Source: Takakia lepidozioides (taxonomy: Eukaryota; Plantae; Bryophyta). Taken from it: DNA of 64,000 nucleotides. Location: positions 18,600,001 to 18,664,000 of the forward strand of contig CM060733.1 of assembly GCA_030704615.1 (NCBI GenBank), read 5' to 3'. The position numbers and the translations under genes were made by a program. This document shows positions 1 to 64,000 of this stretch, in pieces. Below the pieces are notes generated by a model. The model was not told where the DNA came from and did not search any database. It was given only the letters and a program-made list of their open reading frames with translations. Within the stretch, counting starts at the first letter, position 1. The number at the start of each line of letters is the position of its first letter.

Positions 1-3000
1 GAGCCCGATGCTCGTTCTTCCGGAGCCGACTGTGACCCTATCATCAACCCCTCAGCCGCTGTGGTCATATCTGAAGAGATCACATTGGGACTGACATCCT
101 CCAGAACACTGTGGAGGTGGGTTTGTACTGCCTCAGTTGACATCACGCCAGCCGGAGTCGCGGAGCTGGACGGTGCTCGCAACACTCCCCTCGATGGACG
201 CTCCAGACTCTCCATGATTCGTTCTATGTTGTTAAGCCTTGCGCGCATGGCTGCAAGCCAATCGGCTGCCTGTAGTGGGTTCACAACCAAATTAGGATTG
301 CCAGAGTCGCCCTGGGGCTGTTGAGCGTCAGCAGCATGCAACCGGCGTTGTTGGGGCAATGCGGCTTGCTGTTGTGGGAATTCTGGCAGGTTCTCTAGAT
401 TCCCCTCCATGTTCGCCAACCGAGCATGCATCGCAGCAAGCCAGGCAGCTGCCTGCATCAATAAGATCAGAGTTACCTGGTGGTTGTTCCTCAAGTACGA
501 TATTAGACTACATATGCACTCTCCACAAATCTGTCCAGACAGTCCGAACTTCCACTAGATCATGTTGTCATTGCCATGCAATTTAGCTTCCATCTACGAC
601 TCATGCAAGCTTGTACTGGTCAACTGATTCATCTGTTAAATCTGAAAACCTGTATCGTCAATTGAGCAGCGCACTGTGAGCTCACCGTATAAGTAGACCT
701 GGACCAGTTTCCTTTACAATCTAAGCTGTACAGCGAATGAATTTTGCTTTCATAAAAACTATCTGCGAAGAGGAGCTGAGGAACAAGAACGAGAAGAAGC
801 GGTGGCAGCAGAACATGCAAGCTTATGTTTATAGGAGCTCATGGATCTAGAGTCTAAAACAATGTGAACAAACAAACTGTGGACGTTCATCTTGCAGGTC
901 CATGGCATTGCCAGTCAGATCTGAGACTTTGTACAATGAATACAGGTTCTTCTACAGCCGTGATTAGGTCTAACATATATGTAATGTTAAAGTGCATTGC
1001 TGCTGCAAGTTAGCATGTACATGGTTAACTGGGTGGTCCGCATAGATCTGTCCAAAGAAATCGAAATCACTGCTGCAGACAAACATGAGCTCGAGAATAC
1101 AAATATGCATGCACGTGATCGAGCTTGTACACCACCTTTTCGACACTGTATGTGAGTTTTCCTTCAAGATTACCTGGACAGGGTTGACTACGAGACGACT
1201 GATGTTGATAATGTCTTCCCATTCTTGGGAGAGGAGGGCAGCTGCTGCAATCATTTGTTGTCTCTCTTCGACCCTGTCAACCAAGTTGTGGGTCATGGCG
1301 GTGGTGGTTCGCGAGGCCGCCAGAGCTGCTCGCAGCTGTTCCCGCCTGTGTGCCATCCGTCGGTGAAGAAAACCTCCCCTCTGATGCCCAGTGCTCTGAT
1401 CCCCAGGCTCCTCACGGAGGTGGCGGGCAGCCCTTCCCATCCGGGATGGTGCATGTTCTGGGGAGGATTCTCCTCTTCTAACACCTGCCTCTCTCTGATC
1501 TACGGGCTCTCTTGTCGCATCCTCGCCTCTTTGTGGGCTTGCTTCTTGTGGAGCCATGGTGGGCCCTGGGTCAACCCTTTCTTCTTGAATTTCTGTGGCA
1601 GGTTCTGCTGGCCTACTACTTTCCACAGCTCCAGCGTTAGACCTGGCCTCAGCCTCGCGGATCTCCCTGTCCCTCTCCTCTCGCTCTCTCTCCCTCTCAT
1701 CCCTCTCACGCTGCTGCCGTGCACTCTCTATCCTGCGTGCCTGTGGCCGCGGTGGTATACGCTCTGACCCCAGTGCTCCCTGCATCCTCGCAGACGCCAA
1801 TGCGTTCTCTCTTCCATAGATGGGCGTTATGCTGCACTCAGCAATGGAGCCTTTGCAAACCGGGCACTCCTTGTGATAAGAGTGTACGTGTAGCCAGCGG
1901 TAAAGACAAGGCCAACAAAAGAGATGGCCGCAGCAGGTGACCACTGCCTCGTTGGCTTTCTGGAAGCAGATGTTGCACTCAAAATTCTCACCAATCATGC
2001 TGCTGTCTTCGGCCATGGACGTGGATGTCAACCCTACAAGTCTTTCCTGCCTTGCAGCCTCAATTTGAAGGAAGGCATGGTCGTTTGGTGTTTGAGCGAG
2101 GCCGGGACCACTAGTGACTGAACCTGCCATGAAATCTTGTATTGAGAACAGTCTCTTTTGGAGGCACCATTCTCACTCTTCAACAACAAACATTAGATCG
2201 TGAACATCATCACACGTCAGTTGGACCTTGCTGAAAGGACCCCACCTGCTATGCCATGCATTTCCTGCAAACTTTCAGTGTGCGAAAGGTTGTACAACTC
2301 TTAACTGAAGCATGGAGTATAGCAAGAACATGTGCAATCTCATCAAAGCAATCTCAACTACCATAACCTCTGAATTCTACAGTAAAAAACTGAGGGATCC
2401 ATTTGTATAGTTTGACTCCATGAAACTGAAAGAATAGGTAACCTGTAAGGCTGGTGGCGGTACTGTGATCTCTCTGAGAGGCCATTTCAGCAGCAACTGA
2501 ATTAATATGCATGATATGTGCTCTGTTTGCTCGAGAACGCCGGCGGACCCGTTGCCTCGCATGGGGCATGCGTCGTGTACCTAAGCTATGATCCTGTGCA
2601 GTGATTCTCGAATCATTTATGCGTTGTCCATGTTCAAATTGTTCGGGCTGTGATCCCTGAAGAAAATTCTGCTGTTGCAGAGTATGCTCCTGGTGAAATT
2701 GCTGGAGTTGATCTTGCATGGCTTGGTGAAGGTGGAAATTATTAGTGATGCGGGCAGCAATATTGTTGTGCTGCACTCCACCATACCCAGAGTTCAATGG
2801 GTGATACACATCCTGGTTATACAAACTCTCATTGTCGGCCTGCTGCAATGATTCCATCAATGCACCCTGCATCCCAGGTCCATATCCTGGCATCAGCTGG
2901 TGGGTTTGTTGCCCAATACCTTGGGATTCGGTGGCCCCATAGCCCTGATCTCCTTGTCCAGTTGATGAAATGAGAATGTAAGGGTATGGTAGCGGAGGGG

Positions 3001-3127
3001 CCAAGTGCAGGTTGAGGTCCACACGCCCAGAGACCGAGGTTTCAGAGGGAGGGCCAGACATTTGGGGCCCTTGCTCTGTAGTACTCTGTGTGTCGTTCCC
3101 TGCCTGGGCTGCCATACCGCTAGACAT
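1..3127 (-). CDS. RING-HC E3 ubiquitin ligase, RMA/RNF5-like. Exons 3127-2443, 2123-1174 and 452-<1; the 3' end runs off the window.
   Basis: C3HC4 RING FECNICFQKANEAVVTCCGHLFCWPCLYRWLHVHSYHKECPVCKG followed by ITPIYGR and RIPPRPQARR, typical of RMA/RNF5. N-terminal DLNLHL motif. GT-AG junctions keep the frame (LTG|SVT; NPVQ|AAAW). Confidence 0.88.
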
Positions 3128-5176
3128 TTCACTTTTCGCCCTCTTTCTTTCAGTATTGCATTTGTTGATGTCAAGTATCTAACACAGGCAGCTCACTCCT
3201 CAGAGAGATGAGTGTACTTTAGAAAGTGATTCAAAAGATTTGGAAGGGCTCAGAGAATGAAGTTATAGATAGTTGCCTGCATGGCCCTAGTCCAGATGTG
3301 ATTGCAGAGTTGTACAAGTAAAACAACATTTGAACTCAGACACGGTTGACAGGGTACGGGGCATGGCATCTCCATTACGAATACTTCATTAATCTATGGG
3401 CATTTTTTGAGCCACATCGTGGTGGAAACAAATAGCAAGATAAACAAACAGGGTTGATAGATCGGACAAACTTGACCACATCAAATGTACCAGGGGCGGT
3501 GGCTGCTGCGAGAGAAAAAGCGAGAACCTTCAACTGCACAGATTCCAATCACGACATATGTGGGTACAAGAAGACTAGTGCTTGTTTGCTGTGTTTCTCG
3601 AATGCACCATTCGGGGCCTTTGCTCAGATTGTTCTAGTTCCAATACACGAATCAAAGACGAATTCTGTCAAGCAGCACCCAACATAGAAGATCAAGCCCG
3701 CATCATTCAGCCCACAATGAAGCCAGAAAAACAAAAGAAACAAACCCACAAGGAATGTCCAGAGGGAGAATCAAATGGGAAGAGGAGAGGGGTGCGTGAG
3801 TGCAGGGGGAGCAAAGGGGGTGCTAGGGGGACTCTTGGGAATGCATCCGCTCCCATTTAATCAAGACACGTGCTGACTTGTCCATCTCCCTCCTTCTCTC
3901 ACAGACTGCCACATCCTCTCTCTCTTCAATCTGCTGAATAGCATCCTGCCACATGTCTCAAACTGCATCTGGGGATCCTGGACGGGGGAGAGGGCGAGCC
4001 TCTTGGGAGGCCAACAAACGCCCCTCCTCCTGCGACGCTTCGCACCCACATGCACACTGCATCTATGCAACCTCTCCAATGCCGAACCCTCGCCATGCAT
4101 ATCCAATTCTTATTCCTAGTGACCTTGAGGTCCAGCTGCCCCCGGTCAACTTCGCAATAAAGAGGGAGATCAAGACAACCCAAGATTTCATTGACCTCCT
4201 GCTGACAGAGCTCTGCCAGGAACTCTCTCTGCTGGAGTTTCCATGGACAACATTCGCTTGGCCATCACTAGGGAAGCTCATATTTGCACAGTTTTCCGAG
4301 CTTGTCAACGACTAGTAGAACAGTGGGTTGCCGGAGTTTGATGGTTCCAAGCGGTTTGCAATACCTAAAAGGGAAGAGTTGGGAAGGGGAGAGTACATAT
4401 GACACAAAAGCAGAGAAAGGTCATTTCCATATTCAGACATCAATGTCAACGGAGACATTCAATTCTGTTTGCTGAGCTCCGTGAACCGTCTTTAGTGTGT
4501 TTACAACATTCCTTCCAGGTTGTGAGGGTTCAGATCTTCCAAATGTGGGCCATTGACAAGAACACACACGACCCCTTACTCACAGAAATTCCGGTGTTAC
4601 TCTCATGTTCCCAGACATTTCTTGTTCACTTCTTCCTTTTAAGGGCAGAGCCCCTGCCATCATCACTGCATCTTCTTACACAGTGAAACAGGCTTCCAGT
4701 GTTTGGTGGGTAGAGAACAAGTTGAAATTTCTGTCGGGTTCAACACTTGGGAATCTAAGGAAACATGAACATGCCCAACTCTACATTGTAATGTCATCCC
4801 AAAAATACCATATTATCATCATCATTACATTTCATTTGCACTCCTGAGGTCTTTAACTTGTGAACCACTGCAGTTCCAAGAGAGGTGTAAGTTACCATTC
4901 ATGCCAAAAGTTAGCCCTTCATGATTTAGCATGAAGGATTATAAGACTAGGTTTAAGCCGTTAACAGGTGAAGGGAGAATATGCAGCAATCGGACAGCTG
5001 AACTCCAGGCCAGTTCTGATCTCTTGATCTTCGACCTACACTGCCTCCTGCTTAGAGGACCCAAGCAATACTTGTACATTCATGTCTCATGATGAAGTCA
5101 CCAAACATGAGGCCTCCCCTCCGCTACATTATACATCGGGTTTCAAATCAGATATAAAACCTTCTTGAACACAAAA

Positions 5177-8100
5177 CTACAAAAATTCCCGGGGATCTGT
5201 GACAAAACCCGTGATGGCAGAGGCGGCAGCTGTGAAGGGAGATGCAAGGTAAATCTGGGCTTCCTTGTTACCCATTCGACCAGGAAAGTTCCGGTTTGTT
5301 GTTGAGACACAGACCTGCATTCAGGACCACACCCACATTCTCATACCAAGGGTGACATTTCATTGCATGTCTTAAATTTACCCTCTAGTGTGAATATAAC
5401 ATTTTATATCAGATAGAATGCTTCTCCGTGCGCTACTGCAACCATTGCCAAAGAGCACCTAGGTGTATCCCAGTACCCAAAACTTGACCATCTCAGCTGT
5501 TTAGCATCAGCAAACAATCATATGAAATTTACAGAGAACCTGGTTCCGCTCAGGTACACTCCCACTTTCTCTGAGTACAGAGAATTGAACAAAATGGCAC
5601 ATTAAAAAAGCTCCAGCATAGCACAACAACATCAGAAGTACAAGCATGACTTCCTTACTATCTGGTTTGACAGTACTCAACCCCTTGCTTGAGGCAGGTT
5701 CCGAAGTCAAATCCTACTGCTGTCATGAGAATATTTTCAGCACATTTGTGGAAATGATAAACATTTGGCAGCAGGACGATCATTGGTTTTTGGCCGAGGA
5801 TCATTCCCAGTTGAACTGTGCTTACTGCAAGACTCTTATGGTGTAGTAACAGCAGCATTAAAATTTTGATACCTGGGCCTCATTCATGCGGGCATAAGTG
5901 TCGCGGGGGCCCCCAAGGCAAGCTGCACAAGAAGGGGCAGTCGGAGTATCACATCCAGCTTCCTCAAACACTTGCGAACATGTCTTGCCATCTGTGCCTG
6001 GTACAGGTAGTGTGTACAAGTCCAGCCAAACCTGCAAAACAATTCACAATTGCACTTCTAAGAACTAGATGTTTGCTTTTTGCACAGCAACCAGCAATCC
6101 TGACCTTCATCACCAGAACCCATCAGAAACTTCCCCACAGACTTGGAAGTTCAACAGCTCAACAGAACCCAAAGCACATTGAGAGAGTACAGCCTGGATT
6201 CAAACACTGATCTATACGTGGAGTGCAATTTATCAAAATATATTTTCTTCCAAATACACCAACCAATTCACTTGAGCCTGCCCCACTGCAAGTCCCATCA
6301 GACAGGTCAGACAAGAAAAGAGATAGCAATCCTTGCGACTGAGCTTCTAACTGAAGGAGCTAACCTTCTGGGTGGCTGGAACAATGAAAGTGGGGACCTT
6401 CACCCTCTGGCCCTGAATAAGCCAAACCACCACCCAAATGCTCAGTATGTAAGCATGTAAGATTAAAGTCTGACAAATAGCTTCAGCTTCTTGAGGTTAC
6501 TAGAGCTATTACAGGCTCTTCTGGTCACAGGCTGCAACCCTATCCTCCCTCTCAAATTTTGGGCCCAAGCCCAGGTCCCTGATTGGCCACTGGCCCTTGC
6601 CAGAACAGCCAGAAAGCTGCATAGCTAATCCCTATGATCCAACTGTGTGCAATTTGGGAGTAACTTTACTCCTTCGAGGACGATTTCAATTGGAAGCAAA
6701 CAGTTTCCCACAGTGGCAGAATGAAACCAACCGCAGAATGCATGAGCCCTGCAGCTGCTAGAAAGTCTTCAGTTTTCCCACCGGTGCATGACCCAATATA
6801 CACACGGTCAATCTTCACGTCTTTGCACTCTCTGGCCAGGCCCCGGTTGTCAGGAGAATGTGGCTGCGCCCCACCATTCATGGAAAGCACTTTTAGAACC
6901 TTGCAAATAGGAGGACCTTTGTTTGTCAACTACAACTTGAGCTGCTTGAGTCATGTTTTACACATAACCATGAGATCCAATAAAAGCTTTTCTGGTCCTC
7001 GCAGATCACACAGTATTCTTCCTTTTCATTGCCTGCCAAATGGCTAGCATTAGATCTGAGTGATCTGAGTGATCTGGCTTAACCTTACAAACACCTTGTT
7101 TATGACTATCTGGGGCCATGACTCTTTGAGATTCATCAGTTGTCTTCAGGCTATGAAATTTTTTTATGGCCCCTAGAAAGCTGATGACCCGTAATCAAGA
7201 GGTAAAGCTTGTCAGATGACCAGAGAATCTATAGAAACAATGACCCAGTGTGTTAGAGAGTGCAGTAAAATCTCGCACCTTGGCAACAACAGGCTCCAGC
7301 TTTGAGACGTCAAATCTGTACTCTTGTTGATAGCTGCATGTCACACCTGTCTGTAGTCAACCTCTGAACCTGGGTATCGTTTGCAAAGTGAATTCCTGCC
7401 TAAAATGTCCTACTTTCCAGATGTTGCATTTGGTAAAGGAGAGAATGTACTCATATAAGATTTTGTTTGCCGTAACCTTATGGCCACACACCCCGGGCCC
7501 AGTTTGGACGGAAAAGGAGAGAGTAAGATGGATATTTTAAGAATACAACCTTCTCTGATCTCCTTTTTGTATCTGGCAATCATAAGTCAAATATAGAAAG
7601 GTGAAACAATTGATACTCAGTAGCCAAGGCAATATGACCCCTGCCAGAAGTCAATTTGTGGGTGAGACTTAAGGGACTCCTCATACCTGGCAGTGCCATC
7701 ACTGTACAATGGCTGATATGGAATGTTTGTCTTTCCCTGTGTACACAAACCCCTCTTAAAAACCTTGAGCATGGACCAAGACTTTTAGTTGGTTCAGTCC
7801 TCGAAATGTCTGTACACTGATATTAAAAAATAACAAAGATTGTACTCATAAGACGTTGTTTGCCGTAGCCTTGTGGCCATTGACCCCACGCCCAGTTTGA
7901 GCGGGAACAAAAGGGACAGAACCTACCTCTGTCAGGGGCTGACGTTGGTAGTAAGACTTACCTCCATATAAGGAATTAATCCGGGTTTTCCAGATATCCT
8001 CTAGAAATCCCTTCACACAAGCATCAATCTGCTGTGTGTGATTTGCCCAAAAACTAGGCCTCAGGAGGGCCTGGGCTTTTGGCTCAGCCTCGAGACTTTC

Positions 8101-11100
8101 AAAGTTGGTAAACAGGGGTACAGGCACAATTCCCTTAATAGATTTGAAGAGAGCGTCTCTTTGGTGGGAGAACCCCGGACAGTGTATCAGAAAATGAATA
8201 CTGTCTTCAGATTGCCCACACAACGGGCAATTGCACTCTCAACGGGCAATTGCACTCTCCCTTTCCTCTCTGCTTCTGTTTGCTGTTCAAAGGTACGCTT
8301 CCTGCCCTGAGTTTAAATTCAAAAATAACAAAGAGAAGAAGACAAAGGGAAAAACAGAACACGAATTTTGGTAACCAAAGCTAGAGTAGTGTTGCTCCCA
8401 AAAGTCACAAGCTCCAGAGGTTCCTTTATGAACCCTCAAGTGGGCATCAGCTCTCCATATGCATGCTCAAGAAACACAGGGTCTCTAGATGTGTACCAAT
8501 TGAGAAGATATCAGTTGAGACACTTGAAAGAACTATTGAACAGGCAACCTTACCTCAAGGTACTTGAAAGTGGTAGCATCAGCAGGCACAATCCCGTTCT
8601 TCCCACCGGCCTCCACCACCATGTTACATAGTGTCATTCTGTCCTCCATCTGTGCAACTCAAGACAGAAACAAACTTGGTATATTGACAGTCGTGCAACT
8701 CCAGACAAGACTGTCAGAAGGGACCAACACGTTTGTAGAACTCACAGGGAATTCATCATACCCTTCATCACAAACCAGCAGGTGTTTATCATCTCTTTTA
8801 CAGAGACCAGTATACAGAAGGTACAAACCGTCATCTTGTCGACAGCTGAGCCAACAAACTCCATAGCTTTGTATGTGGCTCCAGCTACACTAATTTCACC
8901 TATAATCTGCAATTCCATGCCAGCATACACAATGTCTGTCAGGGCTTCTTTCCACACAAATGTTACTCCAGTATACTAGAGTTTACACCGTTGCAACTGA
9001 TGATTGTGAGGACATAATCTCTGCTTTTCACGCACAACAAATACTGAATGAAGAAGTTATAATTCAGACAGGTAGAAAAAATGGTGGGTTAAGCCACACA
9101 GCACCTGTAAAATCAGATCCTTGGCTAACAGATGCTTTGGCATCTCACCATCCAGTACAAATCTCAATGTAGGGGGCACCTGAAAGACATCGGAGTGGCA
9201 GTAAGTCCATTGATATCTCCAGACCTTTTTCACACAAACGCTCCAGCATTTTTTCAACAGCGCAAAAGAAGAAAGAAAGGAAGGTATTGCATCCACACCT
9301 GGCCGACAGGTTTCATTGTAAAAAGTAGAACCACAGGAGAGAACCAAAAAACACACATCAAAAGATGCTACTGTGGCTTGGAGGTGGAGTGCCTTATGAC
9401 CTGTCTCACCCAGGCAGAGTGAGAAAGAGGGGCACATGGTAGTCTGGTTGTGAATGAGACACACCAACCTTGATAAGAAGCTTGCCAGTGCCCATAATAA
9501 AGCCTGCATCAGTATTGCCAATACCAGTTGCAAACTGACCAAATGCCCCCGCAGTGCATGTATGTGAATCTGTGCCAAATAACACCTACATCCATTGAAC
9601 ACAAAATCATTATCAAAGTTTGATGTACTCATGCAATTGGATTTGGTGGGATAGATCTCACCAAATCCAATGGTCGACAGAAAACCTTGAGGGATAAACA
9701 CTGAAGGCAAGAAGCTCTGCACAGATGGGAGTCTCCTCAATCGTGTAAGTTGATGGCCTAAAACATTAAGACTCAGCAGACCACAGGTAGATATGAGGTT
9801 GGGATACAAAAAACGTCTTCCTCAGTGTTTTGTTTGCCATTAACCTGAGTCTAGTCATCAACTTCTGACACCAATAAGTTCTCGTCTCAGAAACGTTACT
9901 CAGGAGATCCTGTGATCTTGAAGGGATTCAAGCTGAAATTAACGGTAACCTTAGTTCCTGGCTTTTCTTCTTTTCTTGGCCTTGGAACTTACAAGCATAT
10001 AATTTATCTGAGAACCATGTCCTATGGGGGTCATAAGTCTGCCAGTACATGCATGATGAATGTATTGCTTTTAAAACACACAGATCGTAAAGAAGGCATG
10101 CATTTAATCTAGTTTTTCTTTAAAAGCCCCTAGCTGTATGCGTTACTTGGATTCTGCAATTGGATGCTGTTCTCAGTAACAAAGACAATGGAAGAGAAAC
10201 TAGTTGCAGAAAGTCCAATCCAACAACTTACAAACACACCTGGACCACAAAAAGGTATGGAGAAAACAGTGGTGGAGGAACTACCTCACCAGGACGGCAG
10301 TGGCCCTCTTGAGCAAGTGCCACATGGCACACTCCCTTATAATCTGGGTTTGCCTACACCATCCCTTGGACTGTCAAATACAAATGATGATACTCTATAA
10401 AGCAGTGCTAAGCTACTGCAGCAGCCTTACAGGATCCCTAGAGGGCCACTCTCTCTTCTCCTTCTCTTTGGACAGCCAATTGGTGGATTGCTCTCCCTAG
10501 ACTGAACCATTTTCATCAACATTGTAAAAGAGGTAAAAACCCAAATTTTCAATATGTGTAGATGCCCATGAGAACATACATACTCACTTCAGTGTAATCA
10601 GACTGTGATTGGCTGAGTGTGACCACAGGCAGTTTCAGCAAAGTTTCAAATACCCTGATGGAGGAAGGTTGTTACTTCCCCCCTGGGACAATGCTCTTAA
10701 GGGTACTCCATAGCCAACGTTTGCAAAAAACCGCTAATGAGTACACTTTTCTCTCATCCTCCATTCTTCTGTCCTTCTGATACGGTTCAGTCAGAGGGCG
10801 AAGGTGATAACATACCTTGAAGTCACTGAGGTCCGTGATGTCGTAGAAATACTTGATATTTTGCTCATGTGCAAACTCACGTAGAATGTCTACATTCCGA
10901 TTGGCCCGCGCATCAGCTGTGAAAATGTAATGGTCGGGAATCAGCACTACTTTTTCGCGATCCCATACCTGCACCATTACATGACACAATACTGTATGAG
11001 AATTCACTCACAACCAGGAACCACTCGAAGTGCATTAATCAACCATTGTTCCCCACATCTGACGACCCAAAAGGCCAACAATCCAATGTTGGAACCAAGT

Positions 11101-13997
11101 GTCTAGAAGAAACAAAGAACCAGACCCCGACGTGGTAAGAAAAGATAGTTCCCCTTCTGGAGCAAGTCTCTAGATCGTGGTCGGCCCTTCTACACTCTCT
11201 ACATTCCCCCCTTCCCTACTCCATTCACTCTGGCCACAGTACCATGGCAATGTCACATACATAAATCATCTCCATCTGCCTTTCTTTCTCAACGGCCTGC
11301 ACCCACGTATATGTTGCAAGCAAAGAGGGCTAGAGGAGTGGCGCTGGAATCAGCCACCGGATTTCTTGCATGATGCCAATCCAATCCATAAATCAATAGG
11401 CAGTTGGCACTGGCCAGTTGGATTGTTGGCAGTTGAGCACTGGCCACTACTACTATGGTAATTCCTGGTGGTTTGAAACCCAACCAGTGAAGTTTCTTCC
11501 TTTCTTTCTTTCACAAATTCCAGGTGTGGAATTTGCATGCATAAACCTTCAAACCAAGGCCATCTTCCGGCTTACAATCTTCCTTACAACATTACAAGTC
11601 CTTCCATCCAAACCAGGCCCTCACAACATCTATCAGGCTCAAGACCGCTGGTTTCAACACCTCCTGCTATGCTTGGGTGTCCAACTTTTTGAGCGTAACG
11701 AACTCTCTGTTGCTTCCCTACTTGGAAATTGCGTCCAAACAGGACCGCAGTAGATGCATAGACAAGAACTTACGGAACTTCACGTCAGGTGGAGATGGAA
11801 AGCAGGCAACCTTCAAACAAAACTGCAGTTCTATTGGGAGACAGTTCTATGGAGAGACATTCTTGGCCATCCGTAAGATAGAATCTTGTGGCCTGTCTGC
11901 AGCCCTCTCTCCCTATCTTCTAAGGGCAGTGGGGAGGTTCAGAGTGGGCTCCCACAGTCTGCGGATAGAGGCTGGTAGATGGCACAACCTGCAATGTGAA
12001 GACCATCTATATTCCGCTTGTGCTGGGACCAACAGGAATCGAAAGTGAAGAACGTTTTTTCTTTCACTACCCTTTCTACTATGAGAACAGTGGGAAATTC
12101 AATTGTCTGTTCTGTGATACCCAATCTCTCACGGAGGTCATTATGAGGATCAGAATGCTTGGCAGCTTACCTGCATGAGGCATTGACTCTTATACAACCC
12201 CTTGAGCAATAGTTGCTTTTGGGCTGGTTGTGGGGGGGCACTCTCTCTTTCGTTTTTCTTTATCTTGTCCCACAAAGCTTTGCATGGATGTTATAAAGTA
12301 GCATATCATTTCATTTCATATCTTTCTCTCCAGGCACATACGAAGTTTTTCTCTCCTTTCTTTCTCTTCTCTCTCTCTGCCTACCTGCTTGAGGCACTTC
12401 GCCTTTGGGTGACACTAATGTATTCTTGGTTTATTCTACCATGTCCCATGGGTCCTCAAGACCCTGTGTGGATGGTTCTTTCTTTCATTCTGTCTTTCTC
12501 TCCCAAATTGCTAAGCCTGTTGATGACATATCATCCTGGGAAGAAGTTGAAATCTCGCAGTTGTATATCAGAAGCCATGCCACTGATTGGCAACTTTGCT
12601 GGCACCAATATACATTCAAAAAATACATTGTGTTCCACTGAAGTTGATGGCACAAACCTTAGCATTCTCACCAAACTCCTTCTTGAAGATACCGAAGGTG
12701 CCAGGACCACAGACGTCATGAGTCATCAGTATGTCAGCCTTCACCCAAACGTTCTCCCCTGGAACCAACTTTGACTTCTCCGAGGCCTTTGCAAGAATTT
12801 TCTCTGTTGCTGTCATAGCATGTTTGACCTGTTCATACCAAAAAAGTCTCAAACACAGTTGCCAGCCATATGTTGCAGTATTACCTTGCCAAATGGGGTA
12901 ACCTTAGGTCTTCCCAATCTCTAAGTAACAGGTAACAAAGTGTCTGGTTGCGAGTGGCCATTATGAAACCCCGACACCTCATTGGAGGCAATGCCCCTAA
13001 TGGTCTAACTAGGCTTCTCTAGAGGCAAGTTAAGTTTTGCTACAGAAGGCCATCTCAAAATTCAAAATAACTCGCTTAGTCAAGTTAGCTGCAGCTCAAA
13101 CGAAACCAAGAGAACATTATTTGCATTGACTGTGTGACAACATGATCGAACTGAAATTTTGGATACTTAGAATTCTGCCGCTAAATGGGGTTCAAGTACC
13201 AACAGCGGATTCTAACTTCTGTGATGTTCACTATCCTCCCCCAAAGGACTGCAATTAGAAAACATCATAAGGGTCTAGAATGGATGAGAAGCTCACAGCT
13301 CCAGTAGAGGCAGGGGAGCGCTGCTGGGGTTGTGGAGGGGCCACGACAGCTCGCACTTGCAGGTGGTGCCGGGTTATAGGTGATCCACACTTGGGCACAC
13401 TGGCCACTCTACTCCCATAGAAGTCAGAACCCGACCTGGCCTGGCCTCCATCTCTCTGCACCAGAAGCAATTCAAGAGACACATTTTATCTCTGTATCTC
13501 TTGAGGATTCCCCTACAGGACTACTGCAAGCAAGTGTTATGAGTACATGAGGGAGAAACCTGACAGGCTCCAGGAGGGTTAGTATGCTGGGAGGACTAAC
13601 AACCAAAATAGCCCATAGCCCCATTCACAAGGAACAGTCAATGGTACACAGCTCCCTCCCACTCCACGACAACCCACAATTCCACTTCTAACTGCCCCTC
13701 TTTCTTGCCCCAACGAACACATAATGCTAAAGAGAAATATCATCTCAACACATTCACATTTCTTCTTTCATCTAATCTCATTTCCTACTTTACTCTCACT
13801 CTCACACGCTGTAATAAGTTTCTTCCTTTCTTTCTTCTCTCTCTCTCTCTCATCACGAGCTGATTTCACCACCATTCTCAGAGAAACATGCGAGTGCATT
13901 CAAGCATTTCAATCCACACAACCCATGATGAGGTACACACCACATGAGACCGCAGGCTTGGACCGCAAACGAAGTGAGGAACTGTGGCCGTGGCCAT
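5177..13997 (-). CDS. leuC: 3-isopropylmalate dehydratase (isomerase) large subunit, plastid-targeted, about 15 exons
   Basis: Exons encode [96 protein letters not shown] and [12 protein letters not shown]...[13 protein letters not shown]...DPREFL*. ATG at 13997 in gcagccATGG context, followed by a transit-peptide-like N-terminus. TAG at 5177-5179. Confidence 0.95.
7450..7522 (-). mobile_element. Very short 3'-end fragment of a non-LTR retrotransposon (same family as 7846-8260 and 37025-37410), in a leuC intron
   Basis: Shares tgtttgccgta.cctt.tggcca...cccagtttg and the tactcata flank with the two longer copies. Confidence 0.65.
7840..8260 (-). mobile_element. 5'-truncated LINE 3' end (C-terminal CCHC zinc finger, zf-RVT-like), in a leuC intron
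   Basis: Translation [24 protein letters not shown]...LEDIWKTR is typical of a LINE ORF2 C-terminus. A diverged second copy lies at 37 kb. A 19-bp tandem duplication (caacgggcaattgcactct) marks the truncation point. Confidence 0.75.
11540..12110 (+). mobile_element. Degenerate LINE ORF2 C-terminal fragment in a leuC intron
   Basis: [29 protein letters not shown]...[13 protein letters not shown] matches the RFRxGSHxLxIExGRW...E.E.HF...CP.Y tail of RTE/CR1-type ORF2. Confidence 0.7.
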
Positions 13998-14125
13998 GGC
14001 TGCAGCGTGTGCTAGTTAGTCTCACCAGCGAAGAACCGATGCCCACGAGACGGGGAATCAGAGGTTTAGAGTTTAGAGTCGGTTGTAGATTTGAGGGAGA
14101 GGCAACAGAGCTGCCAGGAGTGAAC

Positions 14126-14497
14126 CAGTGTTGGACCGTTATATACATACCATACCAGACTGGTAGGTAAGGTGGCCAATACCCCGGGCAATACCATACT
14201 AGGGCCAATACGCTCCTCGCTCCATATTGCGGTGTATATCATACCTGTCTGGTATCGTGATGAAGGATATTGCTATTGATACCAGTATTGCTGCCAGTCG
14301 AGCTCCCAAACAGCACTAGGTGTATGTGTGGAGGTAGGACAAGGGAATTATTCCGTTCAATTAAAAAAGCATTTCATTATTGATACCCTTACCCGAATAC
14401 CAGGACCATAGGGGACCAGGACCATAGGGGCCAGGACCATAGGGGCCTTTGTGATACCAGTCTGGTATCATATTTTTGTGACACCAGTCCAACACTG
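14126..14497. mobile_element. Non-autonomous hAT-type element (MITE), 372 bp
   Basis: Perfect 11-bp TIRs CAGTGTTGGAC / GTCCAACACTG and a perfect 8-bp TSD GAGTGAAC (14118-14125 and 14498-14505). Internal atacc/ggtat subterminal motifs and a 3x ccaggaccatagggg repeat. Confidence 0.92.
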
Positions 14498-14786
14498 GAG
14501 TGAACCCTGGCTCAAACCCACTTCCTGCACCTGGATTTGACCTCGAAACCTCTCAGTGATTGGGTCGACCCATTTGTGAGAAAACCCCTCGTGTCTCCAA
14601 TTTTGGACCCTGCCATCGAACAATTACTAAACGTGGATGCCGTAGTATTTCATTTCGTAAGACTCTCAGCGGCCTGGAAGAATCAGGACTGGATTCTACG
14701 TCAGAGAGGAGAAGAAGGATGTCAGCCAAATTCGATGTCGTGGGTTCTTGAGCTCTGAGAATCGTTGTGAGGGGGATCTGGTTTCG

Positions 14787-16332
14787 ATGGAGAGCGCCGG
14801 CAGCAGACCGAAAGATGATGTTTCTCTTCCCAAAGGTGAGGAATCTTGCATGTCCTCGTTCGTTCTTCCAGGCTTTGAAAATACTTCTGACGGAGAGGAC
14901 GGCGCTTGCGGTTCTTGAGTATGTATCAACAAAGAAGCGGAGCTTATTTGGCTGTTTTTTGGGGAGGGATGATGCAGCCACCATGACCAAAATAATAAAG
15001 GAGATGTTACCGCCTGATGTTCGTGTGGCGAAGGATGCACAGGACTTGCTGCTGGAATGCTGCGTTGGTATTCCTTCTAACTGTGTGGAAAGGAACAGTT
15101 TTTCTATAAGCATGCCTGGTGATGTTTAAAGAGATGTTTTTTTCAATCATCTCACTCATGAAGGTGCAAGGAGTGAGTGAAGCTTACACAGAATCGTGCC
15201 CGGGTTTACACTCATCTTCTCCCTCCTCTCTCTATGCTGGGTGTCTCCATATGTCACAGCCTGCTGGACAGTCTTTGTGTGTTTGTGTTACATGTGCTCT
15301 TGTGTGTATCAGAGTTCATTAATTTGATATCATCTGAGTCAAATGAGATATGCAGTAAGGAGGAGAAGCGCACCATTGCTCCGGAACATGTTTTGAAAGC
15401 CCTTGAGGTCTGTCACCACCCCTGCAGTCATGACTTGTGGCTAATTATTCTATGGACTGCTCGTTTAGGCATCTGTTGCTACAATTTCCCTAAGAACCCC
15501 GTTCCTACACTTGCTGGTATAGAGGATGCTTGTAGTAGGTAGGATGTTAATGGTGATTATGAAGTTACTAGCTGCCAATCTCCAAAGTGATTGTTTTATT
15601 GATAGAGAGGTTTGTTGAATGTCAAAACATTCACCTCTGAGATTGGTTATGACTTGATGCAGTATCTTGGATTTGGGGAATACATAGGGGAGGTCCAAGC
15701 TGCTTATGAGCAACACAAAACTGAGACATTGGTGAGGCTTCCTGGACATTATTCTGTTTTTTAAGCTGTTATGTATGAGTTTTGTTAGAGATTGGGGATT
15801 GAACCTGGTCTCTCGAAGCAAATGGCTTGAGGATGTATGGCAATATCAATTTGAACCAACTCTGGCTTGACCCTACCTCACGGACTGCGGCCACAATCTG
15901 TCACTCTCTTTTTCATCTCAAGAATTCTTTACACTGTCTCTTTAGATAGAACAAATCTGAAACCCATGAACCTGAGGGTGGTAGTGCTTGCCATCATGGC
16001 TCAGAATAACTCTATGCTTGGCAGTTCACTGTTTCTTTTTTCAGTATGGAACTGGTTTTTGTCTAGGTTTCTGTTGTCCAGTGTATGCGTGTGATTTCAG
16101 ATGGTTGTCAATGGCATTAGTCAAGTTTTTATCCCTTTGCTCATTCGGACTTGGCGGCTTGTGTTAATAGGATTCCCCGAAGGTGGGAGGAAGATGGGCA
16201 AAAGAAGGAGGTGGGGGAATGACAGAAGAAGAGGCCATAGCTGCCCAGCAACGAATGTTTGCTGAAGCTCGTGCCCGCATGAACAGCAGTGGTGCCACAG
16301 TGGCCCCGGCACAAGCAAACGACTCGGAATAA
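14787..16332 (+). CDS. DR1: Negative cofactor 2 beta subunit (Dr1, histone fold). Exons 14787-14835, 14978-15067, 15313-15407, 15663-15731, 16171-16332.
   Basis: Spliced product MESAGSRPKDDVSLPKATMTKIIKEMLPPDVRVAKDAQDLLLECCVEFINLISSESNEICSKEEKRTIAPEHVLKALEYLGFGEY...MTEEEAIAAQQRMFAEARARMN. Confidence 0.94.
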
Positions 16333-18197
16333 TTCTGTTCCTTTTACTTGTAGAAATCAACTTAATGTACAGTGGTGGTCTTTCTCATACTTCCTTGGCT
16401 ATACAATACAGCAATGTCCACTCCATGATTGTGGAGTACAATAATCCAAAGCTGGTGCTCCCTTCAAGAAGTTGAGACAAAGTCAACCTTATGCTCATAT
16501 GCATGTTGAATCAGCACCCTGCAAGCTATGTCCTGTTATGAGACAGGCTCCCAGTCAATGTAATCAGACAAGGACAAGAACTAGGGTTTAGGATCAAAAG
16601 ATCAAAAGCTCCTTATCATTGTCTAGGTTTTGGTACAGTCAGTCCAATAGCTAGCTCGTGTTTGCTGCAGCTCACGAGGGACCAAGAGAACTTCATTTGG
16701 ATTGATCCCGCGACAACGCGATCGAATTATCTCACACAATCGAATTATAAATCTGGATACCAAGAATTATGACAGGCCGCATGGGGGTGCAAGTACTTAC
16801 TATCATCTGCTTATTTTCATCTGTGCCCAAGGAAGACCACTGGTGGAAGCTTAGCTGTTTCCTTCTATCTCTCTCGTCCTTCATGCCTTCTCAGTGCATT
16901 CTGATTACTTTGACACAAGGGGCACCGGGTGCTGCAGTTTTCAATTTATACCTCAAGAGGTCAAGGGATTTGTGAGATTCCTAGTGTACAGCATGCATGT
17001 GGCAAGCTGAAGCATGACAAGACTGTTTTCTCAACCGACAGCAGAGCTGTGAATCTTCATAGCTGTTTGCCCAGACACTTTCTGAACAAACCTGTCCCAG
17101 ACTGTCCCGGACTGTGTGTCAGAGTGTCCCAATGACAGCTTCCACTGTTGACTTGGAGAAATTGTATTTCACAAACAACACACAGCTGTGATCCAAGTCT
17201 TCAGTCTTCATCCACGGTCGCCCGCGTGCGGTCAGAAAAGCTAACCGCGGTGAAGGCAGCTAACCAGGAAGGGACGGTGACGACGTGCCGACTTATCTAC
17301 AGGAAATCGCAGGTATTGCCAATCACGTGGAATTCCTTTCGCCAAACTCATCTTCTCTGGGAGTTTCGGCCCCAGACGGATTTGACCTCTACACCTCCTG
17401 GAGAGTGGGATACGGGAACAGAAAGCCATCCATTGGAGGCGACCATTCACTGACTCGGCGGTTGACTGACGGATGACAACGTTGTACATCCGTCAATCAT
17501 CCATGGACAAATGTATCCCGTCAGTCATTCAATCCAGCCGCTAATATATTGATGGCCCATTAATTCAAGGGAAATAATTTGAATTCGAGTAAAACGTAGC
17601 TTCCGTTTTTTCTTACCGTGGCTATAGGGCATGGAGTTTGGCGATGAAGGTGGCGCAACCCGGGGCCGAGTTTCGCCGCGAGGAAGAGAACGCTGAACGA
17701 CACAGACCATCTTCTTCCTCGCTCTTGCCTGGCCCTTGCGCTGGCGAGGATTCTGTTTGCCTGCATCCATTGTGGGTTTTGCTTGCGGAAGAAGGGATCT
17801 GGATGCCAGTTGGTACCATCAAGTGTTGGTTGAGGTGAAGTGATAGATCGTGGAGCCTCTGTTGTGGAGTTCTGAACAGAGAGGAATAGGGCCGAAACAG
17901 AGCATCGTGGATAGTTGGGAGCATCAATCTGGATATATCTGATACAGGCTTAGGTGGAGGAGGGGAGAGGCATTGAAGATCAGGAGTCGGGGTTTGTGGA
18001 TCTTACTGGAGGCAGACTGTTGGATGGATTCCTGAGAGTTGGTAGTTGGAGCGCTAACTGGTGTGTGGCGTTAGTAGAGCAAGGAAAGAGAGGTGAAAGA
18101 AATAGTGCAAATTGAACGAGAAGGTTTGGCTGGCTTTGCGGAGATCAGATCCTAAGACGGTGTTACTGAATTTTTCTTAAGGTTGCAGGGGGAGAAA

Positions 18198-21052
18198 ATG
18201 GGTGCGCAATCGCTCATATACAGTTTTGTAGCTAGGGGCCCAGTTGTTCTTGCAGAATACACAGCGTTTTCTGGCAACTTTAGCACGATTGCAGTGCAGT
18301 GTCTGCAGAAGCTGCCTGCCAACAACAACAAGTTCACATACACCTGTGACCGTCATACTTTCAACTATCTTGTTGAAGATGGCTTCAGTATGTGCCTCCC
18401 CCTCACTTCTTTTTCATCTCGTTCTCTGTCTAGTGGTGCATAACGACTGTCTCCTTCGCTTGATGTCCATCAGTTAGGCAAGCTTGTCCGACCCTCGTAC
18501 TCTGAACCTCTTTCAAAAACTTCTTCTTCAAGATGCTTTCAGAACTGGAAGTATATGGTAGTATATAAACATGTGGCATATATAATGGTCTGTCTAATGT
18601 CATTGTGCGGTTACCAGCGACAGAAACATGTCCCAGTTCTTTCCAGTCCTTTAGTAGTTTTCTGCTGTATATATTCAGTAGATTGAATACCTGGAGCCAC
18701 TGAATGAAAGACAGAATTCCATGTTGTCAAGCTGGTTTTTGCTGTTCCGTGGCATTCTATGTTTGTGAAATATCCTTTAAATAGGTCTTCAAAGACCTGA
18801 TACATATTGTTACCTGTCAATTCCTTTTTTCTTTAAAGCCCAACTTCTTGATCTCATGTGCACTACTGATTGCTGTGGACGAGGGCAGATATGATTGGCC
18901 TCTAGGATTTTCCATTGCGTGTGGTAACAACTACCTGAATTTTTTTGTTCTGAGTGTTATGTTTTGCAATGACTCCCTGCATTTGAGGTTTCATTTTCAG
19001 TACTACTATTCTCAAATCCTTTTTGATAGTTTATCTTCGCATTAGTGGTCGCAGTGATTGTGACAGTCAGTTTGTCACATGCCTAAATGTTGCGGAGTCC
19101 TTATAAGCCTGTTTTTCCATAGTACATGGCCCACTGTTTTATCTGTCTTCTCCTGGCTTTGAAGAGATTTTAATGCATCTCTCTTGTGCACTATCACATA
19201 AATGGTTCTACTTGTGCATTATGAGTTGCGTATCTTGAGTCTTGAAGTTGTGACATATTTGCCTCATACCTGTGTTTATCTGGTACTCCTGCACATCTGG
19301 AGGTTGTGGATCCATGCTGTAGTTTATTAGTTATGATTTGCTCTTTTCTGTTTCGATCATTGCTCTATCCCTTGTTCTGGTGCAGACCATGCAATGTAGT
19401 GACCACCCTTGCATATTTTTGCAAAGGAGTAGCTGTAGGGTAGGCAAAACCTCTGAATGTGAGGCTGCACTCTGCAGGTCTACTTGCTGTTAGGGTCTAA
19501 GTGGTTGAGGACCACATTCCAACATCAGTCCTGCATAGGATCTCTGTAAGTCAATATGGCATCTGTCTCACCTGCATGAATCAGGAGGAGAGAGGATGAA
19601 CAAAGCATAGATTTCGCAACTGCAACCATCTATGACTAGGTGGAGATATGCTTATTATGTGTCTCTGTTCGGTAAATGGTGCAGCATATCTGGTCGTTGC
19701 TGATGAAGAGTTCGGGAGGCAAATTCCTTTTGCATTCTTGGAGCGTATCAAGGAGGACTTCAAGCGACGCTATCAGGGAGGGAAGGCCGATCTGGCGATT
19801 GCGCATAGTCTAGACAAGGAATTCGGGTATGAAGACAAATTTGATGTTGCCTACAGCCTTGACAAGGAATTCGGGTATGCGGAACTTTCCGCATGCACTT
19901 ATAAGCGAAGATATAACCAAGCAATGGCTTTTCAATTAATCTGCTGTCACTGAAAAACCCGTTTCCCTCATTTCAGCAGGCATTGCCAGGTGGCTTTTGG
20001 CCTGGGGAACTCTCCAGCCTCATGGCTGATGTGGGAGTGTAGCCATTGTCCAACTGTATATTGCCATTCCACCAGCAAAGAACCTAACAGTTGTAAGTTG
20101 AAATATGTGATTGAACCTAGCAGACATGCACTGGTAAGATCTGGTGGACAACAGACACATACAATTGCACATTTCCACTGCCCCAGTGGGAGCTCAAACC
20201 TGGTGTTTACTGCAGACATGAAAACTATTTCACTGGTATAACTTTTGATCCAGATCCAAGCTGAAAGAGCACATGGAGTATTGTGTGGAGCACCCCGAGG
20301 AGATGAACAAGATCTCAAAGATCAAATCTCAAGTTGCAGAAGTCAAGGGTATTATGATGGACAACATTGAGAAGGTGCACCTCAATTACTGAAGGAGTAG
20401 GAGAAAGAAATCATAGATGTTGAGACGAATCTTGAAGTTTTTTCATGAAATTTTCAAACAGTGAGAAATTCTTGAAAGTCTCTGGCTGCATTGTGCTCTT
20501 TTGAGCATTTTCATCTGTTGGAAAGCAATGTATAGTGGAAAGGTGTAATGGGACAAATCCAGTTGGCGGTACATTGTGAGTTGGTACTTGATACCTGCCT
20601 ACTCCTGGATTGTATGACATTGATGCAGGTGCTTGATCGGGGAGAGAAAATTGAGCTTTTGGTTGATAAAACAGAGAACCTTCGATTTCAGGTGTGTATA
20701 TGATAGAATTTTACCTTCAAGATGATAGTAGTCTCCCTGTTCCCACTAAGTGCTAACGAATATGTGCAGCATCGCTCAATTTGGAGGTCAACTGCATGAA
20801 ATCCCAAAAGAGATGATAAAGCCTGCTTGCTAATGTGGTTGATTTGTGGTTTGATGGCAGGCTGATAACTTCCAGCGGCAAGGCAGGCAGCTGAGGCGCA
20901 AGATGTGGCTGCAGAACTTCAAAGTGAAACTGATAGTCCTGGCTATCATCATTGTTGTGATTATTATCATCTGGCTTTCTATCTGCAAGGGCTTTGTTTG
21001 CCACAGCGGTTCTAGCTCCAGCTCCACTGCAAAGAGTCCCACTAGCCCATAG
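18198..21052 (+). CDS. VAMP72: Longin R-SNARE of the VAMP72 clade. Exons 18198-18387, 19685-19826 (or -19874), 20254-20374, 20629-20691, 20861-21052.
   Basis: Longin domain [45 protein letters not shown] motif [47 protein letters not shown] followed by a TM helix. Confidence 0.95.
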
Positions 21053-22817
21053 GTGCAACCTTAGGGTCGGTATTAAGTAGAGAGAGGTAGCTGCTAGACC
21101 TTCTATGGTCTTGTAGCTCGCCTTGTAACGGCTAGTGTAAGGGAAGAGTTTGCATGTAAAGTTCTACTATAAGTGCTTACTGTTGGTTTGGGAAGAATGA
21201 AAGAGAGCCCTTGATGGAGACAGGAGCTTCACAGTAATTAAGGCCAGCATATAACATGCGGTCGATGTGTGCAGTGAAATCCTTTTTTGCTGTGTTGTCT
21301 GGCCGGCAAGTTAACCTGTCTGCCCAACTGGGATGAGCTGGTCTAGTTGGCCTCTTTAGGTTTTGGATTAACCCATTGATTGTTATGGGTGGTTGGCGAC
21401 AGTCTGTGGGACACTGTTGGACTCTGTTTAGAGAAATTGGCGTTTTAAGGTAGAGGTGTGTTCTCTGCGTACATTCACACTCCAGTCTTGCTTGTAGTTT
21501 TGGGATTTGACTGTGGGTGGTTGGCAAAGGACAATTTGTGAAACGATTTCTTTCTCAGTGCAGAGACTGATTTTGCGTCTGTTTGAAAGATCGCCTTGAC
21601 CATCATCTGTGGATTATGCAATGTCTACAGAGGTGAAGCTACCACTAGTGCCTGACAAACTTGGTTTTAGTTTTCATCTTCCACTGCTGTGGCAACCATA
21701 GAAATTGGTTTGAAGTTGACAATCATCTCCACAAGCAATGACTGCAATCCGTTACTGATACGTACTCCTAGTTACTGATACGTACTCCGAGTTTTGAAAG
21801 TAGGTTACATTCATCTGAACTTTGTTGCCTCTATGTGGAGCTTTGTGTATGGAATGCTGGCTCAATGAAATGGGCTGCTACTAACCATGGTTCACTGATG
21901 TAGCTGGTTTTATTTCACAAGGTTAAGTGCACACTTCCTACTCTCATTTTCAGAAACAATTCCTTGTTGTAATCTACCCTACTCCAGTTTGCTGTTTTTT
22001 GTCAAATCTAAAGGTGATTTACCTAGAGAGAGAAATTTCAAGGATCAGTTTGGGGGTTCTACAGTCTAGTGTTGTGTTGAAGACAAGCATTGAGATTTGT
22101 ATTTTGTCAATGTGGTGAAAGGACATTTAGGATAAGTCCGATCACCACGGGCTGAAAAGAACCTTGGGATTCAAATCAATTGCTTCACCTACAAGCACAT
22201 AGTATTTGCTGGAAGTTGATAGTTAGAAGATTGCGAATTCTTGTGTCAATTGCAGGAAGCTTCTCTGTAACCAAACAACCACAATGTGACCACCACAATT
22301 GCCTGAACAAGACATGATAGTCAGTGCACAGAACAAAAAACCGAATATTTATTCATTGGGAAGGCAGATGGCATCCCAAAACTTTGTACATGGGGTCCTT
22401 TTCCGAATACCGCTCTTACAAACCTTGTGGAGCTTATTAGTGATCATCTACATTCTCACTCCAATTCAAGGCACAGAGGTCCACAAAACTGCCTGCACAG
22501 ACATAAGAGAAAGGATAGCTTACATGGATGTGTGCCCATAAACAACTTAACATCCTGTCCATGCTCAAAGACACTCGTAAGATTTTATTCATCCTGCCTC
22601 AGTTGTCATAACAGGATAAGGGCACAGGAAAAGGTCGGCGCAAAACGGAGCCTTATTATTGCTGCTGCTGTTGCTGTTGAGCAGTGGATGACCTGATGAA
22701 CATTTTTTCGCATCCAGATACAATGTGACAGGTAAAGTTTGTTGCTCAATTATTCCCACAGAGGTTTCAAAGCCCAAAGAGAACCCGCTTGAAGTTCTCA
22801 GAAAGGATCCAGCAGAC

Positions 22818-25754
22818 CTACAACTTGTGTACAATCTCTTCATCAATTTTCTTGTAGTACGTCAGACATTGTACGATAGGAACTGCACCTTCGACATCAC
22901 CACTGCTGAAGGTGCTAACCAGTGCCTTCTCGCACTCTTGTATCTTTCTCCCATTCTGCAAAAGAGAATATTCTGTCATTGATTGCTGTTGAGGTCCGTG
23001 TAGAATCAAACAAAATGCTACCTCAAAATGTAGCCCTCAAAATGTAGCCCTCAAAACCTAAATCAAACTAGCACTGTGACATTCATAGAGATGGATTGAA
23101 AAAGTGGAGCAGCTTTTTCAAGCCATAGGATCTGACACTAGAAGGCAATGCAAGCTCTGAGCAAGGGACTGGGTAGAGGAACATACAATTTCCTGGATTT
23201 GATGGAGCTGCTTTGCATTCCCTGCATCTTCAATCTGCTCTCGTATCTCCATAATCTGTAACCCCCCCAATCCCTCACATGCATTAACTCACCTTAGGAG
23301 GGTAGGGGGAAACCATCTTTATGTCCTAATCAGATTTTGCTTGCCATGCCCTTATGGTCAATCAACCGGGACATGCAAGAAAGATGTCTTTAGTAGCTGT
23401 TGCTTGCTGTAGCCTTCTGGCCACGGACGACTCTGACGGTTTGGATGGAGCATCAGCAGAGAGAGAAATATGCAGGCTGTAGCCTTATGGCCTTAATCCC
23501 ATGACAAGAGGGTGAGAAGAGCTGACCTCCATAAGGAGTGTTGGGTCATCTATGGTGCCTTCCTCATCGATATTCACACCATTCAGTCGCAACTGTGTGG
23601 TCAAGCAAAAGGTGGCAAACACATGAGCTGAATGCCAAGATTTTAATTGAGTTGTGAAGTAGCATGGTCTCTGTCATTCTCTGATTTAAAGTGTCTTGTA
23701 GAGTTTGCCCTTCAATAGGATCAAAGTGGAGAGCAAAAATGAATTCATACAGAAAAGAAGTGTACCAGATAGCGAGCTCGTGACAAGGGCTCCAAGAGAG
23801 TGTAGTAGGCCTTTATAACCCGTGCTGACTGGTCGGCTGAATACCCTTGCTCTCTCTGTCTCACACACATCATCAGCCACTGCCCCTCTAAGACAGGCCA
23901 ATGTCCCTCTCCCTCTGACACAACACATGTGCTCCTGATAAGAGGAAAAAGGTCTAACATAATCAATTCAACCTGAGAGTCTCTCAGGTTATTACACCAG
24001 ATATGGTATTCTGCTCAATTATCAGGTTTCATCTCAATCTTCAATTCCAGACACACATCAACCATCTCAAATGAACATCAGCTAGGGCCTACCCTTGCAG
24101 TTTATGATTAACATGCTCAGAGATGGCTGTGAGGTAATCCTCTTCATAGATAAATCAAGGAGTGGAGGATGTACTGGTCACCCGACTATGTCTCCATCAC
24201 TAGAGGCACAAGGGCAGCCGCCACACCGGCAGCAGAACCAGCAGCTGCATCGGCAGCTTCCACAAGCATCAGTGGGACTAGTGGTACAGAGGCTACGACG
24301 TCCACCCAAGCTAATGCTGCACCAGCCTATGATTGAGTTGACTGGAAGAAACAGACAAACCTGCGACTTCATACTAGACAGATCTGGATGCAGAAATTTT
24401 TGCAGGCCCTTGTAGCGCTGCTCCAGCTCCTTTACATCCACGACAAAATTCCTCTCCCTGTTGCCACCTTCTCTGCCTTCATTTACTTAGCAAAAATAAT
24501 ATAACCTTTTGATATTGTATAAAATATACTGGTAAGCGAGAATTACTGTGGCATTTTACTCCATCCTCTTCTTCACCATCTTTGTGAGACAATGAGATCC
24601 CCATATCATATAGGTGTTGGAATTGGTACTGGGGACAGCTTGGTTGGTGCAGCACATGAGGCTTAGCCTTCATATTCCACCTGGTTGCCCCTTGCCAGAT
24701 GAGGCAGATAAGAAACACCGCAAACTTTGTTCTAATTGTAGTCCAATATCAGTTCTAGTTGTTACAATGCGTTGGAATAGACCTGAATAGTAATTGTAAT
24801 CTGCATCAAAGAAGCTAACTTCGATGTTGAAGGTTAAGAAACCTTTCGTCTCACTACAATTTTGTAAAATTCTGCTTGGGCACAATCACCAACAAGGATT
24901 GAGTTACACCACAGTGGGAGACCTGTGCCAACTGCTACCTCTAATTATGGCTAGCATATGGACACTTTCGGTCATAAGCAGTGACATTAATGTCAGGGTA
25001 AGGTTTCTATAAGTAATCAGATCCAGTGAACCCTGGTCGATAGTAGCCAGATTTGGAGAACCCCTGGTGGAGAATTGCTCACAAAAGTGAGCCCATTTTC
25101 GCCTCCACTACACAAGACAAACTATACCAAAACGTTTAAGGTGGAGCAAAGACAACATTCGTCAGGATATTGACTTACTCAAGCAGATTGTGTCCTAGTT
25201 CCAAACTATAACCAACAAAACCCTTCCTTCCCCAAACTACAGTCAATTCAGCCACTGCGCAGTTGTTTTAACAGAACTCAGACTGTTAACAACAAGCAAC
25301 GGGCTTGGGGCATCCATCAAGCTTACATGTTGAAGATCTGGAAGAAGTCCAAAGATGGGTCCAAAGGTTGAATTGCTTTGCATACTGGACAGACAAAGAA
25401 GGGCCCTGCAGGGGCACTGCTTTCACACGACCAGCATGTTCTTCCCTGTTCTTGCATCGGCTCACTCGACAAAGCCCTCTCCCACTTCAATCGAAAACTA
25501 CTCCCGGACGATACTAAGGAGAGATTGCGAGCAAAACCGATCGAGGAAGAACTAACAAATTTCTTACCCAAATTGTCATGAATGACTGAGCCATTGACTT
25601 GGTCAGTGCATTCCTGTATCCGGTGACTGTGGGTACTCAATGAGGCAATGATTCCACCCACTAAAAGGTTCGAAGTGCGGAGAGCAGGGGCAGGCGACAG
25701 CACCAGGATGCTGCGAAACAGGGAGATCGAAATTAAACCCGGCAAAGTATTCAT
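22818..25754 (-). CDS. HSCB: Fe-S cluster co-chaperone HscB/Jac1 (mitochondrial J-protein), about 6 exons; the start codon is uncertain
   Basis: CWSC...FVCPVCKAIQP zinc motif. J-domain ELEQRYKGLQKFLHPD. SARVIKAYYTLLEPLSRARYLLRL, DPTLLMEIMEIRE and C-terminal LTYYKKIDEEI. Confidence 0.92.
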
Positions 25755-26180
25755 TGATCTGCTAAAGCTTAGTCGTCTCTGAAGAACAGATTTCTTCTCT
25801 TTTTCTGCACAGATCTGGCGGATCCAGTATGCAACCTGGGGGAGGGGGGTTTGCTATCTAGGGGTTTGAACCTTGACCTAAACACAATGCCTCCCAAGAT
25901 GCAGCCACGTGGCCCGGTGGAGCCATTGGGGCCGTGGATGGAGGGGTCCCTCGGCCGCGCCTCCAGCACCTCAACATGGTGTAGAGACGAGAAATTAGGG
26001 GTTAATGTTGCGGAGAAGGTTTATCGGAGAAGAGGGAGGGCATCATGGCCGTGGCCAGTTGAGGTTTGAGGGGAGAGAATTGCAGGCAAGAATCTGAGCG
26101 CAAAGGGGTTCATATCAAGAATATCTTTCGGTATTTTTAGAGGGGAGAGATAAAGAAGTGCGTGAGGAAACTAGAGCAAG

Positions 26181-29100
26181 ATGATGCAGTCAGCACAAAT
26201 GGCCCAGCCAGGAGAGGGACAGCAATGGGTGATGATGCAGCAGCAACCGGGTATGCAGCATCCGCAGCAACATGAAGAAGTTAAAACCCTCTGGGTGGGT
26301 GATCTGCAGTACTGGATGGACGAGAACTACTTACATAATTGCTTCGCGCACACTGGAGAGGTAGGCCCTCTTCACAGGCTTGTTTTTGTTCACAGTCGCC
26401 AGCACCTAAGCGTAATCTCAAGTCATAGAGGGCGATATACCACATAGGTCATGCTAGAAAAGGGTTAGTGCTGCTTATTGAGGTCCCCTGTGTGCGCTGT
26501 AGAAGGAGGAGGGATGAGGGCATGGATACTCGTACGTTTGGAACCTTAGGGTTTGTGGACTGGTAGCAAGTTTCCTTTGTGGGCTAGCTTTCTCTATCCG
26601 TGTTGTGGAACATCAATGTTAGGGAGGGGATTTTTTCCGATCGGCGATGGTCTCTATCAGATATCCTTGCCTCGGTTTTTTTCTCAGAAGGGTGGAGGTG
26701 AATAGCGAGTTGGTGAGTGTAAGAAGCGGTGAAGAGACGGTGAACTATGTTGAACTATCAAGACAAGTTAAAGGCACTTCAAGATTATTAAAGTCAGTTC
26801 CATTGCAGTTTGCATGGCATGTCCAACTGGACTGGCTTTTGTCTTGCCTTCACATTGGTTATATAATAGCAGCAGAGGTATTACGCAACATGAGAACCTA
26901 GGCCCCTTTGAACCAGGACCTAGCGCTAGGTTTCAGGACCTGCCTGCCTTTTGGAGAGGATTTTCTGAAGGTGTCAGTTTGAAATCTTGCACAAACAGCC
27001 CGAAGCAGCCCTTACATTCCTCGTGGTGTTTAGAAATTTTTTGCCGCGACTTGTTGAGAGTAGTAATGTTGGAACTTTGCTTCGTGGGACCCTTCAAAGG
27101 GTTGTTAGCTGTTTCGCAGTGTTGTCTTGTTGTTTTCACTGGATGTTACTGTACATGCCTTAAACCTACCACTTCTCACACTTAATATCGGTGGTAGAAG
27201 CCTGACTGGCCAATGGTCAACATTTTTGAGGTGCTGAGATGGGCATGTCTTGGAATATTAGATTCCAGACAAATTAGATAACTGGGAGTATCCAAAGGCT
27301 GGACGATTGTGCCACTGCGCAAAGTAGCTTGTGCTTATGTATCCCAGTTTGTGAGAATCTTGCAGGTGCTATCTGTGAAGATTATCCGCAACAAGCAAAC
27401 AGGGTATTCAGAGGGTTATGGGTTTGTCGAATTTGTTTCCCATGCATCAGCAGAAAAAGTTCTACAGAGCTACAATGGAACTCAAATGCCCAATACTGAG
27501 CAGCCTTTCAGGCTCAATTGGGCTTCCTTTGGGATTGGGGAAAGGCGACCTGAGGCAGGACCAGAGCACTCCATTTTTGTAGGAGATTTGGCTCCTGATG
27601 TGACTGACTACATGCTACAAGAGACCTTTCGCTCTCGTTATCCATCGGTGAAGGGAGCCAAGGTGGTCACAGATGCCAACACGGGACGCTCAAAGGGTTA
27701 TGGTTTTGTAAGGTTTGGGGATGAAATGGAGAGAAATAGAGCAATGAGCGAGATGAACGGAATCTACTGCTCTAGCCGGCCAATGCGGATTAGTGCGGCT
27801 ACTCCCAAGAAATCATTGGGTCCAGCCCAACAGCCCAATCTGCAAGGTATGTGCATATTTACTGACGTGACTGAAGAGAATTGAAAGATAAGGCACTCAC
27901 CTCTGATCACATATCCTTGAAGAAGTGCGGTAATAGCTGCTTAATTTCCAATGGCCCTACTGCATTGGCTGTCATATACAGGTAGAAGGGGTTGCAGTTA
28001 TGCTCTTCTATTCACCTTCATAATTCAACTTTTTCCACCAGTGCCTACTGGTTGACAATTTTCATTTATTCCTCACCGATGTATCCCCTATTTCCCCCTT
28101 ATGTCCTTGACTGAAGATGAAGCTTCAATATCCTTTTTATTGAAGTAGTGTCACGGATTAAGTTTCTTGCAATCTGGCCTATATTGGTACACCCTAAGCA
28201 GGGTAATATTGGGCATTATGTTGTACTTGCAAAGCAGTAAGCAACAGTGCAGAGTGGCGGTGGCAGTGAGGAAAGCATAAAGGCATTAATTTTTTTCGAA
28301 GCAGGAGGGAAAGAGGCTTGCTACAAAAGGCCTTGGAACAAAACCCGGCAACTGGGCTCATTATAGTGGGTGGCCTCTGATTTAGGTCAGTCTCCTTGTT
28401 TGCACGATTTTGCTGCTGCACTTTCGTGCATTCCGTTGACTGGAGCCGCTTTTTTGGTCTATTTTTAAGACTTGAAATTTAGGTTTGCTTGCTCAACTCA
28501 TTTACAAACTCATCTTCTCCTATTTGTGGAGGTGCTCTTTTCTGGAAAATCTATTTCCTGTCACTGGTTGCAAAATTTTGCAACAGCACTTCTTTTTCTT
28601 TTTATCGAACCCATTTTCCTGTTCATCAGTTCAGATGTAGTTTTCTTTCTGCATCCTGCCTTATTGCCAAATCATCGTCTCCTGCTTAAGGAGGCTGCCA
28701 CAGTCTGGAACTTCTTCTTTGTACTTGCTCTCAATCTTGGCTTTCATGTTGAATCAACTTGAACTTGTAGGACACTATTTACTGGTGGTAGCTGATCCCC
28801 GCATAGAGTTAAGAAATCTTTTGTCAGTGTATCTGTCTCTGATTTCTCTTCTCCTATGCTCATCTTCTGACTAACTTTTTATCTGTCTTGACCCTTCCGC
28901 TTGACTCCTGCCCTCCCTCCCTTATCAGTTCGAGCAATGGACTTCACTTTGCTCTGTTTTCAAGAGATTCTATCAGAATAGATAGTGGTTACGTCAAGAG
29001 CAAGAGGTGCTTTAGTGTCAAGGAACCAAATTACTGAAATAGTTGGTGACCATGAGGATTGGCCCCACTTGCTACCCCTCATGCTGTCAACTAGTAGATC

Positions 29101-31639
29101 ATGATGGTTGGCTTGAATAGTGTAGTAGTGTCCTACCGCAGGTTTGACAATGGGACTATCAGAGTAGAGCAGTATAGGACTGCATTTCAGTGCTTAAAAG
29201 GATTGATCGTTCTGCTCCCCTGTGACCTGGCATACACTTTCAGCTGTCCAGAGCTGGCAAATTTGATGTGTTCTTCCCTATCTAGCGCAGTTATCGATTT
29301 TCCCACATTACTTGAATTCCGCTGTTAGTTCATTGATATGAACTCAAGGCAAATAACCAGTGGTTCCTGATAAAGGTTTTCATCACCTATAGCTAGCCTG
29401 AAATTAAGTGAAGTCCATCAGGAGTAAAGTTTCTCGGGTAGCAACTGGTGAAGTGAGCCTCCTGGAGTGTTCTGGATTTTGACAACAATGGACTTGTCAT
29501 TGCGAGAGATTTTGCCCTAAATATGTTTAAACTTATTATTTTCACCATGTAAGCATGTCCACTTTAGGGTATATAAAGTGAGGTTGATGACACAATCTGA
29601 GCCATCAGATCACTACAAAGTTAAGCAACGTCTAATTACAGGCTTACCAGCTTACAGGTTTTCAGGCCCCATAGCCACAGCCAAGAGGTTTAGAGTGTGG
29701 ACCTTTGGCCATGATCTGCTTAGAAATCAGTATGAGTAACTTGCCAAGCAGCCTGAACATTTACATGATGGCCAATCGTGCTATTGTCATAGTCCTTCTA
29801 TGATGGTAAGTAGTAGGAAGGTGGCTGTTTCCGGAGCAATGTGTTTTGAGTCTCCCAAGTGGGTGGGTTTTAAGATACAATCCATGTTCCCTATGTGTGC
29901 CTCAGTTGTCTTCTGTTGTTTGCAACTATGTAATAAAAGATTGGAATATGGTGCTGGGTGTATAGCCTCTCCAGGGGTTGGTGCACAGTATCAAGCTGCT
30001 CCTGCTTATGGTGGAGCTGCCCCACCTCCTCAGCCATTTCCTACTGACAACGACCCCAACAATACAACTGTAAGCCTTCTAATTTCTTATTTTTGTTTGT
30101 GCAAGTTCCGTAGGAATTGTGTTCATTTGACAATCTATATCCTTTAGCTTGATCAGGCTTGTCAACTGCATCATTCTAGTTTTCTCAACACTTGTACCAG
30201 CTGGGTGGTACAAATGGATGATGTGAGCAATGACATGGGACAGGCATGTGATGACAAGATCATGCTCACTTTATGACGAGATTGAGCATTGACAGTAATT
30301 TCTTTGTTAACCTGTGAACTATTCTTAGAGCTGACAAGCTACAACCAGTGAAAGTTCTTAATTATGTACGAAAGTGCCTAGTACAAATGAATGTCTGAAG
30401 GCAAAACCTAATGCAAAATAATTATTCTGTGCAGATATTTGTCGGAGGCCTGGATCCAAGTGTAAGCGATGATGATTTGAAAGCTGTTTTTGGACAGTTT
30501 GGAGATCTCGTCTATGTCAAAATTCCTGTGGGCAAGGGCTGTGGCTTTGTCCAGTTTACGCACAGGTTGTTGTCCAAATCGGTAGTTTATGCGCTGGTAG
30601 TGGTTCTTGTTAGGACATCTAGAAAAGTTGTTAGTTCAGCATCTACTGAAGTTTTTCTTTTGGAACCTGAATAAAGACTCACTCCTGGTTGCGGATTTGC
30701 TATTGCTGAAGTAACCAGGACATGAGGGATAAGTGAACACTGGTGGGACATTGCCTGTATGTCCGTGGATACCTAATATTTGCCAGGTCTTTACCCACAG
30801 ACGATACATTCTCTTATTGACTTTCTTTGATAGTCTCAGTTGAGTGAGTTGAGTGAGCTCCTTCAACATGGCATCGGCCACCATAATTTGGCATGTGGAC
30901 CAAGTTGTGACTCTTTTTCAAGAGACCTTATTGGCTTAGCAAGTTGTTATTAACTGTGTTCTGTTTGGCTTGTAAATCCACTTCAATGTTTTTGTTTGTT
31001 GTGTACTTTTGCAGAGCATGTGCAGATGAGGCACTGCAAAGGTTACATGGAACAGTAATCGGGTCACAAGCTGTCCGCTTGTCATGGGGTAGGAGTCCTG
31101 GCAACAAGCAGGTTACCCATGATGTATGTCTTCTGTACTTCCTATGTCCTCCTGCCATTGGTTTCCTTTCTGTGGCACTGGATACAGAGGTTGCCAACTA
31201 ATAAGATTTATGCAATGCCCACTAAGTATTTGTGATTCTAATAATAAACCTTTGCACTCAAACAGTTGATTTCACATATCTCCAGCCCTCACTCCAGCCC
31301 TCTCCAGATTTCCCTTATTTAGTTGGTCTCTGTACTTCATGGGCATTTTAAGGTTATTGGTATGTCTTCAGAGCTGGTTTCTGTTGCTCTGCGCATAGAG
31401 ATTGACGGATCTTTCTGCACTGACCATGGATGTTGAGTTTGCAGAGGCAGCAATCACCAGCAGGCTGGGGGCAGCCTCAACAAGACCCTAATCAATGGAA
31501 TGGAGGTGGAGGATATTATGGAGGGTATGGGCAAGGCTATGATGGATATGGATATGCTGCACCACCTCCCCAGGATGCTGGAGCGTATGCGTATGGGAAC
31601 TACCCAGGCTATGGGAACTATCCACAGCAGGTAAGCTAG
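26181..31639 (+). CDS. RBP45: Polyadenylate-binding RBP45/RBP47 family protein (3 RRMs). Exons ~26181-26360, 27366-27846, 29967-30069, 30435-30565, 31014-31111, 31445-31630; the terminal exon may be 31913-31918.
   Basis: Q-rich N-terminus. RRM1 TLWVGDLQYWMDENYL...GYGFVEF. RRM2 SIFVGDLAPDVTD...SKGYGFVRF. RRM3 DPNNTTIFVGGLD...GKGCGFVQF...VRLSWGRSP. G/Y-rich tail. Confidence 0.93.
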
Positions 31640-34600
31640 AGCCTTGTGCTAGCTGGCTCTTTGCTGTGTGCATGTTGCGCCAGCTAAGGTTTGGTCGCCA
31701 ATGAGTGGCAAGAAGTGTCTCCCATAAACTCGTTGAGATTCTTTTCATTTGGGTTGAGGATTGCAATCACGTAGGAGTTCTTTCTTTGTCTATCCTGGCT
31801 TTCTTCAGATTCATGCCCTTGCATGTCAAGGGAAACTTCCTCTACCACAAGAAATGTGTTGAAGGAGTGTCATACAGTCCTAGTAACTTGTCTTTTCTTG
31901 GTGGTATTGTAGATGTGAGTATTTCTTCTCGGACAACAGTTAGCGTGGTTAGAGTCTGAATCAACTTGGCAACAAGACCTTCCTCAATCTATTTTGAGAT
32001 TGCTGTAATGCTGTGAGATCAAATAGAGGAGCAAGACAGGTGCTGTGCGTATGCGTGTGTGAGAGGTAGAGAATGCTCGTGTAAGAATCTATGGTCACAT
32101 CATTGAAAAAACCTGTAGTTACTTGCTGATAATTGTAGTATGCATTGATTGTCATTTTGGAACAGGCCCTATGTTGATCATGTAGATCTTAGAAGAGCTC
32201 CGTAGTAGCTGCAGCAGTTTTGATGGTTGTGCAGCACGGAGAACTTTAGTCAGCGTCAGGGGGAATGACTCCTTTTTCCCAGTTGTAACGATGAATGAGG
32301 AAAAGAGTGTCAACTTTTCTGGTACTCCTGGTATTGTGCGTGTCTGTGGATAACTGTGGCCCATTAGTAGAGGGTTTGTATAAACCTGTAATTTATTGCT
32401 CTGTGATTGACCACCACTGTGGAATCCTGACCCGTTTTTAAACCATGAGAGTTTGCCATGCATCATCATAGCTGTCTGCAGTTCTGTCTCATGCTTTATC
32501 TTCAAATTAGTCACATGCAAGTGTCGTGGACTGTCCCTCTGCCAATGTCTCTTACAGACGTCCATGTGTACATCATGCACAGCAGCAGTCTTATGATTAT
32601 TTTAGGCATGGTGACTAGATGGGAGGGTTGAGTTGGAAGAAGGGCATAGTTAAAGTCTGTGTCAGGGCCAATGCTGAAGCTGGACAAAGGTTTCACATAA
32701 GGGAGCTGTGTGGCCCATTTCTGTTGCTCTGTTCTGCTGTTGGCGTGGGGCATGGATATACTCGTACATCACCATCCCTAGAGTGAGGCACAGGCTGGGA
32801 TAGGCGCTGCAGCTCCCATCACCAGTACCGGCCCCACTGTCGAGCACAAGGAGGATGAGATCTTCGACCCCCTTGCCCCTGCTGACATTGACAAGTGAGC
32901 TCTCTCTCTCTCTCCCTCCCTGCAGTTTCTGTCTTGCATCCAACCAATATTGATGCAGTATTCATGCAAGGTGCATGCTTTCAGCTTCACTCTTCCTCCC
33001 CTAGAGGTATGCACTTCTTGGCATGCAACTCATTCATTTCTCTCCGGTAGGAAACGGAGTAGATTGGATGGCTTGCAAGTGCAGCTGGTTGCTAGCTATG
33101 GCTGATATGGTGGCTTATATAGTATATTTGGATCACTAGGGTACTGTTAGTTTGGATCCTTATAGGGCATGTATTCTAACTTTGGGCTACTTCTCATCAA
33201 TATAAAGTTTTTTGGGAATACAGTTCTAGCTCTAGGCTGCAACAATGGATTTATTCTAATGGAGATTTTAGTAAATTTCAATGCTTTGTGGGGGAATATG
33301 GCTGCAGATTGAATGCAGCGTACATTGCCATACATGAGGCTCCTTTGCTAGGGCGCCATCTGTGGCTGAAGACCTCTGAGCAAGCTCAACCTGTCTAGCT
33401 GGCCCTTTTCTCTGTGGTTTAGCTTGAAGCTGTAGATCCTCTTGATGGTGTCTGGTTAACAGTTATGACAAACTGTGGGTGCGAAAGCCCCTAAAGAGAG
33501 CATCAGGTGATTGGGCTTTCAACTCAAAGTCGTTCCAAGTTCAGAACATGATGGAGGAAGACTATGACCCTTGAACCTTCGTTTGGACCTTTGAAGGCAG
33601 GTCCCACTCTTCGGCAGCCCACAACCACAAGGACCGTTAGGTGGTAGGCGTTTCTATAGAGGACCATGTTTTGAGTGGACATGTTCAAGAAGCAGCTACA
33701 TTCTAATTTCCGGGTGCTTTACTTCTTTTGTGTGGAAGATGGATGGTAATTGTGTGCACAATTGGTGTAGTGTAGTATACTGTGATTTTGAAAAATAATT
33801 TCTGTCTCATTGCAGTTGCTGTCATTACTCTATTCTAATAGACTTTCTTGGTGTGATTATGAGGGGCACCCCCCAGAAGAATTTAAGGTGCGCAGAAGTT
33901 TCGAGGTGGTTGGGATATCCATGAAGGTTTTAAACGAAAATAGGCTGGACCTGGACTGTGGAGGTTCTGGATGGAATTTTCTTCGTTTTCCAAGTCATCT
34001 GTGCTTTTTTGCTGGAGTAAATTTTGTGCAGCAGGAAGATGTTTGAACAATTACATGTGAGAGGTTTATTAGGGTTCCTCCTACTCACCCCCATGCAGTG
34101 TTTGATGTTCCAGGCCAGTTGTCTCACTCCAGAAGCTTTGAGAAGCTTTGGGAAGCTGTTGATCATCTTTACAGATGGAAACTACCCATCCCTTGAAATC
34201 AATTTGAGATCACATAATGGTGGAAGCAACATCAGTGATGTTGTCACTGAACATCAATATTGTTATTGAGCTGTCTTGGGACAAAAGAGGGGCCCAAAAT
34301 TCAGAGGATCGAGCTTTACAAGTAACATTTCTGATATATATTAGAAGGTTTTGATGCAGAACTAGCATGTCGTGAAATCCCACAAAAATGAAAAAGATGA
34401 TTTGGAGTTTTAAGCCTGTACCTCCACGCATATGTAGTAGGTCCCTCCTGTTCTCTCCAAAAAGCTTCAGATAAATGGGCATACATTGTGTGATTCCTAA
34501 CTTTGCTTAGGTAGAACGAGCTCTTTGATGGTAGAAGAACCCTCACTAAATGAAGAAAAATGTAGTTCGAGTATCCCAACAAACTTACATGATATCACCT

Positions 34601-34846
34601 TTCTGAGTGTCCCTATTAAGAGAGCGATGATGTAACATCAGATAACATCCGTGTAGCAGCATATATTTTCAAATTTTTGGTTTCTCAAGCAGTGTACAAG
34701 AAACTTAACAAAAATGCTTTTGTATTAATCAGCCAGGATCTGTTCACTCAATTTTGCGTGAGCGGATTTCTGAATCGAGAGAGTATGACTCAAGTGCCTA
34801 AGCCCAAGTTGCAGCAACTAAGCTTCTTCAGCTGCCATGTTTTATA

Positions 34847-36334
34847 TCAAAACCCACCTATGGTTCCAAACCTCTTCAAACGAATGACCTGCACTATCAG
34901 GTAGCCATTCAAACCAGCAATGATGACACTAATTATGTATGCGGCAATCCGTGCTGGCCAACCATTTCTGAAGCTGCCCATCTTGGCTCGAGAACTGGTG
35001 AAATGAACCAATGGAACCACAGCAAAGATGAGAGTGAAAGAGAGGATCACCTGACTCAACACTAGCAGTTTACCAGCACCCTTGTTTCCATAAATTGCAG
35101 CAACAGCACAGGCAGGGATCAGTGCAATCATCCGTGTGAGAAGCCGGCGAATCCAAGGCTTAAGACGTATCTGAAGGAAGCCCTCCATCACCACCTGCCC
35201 AGCCAAGGTCCCCACAATTGTGGAATTCTGACCAGTGGCTAATAACCCAATCCCAAACAAAATTTTTGCAGCCCGGCTTCCAAGTGCAGGTGACAGTAAC
35301 TGATAGGCATCACTGATGGTAGCAACATTGGGGTGTGCATTCGGACCATAATGGAATGCAGCTGCTGCCAGGATCAAAATAGCTGCATTCACAAAGAATG
35401 CAAACATGAGAGAGATGCCACTGTCCCACCTGCCGTACTTGACAGCCATCTTCTTACCTTCTATTGTGCGAGGGTAAGCCCGTGTCTGTATGATGCTTGA
35501 GTGGAGATAAATGCTGTGAGGCATGACAGTAGCGCCTAATATTCCAATTGCATCGAACAATATATCCGGGTTAGTGATAATCTCTGCCCGGGGAATGAAG
35601 CCTCCAGCAACCTTCAACCAATGAGGCTTCACAACAGCCAACTCATAAACGAACACTGTGGCTATGACTAGGCACAACAAGAAAACCAGTACTTCTAAGC
35701 AACGAAAATTTTTGACCCCAAACAGCAGGATGAACAGGACATCTGCGCCAGTGATGATAACCCCAGCCCACACCGGGATATTGAACAAGAGATAGAATGC
35801 TGTGGCTGAACCGATGACTTCTGCAAGATCTGTGGCCGCAATAGCAATCTCCGCCATGATCCAGAGGCCATACACCACCCACTTGGGATATGCATCACGG
35901 CATGCTTGTGCCAAATCCCTCTCTGCTACAACTCCCAGCTTCAGAGACAGTGACTGAATAAAAATGGCAGTGAAGTTTGAAACAAGGATAATGATCAACA
36001 GCTTGTAGCCATAAGATGCACCGCCGGTGAGGTCTGTCGCCCAATTGCCTGGATCCATATATGCTACACTGATGAGGAAACCTAGGCCTGCAAATGCAAA
36101 ATACTTCTGATACCACTTTCCAGCTAGATCTGGCACGTTCACGGAAGCATGAACTTCTTCCAAAGACGCTGTCTCGTTGACCCGGCGCCAGCCATTGAGT
36201 AAAGCTACTTTCTCTGGGGATACCTGAGCTTGAGGTTGGGCTTGTGCACGATCAAACTCCTCAACACTTTCAGTTGTCACCACCACCACTTGGCCTGGTG
36301 GAGGGGCCTCAAGGTTGAAGCTTGATATTGCCAT
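34847..36334 (-). CDS. NRAMP: NRAMP/MntH family divalent metal (Mn/Fe) transporter, intronless, resembling bacterial MntH
   Basis: Single 495-aa ORF with TM1 AYMDPGNWATD, TM6 GATVMPHSIYLHS, consensus transport motif GQNSTIVGTLAGQVVMEGFL and SQVILS. About 11 hydrophobic segments. Confidence 0.96.
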   Translation of the reverse strand: MAISSFNLEAPPPGQVVVVTTESVEEFDRAQAQPQAQVSPEKVALLNGWRRVNETASLEEVHASVNVPDLAGKWYQKYFAFAGLGFLISVAYMDPGNWATDLTGGASYGYKLLIIILVSNFTAIFIQSLSLKLGVVAERDLAQACRDAYPKWVVYGLWIMAEIAIAATDLAEVIGSATAFYLLFNIPVWAGVIITGADVLFILLFGVKNFRCLEVLVFLLCLVIATVFVYELAVVKPHWLKVAGGFIPRAEIITNPDILFDAIGILGATVMPHSIYLHSSIIQTRAYPRTIEGKKMAVKYGRWDSGISLMFAFFVNAAILILAAAAFHYGPNAHPNVATISDAYQLLSPALGSRAAKILFGIGLLATGQNSTIVGTLAGQVVMEGFLQIRLKPWIRRLLTRMIALIPACAVAAIYGNKGAGKLLVLSQVILSFTLIFAVVPLVHFTSSRAKMGSFRNGWPARIAAYIISVIIAGLNGYLIVQVIRLKRFGTIGGF

Positions 36335-37024
36335 GGTGGATAGGGTTCAGGCAATCCTGCCCAACCTGTCATGAGCAATACAATGTCAGCTAGTTTTACG
36401 GTATATTTATCAATGTGCATTGTCAGACGAACATGTGGAGCTAACAAAGTAGATAAAATTGGAGGCAGATTCTTTACTACACTTCCAAGCAAGTGGAAAG
36501 TCGGAGTCTTCACGAAATTGCTCTCCTCAAAATCCAAACATGTGCAATTCTTTGACTTCCTCAGAGATGACATGGAAGAGAGAGCCTTACTTCATCCCTC
36601 TCTTCTTTAAAAGTGTGAATTAGACAGATATTGCTGCACGGGTCTTCACCATGTTGCTGACACCGCACTCAACTAAGTCAGCCATCAAAGCCTAGCAAAT
36701 CATCCATGACAAGAGACCCAGCTAGCAGAATGCTTCGAGTTACAGACCTCACAGAGTCCAAATAACGTGTGCCCCTCAGCTTGGTGCCTTCAAGTTTGAA
36801 AGCAAATCAGCCCAAGAAAAGCTTTGTAGTCTCCAAGGATCATACATTCCCACTTGTGAGAAAAATAGCTGGAGAGAGGTTTTCCCAGGAAGATGCCATG
36901 GGCGAGGAGAAATCTTTTGAAGCGTGGACAATCCTTTCTGCACGGGAGCAATATAGCACCATCTGCTATCCGTCAAGCTGCAAGTACATCAAACAAGGAG
37001 AAAGATGCTTAAGGCCTGGAGAGA

Positions 37025-37410
37025 GAGAATGCACTCATAAGGCGCTGTTTGCCGTAGCCTTTTGGCCATAGACCCCACGCCCAGTTTGGGCGAACAAAAG
37101 GGAACAGATACTACCTTTGTGAGAAGCTCACTCGGGTAGTGTGACTTAAAGACAATTAGTTCAGGTTTTTCAGATATCCCCTTCACACAAGCATCAGTTT
37201 GCCATGCGTGACCTGCCCAGCAATTAGACGCCAACAGGGCCAAGGCTTTAGGCTCAGCCTCAAGATTTTCAAAGTTGGTGAACAGGGGTGTGGGGACGAT
37301 GTTCATGATGTTCCTGAAGAGGGTCACTCTCTGGTGAGAATATCCCGTACAATGTATCAGGAACTCGATATTATCGTCAGGCTGCCCGCACATCGGACAA
37401 TTACCATGGA
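37025..37410 (-). mobile_element. 5'-truncated LINE 3' end (same family as 7840-8260), upstream of NRAMP
   Basis: CPMCGQPDDNIEFLIHCTGYSHQRVTLF...NFENLEAEPKALALL aligns with the 8-kb copy and has the same 3' terminal sequence. Confidence 0.75.
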
Positions 37411-38981
37411 GAGAGAGAAAAACTATTCTCATGGCAACGGGAGGCCCAGATGGTTCACTTGAGAGACACAGAGAAGCCTAAGTCACAGTCGCACAGAAAA
37501 GCTATTGACAAATGATACCTTCGGGCTGCTACTGAGAGAGAGAAAAGCCAACCTGAACCATAAAATTGCAGCTGGATCTGACCATACACTGCTTCCTCAT
37601 GGACATCAGCACCCAATAAAATATGCAAATCCAGATCTTTCAACGAAACCTCAAAAGAACAACAATTCTCCTCTTTCCTAAGACACCACAACCCTAGAAG
37701 TATCCGACATTCAAATGCAGGAGGACCCGTCTGCTCAACCTAATATCCGAATGTGGGCTGGCAACAAACCTCCGCAGGCGGAAGCAGAAACGACCAGTCT
37801 CCTTGGCAACAGATCAACCGTCAACAACGAAGCCGGAAGCACACTATTATCTTGCACATCAAGTTGTCTCTCTCGGGTCTTGTCTCCTGCCAAGACATAG
37901 AGCCCCTCCTCCCTATTGAAACAGCTCCTTCGCTCACCCATGTGCCCACTGGCCCCTTGAAACAATCCCCCTGATCATCTTGCGCCGTTCAGGATGAACC
38001 AAATCCCACATTCAGAAGGCTTCCGTTCAACACATTTTCACAAAACAACTGAAACAATCAGTGGAACGACGACGTCGGTATTGAGTCATCCACGATCTCG
38101 CCAAGGCTTTCAAGGACGCTGGCCTGCCGATTTCTCTGTGTTTTCTTGAACGTTCAACCGACCCCCTACAACAGTGTTGCCCTGCAGGCTCAGTTGAACG
38201 TCCAATCTCCCCCTACCCAAATGGGTCCCCGTTCCTGTTTGTAAATGCTGGTCACCTAATATATAAAACCAAAGAGAGCAAAGTGAACTTATGCATCACA
38301 GCATTGCTGCATAGATTACAAGACATGGCCCCACTACATTCTACATTCCATCCATTACGTGTTGAAACATGTGGATGTCAAATGTGCATAAGCCCAAAAA
38401 GGACAACAGCAGGGCCAAGCCGTGGACATTGACTAGCCCGGGCTTCAACTGAAGATGTCTCCTTTCTTTTTTTTTTTCCTGGTCGACGAAATCTCGCAAT
38501 GGTAGATCATCAGAAAGGGATCATTTCCCTGAAAATGATCATCAGAAAGGGACCTGATGATTTCCCTGGAAATACAAAGGCAAAGCCCCAATAGCTTTTT
38601 AGAAAATGTGCGCATGCACACTGTTGCACGAGCCATTCGTGAGCAATGCGTAGGTAGATCACTGACAAACGTGGCGTGGACACAAGAGTGCTTGGCAGGA
38701 TCGAGGGCACAAGTCACTGACCGTCATTTCTATACATTTGAAGATGGTTCAGGTTCCAAGTTTACATTTTATGTGGACAATTGCAGTTGTGTAGTCCGTA
38801 ATCACCCTAGAAGCTGCAGGTGCAGCTTCGTTTAGTCCTGAGGTGACGGTACTGGGTCAAGGAGCCTTGCACCCTCGAGTCTGAGCGGCACACACGAGCT
38901 GTTTTTGTTAAGCAACATCTCTACTTTCTTCGGCTGTTGAGAGTGTTTGAGTTAAGGAATATCTGTTGATTGTCTCGAAGG

Positions 38982-40402
38982 ATGGCAAACACCACTGGAT
39001 TTCTGCAGATGAGCAAGGATCTACCGAGAGTGCCAGCGTCTGGGAACTTTGTGGATGGAGTTGCTTCCAAGGATGTCACCATAGATACAGAAACTGGTGT
39101 CTCGGCGCGGATCTTTTTACCCGAGAGTGCCACAGAGAAGAAGGTGCCAGTGGTGGTGTATTTCTTCGGAGGGGGTTTTGTGGTAGGAAGTACTGATATG
39201 TCATACGCTCATGGCCATTGCACCTCCACCTCTGTGGCGGCTAACGCAATGATGGTGGCTGTGAATTACCGACTCGCTCCTGAGCACCGGCTTCCAACAG
39301 CTTACGAAGATAGCTTCAGTGGTCTTCTCTGGCTCCAAAAGCAGGTATTCTAGAACCCTCGCCATTTTCGTTGTCCGTACGTATGACTGCGGCCTAGTAA
39401 CCCGATGTTGACCTAAACATCTCACTCCATTAGCTCCACCCCTTATCTCGATGTTTAGCAGCCATGACGCAAGTTCAGAGCAACGGTGGGACCCATCATT
39501 CCGGAACTAAATTTGGATGATCCACGCCCAGAATCATGAAATGCACGGTTGATTGCATACAAGTGTTACATGCTCCCTTTGCAATTCGCTTTACCCACAA
39601 ATCCAGATTGCAGGACATGGCTCGAGTCTTCAAGTCCATCCGTTGCAAGTCACGGAGATGTGTCTAGACATTCTTTGTGAGAACGATCGGTGACCCGAGA
39701 TGTACTTTGTAAGGCAGCTGTCTACGAAATAGGTGTTTGATAGCACGACTAGTGCTTTGCTAATTCTGGGCTAAAAGTCGAGAGCATACTTGTCTTCTCC
39801 TCTCGCTCATTGGCTCCATGATTTATTAAATGTTATCGCAGGCCATACTTCAAGCGAATGGAAGAGGAGGAGGTGAGCCATGGCTTATGGAACATGCCGA
39901 TTTCTCACAGTGCTTTCTGATGGGAGAGAGTGCGGGGGGCAACATCGTGCACCATATGGCAGTGCGAGCATCTAGCGAAGATCTAAGCCCTCTCTCTCTC
40001 AAAGGACTCATCCCTATAATTCCTGGCTTTGTGACACCGTCCCCAAGCACTTCTGAAGAGCGATACAAAAACGATCCTATGTTGACACCTGAGGTTATAG
40101 CTGCAATCCTTGGCCTATCTCTCCCCGTAGGAGCATCTAGAGATCATCCGTTTTCGACGGTTCCATTTGGCCCGGATGCTCCAAACCTTGCAGAGGTAAA
40201 TTTTCCTCGCATGTTGGTGATCGTAAATAAGGAGGATCCACTGTACGATGCGCAGCTCCAGTATGTTAATGGTCTCAAGAATATCGGCAAGGACGTGAAG
40301 CTATTTGAGATAGAGAAAGGGGGTCATGGCTACAGATTATCTAGTAATGAAGATGTCATCAGGACCCAAGAGAAGACCATATCTGATTTCATCCACTGCT
40401 AG
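38982..40402 (+). CDS. CXE: Carboxylesterase, CXE/GID1-like alpha/beta hydrolase. Exons 38982-39344 and 39842-40402.
   Basis: GVASKDVTID...VSARIFLP, VVYFFGGGFVVGS, VNYRLAPEHRLPTAYED, nucleophile motif GESAGGNIVHH, RDHPF, Asp in EDPL, His in GGHGY. Phase-0 GT-AG intron. Confidence 0.92.
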
Positions 40403-41759
40403 AACTGTGGTAACGAATCCAGACTCTAGAGAATGATCCTTTAAATGTTTGGCTGAAGCTTGAGTTTTTTGCTTCACTTTTGCGACAACGAATCCAGACT
40501 CTATAGCTTCTGTTTTCTTCTTCCTACTTCGTGTTCCTCCCCCTCTTTTGGGAACTGCTCATCCTGTGTACGTTTACCCATTGTACATGTTGTAAATTAC
40601 AGGCTTTCATCATCTGGAAATCAAATGTTCAGCAGTCTTTTGCTTATCATGGTTTCAAAAAATATGATTTCACACTTCAAGTTTAGGGGAGGGCCTGAGG
40701 ACGGGGGCCTTCCTGAAATGAGGGGCCAGGCACCAGGCGGTAGGCCCACCCAGATTTTCCCATTCTTCACGCTCTGCTTTCCAACCAAAATCACGCGCAT
40801 TCTCTCGTCCCCCGACTGTGCAGTTCTGAGCTGTCTTACGACGGATTTCCTTGAGCTGGGCTGCTATCGATTGTTGTTGAGGCAACGTTGAGGATTTCTT
40901 CCCTTGTGCATGCGTGGAGATTTTTGGAAACAATGTCCATTCACACGACAACAATTTGCAAGGTCTTTTTCTGCTGCTTGCTTGCTGGACTCAACCCGTT
41001 GGCCACTATGTATGTGGAAAGGTTGAAAGGGATTGATTTGGCCACTGGGTCTTCTGTCGCCAGTTCTGTAGGGGCACCATTGCCTGTGGTCAATGATACA
41101 TGGAACATACCGTACTAACATTCAACATGTCAGACAAAAGCTCCATGGGTTGCCTTCAAACATAAGGCCGAGAAACATGAATGGCCAACACTCCATTTGC
41201 TTGCTCCTTTTCTTCTGTGTAAAATTGCATGTAAACCTGCACACCTACATGTACAAAGAAACCATCACTGTCATAGCAACATATCACGAGCTCAAACTAA
41301 TTACAGCTGCTTTGTGTCCCAACTCAATGCAGTCTTAGGTGAATAAGCACCTTGATACTTTTCTAGCTGCTTTACGTTTGAACATACAGTGTTTGCCAGA
41401 ACATGGCGTCGAGTGCTGCCTATAGGTCAGGAATTCCATTTGTACTTACAAGACATCATCCATGAAACAGTCTGCTGGAAAGGTGGAGTCCTGGTGATGA
41501 ACATGGTAGGACGTCATAAGAAAAAAAAGCAATGTGTATCTACCTCTGGTAATAGTTGTGATCCCAGGAAGCACTTTGTCAAGGTCATTACTGTCCAGCA
41601 TATCCTTGAATGTAGGATACGAATATGTAGCCTGCAACATAACAGAACGTACAACACTTAACCAGATACATTTCCGGTTGACATACAACAAAACTTACAT
41701 CCAAGTCTATATCCTCATGGGCAGGGCAGAAGTTCTAGCAGTGTTCCATGGACACCCAA

Positions 41760-42430
41760 ATGACCATTGAACTGGGAGTTGGGCTCAGTCAATGTACAAT
41801 GTAGACGATGATCTGTTGCCTGGCTGCAAATGAATAGTTTACTTCTCCTACAGGGAGAAGTCGTATTGGCAGTTGGCATGCTAAGGAAGGGTGCTTGACC
41901 TCATTGCACCCGTGAAGGATACGGTGACATACAACCCAACAAACCCCTGCTGCAGTGTGCAAGTGTGAACAGATGAAAGCCCTACCAGTGCCAAGTACAA
42001 GAGGCAATTCAAATTGGGACAGATCAATTTCAGAAAGGGTAGAATCTATCATTTCCAAGAAACCCACTAGAGCGTACCATCAACCACTCAAAGGGATAAA
42101 AACGGCTCAACCTATTTCTATTTGGTCTTGGGGGTACCAACCAAGAGATGCAGTCCCATACAGCTTAGTGTTGAATTTGTGAGGCAACAAGAGAATCCAA
42201 AAATAAGACAAAAATGAGTAAAGGGAATCACATGAACTTGTAGCAACAGAGTTTCATTTACCAACCAAAATCATACTGCCTGGATCTAATTGGAAGAGGA
42301 GGTGCTCTGGTATTTCATTGTTGGGCCAACTAGCACTCTTCAAACGATGGGCATCATTGAATTTTCATAATTCATCACTTGCAGAACAAATAAGTAGACA
42401 TTGCAGGCCTTCTAGCTATGATACCAACTA
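41760..42430 (-). mobile_element. Possible highly degenerate LTR-retrotransposon 5' internal remnant (PBS plus gag-like trace)
   Basis: Minus-strand TGGTATCATAGC at ~42415-42426 resembles the tRNA-iMet PBS TGGTATCAGAGC. The downstream stop-riddled translation contains LYGTASLGWY, weakly gag-like. Confidence 0.3.
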
Positions 42431-42882
42431 TAAACACTGCCCACCACCCTCCACCCAAAACAAAGGAGGGGAAAATCCTTGATACTGGCTTAAACTAGGG
42501 AGGATGGACCATCTTTGGTTCCAAGCAAGCAGGCAAGGTCCAGATTCCTAAACTTTTCACCGTGCGGATAGTACTGAAGGTCATGGCTCATTGCTGTTCC
42601 TGAAAATGCTTGGTATGGGGTCCACACTCCACACAGCCCCTTGTTTGTACAGGAACGGGCCTCTAAAACCGGGAAACGTACACCAAAACCGGTTACGTGA
42701 TTACAAGCCATGGGTCAATGTTTCCAGGGAGTCTCACACCATCGCATGATAGTGTTTTCTAGTCATGCTAGCCCATAAATGAATAGGTTGCTCCCTATGT
42801 ACTGAGGGTCGATTCAGCATTTTAGTGTACGTCATAGGCATTGTTCTCATAAATTGAGCAATGAGAGGATCGTATAACAAAC

Positions 42883-43534
42883 CAGTGTTGGACTAGTATC
42901 ATGGTTTTTTTATACCACTAGGGTAAGGGTATTGGGGTATAGTCGAATTATTCAAACCAGTATGGAATTGGTATCAAATGATGTGTAAATTTGATGGCCT
43001 GGTATGGTACATGGTATGGTATCAAAGTGAAAATCAGACTGGTATGGTATTAAACAAATTTTTAAAAGTCATACCAGCCTGGTATGTGCCAAGGTCTGGT
43101 ACCAGCTGCACTAGTGTAGTTCTTTCTAACTCTTAAAAATAAAAATAAATAAAACAAAAATAAAAATAAAAATAGACCAAATGGCCCCTAACTCTTCTCT
43201 ATCACTCTTGCAGTGGAGAAACTAACACATTGCATTTCATCTACTCCTCTTCAAACATATTAGCATCATGTAACATCCCTAATGAAAACTACCCTAAACC
43301 CTACCCATTGCATCCTCTCCCTCGAACGGCGCATGCTGACCTATTGGAGTGGTATCGCAAGGAAGAAGACCACATTGGACTGGTTTGCGCCAGGTTTTTG
43401 AAGTCCATGTATCCTACCCCACCAGGGTATTGCCGAGTCTTGCCCTTACAGATACCCGCCTGGTATGATCCTTCATACCATTACCCTTACCCTAGTTGAT
43501 ACCCGCCCCAGACCTATATACCGGTCCAACACTG
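42883..43534. mobile_element. Non-autonomous hAT-type element, 652 bp, same TIR family as 14126-14497
   Basis: TIRs CAGTGTTGGAC / GTCCAACACTG. TSD TAACAAAC / GAACAAAC (7 of 8 match). Many ggtat/atacc subterminal repeats. Confidence 0.88.
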
Positions 43535-45281
43535 GAACAAACTATGTAAAACTTTAAAGACAAATATCACTATCAATATCAATATTTTTTATGAAGACAA
43601 TGAATTTTATCCAAGACAATTATCTTTATCAAGACACAATTATTTCGTATCAAAATTTCATGTAGACCTATACAACCATTATCTATTTTATCAAAAGGCT
43701 AACTCTAAATACCATTATTTATTGTAAAACATAAAAACATCTGATGATGCTTGACTTATGCAAAAGTTTCGTAAACAACATTCCTAATCCAAGAAAGCTT
43801 GATGAATCCAAACCAAATGCAGTCCATCTCTTCATAAAACTTGAGTATACCCCATAAACAAACTAAAAATTCATTGCACGTCGTATTTTCTCACCCTATG
43901 GAACAGTTATGAAAATATGTCGTCCATAACACTGAATTTTGAGAAATGACACCTTATTGCAAATTCATGTTGTACAGATTTATACTGAGTCTCTTTAAAT
44001 GTAACTACCTCATGAATAATAAAGTCTACTAGCATCGACTTATCTAGGCTTGCAACCTGCAGTCAGAAAATTCACCAATACTGCACAGATCATTAGCACC
44101 AGCCTGAATGGCAACATAAAATCGCGCATTGCACAAAATCAAATACCAGCAAAACATCTGAACCGGAGCATCTGCACAATCGATTACTCCTCACAATTAT
44201 TAGTAGCATTTTTTAAAGTTGCTATTGATTCACTCAAAGTGTAGGTAGATCATAAATCATGAGTATCAAGTTTCTCATTAGAAAACAAATGAATGGTCGT
44301 GATAGTCTAGCTATTAATGATCAACTTGGATGGATCAACAGTAGCTGCACTAGCACGCTTCGGATGAATCTGAAATACACAGTTAGTGAATGTCCCTAAA
44401 AATACATGACCAATATGGTTGTGAGAATCAGTCATGGTGATATTGTCTCCGTTCTTGTGAGAGTAGTAATTTTATACAGCATGATCAATATCTTTTATGG
44501 TTTTTTCATTCTAGTAAGGATCGTCACATAGGTCAACAGATTACAACTTGTGCATCTTCATCGGTACATCTGCAATCTCTTTCTCATCAACGTCCATTTC
44601 ATCTCCATGACTTTTGGTTCTTTTAAGAACACGCTGAGGCGAATGAACTAGTTGAGGGACAGAAACAAAAATTGTTGGAACATGATTCTCAACATCCATA
44701 TGAACCAACGGTGATGGTAGGGTGGCTGCATTATCAATTTTTGTGCCGCTTGATCCTGCAATAGACAAACGATAGAAATCATTATTAACTACTTCAAATC
44801 CTAGTATTAACTCCATCAACACCTATACAATTTCCAATTTGCACTTCTTTGTACAATCCGGTCGAGCAGCCCCTACGCTTCAATCCAACTTTTGTCGCCA
44901 CCAGTACTAGCCTCTCCACCGCCATATCATACACGCCCTCCTTATCAGAGTCATAACGCATGAAAGCCTCATGAGAGTGATTTATATGGTTCTCATTGCA
45001 ATTGGTACCCCCATCATATTCGTACGTTTACAGCCAGTTACTGGCCCAGTGTTGTTGAAATAATTTCCATCGGGAAGATCTAGAACAATTGCAACCATTT
45101 TCTTCAACCAAACTTACCAATGGTCTTCTTTTCAATGCGTTGTCGGGTATACCATATGTTTGATTTCTTCATTTTAGAAGCTCCACAGCTCTCAAAAATA
45201 GCGGCAAAGACTCGCCATTTGGATCCTCATGAAGCAATGGATGGTATTCGTAGAATGTCCTAAATGTATCATAAACATCTA

Positions 45282-45423
45282 CTAGGGTAGCCTGTGTCGT
45301 TGGCCCAAGTGTCAAGTGTCATCTAAGCCCAAGTGCAATCTCCTATGTGGAGGCCCAAGTGCGACCTCTAGGGTAGCCTCTGCCGTTGGCCCAAGGGTCC
45401 AATGTCATCTAAGTCCAAATGCA
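45282..45423. repeat. Imperfect direct repeat (~55 bp x2) with extra gcccaagtg units
   Basis: ctagggtagcct.tg.cgttggcccaag.gtc.a.tgtcatctaag.cca occurs at ~45282 and ~45368. Confidence 0.7.
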
Positions 45424-45904
45424 TTTTTTTTCTATAGAGCCTACGACTAGATTTGAACCGGAGACCTTTCCCTTGATATCTCTCCGCTCGAGGCTCCAAC
45501 CATTGTCCCAGGAATTCCCACTTTGCTATTTTCGGGAAATTTTAGCGACCCAAAGTACTTGAAAGTCCACATCTCCCACACCGCAGATCCAAAAATCATG
45601 AGACCAAGCCCCCCTCCTCGCCAAGGGCTTTCCAATGGTACCAAGCACCAGCGTTGGGGCCTCATGGTTGGGGACATCTCAAATCTACAAAACAAAACAA
45701 AACAAACGTCTCGCTTCATATGTTGATAGTGTAATCGTACATTTCACTGGGCGTCTTAACCTTCTTAGGTTGGCAGCTATTGTCACATTCCAATTTTTTG
45801 TTCCAGGCCTTTCTTGAAACTTAAGCACTCAACATGCAATATTATCATAATATCTTTAGCATATAGACTTAACAAACAAAAACATAAGAAAACAGATTAT
45901 TTAC

Positions 45905-45907
<3 letters not shown>

Positions 45908-45951
<44 letters not shown>
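45908..45951. repeat. (TA)n microsatellite, about 22 units
   Basis: Uninterrupted tatata run. Confidence 0.95.
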
Positions 45952-45953
<2 letters not shown>

Positions 45954-46891
45954 GGAGCCGGAGGTAGCGTAATTAATAAGAGCCTCTTCCCTTTGTAGGT
46001 ACTGCCCCCTTTGGGGGTGGGGTCTATCAAACCTAGAACCAGTTATATAGTGGCAAGCTGACCACTTTCAAAAAAAAAAATTGTTGAGGATTAAGGCTGT
46101 AAGTGACGTAATTGCTGTAAAGTATAGGGTGGTGTAGGAGTGGGGTGATGTATTTTACAGAAGTTTGAGGTTTTCTTTGAGAATTTGAGTGTTTGTGGCA
46201 ATGTGCTCACCCTCTGACACCAGCGGTAATGATAGTCAAAAGGGCAGTTTTCCATCCATGGTGACGAAGGGCTAAGATGAGCGGTTCATATTTTTCACAT
46301 TTAATAACATAATTGATTTGTTATAGTCTCTTCATGCCAAAATGTAAAATCTATTATATGAATGGTGAGGGAGGGGTGTGGACCTGTTGGTATTGTTGAT
46401 GAAAGAGGTAGTCCATGGATAAGTAGAATATCAGGGCATAACCTTGCTAGACAATGACATCGGATATAGAGATATGTGCAGGTAGAAGCCATAGAGGTTA
46501 GGTATTGTGTGGTCCGGTGATCTATCTTGAAACGTACCTGCATTGATGAGGCTAAACCATCTGGATTTAGGATGTGATAGAAGAAGTTTGAAGATGCCCT
46601 TGGGGGGTCACTTCCCGTATTTTCAAAACCACGTGAGAACAAATATAGGGTGCAATTTATTTTTTTGAGGTAAATTTTAGAAAAGTTTTACTTATAAAAT
46701 ATAGTAATGCAATATCCTTTCACCCAATTTTTTTTAAAAAAATATCACAAAATATCCAGAGTTTTACTTAAAAAATTAATGTAATAAAGAGTTTTATCTA
46801 CATCCTTGTGAAGTTTCTCATATTGCATCCCGCTCTAATCCATCAGGATGAAATCAGGTAGAGGTCACTTGAAGTTCAAATATGGTTATAG

Positions 46892-47600
46892 TGATACATA
46901 GTGGTGTCGTGCGCATACATATCGCTACACAACTACATCGCTGTCCAAAACCACACAACACATGTGCACACCACACACTAGTATACCACTAGTCCACCAC
47001 TAGTCTAACCACTAGTCCAACCACTAGGCTACAACTAGTCAGTCACTAGGCTGCCACTATGCTGCCCACTATGGTAGTCACTAGTCCACACAATGATAAA
47101 GAAGAAGGATACAAGCACGAGCTCACAAATCTGAAGCATAAACTCATGCATATATAACCTCATCACTCAAATACAAGTCAAGCCAAGTGCACCCCACGCC
47201 ATGGGGAATCCACACTACGGCGCCATAGCTAGGCGCGGTGGGGCTCAACTCGAGAAAGATGAGCCTTCCGCGCTTGCCGTAAAGATAACCACTCCAGGGC
47301 CTAAATCTGCCTTGACCCCTGGATTGACACTTGGGCCAATCCCAAATGTCAATATGTAAAAGCTAGCTATTTCCTAGCTAGTTTCACACTAGTGGTAAAA
47401 TAACTTGACAGCTGTCGTGCGCATACATATCGCTACACAACTACATCGCTGTCCAAAACCACACAACACATGTGCACACCACACACTAGTATACCACTAG
47501 TCCACCACTAGTCCAGCCACTAGTCCAACCACTAGGCTACAACTAGTCAGTCACTAGGCTGCCACTATGCTGCCCACTATGGCAGTCACTAGTCCACACA
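46892..47600 (-). mobile_element. 3' LTR of the Gypsy element, with an internal ~188-bp direct repeat
   Basis: On the minus strand, PPT AGGGGGGCG (~47603-47612) precedes TG at 47600. Near-identical blocks at 46905-47093 and 47413-47601. The candidate CA end at 46892 is less certain. Confidence 0.75.
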
Positions 47601-47860
47601 ATCGCCCCCCTAGCTAGTGCTTAGGTCCCTCTAAGTCCAGGTAGTCACAAGATGTGATAGTGACCATAGCCTCACTAAGTCCTCCACCACTATCCCTACT
47701 ACACTCAAACTCGATAGATCAAGAGGCCGGGTGCAAGAGTTGCCCCATCGTTAGTCGCCGTCTTGCAACATGTGAACTTGAGCTTGGGATCTCATGTATT
47801 GACTCCTATGAGCTTGGCCTCCCATGTCTTGTTAGCTGCCTCCAGTCATGTCCACTGCCA

Positions 47861-50800
47861 CTATCCCAAGCAGTGTGGACACAACCAATCTCCGTCAGGA
47901 ACCTTCTCAAGAGGTGGTGTCAAGCATCCCATATGCCAACCCCTTGAGCATCGATCACACACCAGCATGGTGGCTGCCCCTTTGGCAGACCCACAGAGCA
48001 TGCACCTCAAACCTGCAGGTACCACTGCCAAGTTTGGGTCAACTCTGCCATCGACATTGGGAAGGTGACATGGCGCACAATTACGCACATGGTCCTTCCA
48101 AGTCATGCCATCCCGACCCTCTAAGATCAGGACCCCTGAGGGCAACACCTCTCGAACCCTCAGAATAACACGCCCTGCAGTAACATCCAGAGTCGTAGGA
48201 GCAGTCTGCTGCAAATAAACATAGTCACCAGGGCTAAACCTCCGAACCCCAGGACGATATCCTCCACCACGTATAGTGGCATACCTCAACGTATCACAGT
48301 GCTGTGCAATGGCAAGGTCCATGGGCATGACTTTCTTGAACAACTCTGCACGCTGATCACATGCACGTACCCACACGTCCGGATCGTCAAGGTTAAGGAC
48401 TTGAGCAGTGTCCCTACGAATGGTTGCAGGCAAATCCGGCTCTCGGCCAAAGAGAAGGAAGGAGGCAAGTGATGCTTGTTTGCTGAACCTGTAGCCCATG
48501 CCTAACCAAGGAACCTGAAGATCCCAATCTCCTAGATGTCCCTTCTGCAAGCCATACTTGCGCAAACCCCTCTTCATCGTCTGAACAACTCTCTCTGCCA
48601 AGCCATCGGCCTCAGGATGATCCCGAGAAGTGGTGCGGTGGTCTATCAAGACTTTATCATACAAAGCCTGAAACTCCCCCAAGAACTCTCTCCCTTGGTC
48701 CGTGAGTACCTCAGCTGGAGCACCAAATCGGCTAAGCACACGATCCAAGAATGCATACGCAGCCCCCTCACTAGCCTTGTCAGGCAATGGAACCAACTCA
48801 ATCCACTTGGAGAAGTGCTCCACCATCACCAACACATATCTGTGGTGGCGCATAGTTAATGGCAACGGTCCTGCGAAGTCAAGACTCCACCTGTAGCCCA
48901 ATCCCATGATTGGTAAAGGATGCAACTGTGGTGTAGGGGCGTTGAATGAAGCACGCACCCTGTCACACACCATGCACCTAGCCACGAACTGTTGCACCTC
49001 TGTATGCATACCACGCCACCAATACTGCCCCTGCAGTAAACTGTGAGTGCGTCGCACTCCAAAATGCCCCAATTCCTCATGGGCATGCCGCACTTACCGT
49101 GCACGCTGTGTGGGGTGAGGCACAATCCTCACCCGACCATCCTCCCACACTCGAAGTAGGTGTATCCCCTCCCACTTGAACCTCTTGGCTCGTTGCAGGA
49201 TCCGATCCCTCTCCCTGGCAGTCACAGTGGCTGCCGTGTCTCCCGTGCGGAGGTAGTCCAACACAGCCGAATCCTCATGTATATCTCTGGCACCACCTGG
49301 CTCATCACTAGCCTCAGGGTCCTCAGACACTCCGTCTACAGTCATCCCTATTGTAGGTCCAACCTGACCTCCCGATGCCAAGATACACAAAAATACAGAT
49401 GCGTGCCATCCCGGCACCATCTCCTCGTCCGTCTCACCATGCCACCGAGCTCCTGTGTCATCCTGCTGGCTCATGCAGGGATTGCGACTCAATCCATCCA
49501 CATCCCGATTGACCAAACCTGGTCGATGCACAACCTGAAAGTCATACTCCTGGAGTATGAGTGCCCACCGTGCAAGCTTCCCCGTAAGCTTGTCTGACTC
49601 CATCAACCACTTGAGTGGTTGGTGATCCGTGACAAGGGTGAAAAGATTGCCGTATAGATAGCACCTGAAGTGTGCCACGGCCCACACTGCAGCTAAGCAC
49701 TCTCCCTCATATGAGCTGTACTTAGCCTCTGCAGCGTTGTTCGAGCGGCTAGCATAAGCCACTACGAACTCTCTTCCCTCATCATCCACCTGTGTGAGCA
49801 CCGCTCCAAGCCCCAGCATGCTCCAATCCGTATGCAACTAAAAGGGACGCCCCCTGATAGGTCGTCTCAGGATAGGCGCCGAGGTCAACCTCGCCTTGAG
49901 CTCTTGAAAAGCTCGTTCCTGCTCATCTTCCCACTGCCACTCCTGGTCCACCTTGGTCAGCTTGGTTAGAGCCTTTGCAATGGTACTAAATCCCTTGACA
50001 AACCGTCTATAATAGTTTGCCAACCCCATGAAAGCTCAAACTCGGCTCACATCCGTGGGGCGTGGAATTTGTGCAATGGCCTCTACCTTAGTCTGCTGTA
50101 CCCCCAATCCTCCAGGATATATCATGTGATCCAGATACTCAATCTGGTTGTGGAAAAACTTGCACTTCCCCGGATGCAACTTCAATCCGTGCGCTCTCAA
50201 GCGCTCCAATACCACTTGAAGGTGTCTCTCATGCTCATCCATCGTAACACTAAAGATGATGATGTCATCTATGTAGCACCGAACAAAGTCCACCCCTGCT
50301 AGAATCCTATCCATGACTCTCTGAAACTTTGCAGGAGCATTCTTAAGCCCAAATGGTAAGAACCGCCACTGATATAGGCAATCCTTGCCGTGCTCATTGA
50401 TCCCCCAGAATGCCGTCTTCTGCTTGTCCGCCTCCTTGATTAACAACTGGTGATATCCGGATCGTAAATCCAAAGTGCTAAAGGCCTTAGCATGCCCGAT
50501 GGCATCAAAGATTTCCTCTGGTGTTGGCATGGCATACTTATCGGACTTGGTCTGATGATTTACAGGCCGGTAATCACCGCACATACGTCTCTCCGTCCAA
50601 TTGCCATAGACATCCTTCTTGGCTGGCATCACTGTGGCTGAAGCATACTCTCCACCAGAGAGCTCCACCAAACCTGCCTCCCAGAGATCTTGAGTCCTCA
50701 TCTGAATCAAAGACCTCTCCATGTCACTGTATCTATAGGGTCTCCGAAAGATTGGCGTGTCAGTGGCCAACTCAATACGGATCTCTTGACCCTTCAGTGC

Positions 50801-51590
50801 TCCCAAGTCCTTCAAACTGAAGGCAAAGCAATTCCTGTAAGCCCTCAGGAACCGCCGTATACGTCGTCTCTCTCCTCCGGTGACAATGGGTCCAATGTCA
50901 GGCTCCCAATTGTCCTCCGTAACTACAACCTTAAGTCCAGTGGGCTTAGAGGTAGAGGACGCGTCCAGTGGTTGTTATGTTGCAACCTCTTGAGCAGTAC
51001 TCCGTGCCTGCTCAGTCAATGACAAGGCCTCATCCTGCCCCATCATCTCATCCTTGAGGACCTCCTCAACCCGAGAAGAATCCCCAACCTCATCCATCAC
51101 AGCCGCCTTGGCTGCCAACTCCCTCTGAACCTCGAGCACCTCCCACGTGTGCCATGGATGCATGCACCCTGTGGTCCTCACATGCTCGCCCCCACTCACT
51201 GCCTGTACCGTCTCGGTAGGCAGAGAGACCATTGAGGGAAGTGTACTCTGCACTCTGCGTTGCTCAGCCAGAGCCAAGCTGATAATCCAGGTCAAGCAAT
51301 TGAGATCCATTGCTTGCCCCAACACTTGATGACGTGATGCCTCAGAAAGAGACGACACTGCGTGGTACCAGTGGTAAAACCCATTGCCCGCTCACGCTCG
51401 TCAGCATTAGGCTCCACTAACTGCTGCAACTGAGCATCCCACAGGAGGCCAGGTCCACTATCCCGGAAAGCATGCGATCCTGGGAAGCTGAGCAGTGTAG
51501 GTAATGCTGCTCGTGGTTGACCCACCTTGTTGACCACTGCCAAAGGCAAATGGTCATCATGTCTCACACGCTGAGACTGCCTCCCTGTGT
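47861..51590 (-). mobile_element. Ty3/Gypsy LTR retrotransposon pol, 5'-truncated pseudogene: C5-MTase C-terminus, RT, RNase H, integrase, PHD finger
   Basis: RT: RMCGDYRPVN, LDLRSGYHQ, LPFGLKNAP, YIDD. RNase H: HTDWS, EGECLAAVWAV, TDHQPL. Integrase: HEELGH...CMVC, WSLDFAGP, LTDQGREF, DGLAERV. PHD C4HC3 at the end. ORFs 51358-50975, 50815-50036, 50029-49838, 49837-49094 and 49093-47861 all share one frame, broken only by single stop codons. Confidence 0.95.
51255..51590 (-). pseudogene. C-terminal fragment of a DNA (cytosine-5) methyltransferase domain inside the Gypsy polyprotein
   Basis: Repairing a 1-nt frameshift at ~51361 gives EPNADERERAMGFTTGTTAVSSLSEASRHQVLGQAMDLNCLTWII. This has the layout of C5-MTase motifs IX and X (compare DNMT3 [31 protein letters not shown]). 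Confidence 0.72.
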
Positions 51591-51620
51591 AAGGAACAAA
51601 AAACACAATGAATCATTTAC

Positions 51621-52860
51621 CTTCCATTGTCTAGTCTCCGACTTCATTGTGTGATCGTTGTACTTTTTCGGCCTCCCCCTTAGCTCGAAGAAATTCCGGG
51701 GATGTGCAACTTTCTCGGGGAATGTTGTGTCAAATTTTTGCGCCTTATTCGGGTCGTTTAGGAGCTTAGATAGCTTCACGAGCTTCATCAGATCCTTTGA
51801 CCATATAATCTTTGAGGACCAGTCAGAGTAATATTTCTTACGATTATCGTCGTCCACGTCTTGCACAAGTTTCTGCGACAGAATTGAATAAGGTTAGAAA
51901 TGTTAGTGACCTAACAAACATGTTGTTTAATGTTCAAGCATGTTCAAGCATGTTGTTACAAAAATTGGACTTTGTGGAGAAATTTACCTTGGCAACAATG
52001 ATGGTGTGTTGTCCACCGATGACGAAGAATCTGGACTTTTTCACCTCCTTCCAGTTTCGAAGTTTCGAACTGGAAACCTCCATAGGCTTCTCGGGGTTTG
52101 CGGGAGTCAAATAAACTAGATGTTTGGAGTCGAACACCCGGAGCTGGTAAAGACGCGCTTTGACTTTGTCTTTGTGCTTAACATTTAGGGGCCTGTATAC
52201 CATATCCTTGGGAGCAAGCTCCATCATGGAAACTTTGACGTCTTGGGTCATCTCAAACCCAAAGAAACATGTTATTGTAGTCTTGCTCCAGCCTCTCCTG
52301 CATCTTCTCACACTTCTCTTTGTCGAAGATGTCTGCAGCCTTGGGTTTCTTGTTATCTGTCATGAAAGCGGGATCCATCTCCTCCTTTTGTTTCTTCTTT
52401 CCCCCCGATGTCCCGGCTTCATTCTCATCACCTCCGGCGTCAGTGGATTTCCGTTTTCCCTTTCTTGGCCGCACTCTCGCAGCCTCTTCCTCCCGCGTCT
52501 TTGCAATCTCCTTACCCTTTAAGTAAAGCACATCCAAGAAAATACCCCAAGCCATGCAAAGACCTGCATCTGTAAATTGAGTACCGTCGTCGCAATATGT
52601 GAACCCCGCCCAGATGGACTCTCTCATCATGGCCTTCCTTAGAAGTCGTACCTCCAGTTTGAAGCCAAACGTTCTGGGAAATCTATCATCTTCCATCGTG
52701 AAAATGACCAGCATTGGAAATTCCACATCCATCTCCAGCTTTATGTCGACAACATCTGCATATTTGAGCTCGGCGACCTCTGCACCAATCTTGTAGTGGA
52801 ACTGGAACTTATGGTCCGAAGGTGTTCTAACGGGGACAATGCCCCATTCTGCGTTTTCCG
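51621..52860 (-). pseudogene. Truncated, frameshifted intron-containing gene of unknown, probably TE-associated family with a ParB/DGQHR-like motif
   Basis: Overlapping ORFs 52732-52253 and 52311-51934, phase-0 intron 51987-51873, then exon 51872-51621. Motif YRPLN...LVYLTP...FFVIGGQHTIIVAK. Basic NLS-like RPRKGKRK. Confidence 0.5.
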
Positions 52861-53532
52861 GGTTGAGCTAAAAAATTCTTCCTCTGTGGGCAGTTCGTCA
52901 GCGGCACTCGCTGAAGGGTAGGTGCCCTACATGTCATTGATGAAATTTAACTACCTTATACCTCTGCTTGCCTTTGAAGACACCTGAACATAAAACATTG
53001 TTTGCATACTTGTAAATTTAATTTTCAATCTGCTATTTCGTCGAGGGTTGTGCGTAGCATCGAGCGGCGAAGCCCTAGTTGATATGAATTTTCTTTACAT
53101 TTTCCTTCAAGACAAACCAAAATTTGACAAGTTTGACTCCACGGTCATAGACTCAGGCATTTCAGGGTTAACTTAGAGCATGTATAGCAGCACACTGAAT
53201 TTGATTTCTGGTCAAACCAATTTGAGCTTGCTTTGGGGGTCAAAGAATTGAAGGCCCTCCATATATTGTACATTTTGAGAGTCCTCAATACATCCCGGGA
53301 AGTTTAATCTTAGGTGGATTCTTGGAGTGGTGGCACAGAGTGGCACATACGGTGACTTGTGAGTGGTTCACCAATAATATACCGGGTATGAAAGGTGTTT
53401 GTTACTGGGTTTGTCACCTCCCTGCAGTGAATAGTTCAGGGTTGTAATCAGGGAGGTCGGTCATATGACGGATGATCTCAAGGACTGCAGGGTGCGCCCG
53501 GCTTGACGGAATTGTGGGGAGATTTTGGAAGC

Positions 53533-54957
53533 ATGAAGAAGTCAGGCCAGAAAGGGAAGAGAAAGGTGTCCGAAGCAGAGAATACTACTGTTGCCAAACG
53601 AACCAGAGAAGAGGGGGCAGAGGCTCCTTACGGTATCCCGGTATGTGTTCTAGTCTCTGGATTTTTATTGGTTTTGCTTTCACTCGCATGGGTTAGGTTC
53701 TTCAGAAGGAAGTGACAAGGTTTTGTGTTTGTTCTTCCAGGAAGGGTACTTGGAGATATGTTACAAACACGCTGACGACACAGTTGAGGTTGTGAAGCAG
53801 TCGTTTCATCTACCTTCCAAGCTTCTGATGAACTGTGAAGATCTGATTGGTGTTGGACTTGTTTTGAAACAAGTATGTGGAGGATTAAGCCATGTTCGTG
53901 ATTTAGGGTTTTGTTCCAGTACCTTGAGCAACATATTGCAGATGACCAGGATTTCCTGCAGCACCTTGGAGAGTCAAATAGGACGTCTCCCGTTCGAATC
54001 ATTTGCCGGCCTCCCGTTGTTGGTGTTGTAGCTTTGGACTCAAATAAGACACCAAAGAAATCTGACCTGGCAGAGAGGTATCGGGAATTTGCTCCTCCTC
54101 GATGACTCCGAAGAATGTGCATAGGGTTCAGAAACCTAAAGATCCTGAGAAGGGTCCCCTTTATCGATGTAGTCGTCCTGCTGATGCTGTAGGTCTTCTT
54201 GAAGCGCCTTTGATGCATCCCGCTTTCGGAACTTTCTTGGACAATTTGCGTGATGCATCCTTGCCAACAAGGGAGGATTATGCCTTTGTGAAAGAGTTCT
54301 GCGATACGAGCTCCGAGTTTTTACTCGACCGAGCTTGACCGAGCTTGAGCGTCAGATCGCAATTGCAGCGTTGTTGGTTCCATACTTGATCAGGAAAGTT
54401 GCTAGGCGTAAGATTGGGGCATTTGAAGTGGATGGATATATTGGCAGTGACACGTGCTTTCCAGTTTATGCGATACTAGAGGTGGAGAATGAGCTGGGCC
54501 AACAAATGCTGACAAATTTTTCCAGGGCCAGACTTGCTATGCTCTATTCTGTGATTATGCGCGATCCAGCAGCACGGAGTCGGCTAAGAAAGCTTTCGCA
54601 GCATGCAATTGCCCGATGTACCTAGTAGAATTTCGAGGTCCTCAGATGAGAGTCAGTGCGATGGCCTACTTCGGCCGAGCGCATACCAGTATGCTCACAG
54701 ATTTGGTCAATTTGTCCTACACAAATGAAAGCTTGCCCAATATTTTCAGGGCCTTGAAGCTGGGCATAGACAGTTTGGCATTATTCTACGCACAGATCGA
54801 GGAAGCAGGAAGAACATCTGCACGGCAGGAATGGTTGGGAAGTAAGGCGGTGCCGTACCCAGTTTGGTGGAATCCAAAGTTTAGGGTTTTGACGTCAAAT
54901 TCATTGACTTTGACTGGGCAGGCCAGGAGTCTGTGTGGACTTATCCGCCGAACATGA
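53533..54957 (+). pseudogene. Crinkler-type (fungal-like) PD-(D/E)xK nuclease-domain gene, frameshifted. Exons 53533-53640, 53741-53872, 53920 onward.
   Basis: Reconstruction: RP...PLMHPAFGTFLD...PTREDYAFVKEFC...ELERQ...EVDGYIG...ILEVENELG.TNADKFFQGQTCY...CPMYLVEFRGP...LTDLVNL...FRALKLGIDSLALFY. Frameshifts near 54102, 54335 (10-bp tandem duplication) and 54498. Confidence 0.62.
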
Positions 54958-55142
54958 ACCACGCAACTATCGCTTGGCCCGAAGGCGTGGCTGATGGGAA
55001 GCCCATGCTGCAGAGACACGACACTGACGTTCTTTCAAACCCAACAAAAACATCAACTTATGATTGGAGGATGTTTGTTAGACGAAGGCAATGTACGAAA
55101 GAGCTTCCAGTAGCTCCTTGTAGAGGGTCAGAACTGTAATTC

Positions 55143-55600
55143 TCAATGTTCCGTACAGAATTGGAAGACAGTAAGGACTGACCAACAATCACTTCTTTTT
55201 CCGAAGACTTTTTTGTGGACTAGTGCATAGCTCAGGCTCATCAAGTCAATGGAAGAGATGCCTGTCTTGTGCCCCTCGAACATCCACTCGCAGCCCACAA
55301 ACCCACATGTGGTAGCAGTGAAGTTTTTGTTACAACATGGACACTTCACAGTCTCTGCAATATTGAAAACCGTGAAGCCCTTCCCGCAGCCTACCTTTGA
55401 ACCATATGCTTCACATTGAACATTTTGGCACTTTCCTTCGATATTCAGGCCATAACTAAGTTTCCGCCAAGCTGGTTTAGGGTTTGGTCTGATCGGATGT
55501 GGGACTCGGAATTTATTTGTTCTTAGAGCGGACATATTCTCCATGTCTACAAAACTCTGAATGTTGTTGACATAAAGGATCACCTTGCCCGCTTTAACGC
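55143..55600 (-). CDS. Exon or gene fragment encoding a Cys-rich putative zinc-binding domain of a kind seen in protist and fungal proteins
   Basis: SFVDMEN...PAWRKLSYGLNIEGKCQNVQCEAYGSKVGCGKGFTVFNIAETVKCPCCNKNFTATTCGFVGCEWMFEGHK. Confidence 0.55.
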
Positions 55601-58600
55601 TGGTGCTCTTTCTGAATCATAGAATCAGAACAAGGGTGATACGTGCTCATGAGATAAGCACTCAAATCTTTGAGATCTAGAGACTACTTAAGGATATGAA
55701 AAATGGACAAACCTGGAAGAACGCCGTGAACTTGACCTGGCATGGCGATTGAAATATGAATCAAATGCAAGTTTCAGCAACATGCAGCACCGAATTCAAA
55801 GGTAGAAGCTCCTTTTACCCGTCTAAACATAATGTATAATGCTACATACATCACCTGCTCGTCAAAACAAATCTCTTCATCACCACAGAAAATAGAAGGC
55901 AACTTTGCAAGAGACAGAAGCTTCACCTTCATATTTCGTGCGCTCGTGACTCGGTTTCTCCGGCAAGAGCAATCACTTCACCAGCAGTTTACTAGAGAGC
56001 AGTCTATATTAGCGGTCCACCGCATGTTTAGATGGGGTTAAGCAATGGGCATGCAACAACAAAGTTGTAGGAAAGAAGGCCATATTCGTTAAATTGGCAC
56101 AGCTGCACTAAACTTAACTACTCCGGCACTACCCTTATTTTGAAATTGCATTGAACAATTGGCAATGTGAAATTTGCCAATTTAATGATTATGGCCTTAA
56201 GACTCACCAGTAATAGTGTGCCCAATTCAATGCAACAGAACTCTCAGTTGGAACTCGTGTTTTCACCAATGAATGTCGCCATGGCCATATACCTCAGCTG
56301 AAGGGTGGCAGCGTTTCGATGGCAAAGCTGCAAATTGATTAAAAGAGAAGTTTCTCTCGTGAACACTGTCCTGTCAAAATTGTTAGTAATTTTCACAAGT
56401 TCCATCGTATAAGTCTTCATACATAGCCCCAAAACCCCTTTTTAAAGGTACAATGATTACACAATATGCAACTTACAGTATGCTTAGATTCAGAGATTGT
56501 TAATACTGTAGGCTATAACGTCTCAAAAAGGGCTGAATATATCGTCTTCTGGACCTATTTGCTCTAGCTGCAACGCTAACTGGCAAACAAAAGAGGGACA
56601 CAGTGATGATGTAAGCCAAAAACCATGGTGCCTATTCTGATTTCTAGTTGGACAACTTGGACTTGAATATGCACATGTTAGAGTTTCAAAAATTGTGCCA
56701 TCTCTCTTCAAGAAATTCTGTTTGGACGTCTACATTGACAAAAACCTACGGTACTTCAGCCATCTCCAGTTTGGGTAAAATGGAAGCAATTTAGTCTGTT
56801 TCTCCTGTGGGTCTTCTTCGCATTGAGCGCGTTTCGCAGCTAAGCCCTGGACGCTTCAGTCCTCTCGCATCACCAGCAGGACGGACTGCATGCCAGCATG
56901 TGAATTTCGATCATCCCAGAAACATAATACTACTCATGAGCATAAACTCACAAGTAGGTGGCACGCAATTATCAATGGCATTAATTTCATATTGGTCGGC
57001 AACTGGAGCATTGATTCAAACGGCTTCAAGAACGGTATGAAATTTATCTGTGTCAACACTTGTGGCCAGAATGTTGTGTGTTTACTAACCAGTCATTGGA
57101 TCTCTGTGCACCAATCTTCTAGGGGAGGGCCTCGAGTGGAGGGCCCTCCCCTATACGTAAAGAACTGGCCACATTTCTTTTCCCGAGAGTAAAAGATGAG
57201 CAGCAGTGCACGCATAGGTAATCTACACGATGCATTCCATTTCGAGAGAATGCACTGCCCCTGACAGGCGGGAAAAGGCGATTATGCAGATTTGAAGTGT
57301 GGCAAGATGCAGCCTCTTCGCAGCCTCTTTCTACACGATCTGGCGAGGTAAGGGTCTGGATGAGTGTAATCAGCAACTAAGTGAATTCATGAGTGGACTC
57401 ATTGTGAGCGCCGAAATGGCCACCAGTCTTAGTGTTCACCTCAAGTACAGCTCATGATTTCACCAAAGCAGGTCTAATTATCACATATTTTACTTGGTAC
57501 AAGTAAAAGTCGTACTTCATACAATATTACAGAATGGATATCTACACAACAAAGTGTTGTGAGTAGATTGAAGCGAGCAGTATTTGATTTCTTCTGTATA
57601 CTTAAGTAGGGCAATTTCAGTTACAAGTTTGTGTCTGTAGAGCGAGGGATTGCGAAAATTTTAATAGAAGTGATAACCCGTTTTTTCTTAAGTTTCTGAG
57701 TTTTGAGTGAATTATTGGCTTAAACCTGCTTGGAAACGAACATGATAGCTTACAAGTCTTGTGTGGCTGGTAGTCCGGAATGGGCTTAAATCGAAGAGCG
57801 TGCTTTGGTTTCTGCTCACCTCACTTGATATACCTGCTTCTTGTTTCATGGAGAGCTTTTGTTTGGGTGCACATCAGAATTTAAGCTTGACATGGGCTAA
57901 TGGATAACATGGATATGGGTGGGCATTTCCCGGCATTTTCCGCTGGCACCCACACTCTTCCCCTAAGGATGGGCTCTATAAATATGCAGCTCCCCGGCAC
58001 GCGCGAAGGGTGGCGGCAGGTGGCACAAACAGGTGGCAGGTGGTTGATGCAGGGAGAACGCTGAAACGCAGGGTGGAGAGCCGGGCATTCTCGGGGTGCT
58101 CGACGGCACACTTCCTTGCGTTCTGACGGCGTGACCGGAAGTTTTTGCCCGGGAATGGCCACCGGCTCCGGGATTCAAGTATGAAGCTGGTTTTTTGGCA
58201 TCTGTCATAGCAAACAGCTTGGAATGTAACTTCAGGGTACTCAGTAACTTGGGTAGGCTAACAACAAAGAGCAATTTGGCTTCCCTCACAAATTGCCCCC
58301 AATTTTGGGGGATGTGGGGATCCCATGAGAGAAATGGGCATTTTGACCCCCCTGTTTTCCCATACAAAGCAACCATTACGCATTTTTGGAATTTGGCTCT
58401 GGAATTTTGGGAGGCTTTGCTGTGCCATCTGAATCAGGGTAGGTTGTATCAATGAAAAATCGAAAAGGTAGGCCATCTGATTGGTCAAACCAAATTTTCA
58501 TGTTTGAAAATACATCCTGCAAAATTTTTTGGCCTAGGACTTTGTTATAATCTTTCAAATTAGACGGTCAAATCTCCTGAAATTTTTACTGGAGGTGCAT

Positions 58601-58734
58601 GAAGTAGGTAGGATCACTTTGGTGCGGTTCATCCCCTCGGATGTTTCTCAAATGAGAGATATACCCTCATCCATGAGGGTATGTCTGGTTTTGGATGGCC
58701 CCCCCTCAAAAACAGGCTCGTCCTCAAGGGGTTA

Positions 58735-58867
58735 AAAGTGTCGCATTATACGTGTCCTAGTCGTATTATGGAGGGAGTTTCATACACAGAAAAGTTTGGT
58801 GCTCAAAATTTTCGTCGTATAATCGAGGTGTCATATTATGGAGTGTCGTATTATCGAGGTTAGACTG
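58735..58867. mobile_element. One terminus of a Tc1/pogo-like DNA element
   Basis: The minus strand reads TA|CAGTCTAACCTCGATAATACGACAC, which is pogo/Tigger-like with a TA target. Five subterminal gtcgtattat-like repeats. The partner TIR was not found. Confidence 0.55.
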
Positions 58868-59423
58868 TATCAGGTCCTGGGTGCTTGTAACTGAGAAAGC
58901 ATGTCTTTGGTTCTGCTGATTCTGCTTCATTGATGATTGTGTTAGGTCTCCCTCTGACCGGATTCCTGATTGTATATGTGGAATTTTGAGGAGTTATTAT
59001 TATCTCGACGAGTGCAAGTTGCACTCGCTTTGTGACTCAGGGCTGATATTTTAATATTTTTACAATGTGAATTATGAAGTATAATTGGTTTAGCATTGGT
59101 AGAGTGGTAGAATTTGTAGTATTTCTATTGTTACCATTCCACCTTCCCAAGCGCCGGGAATACCAATTCCCCGAAATGTATTGAGGTTGAAGATGCGTCG
59201 TCATGTCATGAAGTGGGAGAATGGTAACTCCTAATAATCCATGCATGGAGGAAGTAACGTTTTCAAGGAATGGCATTCCGGGAGGATTGTCCTCGTCTGA
59301 CACCTGCTATTTGAGAAGCCAAGAATTTCAATCCTTGGATAATGCATTGAGGTTGGAGGAGAGGGTGGCACCTTGTCATACATTTCATGAAGTAGGAGAA
59401 TGGTAACTTGAGATAACTTGAAG

Positions 59424-59600
59424 CACTAGTAGAAAACCTGTCAATTGTGACCTTCCGTTATGTGACTGACTGTCCGTTTTGACTGATTATGTGACTGGAT
59501 TTGAGGATGTGTACGTGATGTGGCATTACGCCTTTAAAACGCTGAATGTAGTGGGAGACATCATGACCTTTTTGTAATGACCAATTGCGTTACTTTCACG
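59424..59600 (+). mobile_element. CACTA (En/Spm) element left terminus
   Basis: CACTAGTAGAAAA terminal motif followed by repeated tgtgac/tgac subterminal units. The right end was not found. Confidence 0.55.
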
Positions 59601-59608
59601 TGCAACCT

Positions 59609-60185
59609 CTGACAGGATGGTACGCTGGTTTCCGGCATGTCAAATCTTCCCCACCCTGTCTTGAGGGTGACATGGAACTGAAGGAGTGTCAACTCCAGTC
59701 GGGGTTACACTGGGTTACACGACGAGGTGTGTAACTCCACTTGGGGTTACACAGAATGGAGTGTAACTCCAGTCGGTGTAACCCACACTTGGTCTCGAAA
59801 TTTGACTAAGTCCAAATGTGGCTAAGTATAAAATGGACCAACTAGAGTTACATGAGAAATCGAGGTTACAGAGGGTTACACCAAGTGAAGGGTTACATCG
59901 ACCAGGGTTACACCGAGTGGAGGGTTACATCAATCGGGGTTCCACCGAGTGTAGGGCTACATCAACTGGGGTTACACTGCCACAGCCTCCCATCAGGAAC
60001 TGAGCCCATAACCTCGCAGTCTCCATTGCTATCACCTTACCATCACGCTACCCACCACAGCTTGCAACCCACTCGGATTCATAAGTATTCAATAGTGAAA
60101 CCAAGATAATATGGGGTGGGGAAGATTTGACAGGAGCCCCGCCGGAGGAGCCCAGGTTGCCGGAATCCGGCGAAAGTACTGTCAG
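59609..60185. mobile_element. Foldback/MITE-like element with long imperfect TIRs and an internal GGTTACA array
   Basis: tgtcaaatcttccccaccc (59638-59656) is the exact reverse complement of 60114-60132. The outer arms ctgacag...ttccggca and tgccggaa...ctgtcag also pair. Confidence 0.65.
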
Positions 60186-62197
60186 ATCACACGCGTCCAT
60201 TAAGTTCTTACATTATTCATATTATCTTCCCTCGCTTATTTTCCCGATACTGTCTCTTCAATGATAAACTTCTCTTGTCACTGATGAATGTGCACAGTTT
60301 CTAACAACTGCAGTTGTTTCTTCGTCGCCACAATAACGTCGAATAAAAATGGTAGATGCCAAAATTGTTCATTACCACGATAGTAACTCCACGAATTCCG
60401 ATCATTTCCGCAACCCTCATTAAACAGACATGATTCATTCGAAGATTTGACCATCGGAGATTTCAAAGCTGGTTCGTCAAGTCTGTAAGTATCTACACTA
60501 AGTTATATCCAAATGGTACTTCCGTGACCATTATTTTATGATGAACCCTTTGCTTCTCTGTATAATTCACTCAGTCCCCACAGAAGCTGGAAGCCACCAG
60601 TATATAATTAATTACATACCCAATATTCGTAAAACAAGCTTTGAAAATGAACATTGACATTCTCAGTGCTTCTCCAACAATTGTAGCAATTGCACTCTTT
60701 ATTACGACATCGTCAAACTATAAAAATACTCGCAAACCTGCCTATAGAATGTCCAGTCACTACCACACAGTAAAGTTGTTCACCGTCGACTCAGTTTCTT
60801 TTTAAAATAAACCAAATACTGCTGATGAAACTCCTCCAAAAGAAGAAACATGTACAGACACTTCATGCTACCATCTACCTAAACAGACGGTGAGTGCACT
60901 GTGCCCATGCAACTCGAATACTACATATTAACAAACCAGTAATCATAGCATGTAGAATTCTGCGATGTAGAACATGTTTGACAGAAACACATCATCATGA
61001 GCGACGGGTAGATACCCGACTTTGCACAATCTAAGGTCATGCCACACTTGTCCCGACGAACTTTTACATTTTTCTGAAGTTGTATGTTCAGTATGTCTAC
61101 ATCGTTGTGTCCTGGAAATGTTCCAAATACTTCATTTTGCAGACAAACAAGGGCAGTACACCTGTCTCGAAACATCCGGAGTGGAATTTACCAGAGAGAA
61201 GTTCATTTCGGAGATAAACTTACCGTCATGTCCTTTGTGACTGAAGTGTCCGTTCTGACTGATCCGTTGTGACCAAGATGAACACAGTCACATTCTGCAG
61301 AATATGTCCAGGCTTGTAACTCAAACTCTAGTCACAAATGCAGTTATATTAGACTGGTTTCCTACCAGTGAAGTTGGATGAAGTTAACTTTCTCTGAAGA
61401 TTGCTCCTGTGACACCCACTATTACCTCTTCTATGATGCTTTAGTGATCTTACAATGGCTTGTACACTGCAGGCCAATTTGATTTCAAAAATCGTTAATA
61501 TTTTCATTAAGTGTTTCAGAACTGTACAACAGAAGGATCCAAATGAGACTTTGCTATGGCGAGGATCCGCGATCACTGTCCAATGCATCCCCGGCCTCAT
61601 GCATGGATGGCTGCCTTCCACCTGCCTCCGAACCTGCACTGCTGCTATCGCTGTTACTCCGAGAAGCCCTCCCCTCAAAAATACCATCCTCACCAACTGG
61701 AACTGTCCACCTGGGTGCGGAACTGTCCTCATCATCCCCCTCGCTCTCGGACGCGGATTCTATGACGAACTTGCCTACTCTGCCTTTCACAATTCCATGT
61801 TTGGCCTCACGCCTCATTATAATTCTCTGCTCCTTCCCGAATATCAATTGCTCGAACTGAGTAGGCCTATCCTCCCTCCTGATGGCTTCTCTGGATCATT
61901 AGGGGGTGCCAGAGTGGCAGGGCGATCATTGCATCACTGCCAACTGGTAAGGATCCTCTTTGTTTTTGGACAACATATTGAAGGTGGCAAGTTTCGCTCT
62001 TCCAATATTCTGTCCCTCCCATCTGTAGTCTCTCATTAGCTCCATGCTGATTCTGGCAAGTTACACATAGAAGTGGTAACCATGGGAGGAAGGGGGCTAT
62101 GGTAGTTTCAGTTGTGGATAGTTTAACAGTCCACTGGACTTAAGGTTGGCTATGTCTAGATTACATACCATTGCATGCTGCAGTTGGATATATGGGC

Positions 62198-62616
62198 TGT
62201 TGCTTGTCAACGTAAGTATCTAGAGCTCTTATAAATGTAGTCAAAAGCCTGTATTAAAGATATGCATGAAATTGTAAGTCTTAAAGCTGTAGACTTAGCT
62301 GTGGAGCTATTGTACAAAGCTTACACCAGAATGTAGTTCTTCATTGCAAGGAAAAAAAACGAATACACGGGAGCACAGAAGAGATATACATGGCTCTACA
62401 CCAGCCGATATACTCGGCAGAAGGACTATGTATGGCGGGAGCACCAAGTTCAAACTCCACTGCCAGGCTGTAACAAATACTCCACTGCCAGCTATAACTA
62501 ATATGGACGTGAATGTCAAAGTCCTAGATACTATACCGCAGATATAAAGAAGTAATCTGATCTGAAAGTGGAACTATCACTTACATTGATCATTCTTGAA
62601 TCTAGATATTACAACA
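62198..62616 (-). mobile_element. Candidate 3' LTR of the Copia element
   Basis: On the minus strand, PPT-like TAGTGGGAG is directly followed by TGTTG at 62616. A matching CAACA end at 62198 is inferred. Confidence 0.5.
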
Positions 62617-62655
62617 CTCCCACTAAGAATGATCAATGTAATAGTATCCTCCCAC

Positions 62656-63400
62656 TCATTGATCTGTAATCGGGGGGCCTGCAACAAGAGAAAGCATGCT
62701 GCAGAAACGTCGAAACTTATCAGGTACCAGCGCCTTGGTGAGTATGTCTGCAACTTGATCATTCGTATTGATGTACACAACTCGAATGAATCCACGATGC
62801 TGGAAGTCTCTCACTATGTGGTATTGTATATCAATGTGCTTGGTTCTGCGATGGTACTCTGGATTGAGTATGAGCTTTATCGCACTTTGATTGTCTCCAT
62901 GAAGTTGAGTTGGTTCTTGCCTGAGAAGTTGTCTCAACCATACAACCTCTTTGCTAGTAACGCACGCTGCAATATACTCCGCCTCCATGGTAGAACCTGC
63001 CACACATTGTTGTTTTCGACTTACCCAAGTCACGGGTCCACCATTGAGAAAAACCAAGCACCCACTGCGAGATTTACGGTCATCTCCAGCGTAGTCCGCA
63101 TCTGCAAATGCGGTGAGTATGTTGTTGCAGTCTCCAGCAAAGTAACAGAGTTTGTAATGCACTGTACCCTTCAGATACTTCATAATCCGCCGAACAGCAT
63201 TACAATGAACATGCTTTGGCTTGGTAGAAAACTTTGCCACACAATAGAGTAATCTATATCCACTGCAATCATCTTTGAAAGATACAAAATAAAAGGCTCC
63301 CCCAAGCGAGGCAACACTCATGGGACCACACAAGTCAGAGTGATAAAATTGACTAGGCTTTTCAGCTTTCTTTCTATCTGGGCCCTCGATGGCCTGTGTG
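62656..63400 (-). mobile_element. Ty1/Copia pol remnant with an internal deletion (integrase N-core fused in frame to RT C-terminus and RNase H)
   Basis: HSDLCGPM...YFVSFKDDCSGY (integrase), then AVRRIMKYLKGT, ADADYAGD.RKSRSG, SRKQQCVAGSTMEAEYIA, DNQSAI, RTKHIDIQYH, QVADILTKAL. Confidence 0.92.
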
Positions 63401-63519
63401 TTGAGCAGTAGGCTCAGTAAATTCACTGGACGTTAAAGAAACTTTATCTTTATCTTTATCCTTTATCTTTGTTCTATCTTTGATTCAGCTTCAACCAGCA
63501 GGAAATTGAGATTGTGAAA

Positions 63520-64000
63520 TCATACCGGTACCTGGGTATGGTTATCCACTCCCCCAAGTTTCACTTTGCAGCCACTGCCCTGGACAGATTGACTAAAGGT
63601 AAGGCGGCCTCCGTCCGCCTTCAGGCCAAATGCAAGCAAATACATCTGCGTCATCCCCCAACCAAAAAGTGGCTGTTTGACACCGTCGTCAGCCCTGCTA
63701 CCATCTATGGTTGTGAGTTCTGGGCACCTGGCGTCCCTGTCTCCTGGTGGGAAAAGAATTTGGAACCATTCCAGTCATCTTTTCTCCAAGCAATGCTTGG
63801 CGCCAGGAGCACAACTCCATCTCAGATCCTAGGTGCAGAGTTCGCATGTGTACCATTGCAATCCGAGGCCCTCTTCCGGCTTACAATCTTTCTCCATAGA
63901 TTACAGGCCCTTCCACCCAAGGGGCTCGTGGCAAGGGCCCTCACATGTACAACATCTATGAGGCTCAAAGCTGCAGGTTTCAGGAACTCCTGGTATGCTC
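63520..64000 (+). mobile_element. LINE (RTE-like) ORF2 fragment, RT thumb region, running off the window
   Basis: YRYLG...KKWLFDTVVSPATIYGCEFWAP...LEPFQSSFLQAMLGARSTTPSQILGAEF matches the YxYLG...LFxxxVxPxxxYGxExW pattern of non-LTR RTs. Confidence 0.75.

Follow-up and report, generated by a model that had tools for sequence, protein, structure and literature searches.

Does a retrotransposon of a land plant encode its own cytosine DNA methyltransferase (DNMT), and if so, how might the enzyme be made and what might it act on? The question was raised by an initial annotation of a 64-kb window (the whole stretch of DNA analysed here), which placed a Gypsy element with part of such a domain at positions 47,861 to 51,590. 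A Gypsy element does lie there, and positions 46,905-51,590 of the minus strand hold the 3′ portion of a Ty3/Gypsy element, decayed and present in many copies, from what is probably a moss; 47,861 is only the end of its PHD finger (PF00628), and the 3′ end reaches 46,905 through a repeat block of the form B-A-B that had been overlooked (Table 1). The order protease (PR), reverse transcriptase (RT), RNase H (RH) and integrase (INT), the last of the DDE type, is that of Ty3/Gypsy elements and is seen in the relatives, the window copy keeping it from RT onwards; the relatives also have TGTCA...GACA termini, a polypurine tract (PPT) with a G6 run and 4-bp target-site duplications (TSDs). Standard LTRs were not found: the 5′ end consists of A only and the 3′ end of B-A-B, with no two matching LTRs each bounded by PPT- and PBS-defined ends, and on sequence evidence the repeat plan is a permuted variant of the canonical Ty3/Gypsy plan. 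No match to the tyrosine recombinase family was found in the window or in the ORFs of loci L081 and L076. The stop at 49,840 is missing from most sister contigs, and compared with some of these contigs the integrase region lacks two short in-frame segments, near 48,318 and 48,457. Past 51,590, the loose ends of 31 (X1) and 15 (X3) sister contigs enter DNMT sequence resembling protein P0001, and summed contig depth, which is not equivalent to copy number, drops about 200-fold at this point. No gag or PR matches were found elsewhere within the 64-kb window. The window copy adjoins another repeat. Since it lacks the 5′ end, it has no TSD of its own to test; the full-length plan and the TSDs described below were drawn from relatives and sequencing-run contigs rather than from the exact window subfamily.

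Table 1. Features of the retrotransposon copy in the window and the basis of each assignment.
Feature	Position	Strand	Basis or remark
5′ truncation point	51590..51591	.	repeat A1, leader, gag, protease and DNMT motifs I-VIII absent from window copy
C-terminal third of DNMT3-type C5-cytosine methyltransferase domain (target-recognition region, motifs IX and X)	51266..51590	-	family profile; frameshift near 51,361
Variable linker, C-terminal tail of ORF1 (Gag-PR-DNMT)	50978..51265	-	linker lengths in relatives
Conserved in-frame stop, then CAA-CCA; predicted type I readthrough signal	50969..50977	-	stop codon 50,977-50,975
Reverse transcriptase (YIDD)	50036..50974	-	PF00078 E 9e-31; piece ends at in-frame stop absent from most sister contigs
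RT connection and RNase H	49094..50035	-	PF17917 E 4e-34; in-frame stops 49,840-49,838 and 49,096-49,094
Integrase (HHCC, D-D-E core intact) and C-terminal PHD finger	47861..49093	-	PF17921, PF00665, PF00628
Polypurine tract AGGGGGGCGA directly before B1	47602..47611	-	sequence; same G6-CGA tract before B1 in relatives
Repeat B1, 189 bp, ending CGACA	47413..47601	-	98.4% identical to B2, three transitions
Palindromic B1/A2 junction GACA-GC-TGTC, inferred att site	47407..47416	.	right and left integration ends fused internally
Repeat A2, 317 bp, TGTC...TCA, predicted U3-R-U5 part	47094..47410	-	A repeated at 5′ end of full-length relatives
Repeat B2, 3′ end of element (GACA)	46905..47093	-	copy of B1

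The claim of a cytosine methyltransferase domain was borne out. The peptides that had been quoted for a motif IX/X signature are present on the minus strand, with ERERAMGF (motif IX) at 51,399-51,376 and R-x-x-x-LGQAMD (motif X) at 51,334-51,305, separated by a change of frame near 51,361 that is absent from most sister contigs. A family profile built from 73 natural family domains matched the two unjoined window pieces (E-values of 2e-34 and 1.5e-9) and had no further match in the window, and the relatives carry the full domain. A Pfam search with the two pieces and a PDB search with the upstream piece gave no match; the upstream piece found 55 of 135 candidate proteins at E≤1e-3 when used as a query, and the domain part left in the window matches P0001 at 93%. 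The proposed check against PF00145 had a divided outcome, because the window pieces score nothing, while 16 of 26 relatives tested pass the cut-off and the best Pfam stretches in relatives span only the N-terminal half of the domain, the half lost from the window copy. It had also been supposed that motifs I-VIII were lost by 5′ truncation, and full-length members indeed have LDLFGGISTG (motif I), AGWPCQG (IV), ENV (VI) and HRxR (VIII) upstream of the window-equivalent piece, and the 31 and 15 sister contigs, which come from the same organism, run on into the DNMT past 51,590. Of the 73 family domains, the motif IV Cys was kept in 72, the ENV Glu in all 73 and the motif VIII Arg in 71-72. Motifs I, IV (PC), VI, VIII, IX and X of the family are in the unrearranged order of the DNMT3 type, the window copy keeping IX and X only, and ERERAMGF and RRQLIG of L037 align to EMERVFGF and RQRLLG of DNMT3A. 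Profile comparison gave E-values of 4e-25 for DNMT3A, 9e-11 for DRM and 3e-7 for HaeIII. A structural model of the L037 domain (pLDDT 94.9) had human DNMT3A as its top fold match (E 9e-20, TM 0.74), and 30 of the 30 fold matches listed were DNMT3. DNMT3A/B are the best matches by sequence, by profile and by the fold of the predicted model. dN/dS of the DNMT was 0.16 and 0.09 between lineages and about 0.9 for a pair of sister insertions, the latter reflecting decay once inserted; this set excludes the second window piece and the RT rows with L003, whose RT alignment is degraded. At the sequence level, these data show a DNMT3-type domain under purifying selection between protease and RT.

The position between gag/protease and RT, claimed from the window alone, is also the domain order of full-length relatives. 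The order Gag-PR-DNMT-RT-RH-INT-PHD was found in Marchantia, Calypogeia, Riccia, Sphagnum and metagenomes, and Marchantia polymorpha has members of the lineage, among them gene models Mp_4g09160 and Mp_8g17980. The DNMT takes a different position in L076, and in a sister clade (31 sequences) it lies between RNase H and integrase. Since many loci represent near-copies of one another or one and the same insertion, the sample size at the level of lineages is about five or six. None of 6 pattern matches in viral contigs was a relative, and in prokaryote genomes 1 of 150 was, a eukaryotic contaminant.

The initial annotation assigned the DNMT to the pol frame, which it saw continuing past one TAA upstream of RT. 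The frame is the same as that of RT, but the stop is a family feature and not damage, kept in frame in 57 of 58 relative loci, and the DNMT upstream of it belongs to the Gag-PR ORF and not to Pol proper. The codon is TAA in the window and TAG in most sister copies; CAR follows in 56 of 58 loci, and CAR-YY likewise in 56. A stop occurs at this site in 53 of 54 loci, whereas no neighbouring codon has one in more than 10 of 54. Since the in-frame stop and CAR-YY recur in relatives, the DNMT ends the Gag-protease ORF; its end lies 79-116 codons before the stop in relatives of five lineages, and many ORF1 proteins terminate 73-117 aa past the DNMT. The full hexamer CAR-YYA is found in the window and in 7 of 58 loci representing four lineages, and CAA-CCC, one base off CAR-YYA, in the 45 loci of the largest subfamily. 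In L081 the single stop in the entire coding frame lies between PR-DNMT and RT-RH-INT-PHD. Stop-bearing elements form one RT clade together with Marchantia rows (SH-aLRT 99) in trees that were quick searches with SH-aLRT support only and from which multi-RT proteins, RT matches shorter than 200 aa and DNMT-less RTs of less than 42% identity were excluded; the stop-less P0081, P0318 and L076 are sister lineages. Three apparent Marchantia DNMT-RT fusions (P0010, P0058 and P0072) lack the linker, and we take them to be gene models in which splicing was drawn so as to bypass the stop. The type I readthrough motif is UAG-CAR-YYA, and it also works with UAA (PMC3542737). Quite probably, ribosomes would mostly halt at UAG-CAR-YY, so that, in molar terms, far more Gag, protease and DNMT would be produced and packaged than RT and integrase. 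The conserved stop suggests that the DNMT is likely made at coat-protein levels.

Window-family contigs pass from the left end of A at 47,410 into unrelated DNA, and 34 X1 contigs exit the right end of B into flanks of low agreement (0.36). The palindrome GACA-GC-TGTC is exact in L004, L007, L056, L076 and L081, differs by one or two transitions in L032, L072, L041 and L059, and is thus common even to L076 despite the different position of its DNMT. B-A-B is seen in the window and the full plan A-coding-B-A-B in L056 and L041. Of eight two-ended loci, six had exact 4-bp TSDs (AAGG, TCTC, TACA, TACA, TGTG and CACA) and the other two matched at 3 of 4 positions. A|B junctions abut the PBS and PPT boundaries exactly; at this junction 9 nt of the PBS remain in L047 and 20 nt are inserted in L041, traces of the kind that end-joining would produce. 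None of 18 5′ ends, representing at most 16 distinct insertions, starts with A-B-A, the arrangement expected from a cut at the other B|A palindrome of a 2-LTR circle. One site was seen both as B-only (L021) and as B-A-B (L059), which indicates that short repeats can collapse and weakens the idea that A-coding-B copies derive from one-LTR circles.

The PBS looks self-priming. Its complement within A spans 16 nt in L051 and L053/L056 and 12 nt in L081, 26-29 nt below a TATA-like box, the transcript start being a predicted one. Among 18 A1 copies, a perfect complement of at least 9 nt was present in 7 (in one of them elsewhere in A), one of 6-7 nt in 2, and none in 9; L076 had no PBS complement. 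In A2 of the window, ATCTTTCTCGAG at 47,260-47,249 is the predicted transcript start and self-primer, and is identical to the self-priming partner of L081 at 10 of 12 positions. No TATA was found at the matching place in the window A, and the A1-to-PBS junction of the window subfamily was not among the 20 loose ends listed (of which there are 173 more). RNA would quite probably start within repeat A and prime itself in the manner of Tf1 on the PBS right after A1. Because the PPT precedes B and the PBS follows A, reverse transcription would necessarily yield a linear [B-A]-coding-[B-A]. Its ends would then join, forming the A2|B2 junction, and integrase would cut the palindrome CA^GC^TG inside the 5′ repeat, leaving two CA-3′ ends with 2-nt overhangs; an insertion made with these ends would have the A-coding-B-A-B plan and the 4-bp TSD that are observed. 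Cleavage of palindromic LTR-LTR junctions is documented for retroviral integrases (PMC1180852, PMC4372172). We infer that the permuted plan, the 4-bp TSDs and the internal GACA-GC-TGTC best fit an integrase cutting a cDNA circle, and we give this route, from linear cDNA through end joining to the CA^GC^TG cut, about an even chance.

Alternative explanations should be weighed for each of these steps. For LTR elements generally, it is the link to Gag that packages RT and integrase. Instead of being read through, the stop could simply end ORF1, with RT-integrase made from spliced or internally initiated mRNA or by reinitiation; the largest subfamily departs from CAR-YYA and has an in-frame ATG three codons past the stop (CAA-CCC-ATG). 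We think this rather improbable, as there is no such ATG in the lineages of the window, L037, L065, L069 and L081, neither frame continuity nor CAR-YY would be needed although both are kept in all lineages, and RT and integrase would lose their Gag link for packaging. Integration of linear DNA is unlikely, though it deserves more credit: extra template switches or unusual plus-strand priming, for example by B2 RNA, could make a linear A-coding-B-A-B whose ends are processed normally. On this view, no further assumption is needed for all 5′ ends to begin with A (B lies upstream in 0 of 18), whereas a 2-LTR circle has two B|A palindromes and the circle model therefore needs an unexplained bias; the TGTCA...GACA ends with two spare bases also resemble ordinary integrase ends. 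It does not readily account for a strong PPT before B1, and not before A, in all lineages seen, for an A2|B2 junction that joins exactly the PBS- and PPT-defined ends, sometimes imprecisely (L041, L047), or for an internal palindrome conserved across distant lineages. Finally, a host DNMT3 fragment might be nested by chance, the tandem LTRs being a product of unequal recombination or misassembly. Truncation of the window copy beside another repeat and collapse at the L021/L059 site would fit this, but the same order and frame occur in dozens of loci and in named proteins from four bryophyte genera, TSDs bracket A...B, and the repeat plan recurs in an element described from Klebsormidium (PMC5890265). 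Recurring domain order, conserved junctions, TSDs and the conserved stop refute this artefact, which we regard as extremely improbable.

As for the function of the DNMT, the packaged enzyme would methylate new cDNA in the particle, so that copies would arrive pre-marked; we hold this at slightly below an even chance. The CpG ratio was 0.48 in the element and 0.45 in the rest of the window, an equal depletion, and CpG and CHG ratios do not tell methylation by the element from methylation by the host. In yeast, no methylation by the Klebsormidium domain was seen, in a test that its authors call inconclusive (PMC5890265). It is possible, at roughly one chance in three, that the DNMT is active with a main target other than cDNA, such as the insertion site or host chromatin, or that it is a non-catalytic nucleic-acid-binding module. 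The absence of a CpG signature above background is consistent with this, the PHD finger on the integrase points to chromatin reading, and the sister-clade position between RNase H and integrase suits delivery with integrase; on the other hand, catalytic residues are almost invariant, and a DNMT encoded before the stop, together with Gag, would be plentiful inside the particle and not tied to integrase. Circle intermediates are a feature of IS3-family elements. A bolder and doubtful extension is that a streptophyte-wide Gypsy clade gave up linear-end integration, self-primes and circularises, that its DDE integrase opens the internal att palindrome in an IS3-like manner, and that a DNMT3, packed at Gag level because it is encoded upstream of a leaky stop, shields the spare att site of the 3′ repeat from the element's own integrase. 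That spare site is CAGCTG, beside a conserved CpG. If true, such shielding, resembling restriction-modification, would explain single-junction cutting and the retention of captured DNMT3s. Returning to the readings we prefer, we somewhat favour the overall view that the window holds a dead, 5′-truncated copy of a bryophyte Ty3/Gypsy lineage with a Gag-protease-DNMT3 ORF1, pol likely made by readthrough, and likely self-methylation of cDNA and circle integration.

A Gypsy-DNMT3 element, KnitGypsy-Dnmt3, is known from Klebsormidium nitens (de Mendoza et al. 2018, PMC5890265). It shares with the window family the Gypsy domains, an unrearranged DNMT3 with conserved catalytic residues, purifying selection and a DIRS-like A-coding-B-A-B plan, but is described as having its DNMT in one ORF with RT and RNase H, which a conserved stop separates in the window family (57 of 58 loci). 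The host of the latter is a land plant, where the family is very abundant. The available part of that paper's text does not mention readthrough, self-priming, TSDs or an att palindrome and does not propose how the element replicates. The relatives found here include no protein under the name of K. nitens, and the likeness is by description. DIRS/Ngaro elements, split-direct-repeat retrotransposons with a tyrosine recombinase, some of which carry DNMT3 (e.g. SymbioDIRS-Dnmt3; PMC5890265), share the A-coding-B-A-B plan and an internal copy of the end junction, whereas the window lineage has a DDE integrase, a PPT, 4-bp TSDs and a Gypsy RT. Tf1/Sushi and plant Tcn1 elements have, like the one predicted here, a PBS that would pair with the 5′ end of the element's own RNA rather than with a tRNA, as well as non-seed plant hosts, yet they have ordinary paired LTRs and a chromodomain, compared with a PHD finger and DNMT here (PMC7175516, PMC6317226, PMC2864245). 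Assignment to Tcn1/Phygy by published features (PMC6317226) failed, as PHD replaces the chromodomain and TSDs are not NCGN; 'PHD' and 'methyltransferase' do not occur in the main text of that REXdb survey. As in tobamovirus type I readthrough (PMC3542737), stop and CAR-YY(A) lie in frame between two protein blocks, although here the predicted signal follows protease and DNMT rather than gag alone, and in the largest subfamily C takes the place of A as the sixth base. The 2-LTR circle junctions of foamy virus and HIV-1 have a similar palindromic CA-nn-TG, which integrase cuts into two processed ends, as is predicted here (PMC1180852, PMC4372172); the retroviral junction consists of ligated cDNA ends and serves an accessory route, whereas the site predicted here lies inside the repeat, distinct from the ligated junction, and would be obligate.

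We found no published description of the land-plant Gypsy-DNMT lineage, its stop or its integration route in a search that leaves most subscription journals and Repbase uncovered. PMC12344493 and bioRxiv 10.64898/2026.05.21.726589 name 'streptophytes', and their supplementary trees may already include bryophyte copies. In bryophyte genomes, ORF1 of these elements is annotated as host 'DNA methyltransferase' genes, and LTR finders requiring two matching LTRs should miss or mis-bound the elements. If permuted repeats and TSDs reflect circle integration, the lineage would offer a natural example in which integration must take this route, one that has long been under debate in retroviruses. Since 2018 it has been an open question why a retrotransposon would keep a silencing enzyme. 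The conserved stop predicts DNMT at Gag stoichiometry and so points to action inside the particle, and the question is directly testable because the lineage occurs in a genetic model for which methylation mutants exist, Marchantia polymorpha.

From 51,590 to 47,861 on the minus strand, the window carries a DNMT-like piece, a linker, a single in-frame stop, RT, RNase H, integrase and a PHD finger, and the peptides, frameshift and stop quoted in the initial annotation were all found in place. This Gypsy-DNMT feature is real. Its assignment to the methylase profile PF00145 held for relatives, 16 of 26 tested passing the cut-off, and failed for the window itself, neither of whose DNMT pieces matched Pfam; a sequence search of PDB with the upstream piece returned no match either. 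A profile built from 73 natural domains hit the unjoined window pieces with E-values of 2e-34 and 1.5e-9. Among 135 candidates, 55 relatives of the upstream piece were found, named from Marchantia, Calypogeia, Riccia and Sphagnum, plus two EukProt 'SM' ids that we take to be Spirogloea.

Sequencing-run contigs of the same organism (55,853 of run X1 aligned to the region) reached a summed depth of ~10^6 within 46.9-51.5 kb, compared to 3,000-11,000 outside, which marks the family as very abundant, although depth is not a copy number. At 51,590, 31 contigs of X1 and 15 of a second run, X3, continue into DNMT sequence like that of the near protein relative P0001, so the 5′ truncation, which had been held responsible for the loss of the upstream DNMT, is private to the window copy. 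Contig comparison showed the frameshift to be private as well, along with at least two other stops in pol, and the copy is dead. Its first and last B repeats (B1, B2) show 3 differences in 189 bases.

Scanning for relatives yielded 80 loci out of 253 pattern matches in metagenomes and 1 out of 150 in genomes, the long loci having the order Gag-PR-DNMT-RT-RH-INT-PHD. The motifs sought upstream of the truncation exist in these relatives: over 73 domains, the motif IV Cys was conserved in 72, the ENV Glu in 73, and the motif VIII arginines in 71 and 72. Between lineages, dN/dS of the DNMT domain was 0.16 and 0.09; the upstream window piece gave pN of 0.16-0.20 with saturated pS, and two sister insertions gave dN/dS of ~0.9, as expected of post-insertion decay. 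DNMT3A was the best PDB match of one family domain by sequence (E 1e-11) and of the domain profile (4e-25, followed by DRM at 9e-11 and HaeIII at 3e-7), and the predicted structure of the domain from locus L037 (pLDDT 94.9) matched its fold with TM 0.74. The DNMT3-like reading of the C-terminal piece is borne out, with methylating activity a prediction. Marchantia and Sphagnum gene models P0005, P0008, P0012, P0050 and P0071 are ORF1 (Gag-PR-DNMT) of such elements, some with the UniRef name DNA (cytosine-5)-methyltransferase, and models of this kind could inflate counts of host DNMTs.

In 58 loci that span the stretch from the end of DNMT to the start of RT, the homologous codon was a stop in 57 (43 TAG, 14 TAA; one TAC instead), followed by CAA or CAG in 56. 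Of 54 loci anchorable on the junction, 53 had this stop, compared to 10 for the most decay-prone neighbouring codon. It was kept in five lineages despite unrelated linkers of 79, 93, 110, 116 and 90-95 codons, in the contexts TAG-CAA-CCC, -CAA-CCA/CTA, -CAG-TTA, -(TAG)-CCA and -CAA-TCA; CAA-CCA follows it in the window, and in L081, a complete unit, it is the only stop in the whole coding frame. UAG-CAR-YYA is the tobamovirus readthrough motif, in which UAA also works, according to the text available of PMC3542737. We infer that DNMT and protease would be made at Gag level, and RT and integrase via readthrough. Against this count the C at the sixth place in the largest subfamily (45 of 58 loci), unlike the tobamovirus motif, and an ATG three codons past the stop in that subfamily. 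Stop-bearing elements formed one RT clade (SH-aLRT 99) with two Marchantia rows and protein P0242. In sister lineages, DNMT either runs into RT with no intervening stop or is located between RNase H and integrase.

Past the PHD stop, the window has a PPT, B1 (189 bp), GC, repeat A (317 bp) and B2, and a second A lies at the 5′ end in full-length relatives L056, L041 and L004. Integrated ends are A on the left (TGTCA) and B on the right (GACA). Eight two-ended loci showed TSDs, exact 4-bp in six and with 3 of 4 bases matching in two; in the source organism, 34 contigs exit the right end of B into diverse flanks and several exit the left end of A at 47,410. The junction of B1 and the 3′ A (A2) reads GACA-GC-TGTC, a palindrome, in the window and in L004, L007, L056, L076 and L081; four further loci depart from it by one or two transitions. 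A CpG at the right end (CGACA) is retained in four distant lineages though CpG is mutable, with TGTCA at the left end (window 47,413-47,419; junctions of L004, L076 and L081); integrase or methylase constraint may possibly lie behind it.

The sequence right after the 5′ A (A1) is complementary to part of A itself, located 26-29 nt downstream of a TATA-like box. The match extends over 16 nt in L051 and L053/L056 and over 12 nt in L081; four loci have 9-10 nt and two have 6-7 nt, whereas it was absent from nine old copies and from L076. This layout of a putative PBS is that of Tf1 self-priming as described in the available part of PMC7175516. The 3′ ends were B-only in 10 loci (three rearranged), B-A-B in 6 and cut by the contig end in 2; B-only ends are probably secondary, because a single site was found in both forms (L021 and L059).

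With a PPT ahead of B and a PBS behind A, ordinary reverse transcription would yield [B-A]-coding-[B-A]. The genomic A-coding-B-A-B is a circular permutation of this, which would arise if the right end of A joined the left end of B and the 5′ B-A palindrome then opened; a staggered cut behind each CA would leave overhangs of 2 nt, exactly as at processed ends. Retroviral integrases can cut palindromic LTR-LTR junctions, according to the accessible text of PMC1180852 and PMC4372172. We give integration from such a cDNA circle an even chance, whereas a linear route involving additional template switches seems unlikely. The A2-B2 junction adjoins both primer boundaries; L047 retains 9 nt of PBS there and L041 has 20 nt inserted, as expected of end-joining and contrary to the linear route. 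However, the circle holds two palindromes, yet none of 18 5′ ends begins A-B-A (a count that omits three loci cut inside A and one whose A is displaced), which is the weak point of the circle and speaks for the linear route. The role we favour for DNMT, methylating cDNA inside the particle, we rate a little short of even; base composition gave no support for or against it.

L081 (CADCWO010000201.1, 1-9,285) is circularly assembled inside a cyanobacterial metagenome-assembled genome, almost surely as eukaryotic contamination, and could be mistaken for a bacterial DNMT or RT. The sister clade with DNMT between RNase H and integrase comprised 31 sequences in one group (SH-aLRT 80; L076, proteins P0053 and P0083-P0113). 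The L076 contig is circular, and its frame of ~3,700 codons is apparently free of stops; since it shares the palindromic junction despite its other DNMT position, the domain seems to have changed place in the course of the lineage's history.

Other features of the window are listed below. The multi-exon region had no match in Pfam or PDB; its FVIGGQH motif presumably resembles ParB-like domains, and one of its introns extends into the retroelement, ending at a chance AG. The NRAMP gene grouped with Sphagnum, Ceratodon and Physcomitrium in a clade of 12 rows (SH-aLRT 99, in a quick tree without named hornwort or lycophyte rows), which makes a moss the probable host. Three of the fragmented ORF pieces had no Pfam match; the VKFIDFDWAG motif, in a piece other than these three, we assume to be kinase-like.

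Features of the window outside the Gypsy-DNMT element
Feature	Position	Strand	Remarks
Multi-exon coding region	51,591-52,900	-	Adjoins truncation point; repetitive, summed depth 3,000-10,000
Intronless NRAMP gene	34,850-36,334	-	Algal/bryophyte group near bacterial MntH; 58-60% to bacterial proteins
Dispersed repeats	7,400-8,240; 11,500-12,050; 37,000-37,400; 62,660-64,000		By eye, translations resemble tails of LINE RT and the remnant of a Copia RT/RNase H
Fragmented ORFs	54,060-55,140	+	VKFIDFDWAG motif in one piece

DNMT capture by Gypsy is already known from an alga. KnitGypsy-Dnmt3 of Klebsormidium shares the DNMT class and repeat plan of the window lineage, as compared by text description, but places DNMT in the RT ORF, whereas here a stop separates the two; in the portion of PMC5890265 available, yeast activity of its domain was not found and the main text gives no replication model. 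In the open-access literature, as far as its text was available, land-plant copies are not described, although 'streptophytes' in two later papers may include bryophyte ones; nor does it describe readthrough at the DNMT/RT stop, or integrase-bearing elements whose repeats are split or permuted as here, and neither PHD nor methyltransferase occurs in the accessible text of the REXdb survey. What appears to be new is the bryophyte spread, the placement of DNMT on the Gag side of a conserved stop of leaky type, and the putative self-priming, permuted-repeat anatomy with TSDs. We believe this provides a concrete model of Gypsy-DNMT replication, open to testing in Marchantia.

Follow-up and report, generated by a model that had tools for sequence, protein, structure and literature searches.

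A PHD-bearing Gypsy copy and its split repeats

The stretch of DNA analysed here, 64,000 nucleotides long and referred to as the window, carries on its minus strand a dead and 5'-truncated Gypsy retrotransposon whose Pol ends in a PHD finger (Table 1). In the family the domain order is that of Ty3/Gypsy elements (PR-RT-RH-INT), with a DDE integrase. A single frame running from 51391 to 47861 is interrupted by stops at 50975-77, 50036-38, 49838-40 and 49094-96; the last three lie within pol and are counted as breakage, while the first is not damage. At the 5' end only a fragment of a DNMT3-like methyltransferase (MTase) is retained, which matches the MTase of the relative P0103 at 56% over 59 aa. 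A displaced N-terminus of this MTase is unsupported, as PF00145 has no match in the six frames of 50000-64000 and the rest of the window has no further MTase piece on the strand of the element. The window contains no tRNA genes.

Table 1. Positions of the element's features and of neighbouring loci in the window.
Feature	Position	Strand	Remarks
Nramp/MntH-type transporter gene	34847-36346	-	intronless; nearest named relatives in mosses and liverworts, 64-71%
Alpha/beta-hydrolase (carboxylesterase-like) gene	38970-40402	+	in two parts
Repeat B2	46905..47094	-	98% identity to B1; 3' end of the element
Repeat A2	47095..47410	-	starts TGTCA after a 2-nt linker; 5' partner A1 lost from this copy
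Repeat B1	47413..47602	-	190 nt, ending ..GACA
Polypurine-tract-like run	47605..47611	-	directly before B1; same run in L001, L020, L047 and L075
PHD finger	47870..48004	-	C4HC3; last Pol domain; stop codon at 47861-47863
SH3-like beta-barrel, putative integrase C-terminal domain	48056..48241	-	just upstream of the PHD; strands from the model
Integrase H2C2 zinc finger and rve core	48614..49093	-	Pfam; in-frame stop 49094-49096 directly upstream
RNase H region	49544..50035	-	Pfam; disrupted by stops 49838-40 and 50036-38
Reverse transcriptase core	50132..50587	-	PF00078, E 8.8e-31
Predicted long stem 3' of the conserved stop	50855..50966	-	arms 50943-50966 and 50855-50890, chosen post hoc
Family-conserved in-frame stop and CAA-CCA	50969..50977	-	stop at 50975-77; type I readthrough context
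DNMT3-like C5 methyltransferase, C-terminal third	51240..51590	-	frameshift near 51360; catalytic part absent; element ends at 51590
Sequence adjoining the 5' break	51591-52870	-	moderately repeated; broken ORFs; no Pfam match
Decayed Copia-type pol fragment; LINE-like frame	~63400-64000	-; +	by eye from translations

Contigs of run X1, which comes from the host organism and may be the window's own source, align to 45001-54000 in large number (63,490); their summed depth is not a copy number and was used only for extent and breakpoints. This depth is uniform over the span from MTase fragment to PHD and falls at ~51600 and ~46900, and at 51590 31 contigs continue into different sequence. Taken with the internal stops, this shows the window copy to be a dead, 5'-truncated member of a highly repeated family, the PHD region being present in other copies. 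At position 49840, within one of the pol stops, the window base departs from 631768/633822 of the summed depth in the same run. Contigs of two further runs, guessed to be RNA, cover the element in part and were not taken as evidence of expression. One stretch of the repeated sequence adjoining the 5' break may resemble ParB/DGQHR-like motifs.

Four full-length relatives (L001, L020, L047 and L075) carry split direct repeats in the order A1...B1-A2-B2, from which the window retains B1-A2-B2. Full-length relatives begin with TG (TA in one decayed copy), finish with CA, and show a 4-bp target duplication in 4/4 distinct copies, ends that are typical of DDE integration. A B1-B2 pair lies 3' of the PHD in 15/39 loci with enough flank, in addition to the window, three unrelated tandem matches having been excluded. 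The B1|A2 junction (47411-47412 in the window) reads ..ACA-NN-TGTCA.. there and in the four relatives, decayed in L047. It resembles the end-to-end junction of a retroviral circle, the two ends of the element being the same two motifs, and hints at how a DDE integrase yields split repeats.

The PHD finger: fold, conservation and putative ligand

The sequence-only reading had described an intact C4HC3 PHD with a W-x-C-P-x-C ending. All ligands are indeed intact, and 47861-48004 translates to the peptide given there followed by LG and the stop. The Pfam profile PF00628, which had been proposed as a check, matches with 41.5 bits (cutoff 24, E 1.4e-10) at residues 364-408 of a 410-aa frame in which Integrase_H2C2 and rve are found too. 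An AlphaFold2 model of the last 149 residues (mean pLDDT 81, alignment of 37 sequences) consists of a beta-barrel followed by the PHD, the latter with a pLDDT of 88-94. The modelled finger superposes on those of DPF2, BAZ2A and ATXR5 with an rmsd of 0.6-1.3 A, and also on those of ORC1b and UHRF1; its top fold match is ATXR5 (Z 9.7, rmsd 1.4 A over 52 residues). The PHD finger at the end of Pol is thus genuine. The barrel has no Pfam match, and in the model it compares with RSV integrase 4fw1 at Z 6.3 and an rmsd of 1.8 A over 49 residues, tied with many SH3, Tudor and KOW barrels; it is read as the probable usual integrase C-terminal domain.

An initial search gave a PHD in 34/35 matches, a figure biased by the PHD in the query. 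With a PHD-free integrase query, 118 proteins were retrieved, and the PHD is present in 86/118 and in 85/89 of those long enough to reach its position, far from being missing from most family copies. Among the best 80 of 159 confirmed metagenome loci, ranked with a PHD-containing query, it occurs in 54/56 informative loci (40/42 after deduplication), the two misses being breaks; in the same set all ligands are retained in 18/40 deduplicated PHD loci, the others being decayed. The named hosts of relatives comprise Marchantia, Sphagnum, Calypogeia, Coleochaete, Closterium, Klebsormidium, Volvox, Tetrabaena and Chlamydomonas eustigma, and the nearest named relatives of the window integrase are from liverworts (Calypogeia 82-89%, Riccia 84%); none was found among viral contigs. 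Together with the moss and liverwort relatives of the neighbouring Nramp gene, this makes a host of bryophyte grade likely. In a quick RT-RH tree of 55 rows, with one decayed family member (L078) as outgroup, the window and the Klebsormidium nitens rows fall in different supported subgroups. The PHD is dispensable in some branches, since Pol ends without it in a Closterium-type group (P0154, P0158, P0180, P0186, P0207 and P0211).

Between the relatives L004 and L005, dN and dS are 0.07 and 1.48 for the PHD, 0.06 and 1.53 for the RT, and 0.17 and 1.38 for the MTase, that is, dN/dS of ~0.05 for the PHD and ~0.12 for the MTase. The median pN/pS of the PHD is 0.37 over 45 pairs, which are non-independent and mostly saturated. 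These ratios indicate that both PHD and MTase of the family are under purifying selection.

Several family members appear under other names. The Marchantia gene Mp_7g09570 (P0212) is listed as a host gene with a PHD domain but is what remains of an integrase-PHD of the Gypsy-DNMT3 family. Two family proteins (P0068 and P0193) carry bacterial names (cyanobacterium and Burkholderiaceae bacterium) and probably derive from plants or algae whose DNA was binned with metagenomes. At L046, L048, L059 and L072, family copies are inverted against or within other copies of the same family.

The nearest solved fingers, for the most part readers of unmethylated H3, include KDM5B PHD1, KDM5A PHD1, PHF21A, CHD4, ATXR5, BAZ2A, UHRF1 and AIRE. 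The window finger shares with H3K4me0-type PHDs (KDM5B PHD1, PHF21A, ATXR5, BAZ2A, UHRF1) the fold and the equivalents of KDM5B L325, D328 and W351, i.e. the hydrophobic strand before Cys3, the R2-binding Asp and the A1-pocket Trp. It differs from them in being net basic and in lacking the acids for K4 and T3: Ala stands at the equivalents of D308 and E321, so that the K4-reading acid before Cys1 is missing. In KDM5B, D308 reads K4 and its mutation costs ~6-fold, that of E321 ~10-fold. A Trp two residues before the His builds the K4me3 cage, and such a Trp is found in 1/70 family fingers, whereas the Asp after Cys3 is found in 66/70. KDM5A/B PHD1, PHF21A, AIRE and CHD4 are classed as H3K4me0 readers (PMC6979384).

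These residues make H3 binding by the window finger plausible, and the best reading is that of a weak reader of the H3 N-terminus relying on avidity. A changed ligand is a real alternative: the fingers of this clade may have ceased to read histones and may serve as basic zinc modules for DNA binding, for stabilising the integration complex or for contacting some other host protein. The two acidic H3 contacts are largely lost in the window's clade (D308-type acid in 2/18 fingers, E321-type in 1/18) and 17/18 of its fingers are net basic, whereas the chlorophyte-type relatives retain them more often (8/17 and 16/17, respectively) and are net negative in 15/17; moreover, most human PHDs are negative in an H3 screen (31/123 constructs bound). 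However, the equivalents of D328, L325 and W351 are retained, and ATXR5, which is the top fold match and has been solved with H3, likewise lacks an acid in the place of E321 in the alignment as printed. We therefore regard loss of histone reading as unlikely, and retain the weak H3 reader.

A conserved stop and the pairing of PHD with methyltransferase

The intact relative L004 consists of two ORFs in frame with each other, ORF1 (1369 aa) with Gag, protease and a PF00145 MTase closest to DNMT3A/B/C, and ORF2 (1047 aa) with RT-RH-INT-PHD, divided by a stop codon that corresponds to the first one in the window frame. It is UAA in the window and UAG in other host copies (596917/602475 of summed depth, 99%, in run X1). 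Its context was compared, with CAR-YY counted by hand, in 34 distinct loci, two others having been dropped as too near a contig end. The stop is followed by CAR-YY in 28/34, by a C-to-T variant in 4, and is rearranged in 2, against a background in which CAR-YY follows 0.67% of all stop triplets. The full CAR-YYA is found in the host family and in 8/34 loci; CAA-CCC is the sequence of the most common subfamily. Many of the 28 loci belong to one subfamily, and about eight diverged types keep the signal while the encoded residues vary. The MTase lies inside the Pol ORF, with no stop before the RT, in P0013, P0103 and K. nitens P0139.

A stem starting ~12 nt past the stop is predicted in most members, with single-sequence folds of z -0.5 to -2.4 in 7/7. 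In a post hoc duplex test the cognate pairing ranked in the best 3% of ~226 windows for 7/9 members (L020 and L063 failed), and it topped its row in only 2/9; RNAalifold gave no consensus structure across ten post-stop sequences. Together, the conserved stop, the CAR-YY in 28/34 loci and the predicted stem-loop point to a programmed readthrough signal. It appears fairly improbable that ORF2 is instead reached by splicing, the UAG serving as a 3' splice site, or by re-initiation. The UAG does end in AG, an AUG precedes the conserved RT Trp in 5/9 tested members, and the gag-pol stop of Tca2 need not be bypassed via its local context, according to the parts of PMC2194720 available to us. However, the conservation sits 3' of the stop, the two ORFs are in frame, T makes up only 15-35% of the 40 nt upstream, and no AUG precedes the Trp in the other 4/9 members (window, L004, L006 and L007); the last two points favour readthrough over re-initiation or splicing.

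UAG-CAR-YYA is described as the tobamovirus type I readthrough motif (PMC3542737, in the portion accessible), with which the present elements share the in-frame UAG and CAR-YY(A). Tca2, SIRE1 and MuLV are described as stop-separated retroelements (PMC2194720); here the stop divides Gag-PR-DNMT from RT-RH-INT-PHD. A conserved readthrough-type stop of this kind is not described in the openly available texts of papers and preprints that were searched.

The sequence-only reading had proposed that the element carries both a chromatin reader and a DNA-methylation writer, and had asked whether PHD and MTase co-occur among relatives. The proposal stands for the family but fails for the window copy, where only the C-terminal MTase fragment is left. 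Among the best 80 of 159 loci, an MTase lies upstream in 31/40 (24/30 after deduplication), and both domains are present in 19/26 long-enough loci (16/21). Of 22 loci that could be scored, 21 retain the catalytic Cys and 9 retain all of the five catalytic residues examined.

A loose parallel with the ADD(PHD-like)-plus-catalytic layout of DNMT3 had also been drawn. In its strongest form the PHD would read H3K4me0 and directly aim or activate the element's own MTase on chromatin, and this is consistent with the co-occurrence in 16/21 deduplicated loci, with PHD and MTase within single ORFs in P0103, P0013 and P0020, with the DNMT3-like nature of the MTase and with a finger of the K4me0 sequence type. 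Nevertheless, the finger has the canonical PHD form; the profile search gave no ADD match for it, and its 59 solved matches include no DNMT3 or ATRX chain. In some branches the MTase precedes the RT and in chlorophyte members it sits between RNase H and the integrase, while the PHD follows the integrase in every architecture seen. For the analogy to hold, reader and writer would have to be neighbours on a single chain, whereas in the window's clade ~1000 residues and the conserved stop lie between them. The parallel is therefore weak and a direct coupling of this kind very unlikely.

In six chlorophyte-type relatives (P0016, P0035, P0111, P0112, P0021 and P0157) Pol extends beyond the PHD into a Tudor-like domain (PF21743, E ~3e-4 in P0111, P0112 and P0021). 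In some chlorophyte-type Pols there is a tail whose motifs resemble those of N6-adenine MTases (PF02086, E 4e-4 in P0035; by eye in P0016), and P0016 also has a DNMT3-like domain. Such relatives would differ from the chromodomain-bearing EpiLTRs in combining, within a single Pol, PHD, Tudor, a 5mC writer and possibly a 6mA writer.

Known elements and a possible mode of targeting

In chromoviruses the chromodomain is located after the SH3-like barrel of the integrase, and REM1 reportedly has an antisense PHD-chromo ORF. The available text of PMC6673714 and bioRxiv 2021.11.30.470311 describes the chromovirus integrase as tipped by its chromodomain. The present family likewise has a histone-reader fold at the integrase C-terminus, but it is a PHD, and the repeats are split instead of forming two plain LTRs. 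The earlier view of a PHD in place of a chromodomain is thus correct as to position, after the integrase barrel, but unsupported as to replacement: a chromodomain is listed in none of the 118 relatives nor in the window frame, and the likeness is positional only.

The closest described element is KnitGypsy-Dnmt3 of Klebsormidium nitens, with Gypsy domains, DNMT3 and DIRS-like repeats (de Mendoza et al. 2018, PMC5890265). Compared with its description in the text, it matches in the Gypsy pol with a DNMT3-like domain, in domain order and in the DIRS-like split repeats. One K. nitens protein (KFL_009030040) is PR-DNMT-RT-RH-INT, with 45% identity to the MTase of L004 and 55% in the integrase, and another (KFL_005000010) is INT-PHD. 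The word PHD is absent from the main text and three supplement files of PMC5890265, although Fig. 4c may draw one. As described there, the DNMT lies in the Pol ORF, whereas the window's clade has the conserved stop before the RT; the window copy in addition resides in a likely land-plant host, is dead, and is without the catalytic part of the MTase. In the yeast assay of that study, as far as its text goes, SymbioDIRS-Dnmt3 alone is named as active, although a K. nitens domain was tested.

Gypsy-7a_cRei of Chlamydomonas reinhardtii (15.4 kb) has a PHD in its Gag-Pol and intergenic insertions 2.6-fold over expectation (Craig et al., PMC9940879). The available text proposes that the PHD limits harmful insertions, but the intergenic bias may reflect selection. 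By description, a PHD in a Gypsy Gag-Pol is common to both; no MTase is among the domains listed for Gypsy-7a, and the legend puts its PHD before INT. The EpiLTRs combine a chromatin reader and DNA methyltransferases in LTR elements, and the accessible text names a streptophyte 'Gypsy-DNMT3' as prior art (bioRxiv 10.64898/2026.05.21.726589); as described there, their reader is a chromodomain, a DAM is added and their DNMT is sister to DNMT4. PHDs are described as common transposon accessories in the portions seen of PMC6673714, PMC8557442 and bioRxiv 2021.11.30.470311, whereas the REXdb paper does not contain the word. The building blocks, DNMT3 in Gypsy and PHD in Gypsy Pol, are therefore already published; neither the PHD-DNMT3 pairing in text nor Gypsy-DNMT3 in land plants is described in the same open literature as searched above.

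On balance, we think it probable that in active members of this Gypsy-DNMT3 family, of which the window holds a dead copy with a genuine PHD, the finger tethers the integration complex to nucleosomes via the H3 N-terminus, and that the MTase is part of a separate upstream protein. Ribosomes would pass the UAG at low frequency, which would leave Gag-PR-DNMT abundant and the PHD-integrase scarce, and the element's protease may then free the domains. The MTase may methylate the cDNA or the fresh insertion, an idea of de Mendoza et al., while the PHD would bind H3 A1/R2 weakly with a preference for unmethylated K4, gain avidity from the integrase multimer and steer insertions off active promoters. 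Reader and writer would in this way share a particle and not form a polypeptide switch. A PHD that binds H3 but acts after insertion, through local chromatin remodelling or evasion of silencing and with no part in site choice, appears highly improbable. The available text of PMC9940879 does speak of chromatin remodelling when describing what PHDs do in transposons, and it does not decide between targeting and selection, but the fusion of the finger to the integrase tail in all architectures seen suits a tether that is present at integration.

Beyond tethering via H3, a broader and distinctly tentative scenario would be a split-repeat Gypsy group spanning the green lineage, in which UAG readthrough and the 3' stem keep DNMT3 at the level of Gag, where it may pre-methylate the element's own cDNA, while the scarce PHD-integrase may read unmethylated H3K4 and place the pre-marked copy in silent chromatin. 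The proposal that transposon PHDs guide integration dates back to 2003 (as cited by PMC6673714 and PMC9940879), with no demonstration in the available text of those papers. In this family it is directly testable, given the intact L004 and L005, the acidic chlorophyte versus basic streptophyte fingers, and the PHD-less Closterium-type branch, which represents a natural control for targeting. For annotation, the conserved stop between MTase and RT is not to be taken for damage. Given the leaky-stop signal, MTase would be expected to outnumber integrase by far, a prediction relevant to the purpose of transposon-borne DNMT3s. If true, the broader scenario would mean PHD-guided targeting of a retrotransposon, so far only proposed in the papers cited, together with recoding that separates an epigenetic writer from its reader.
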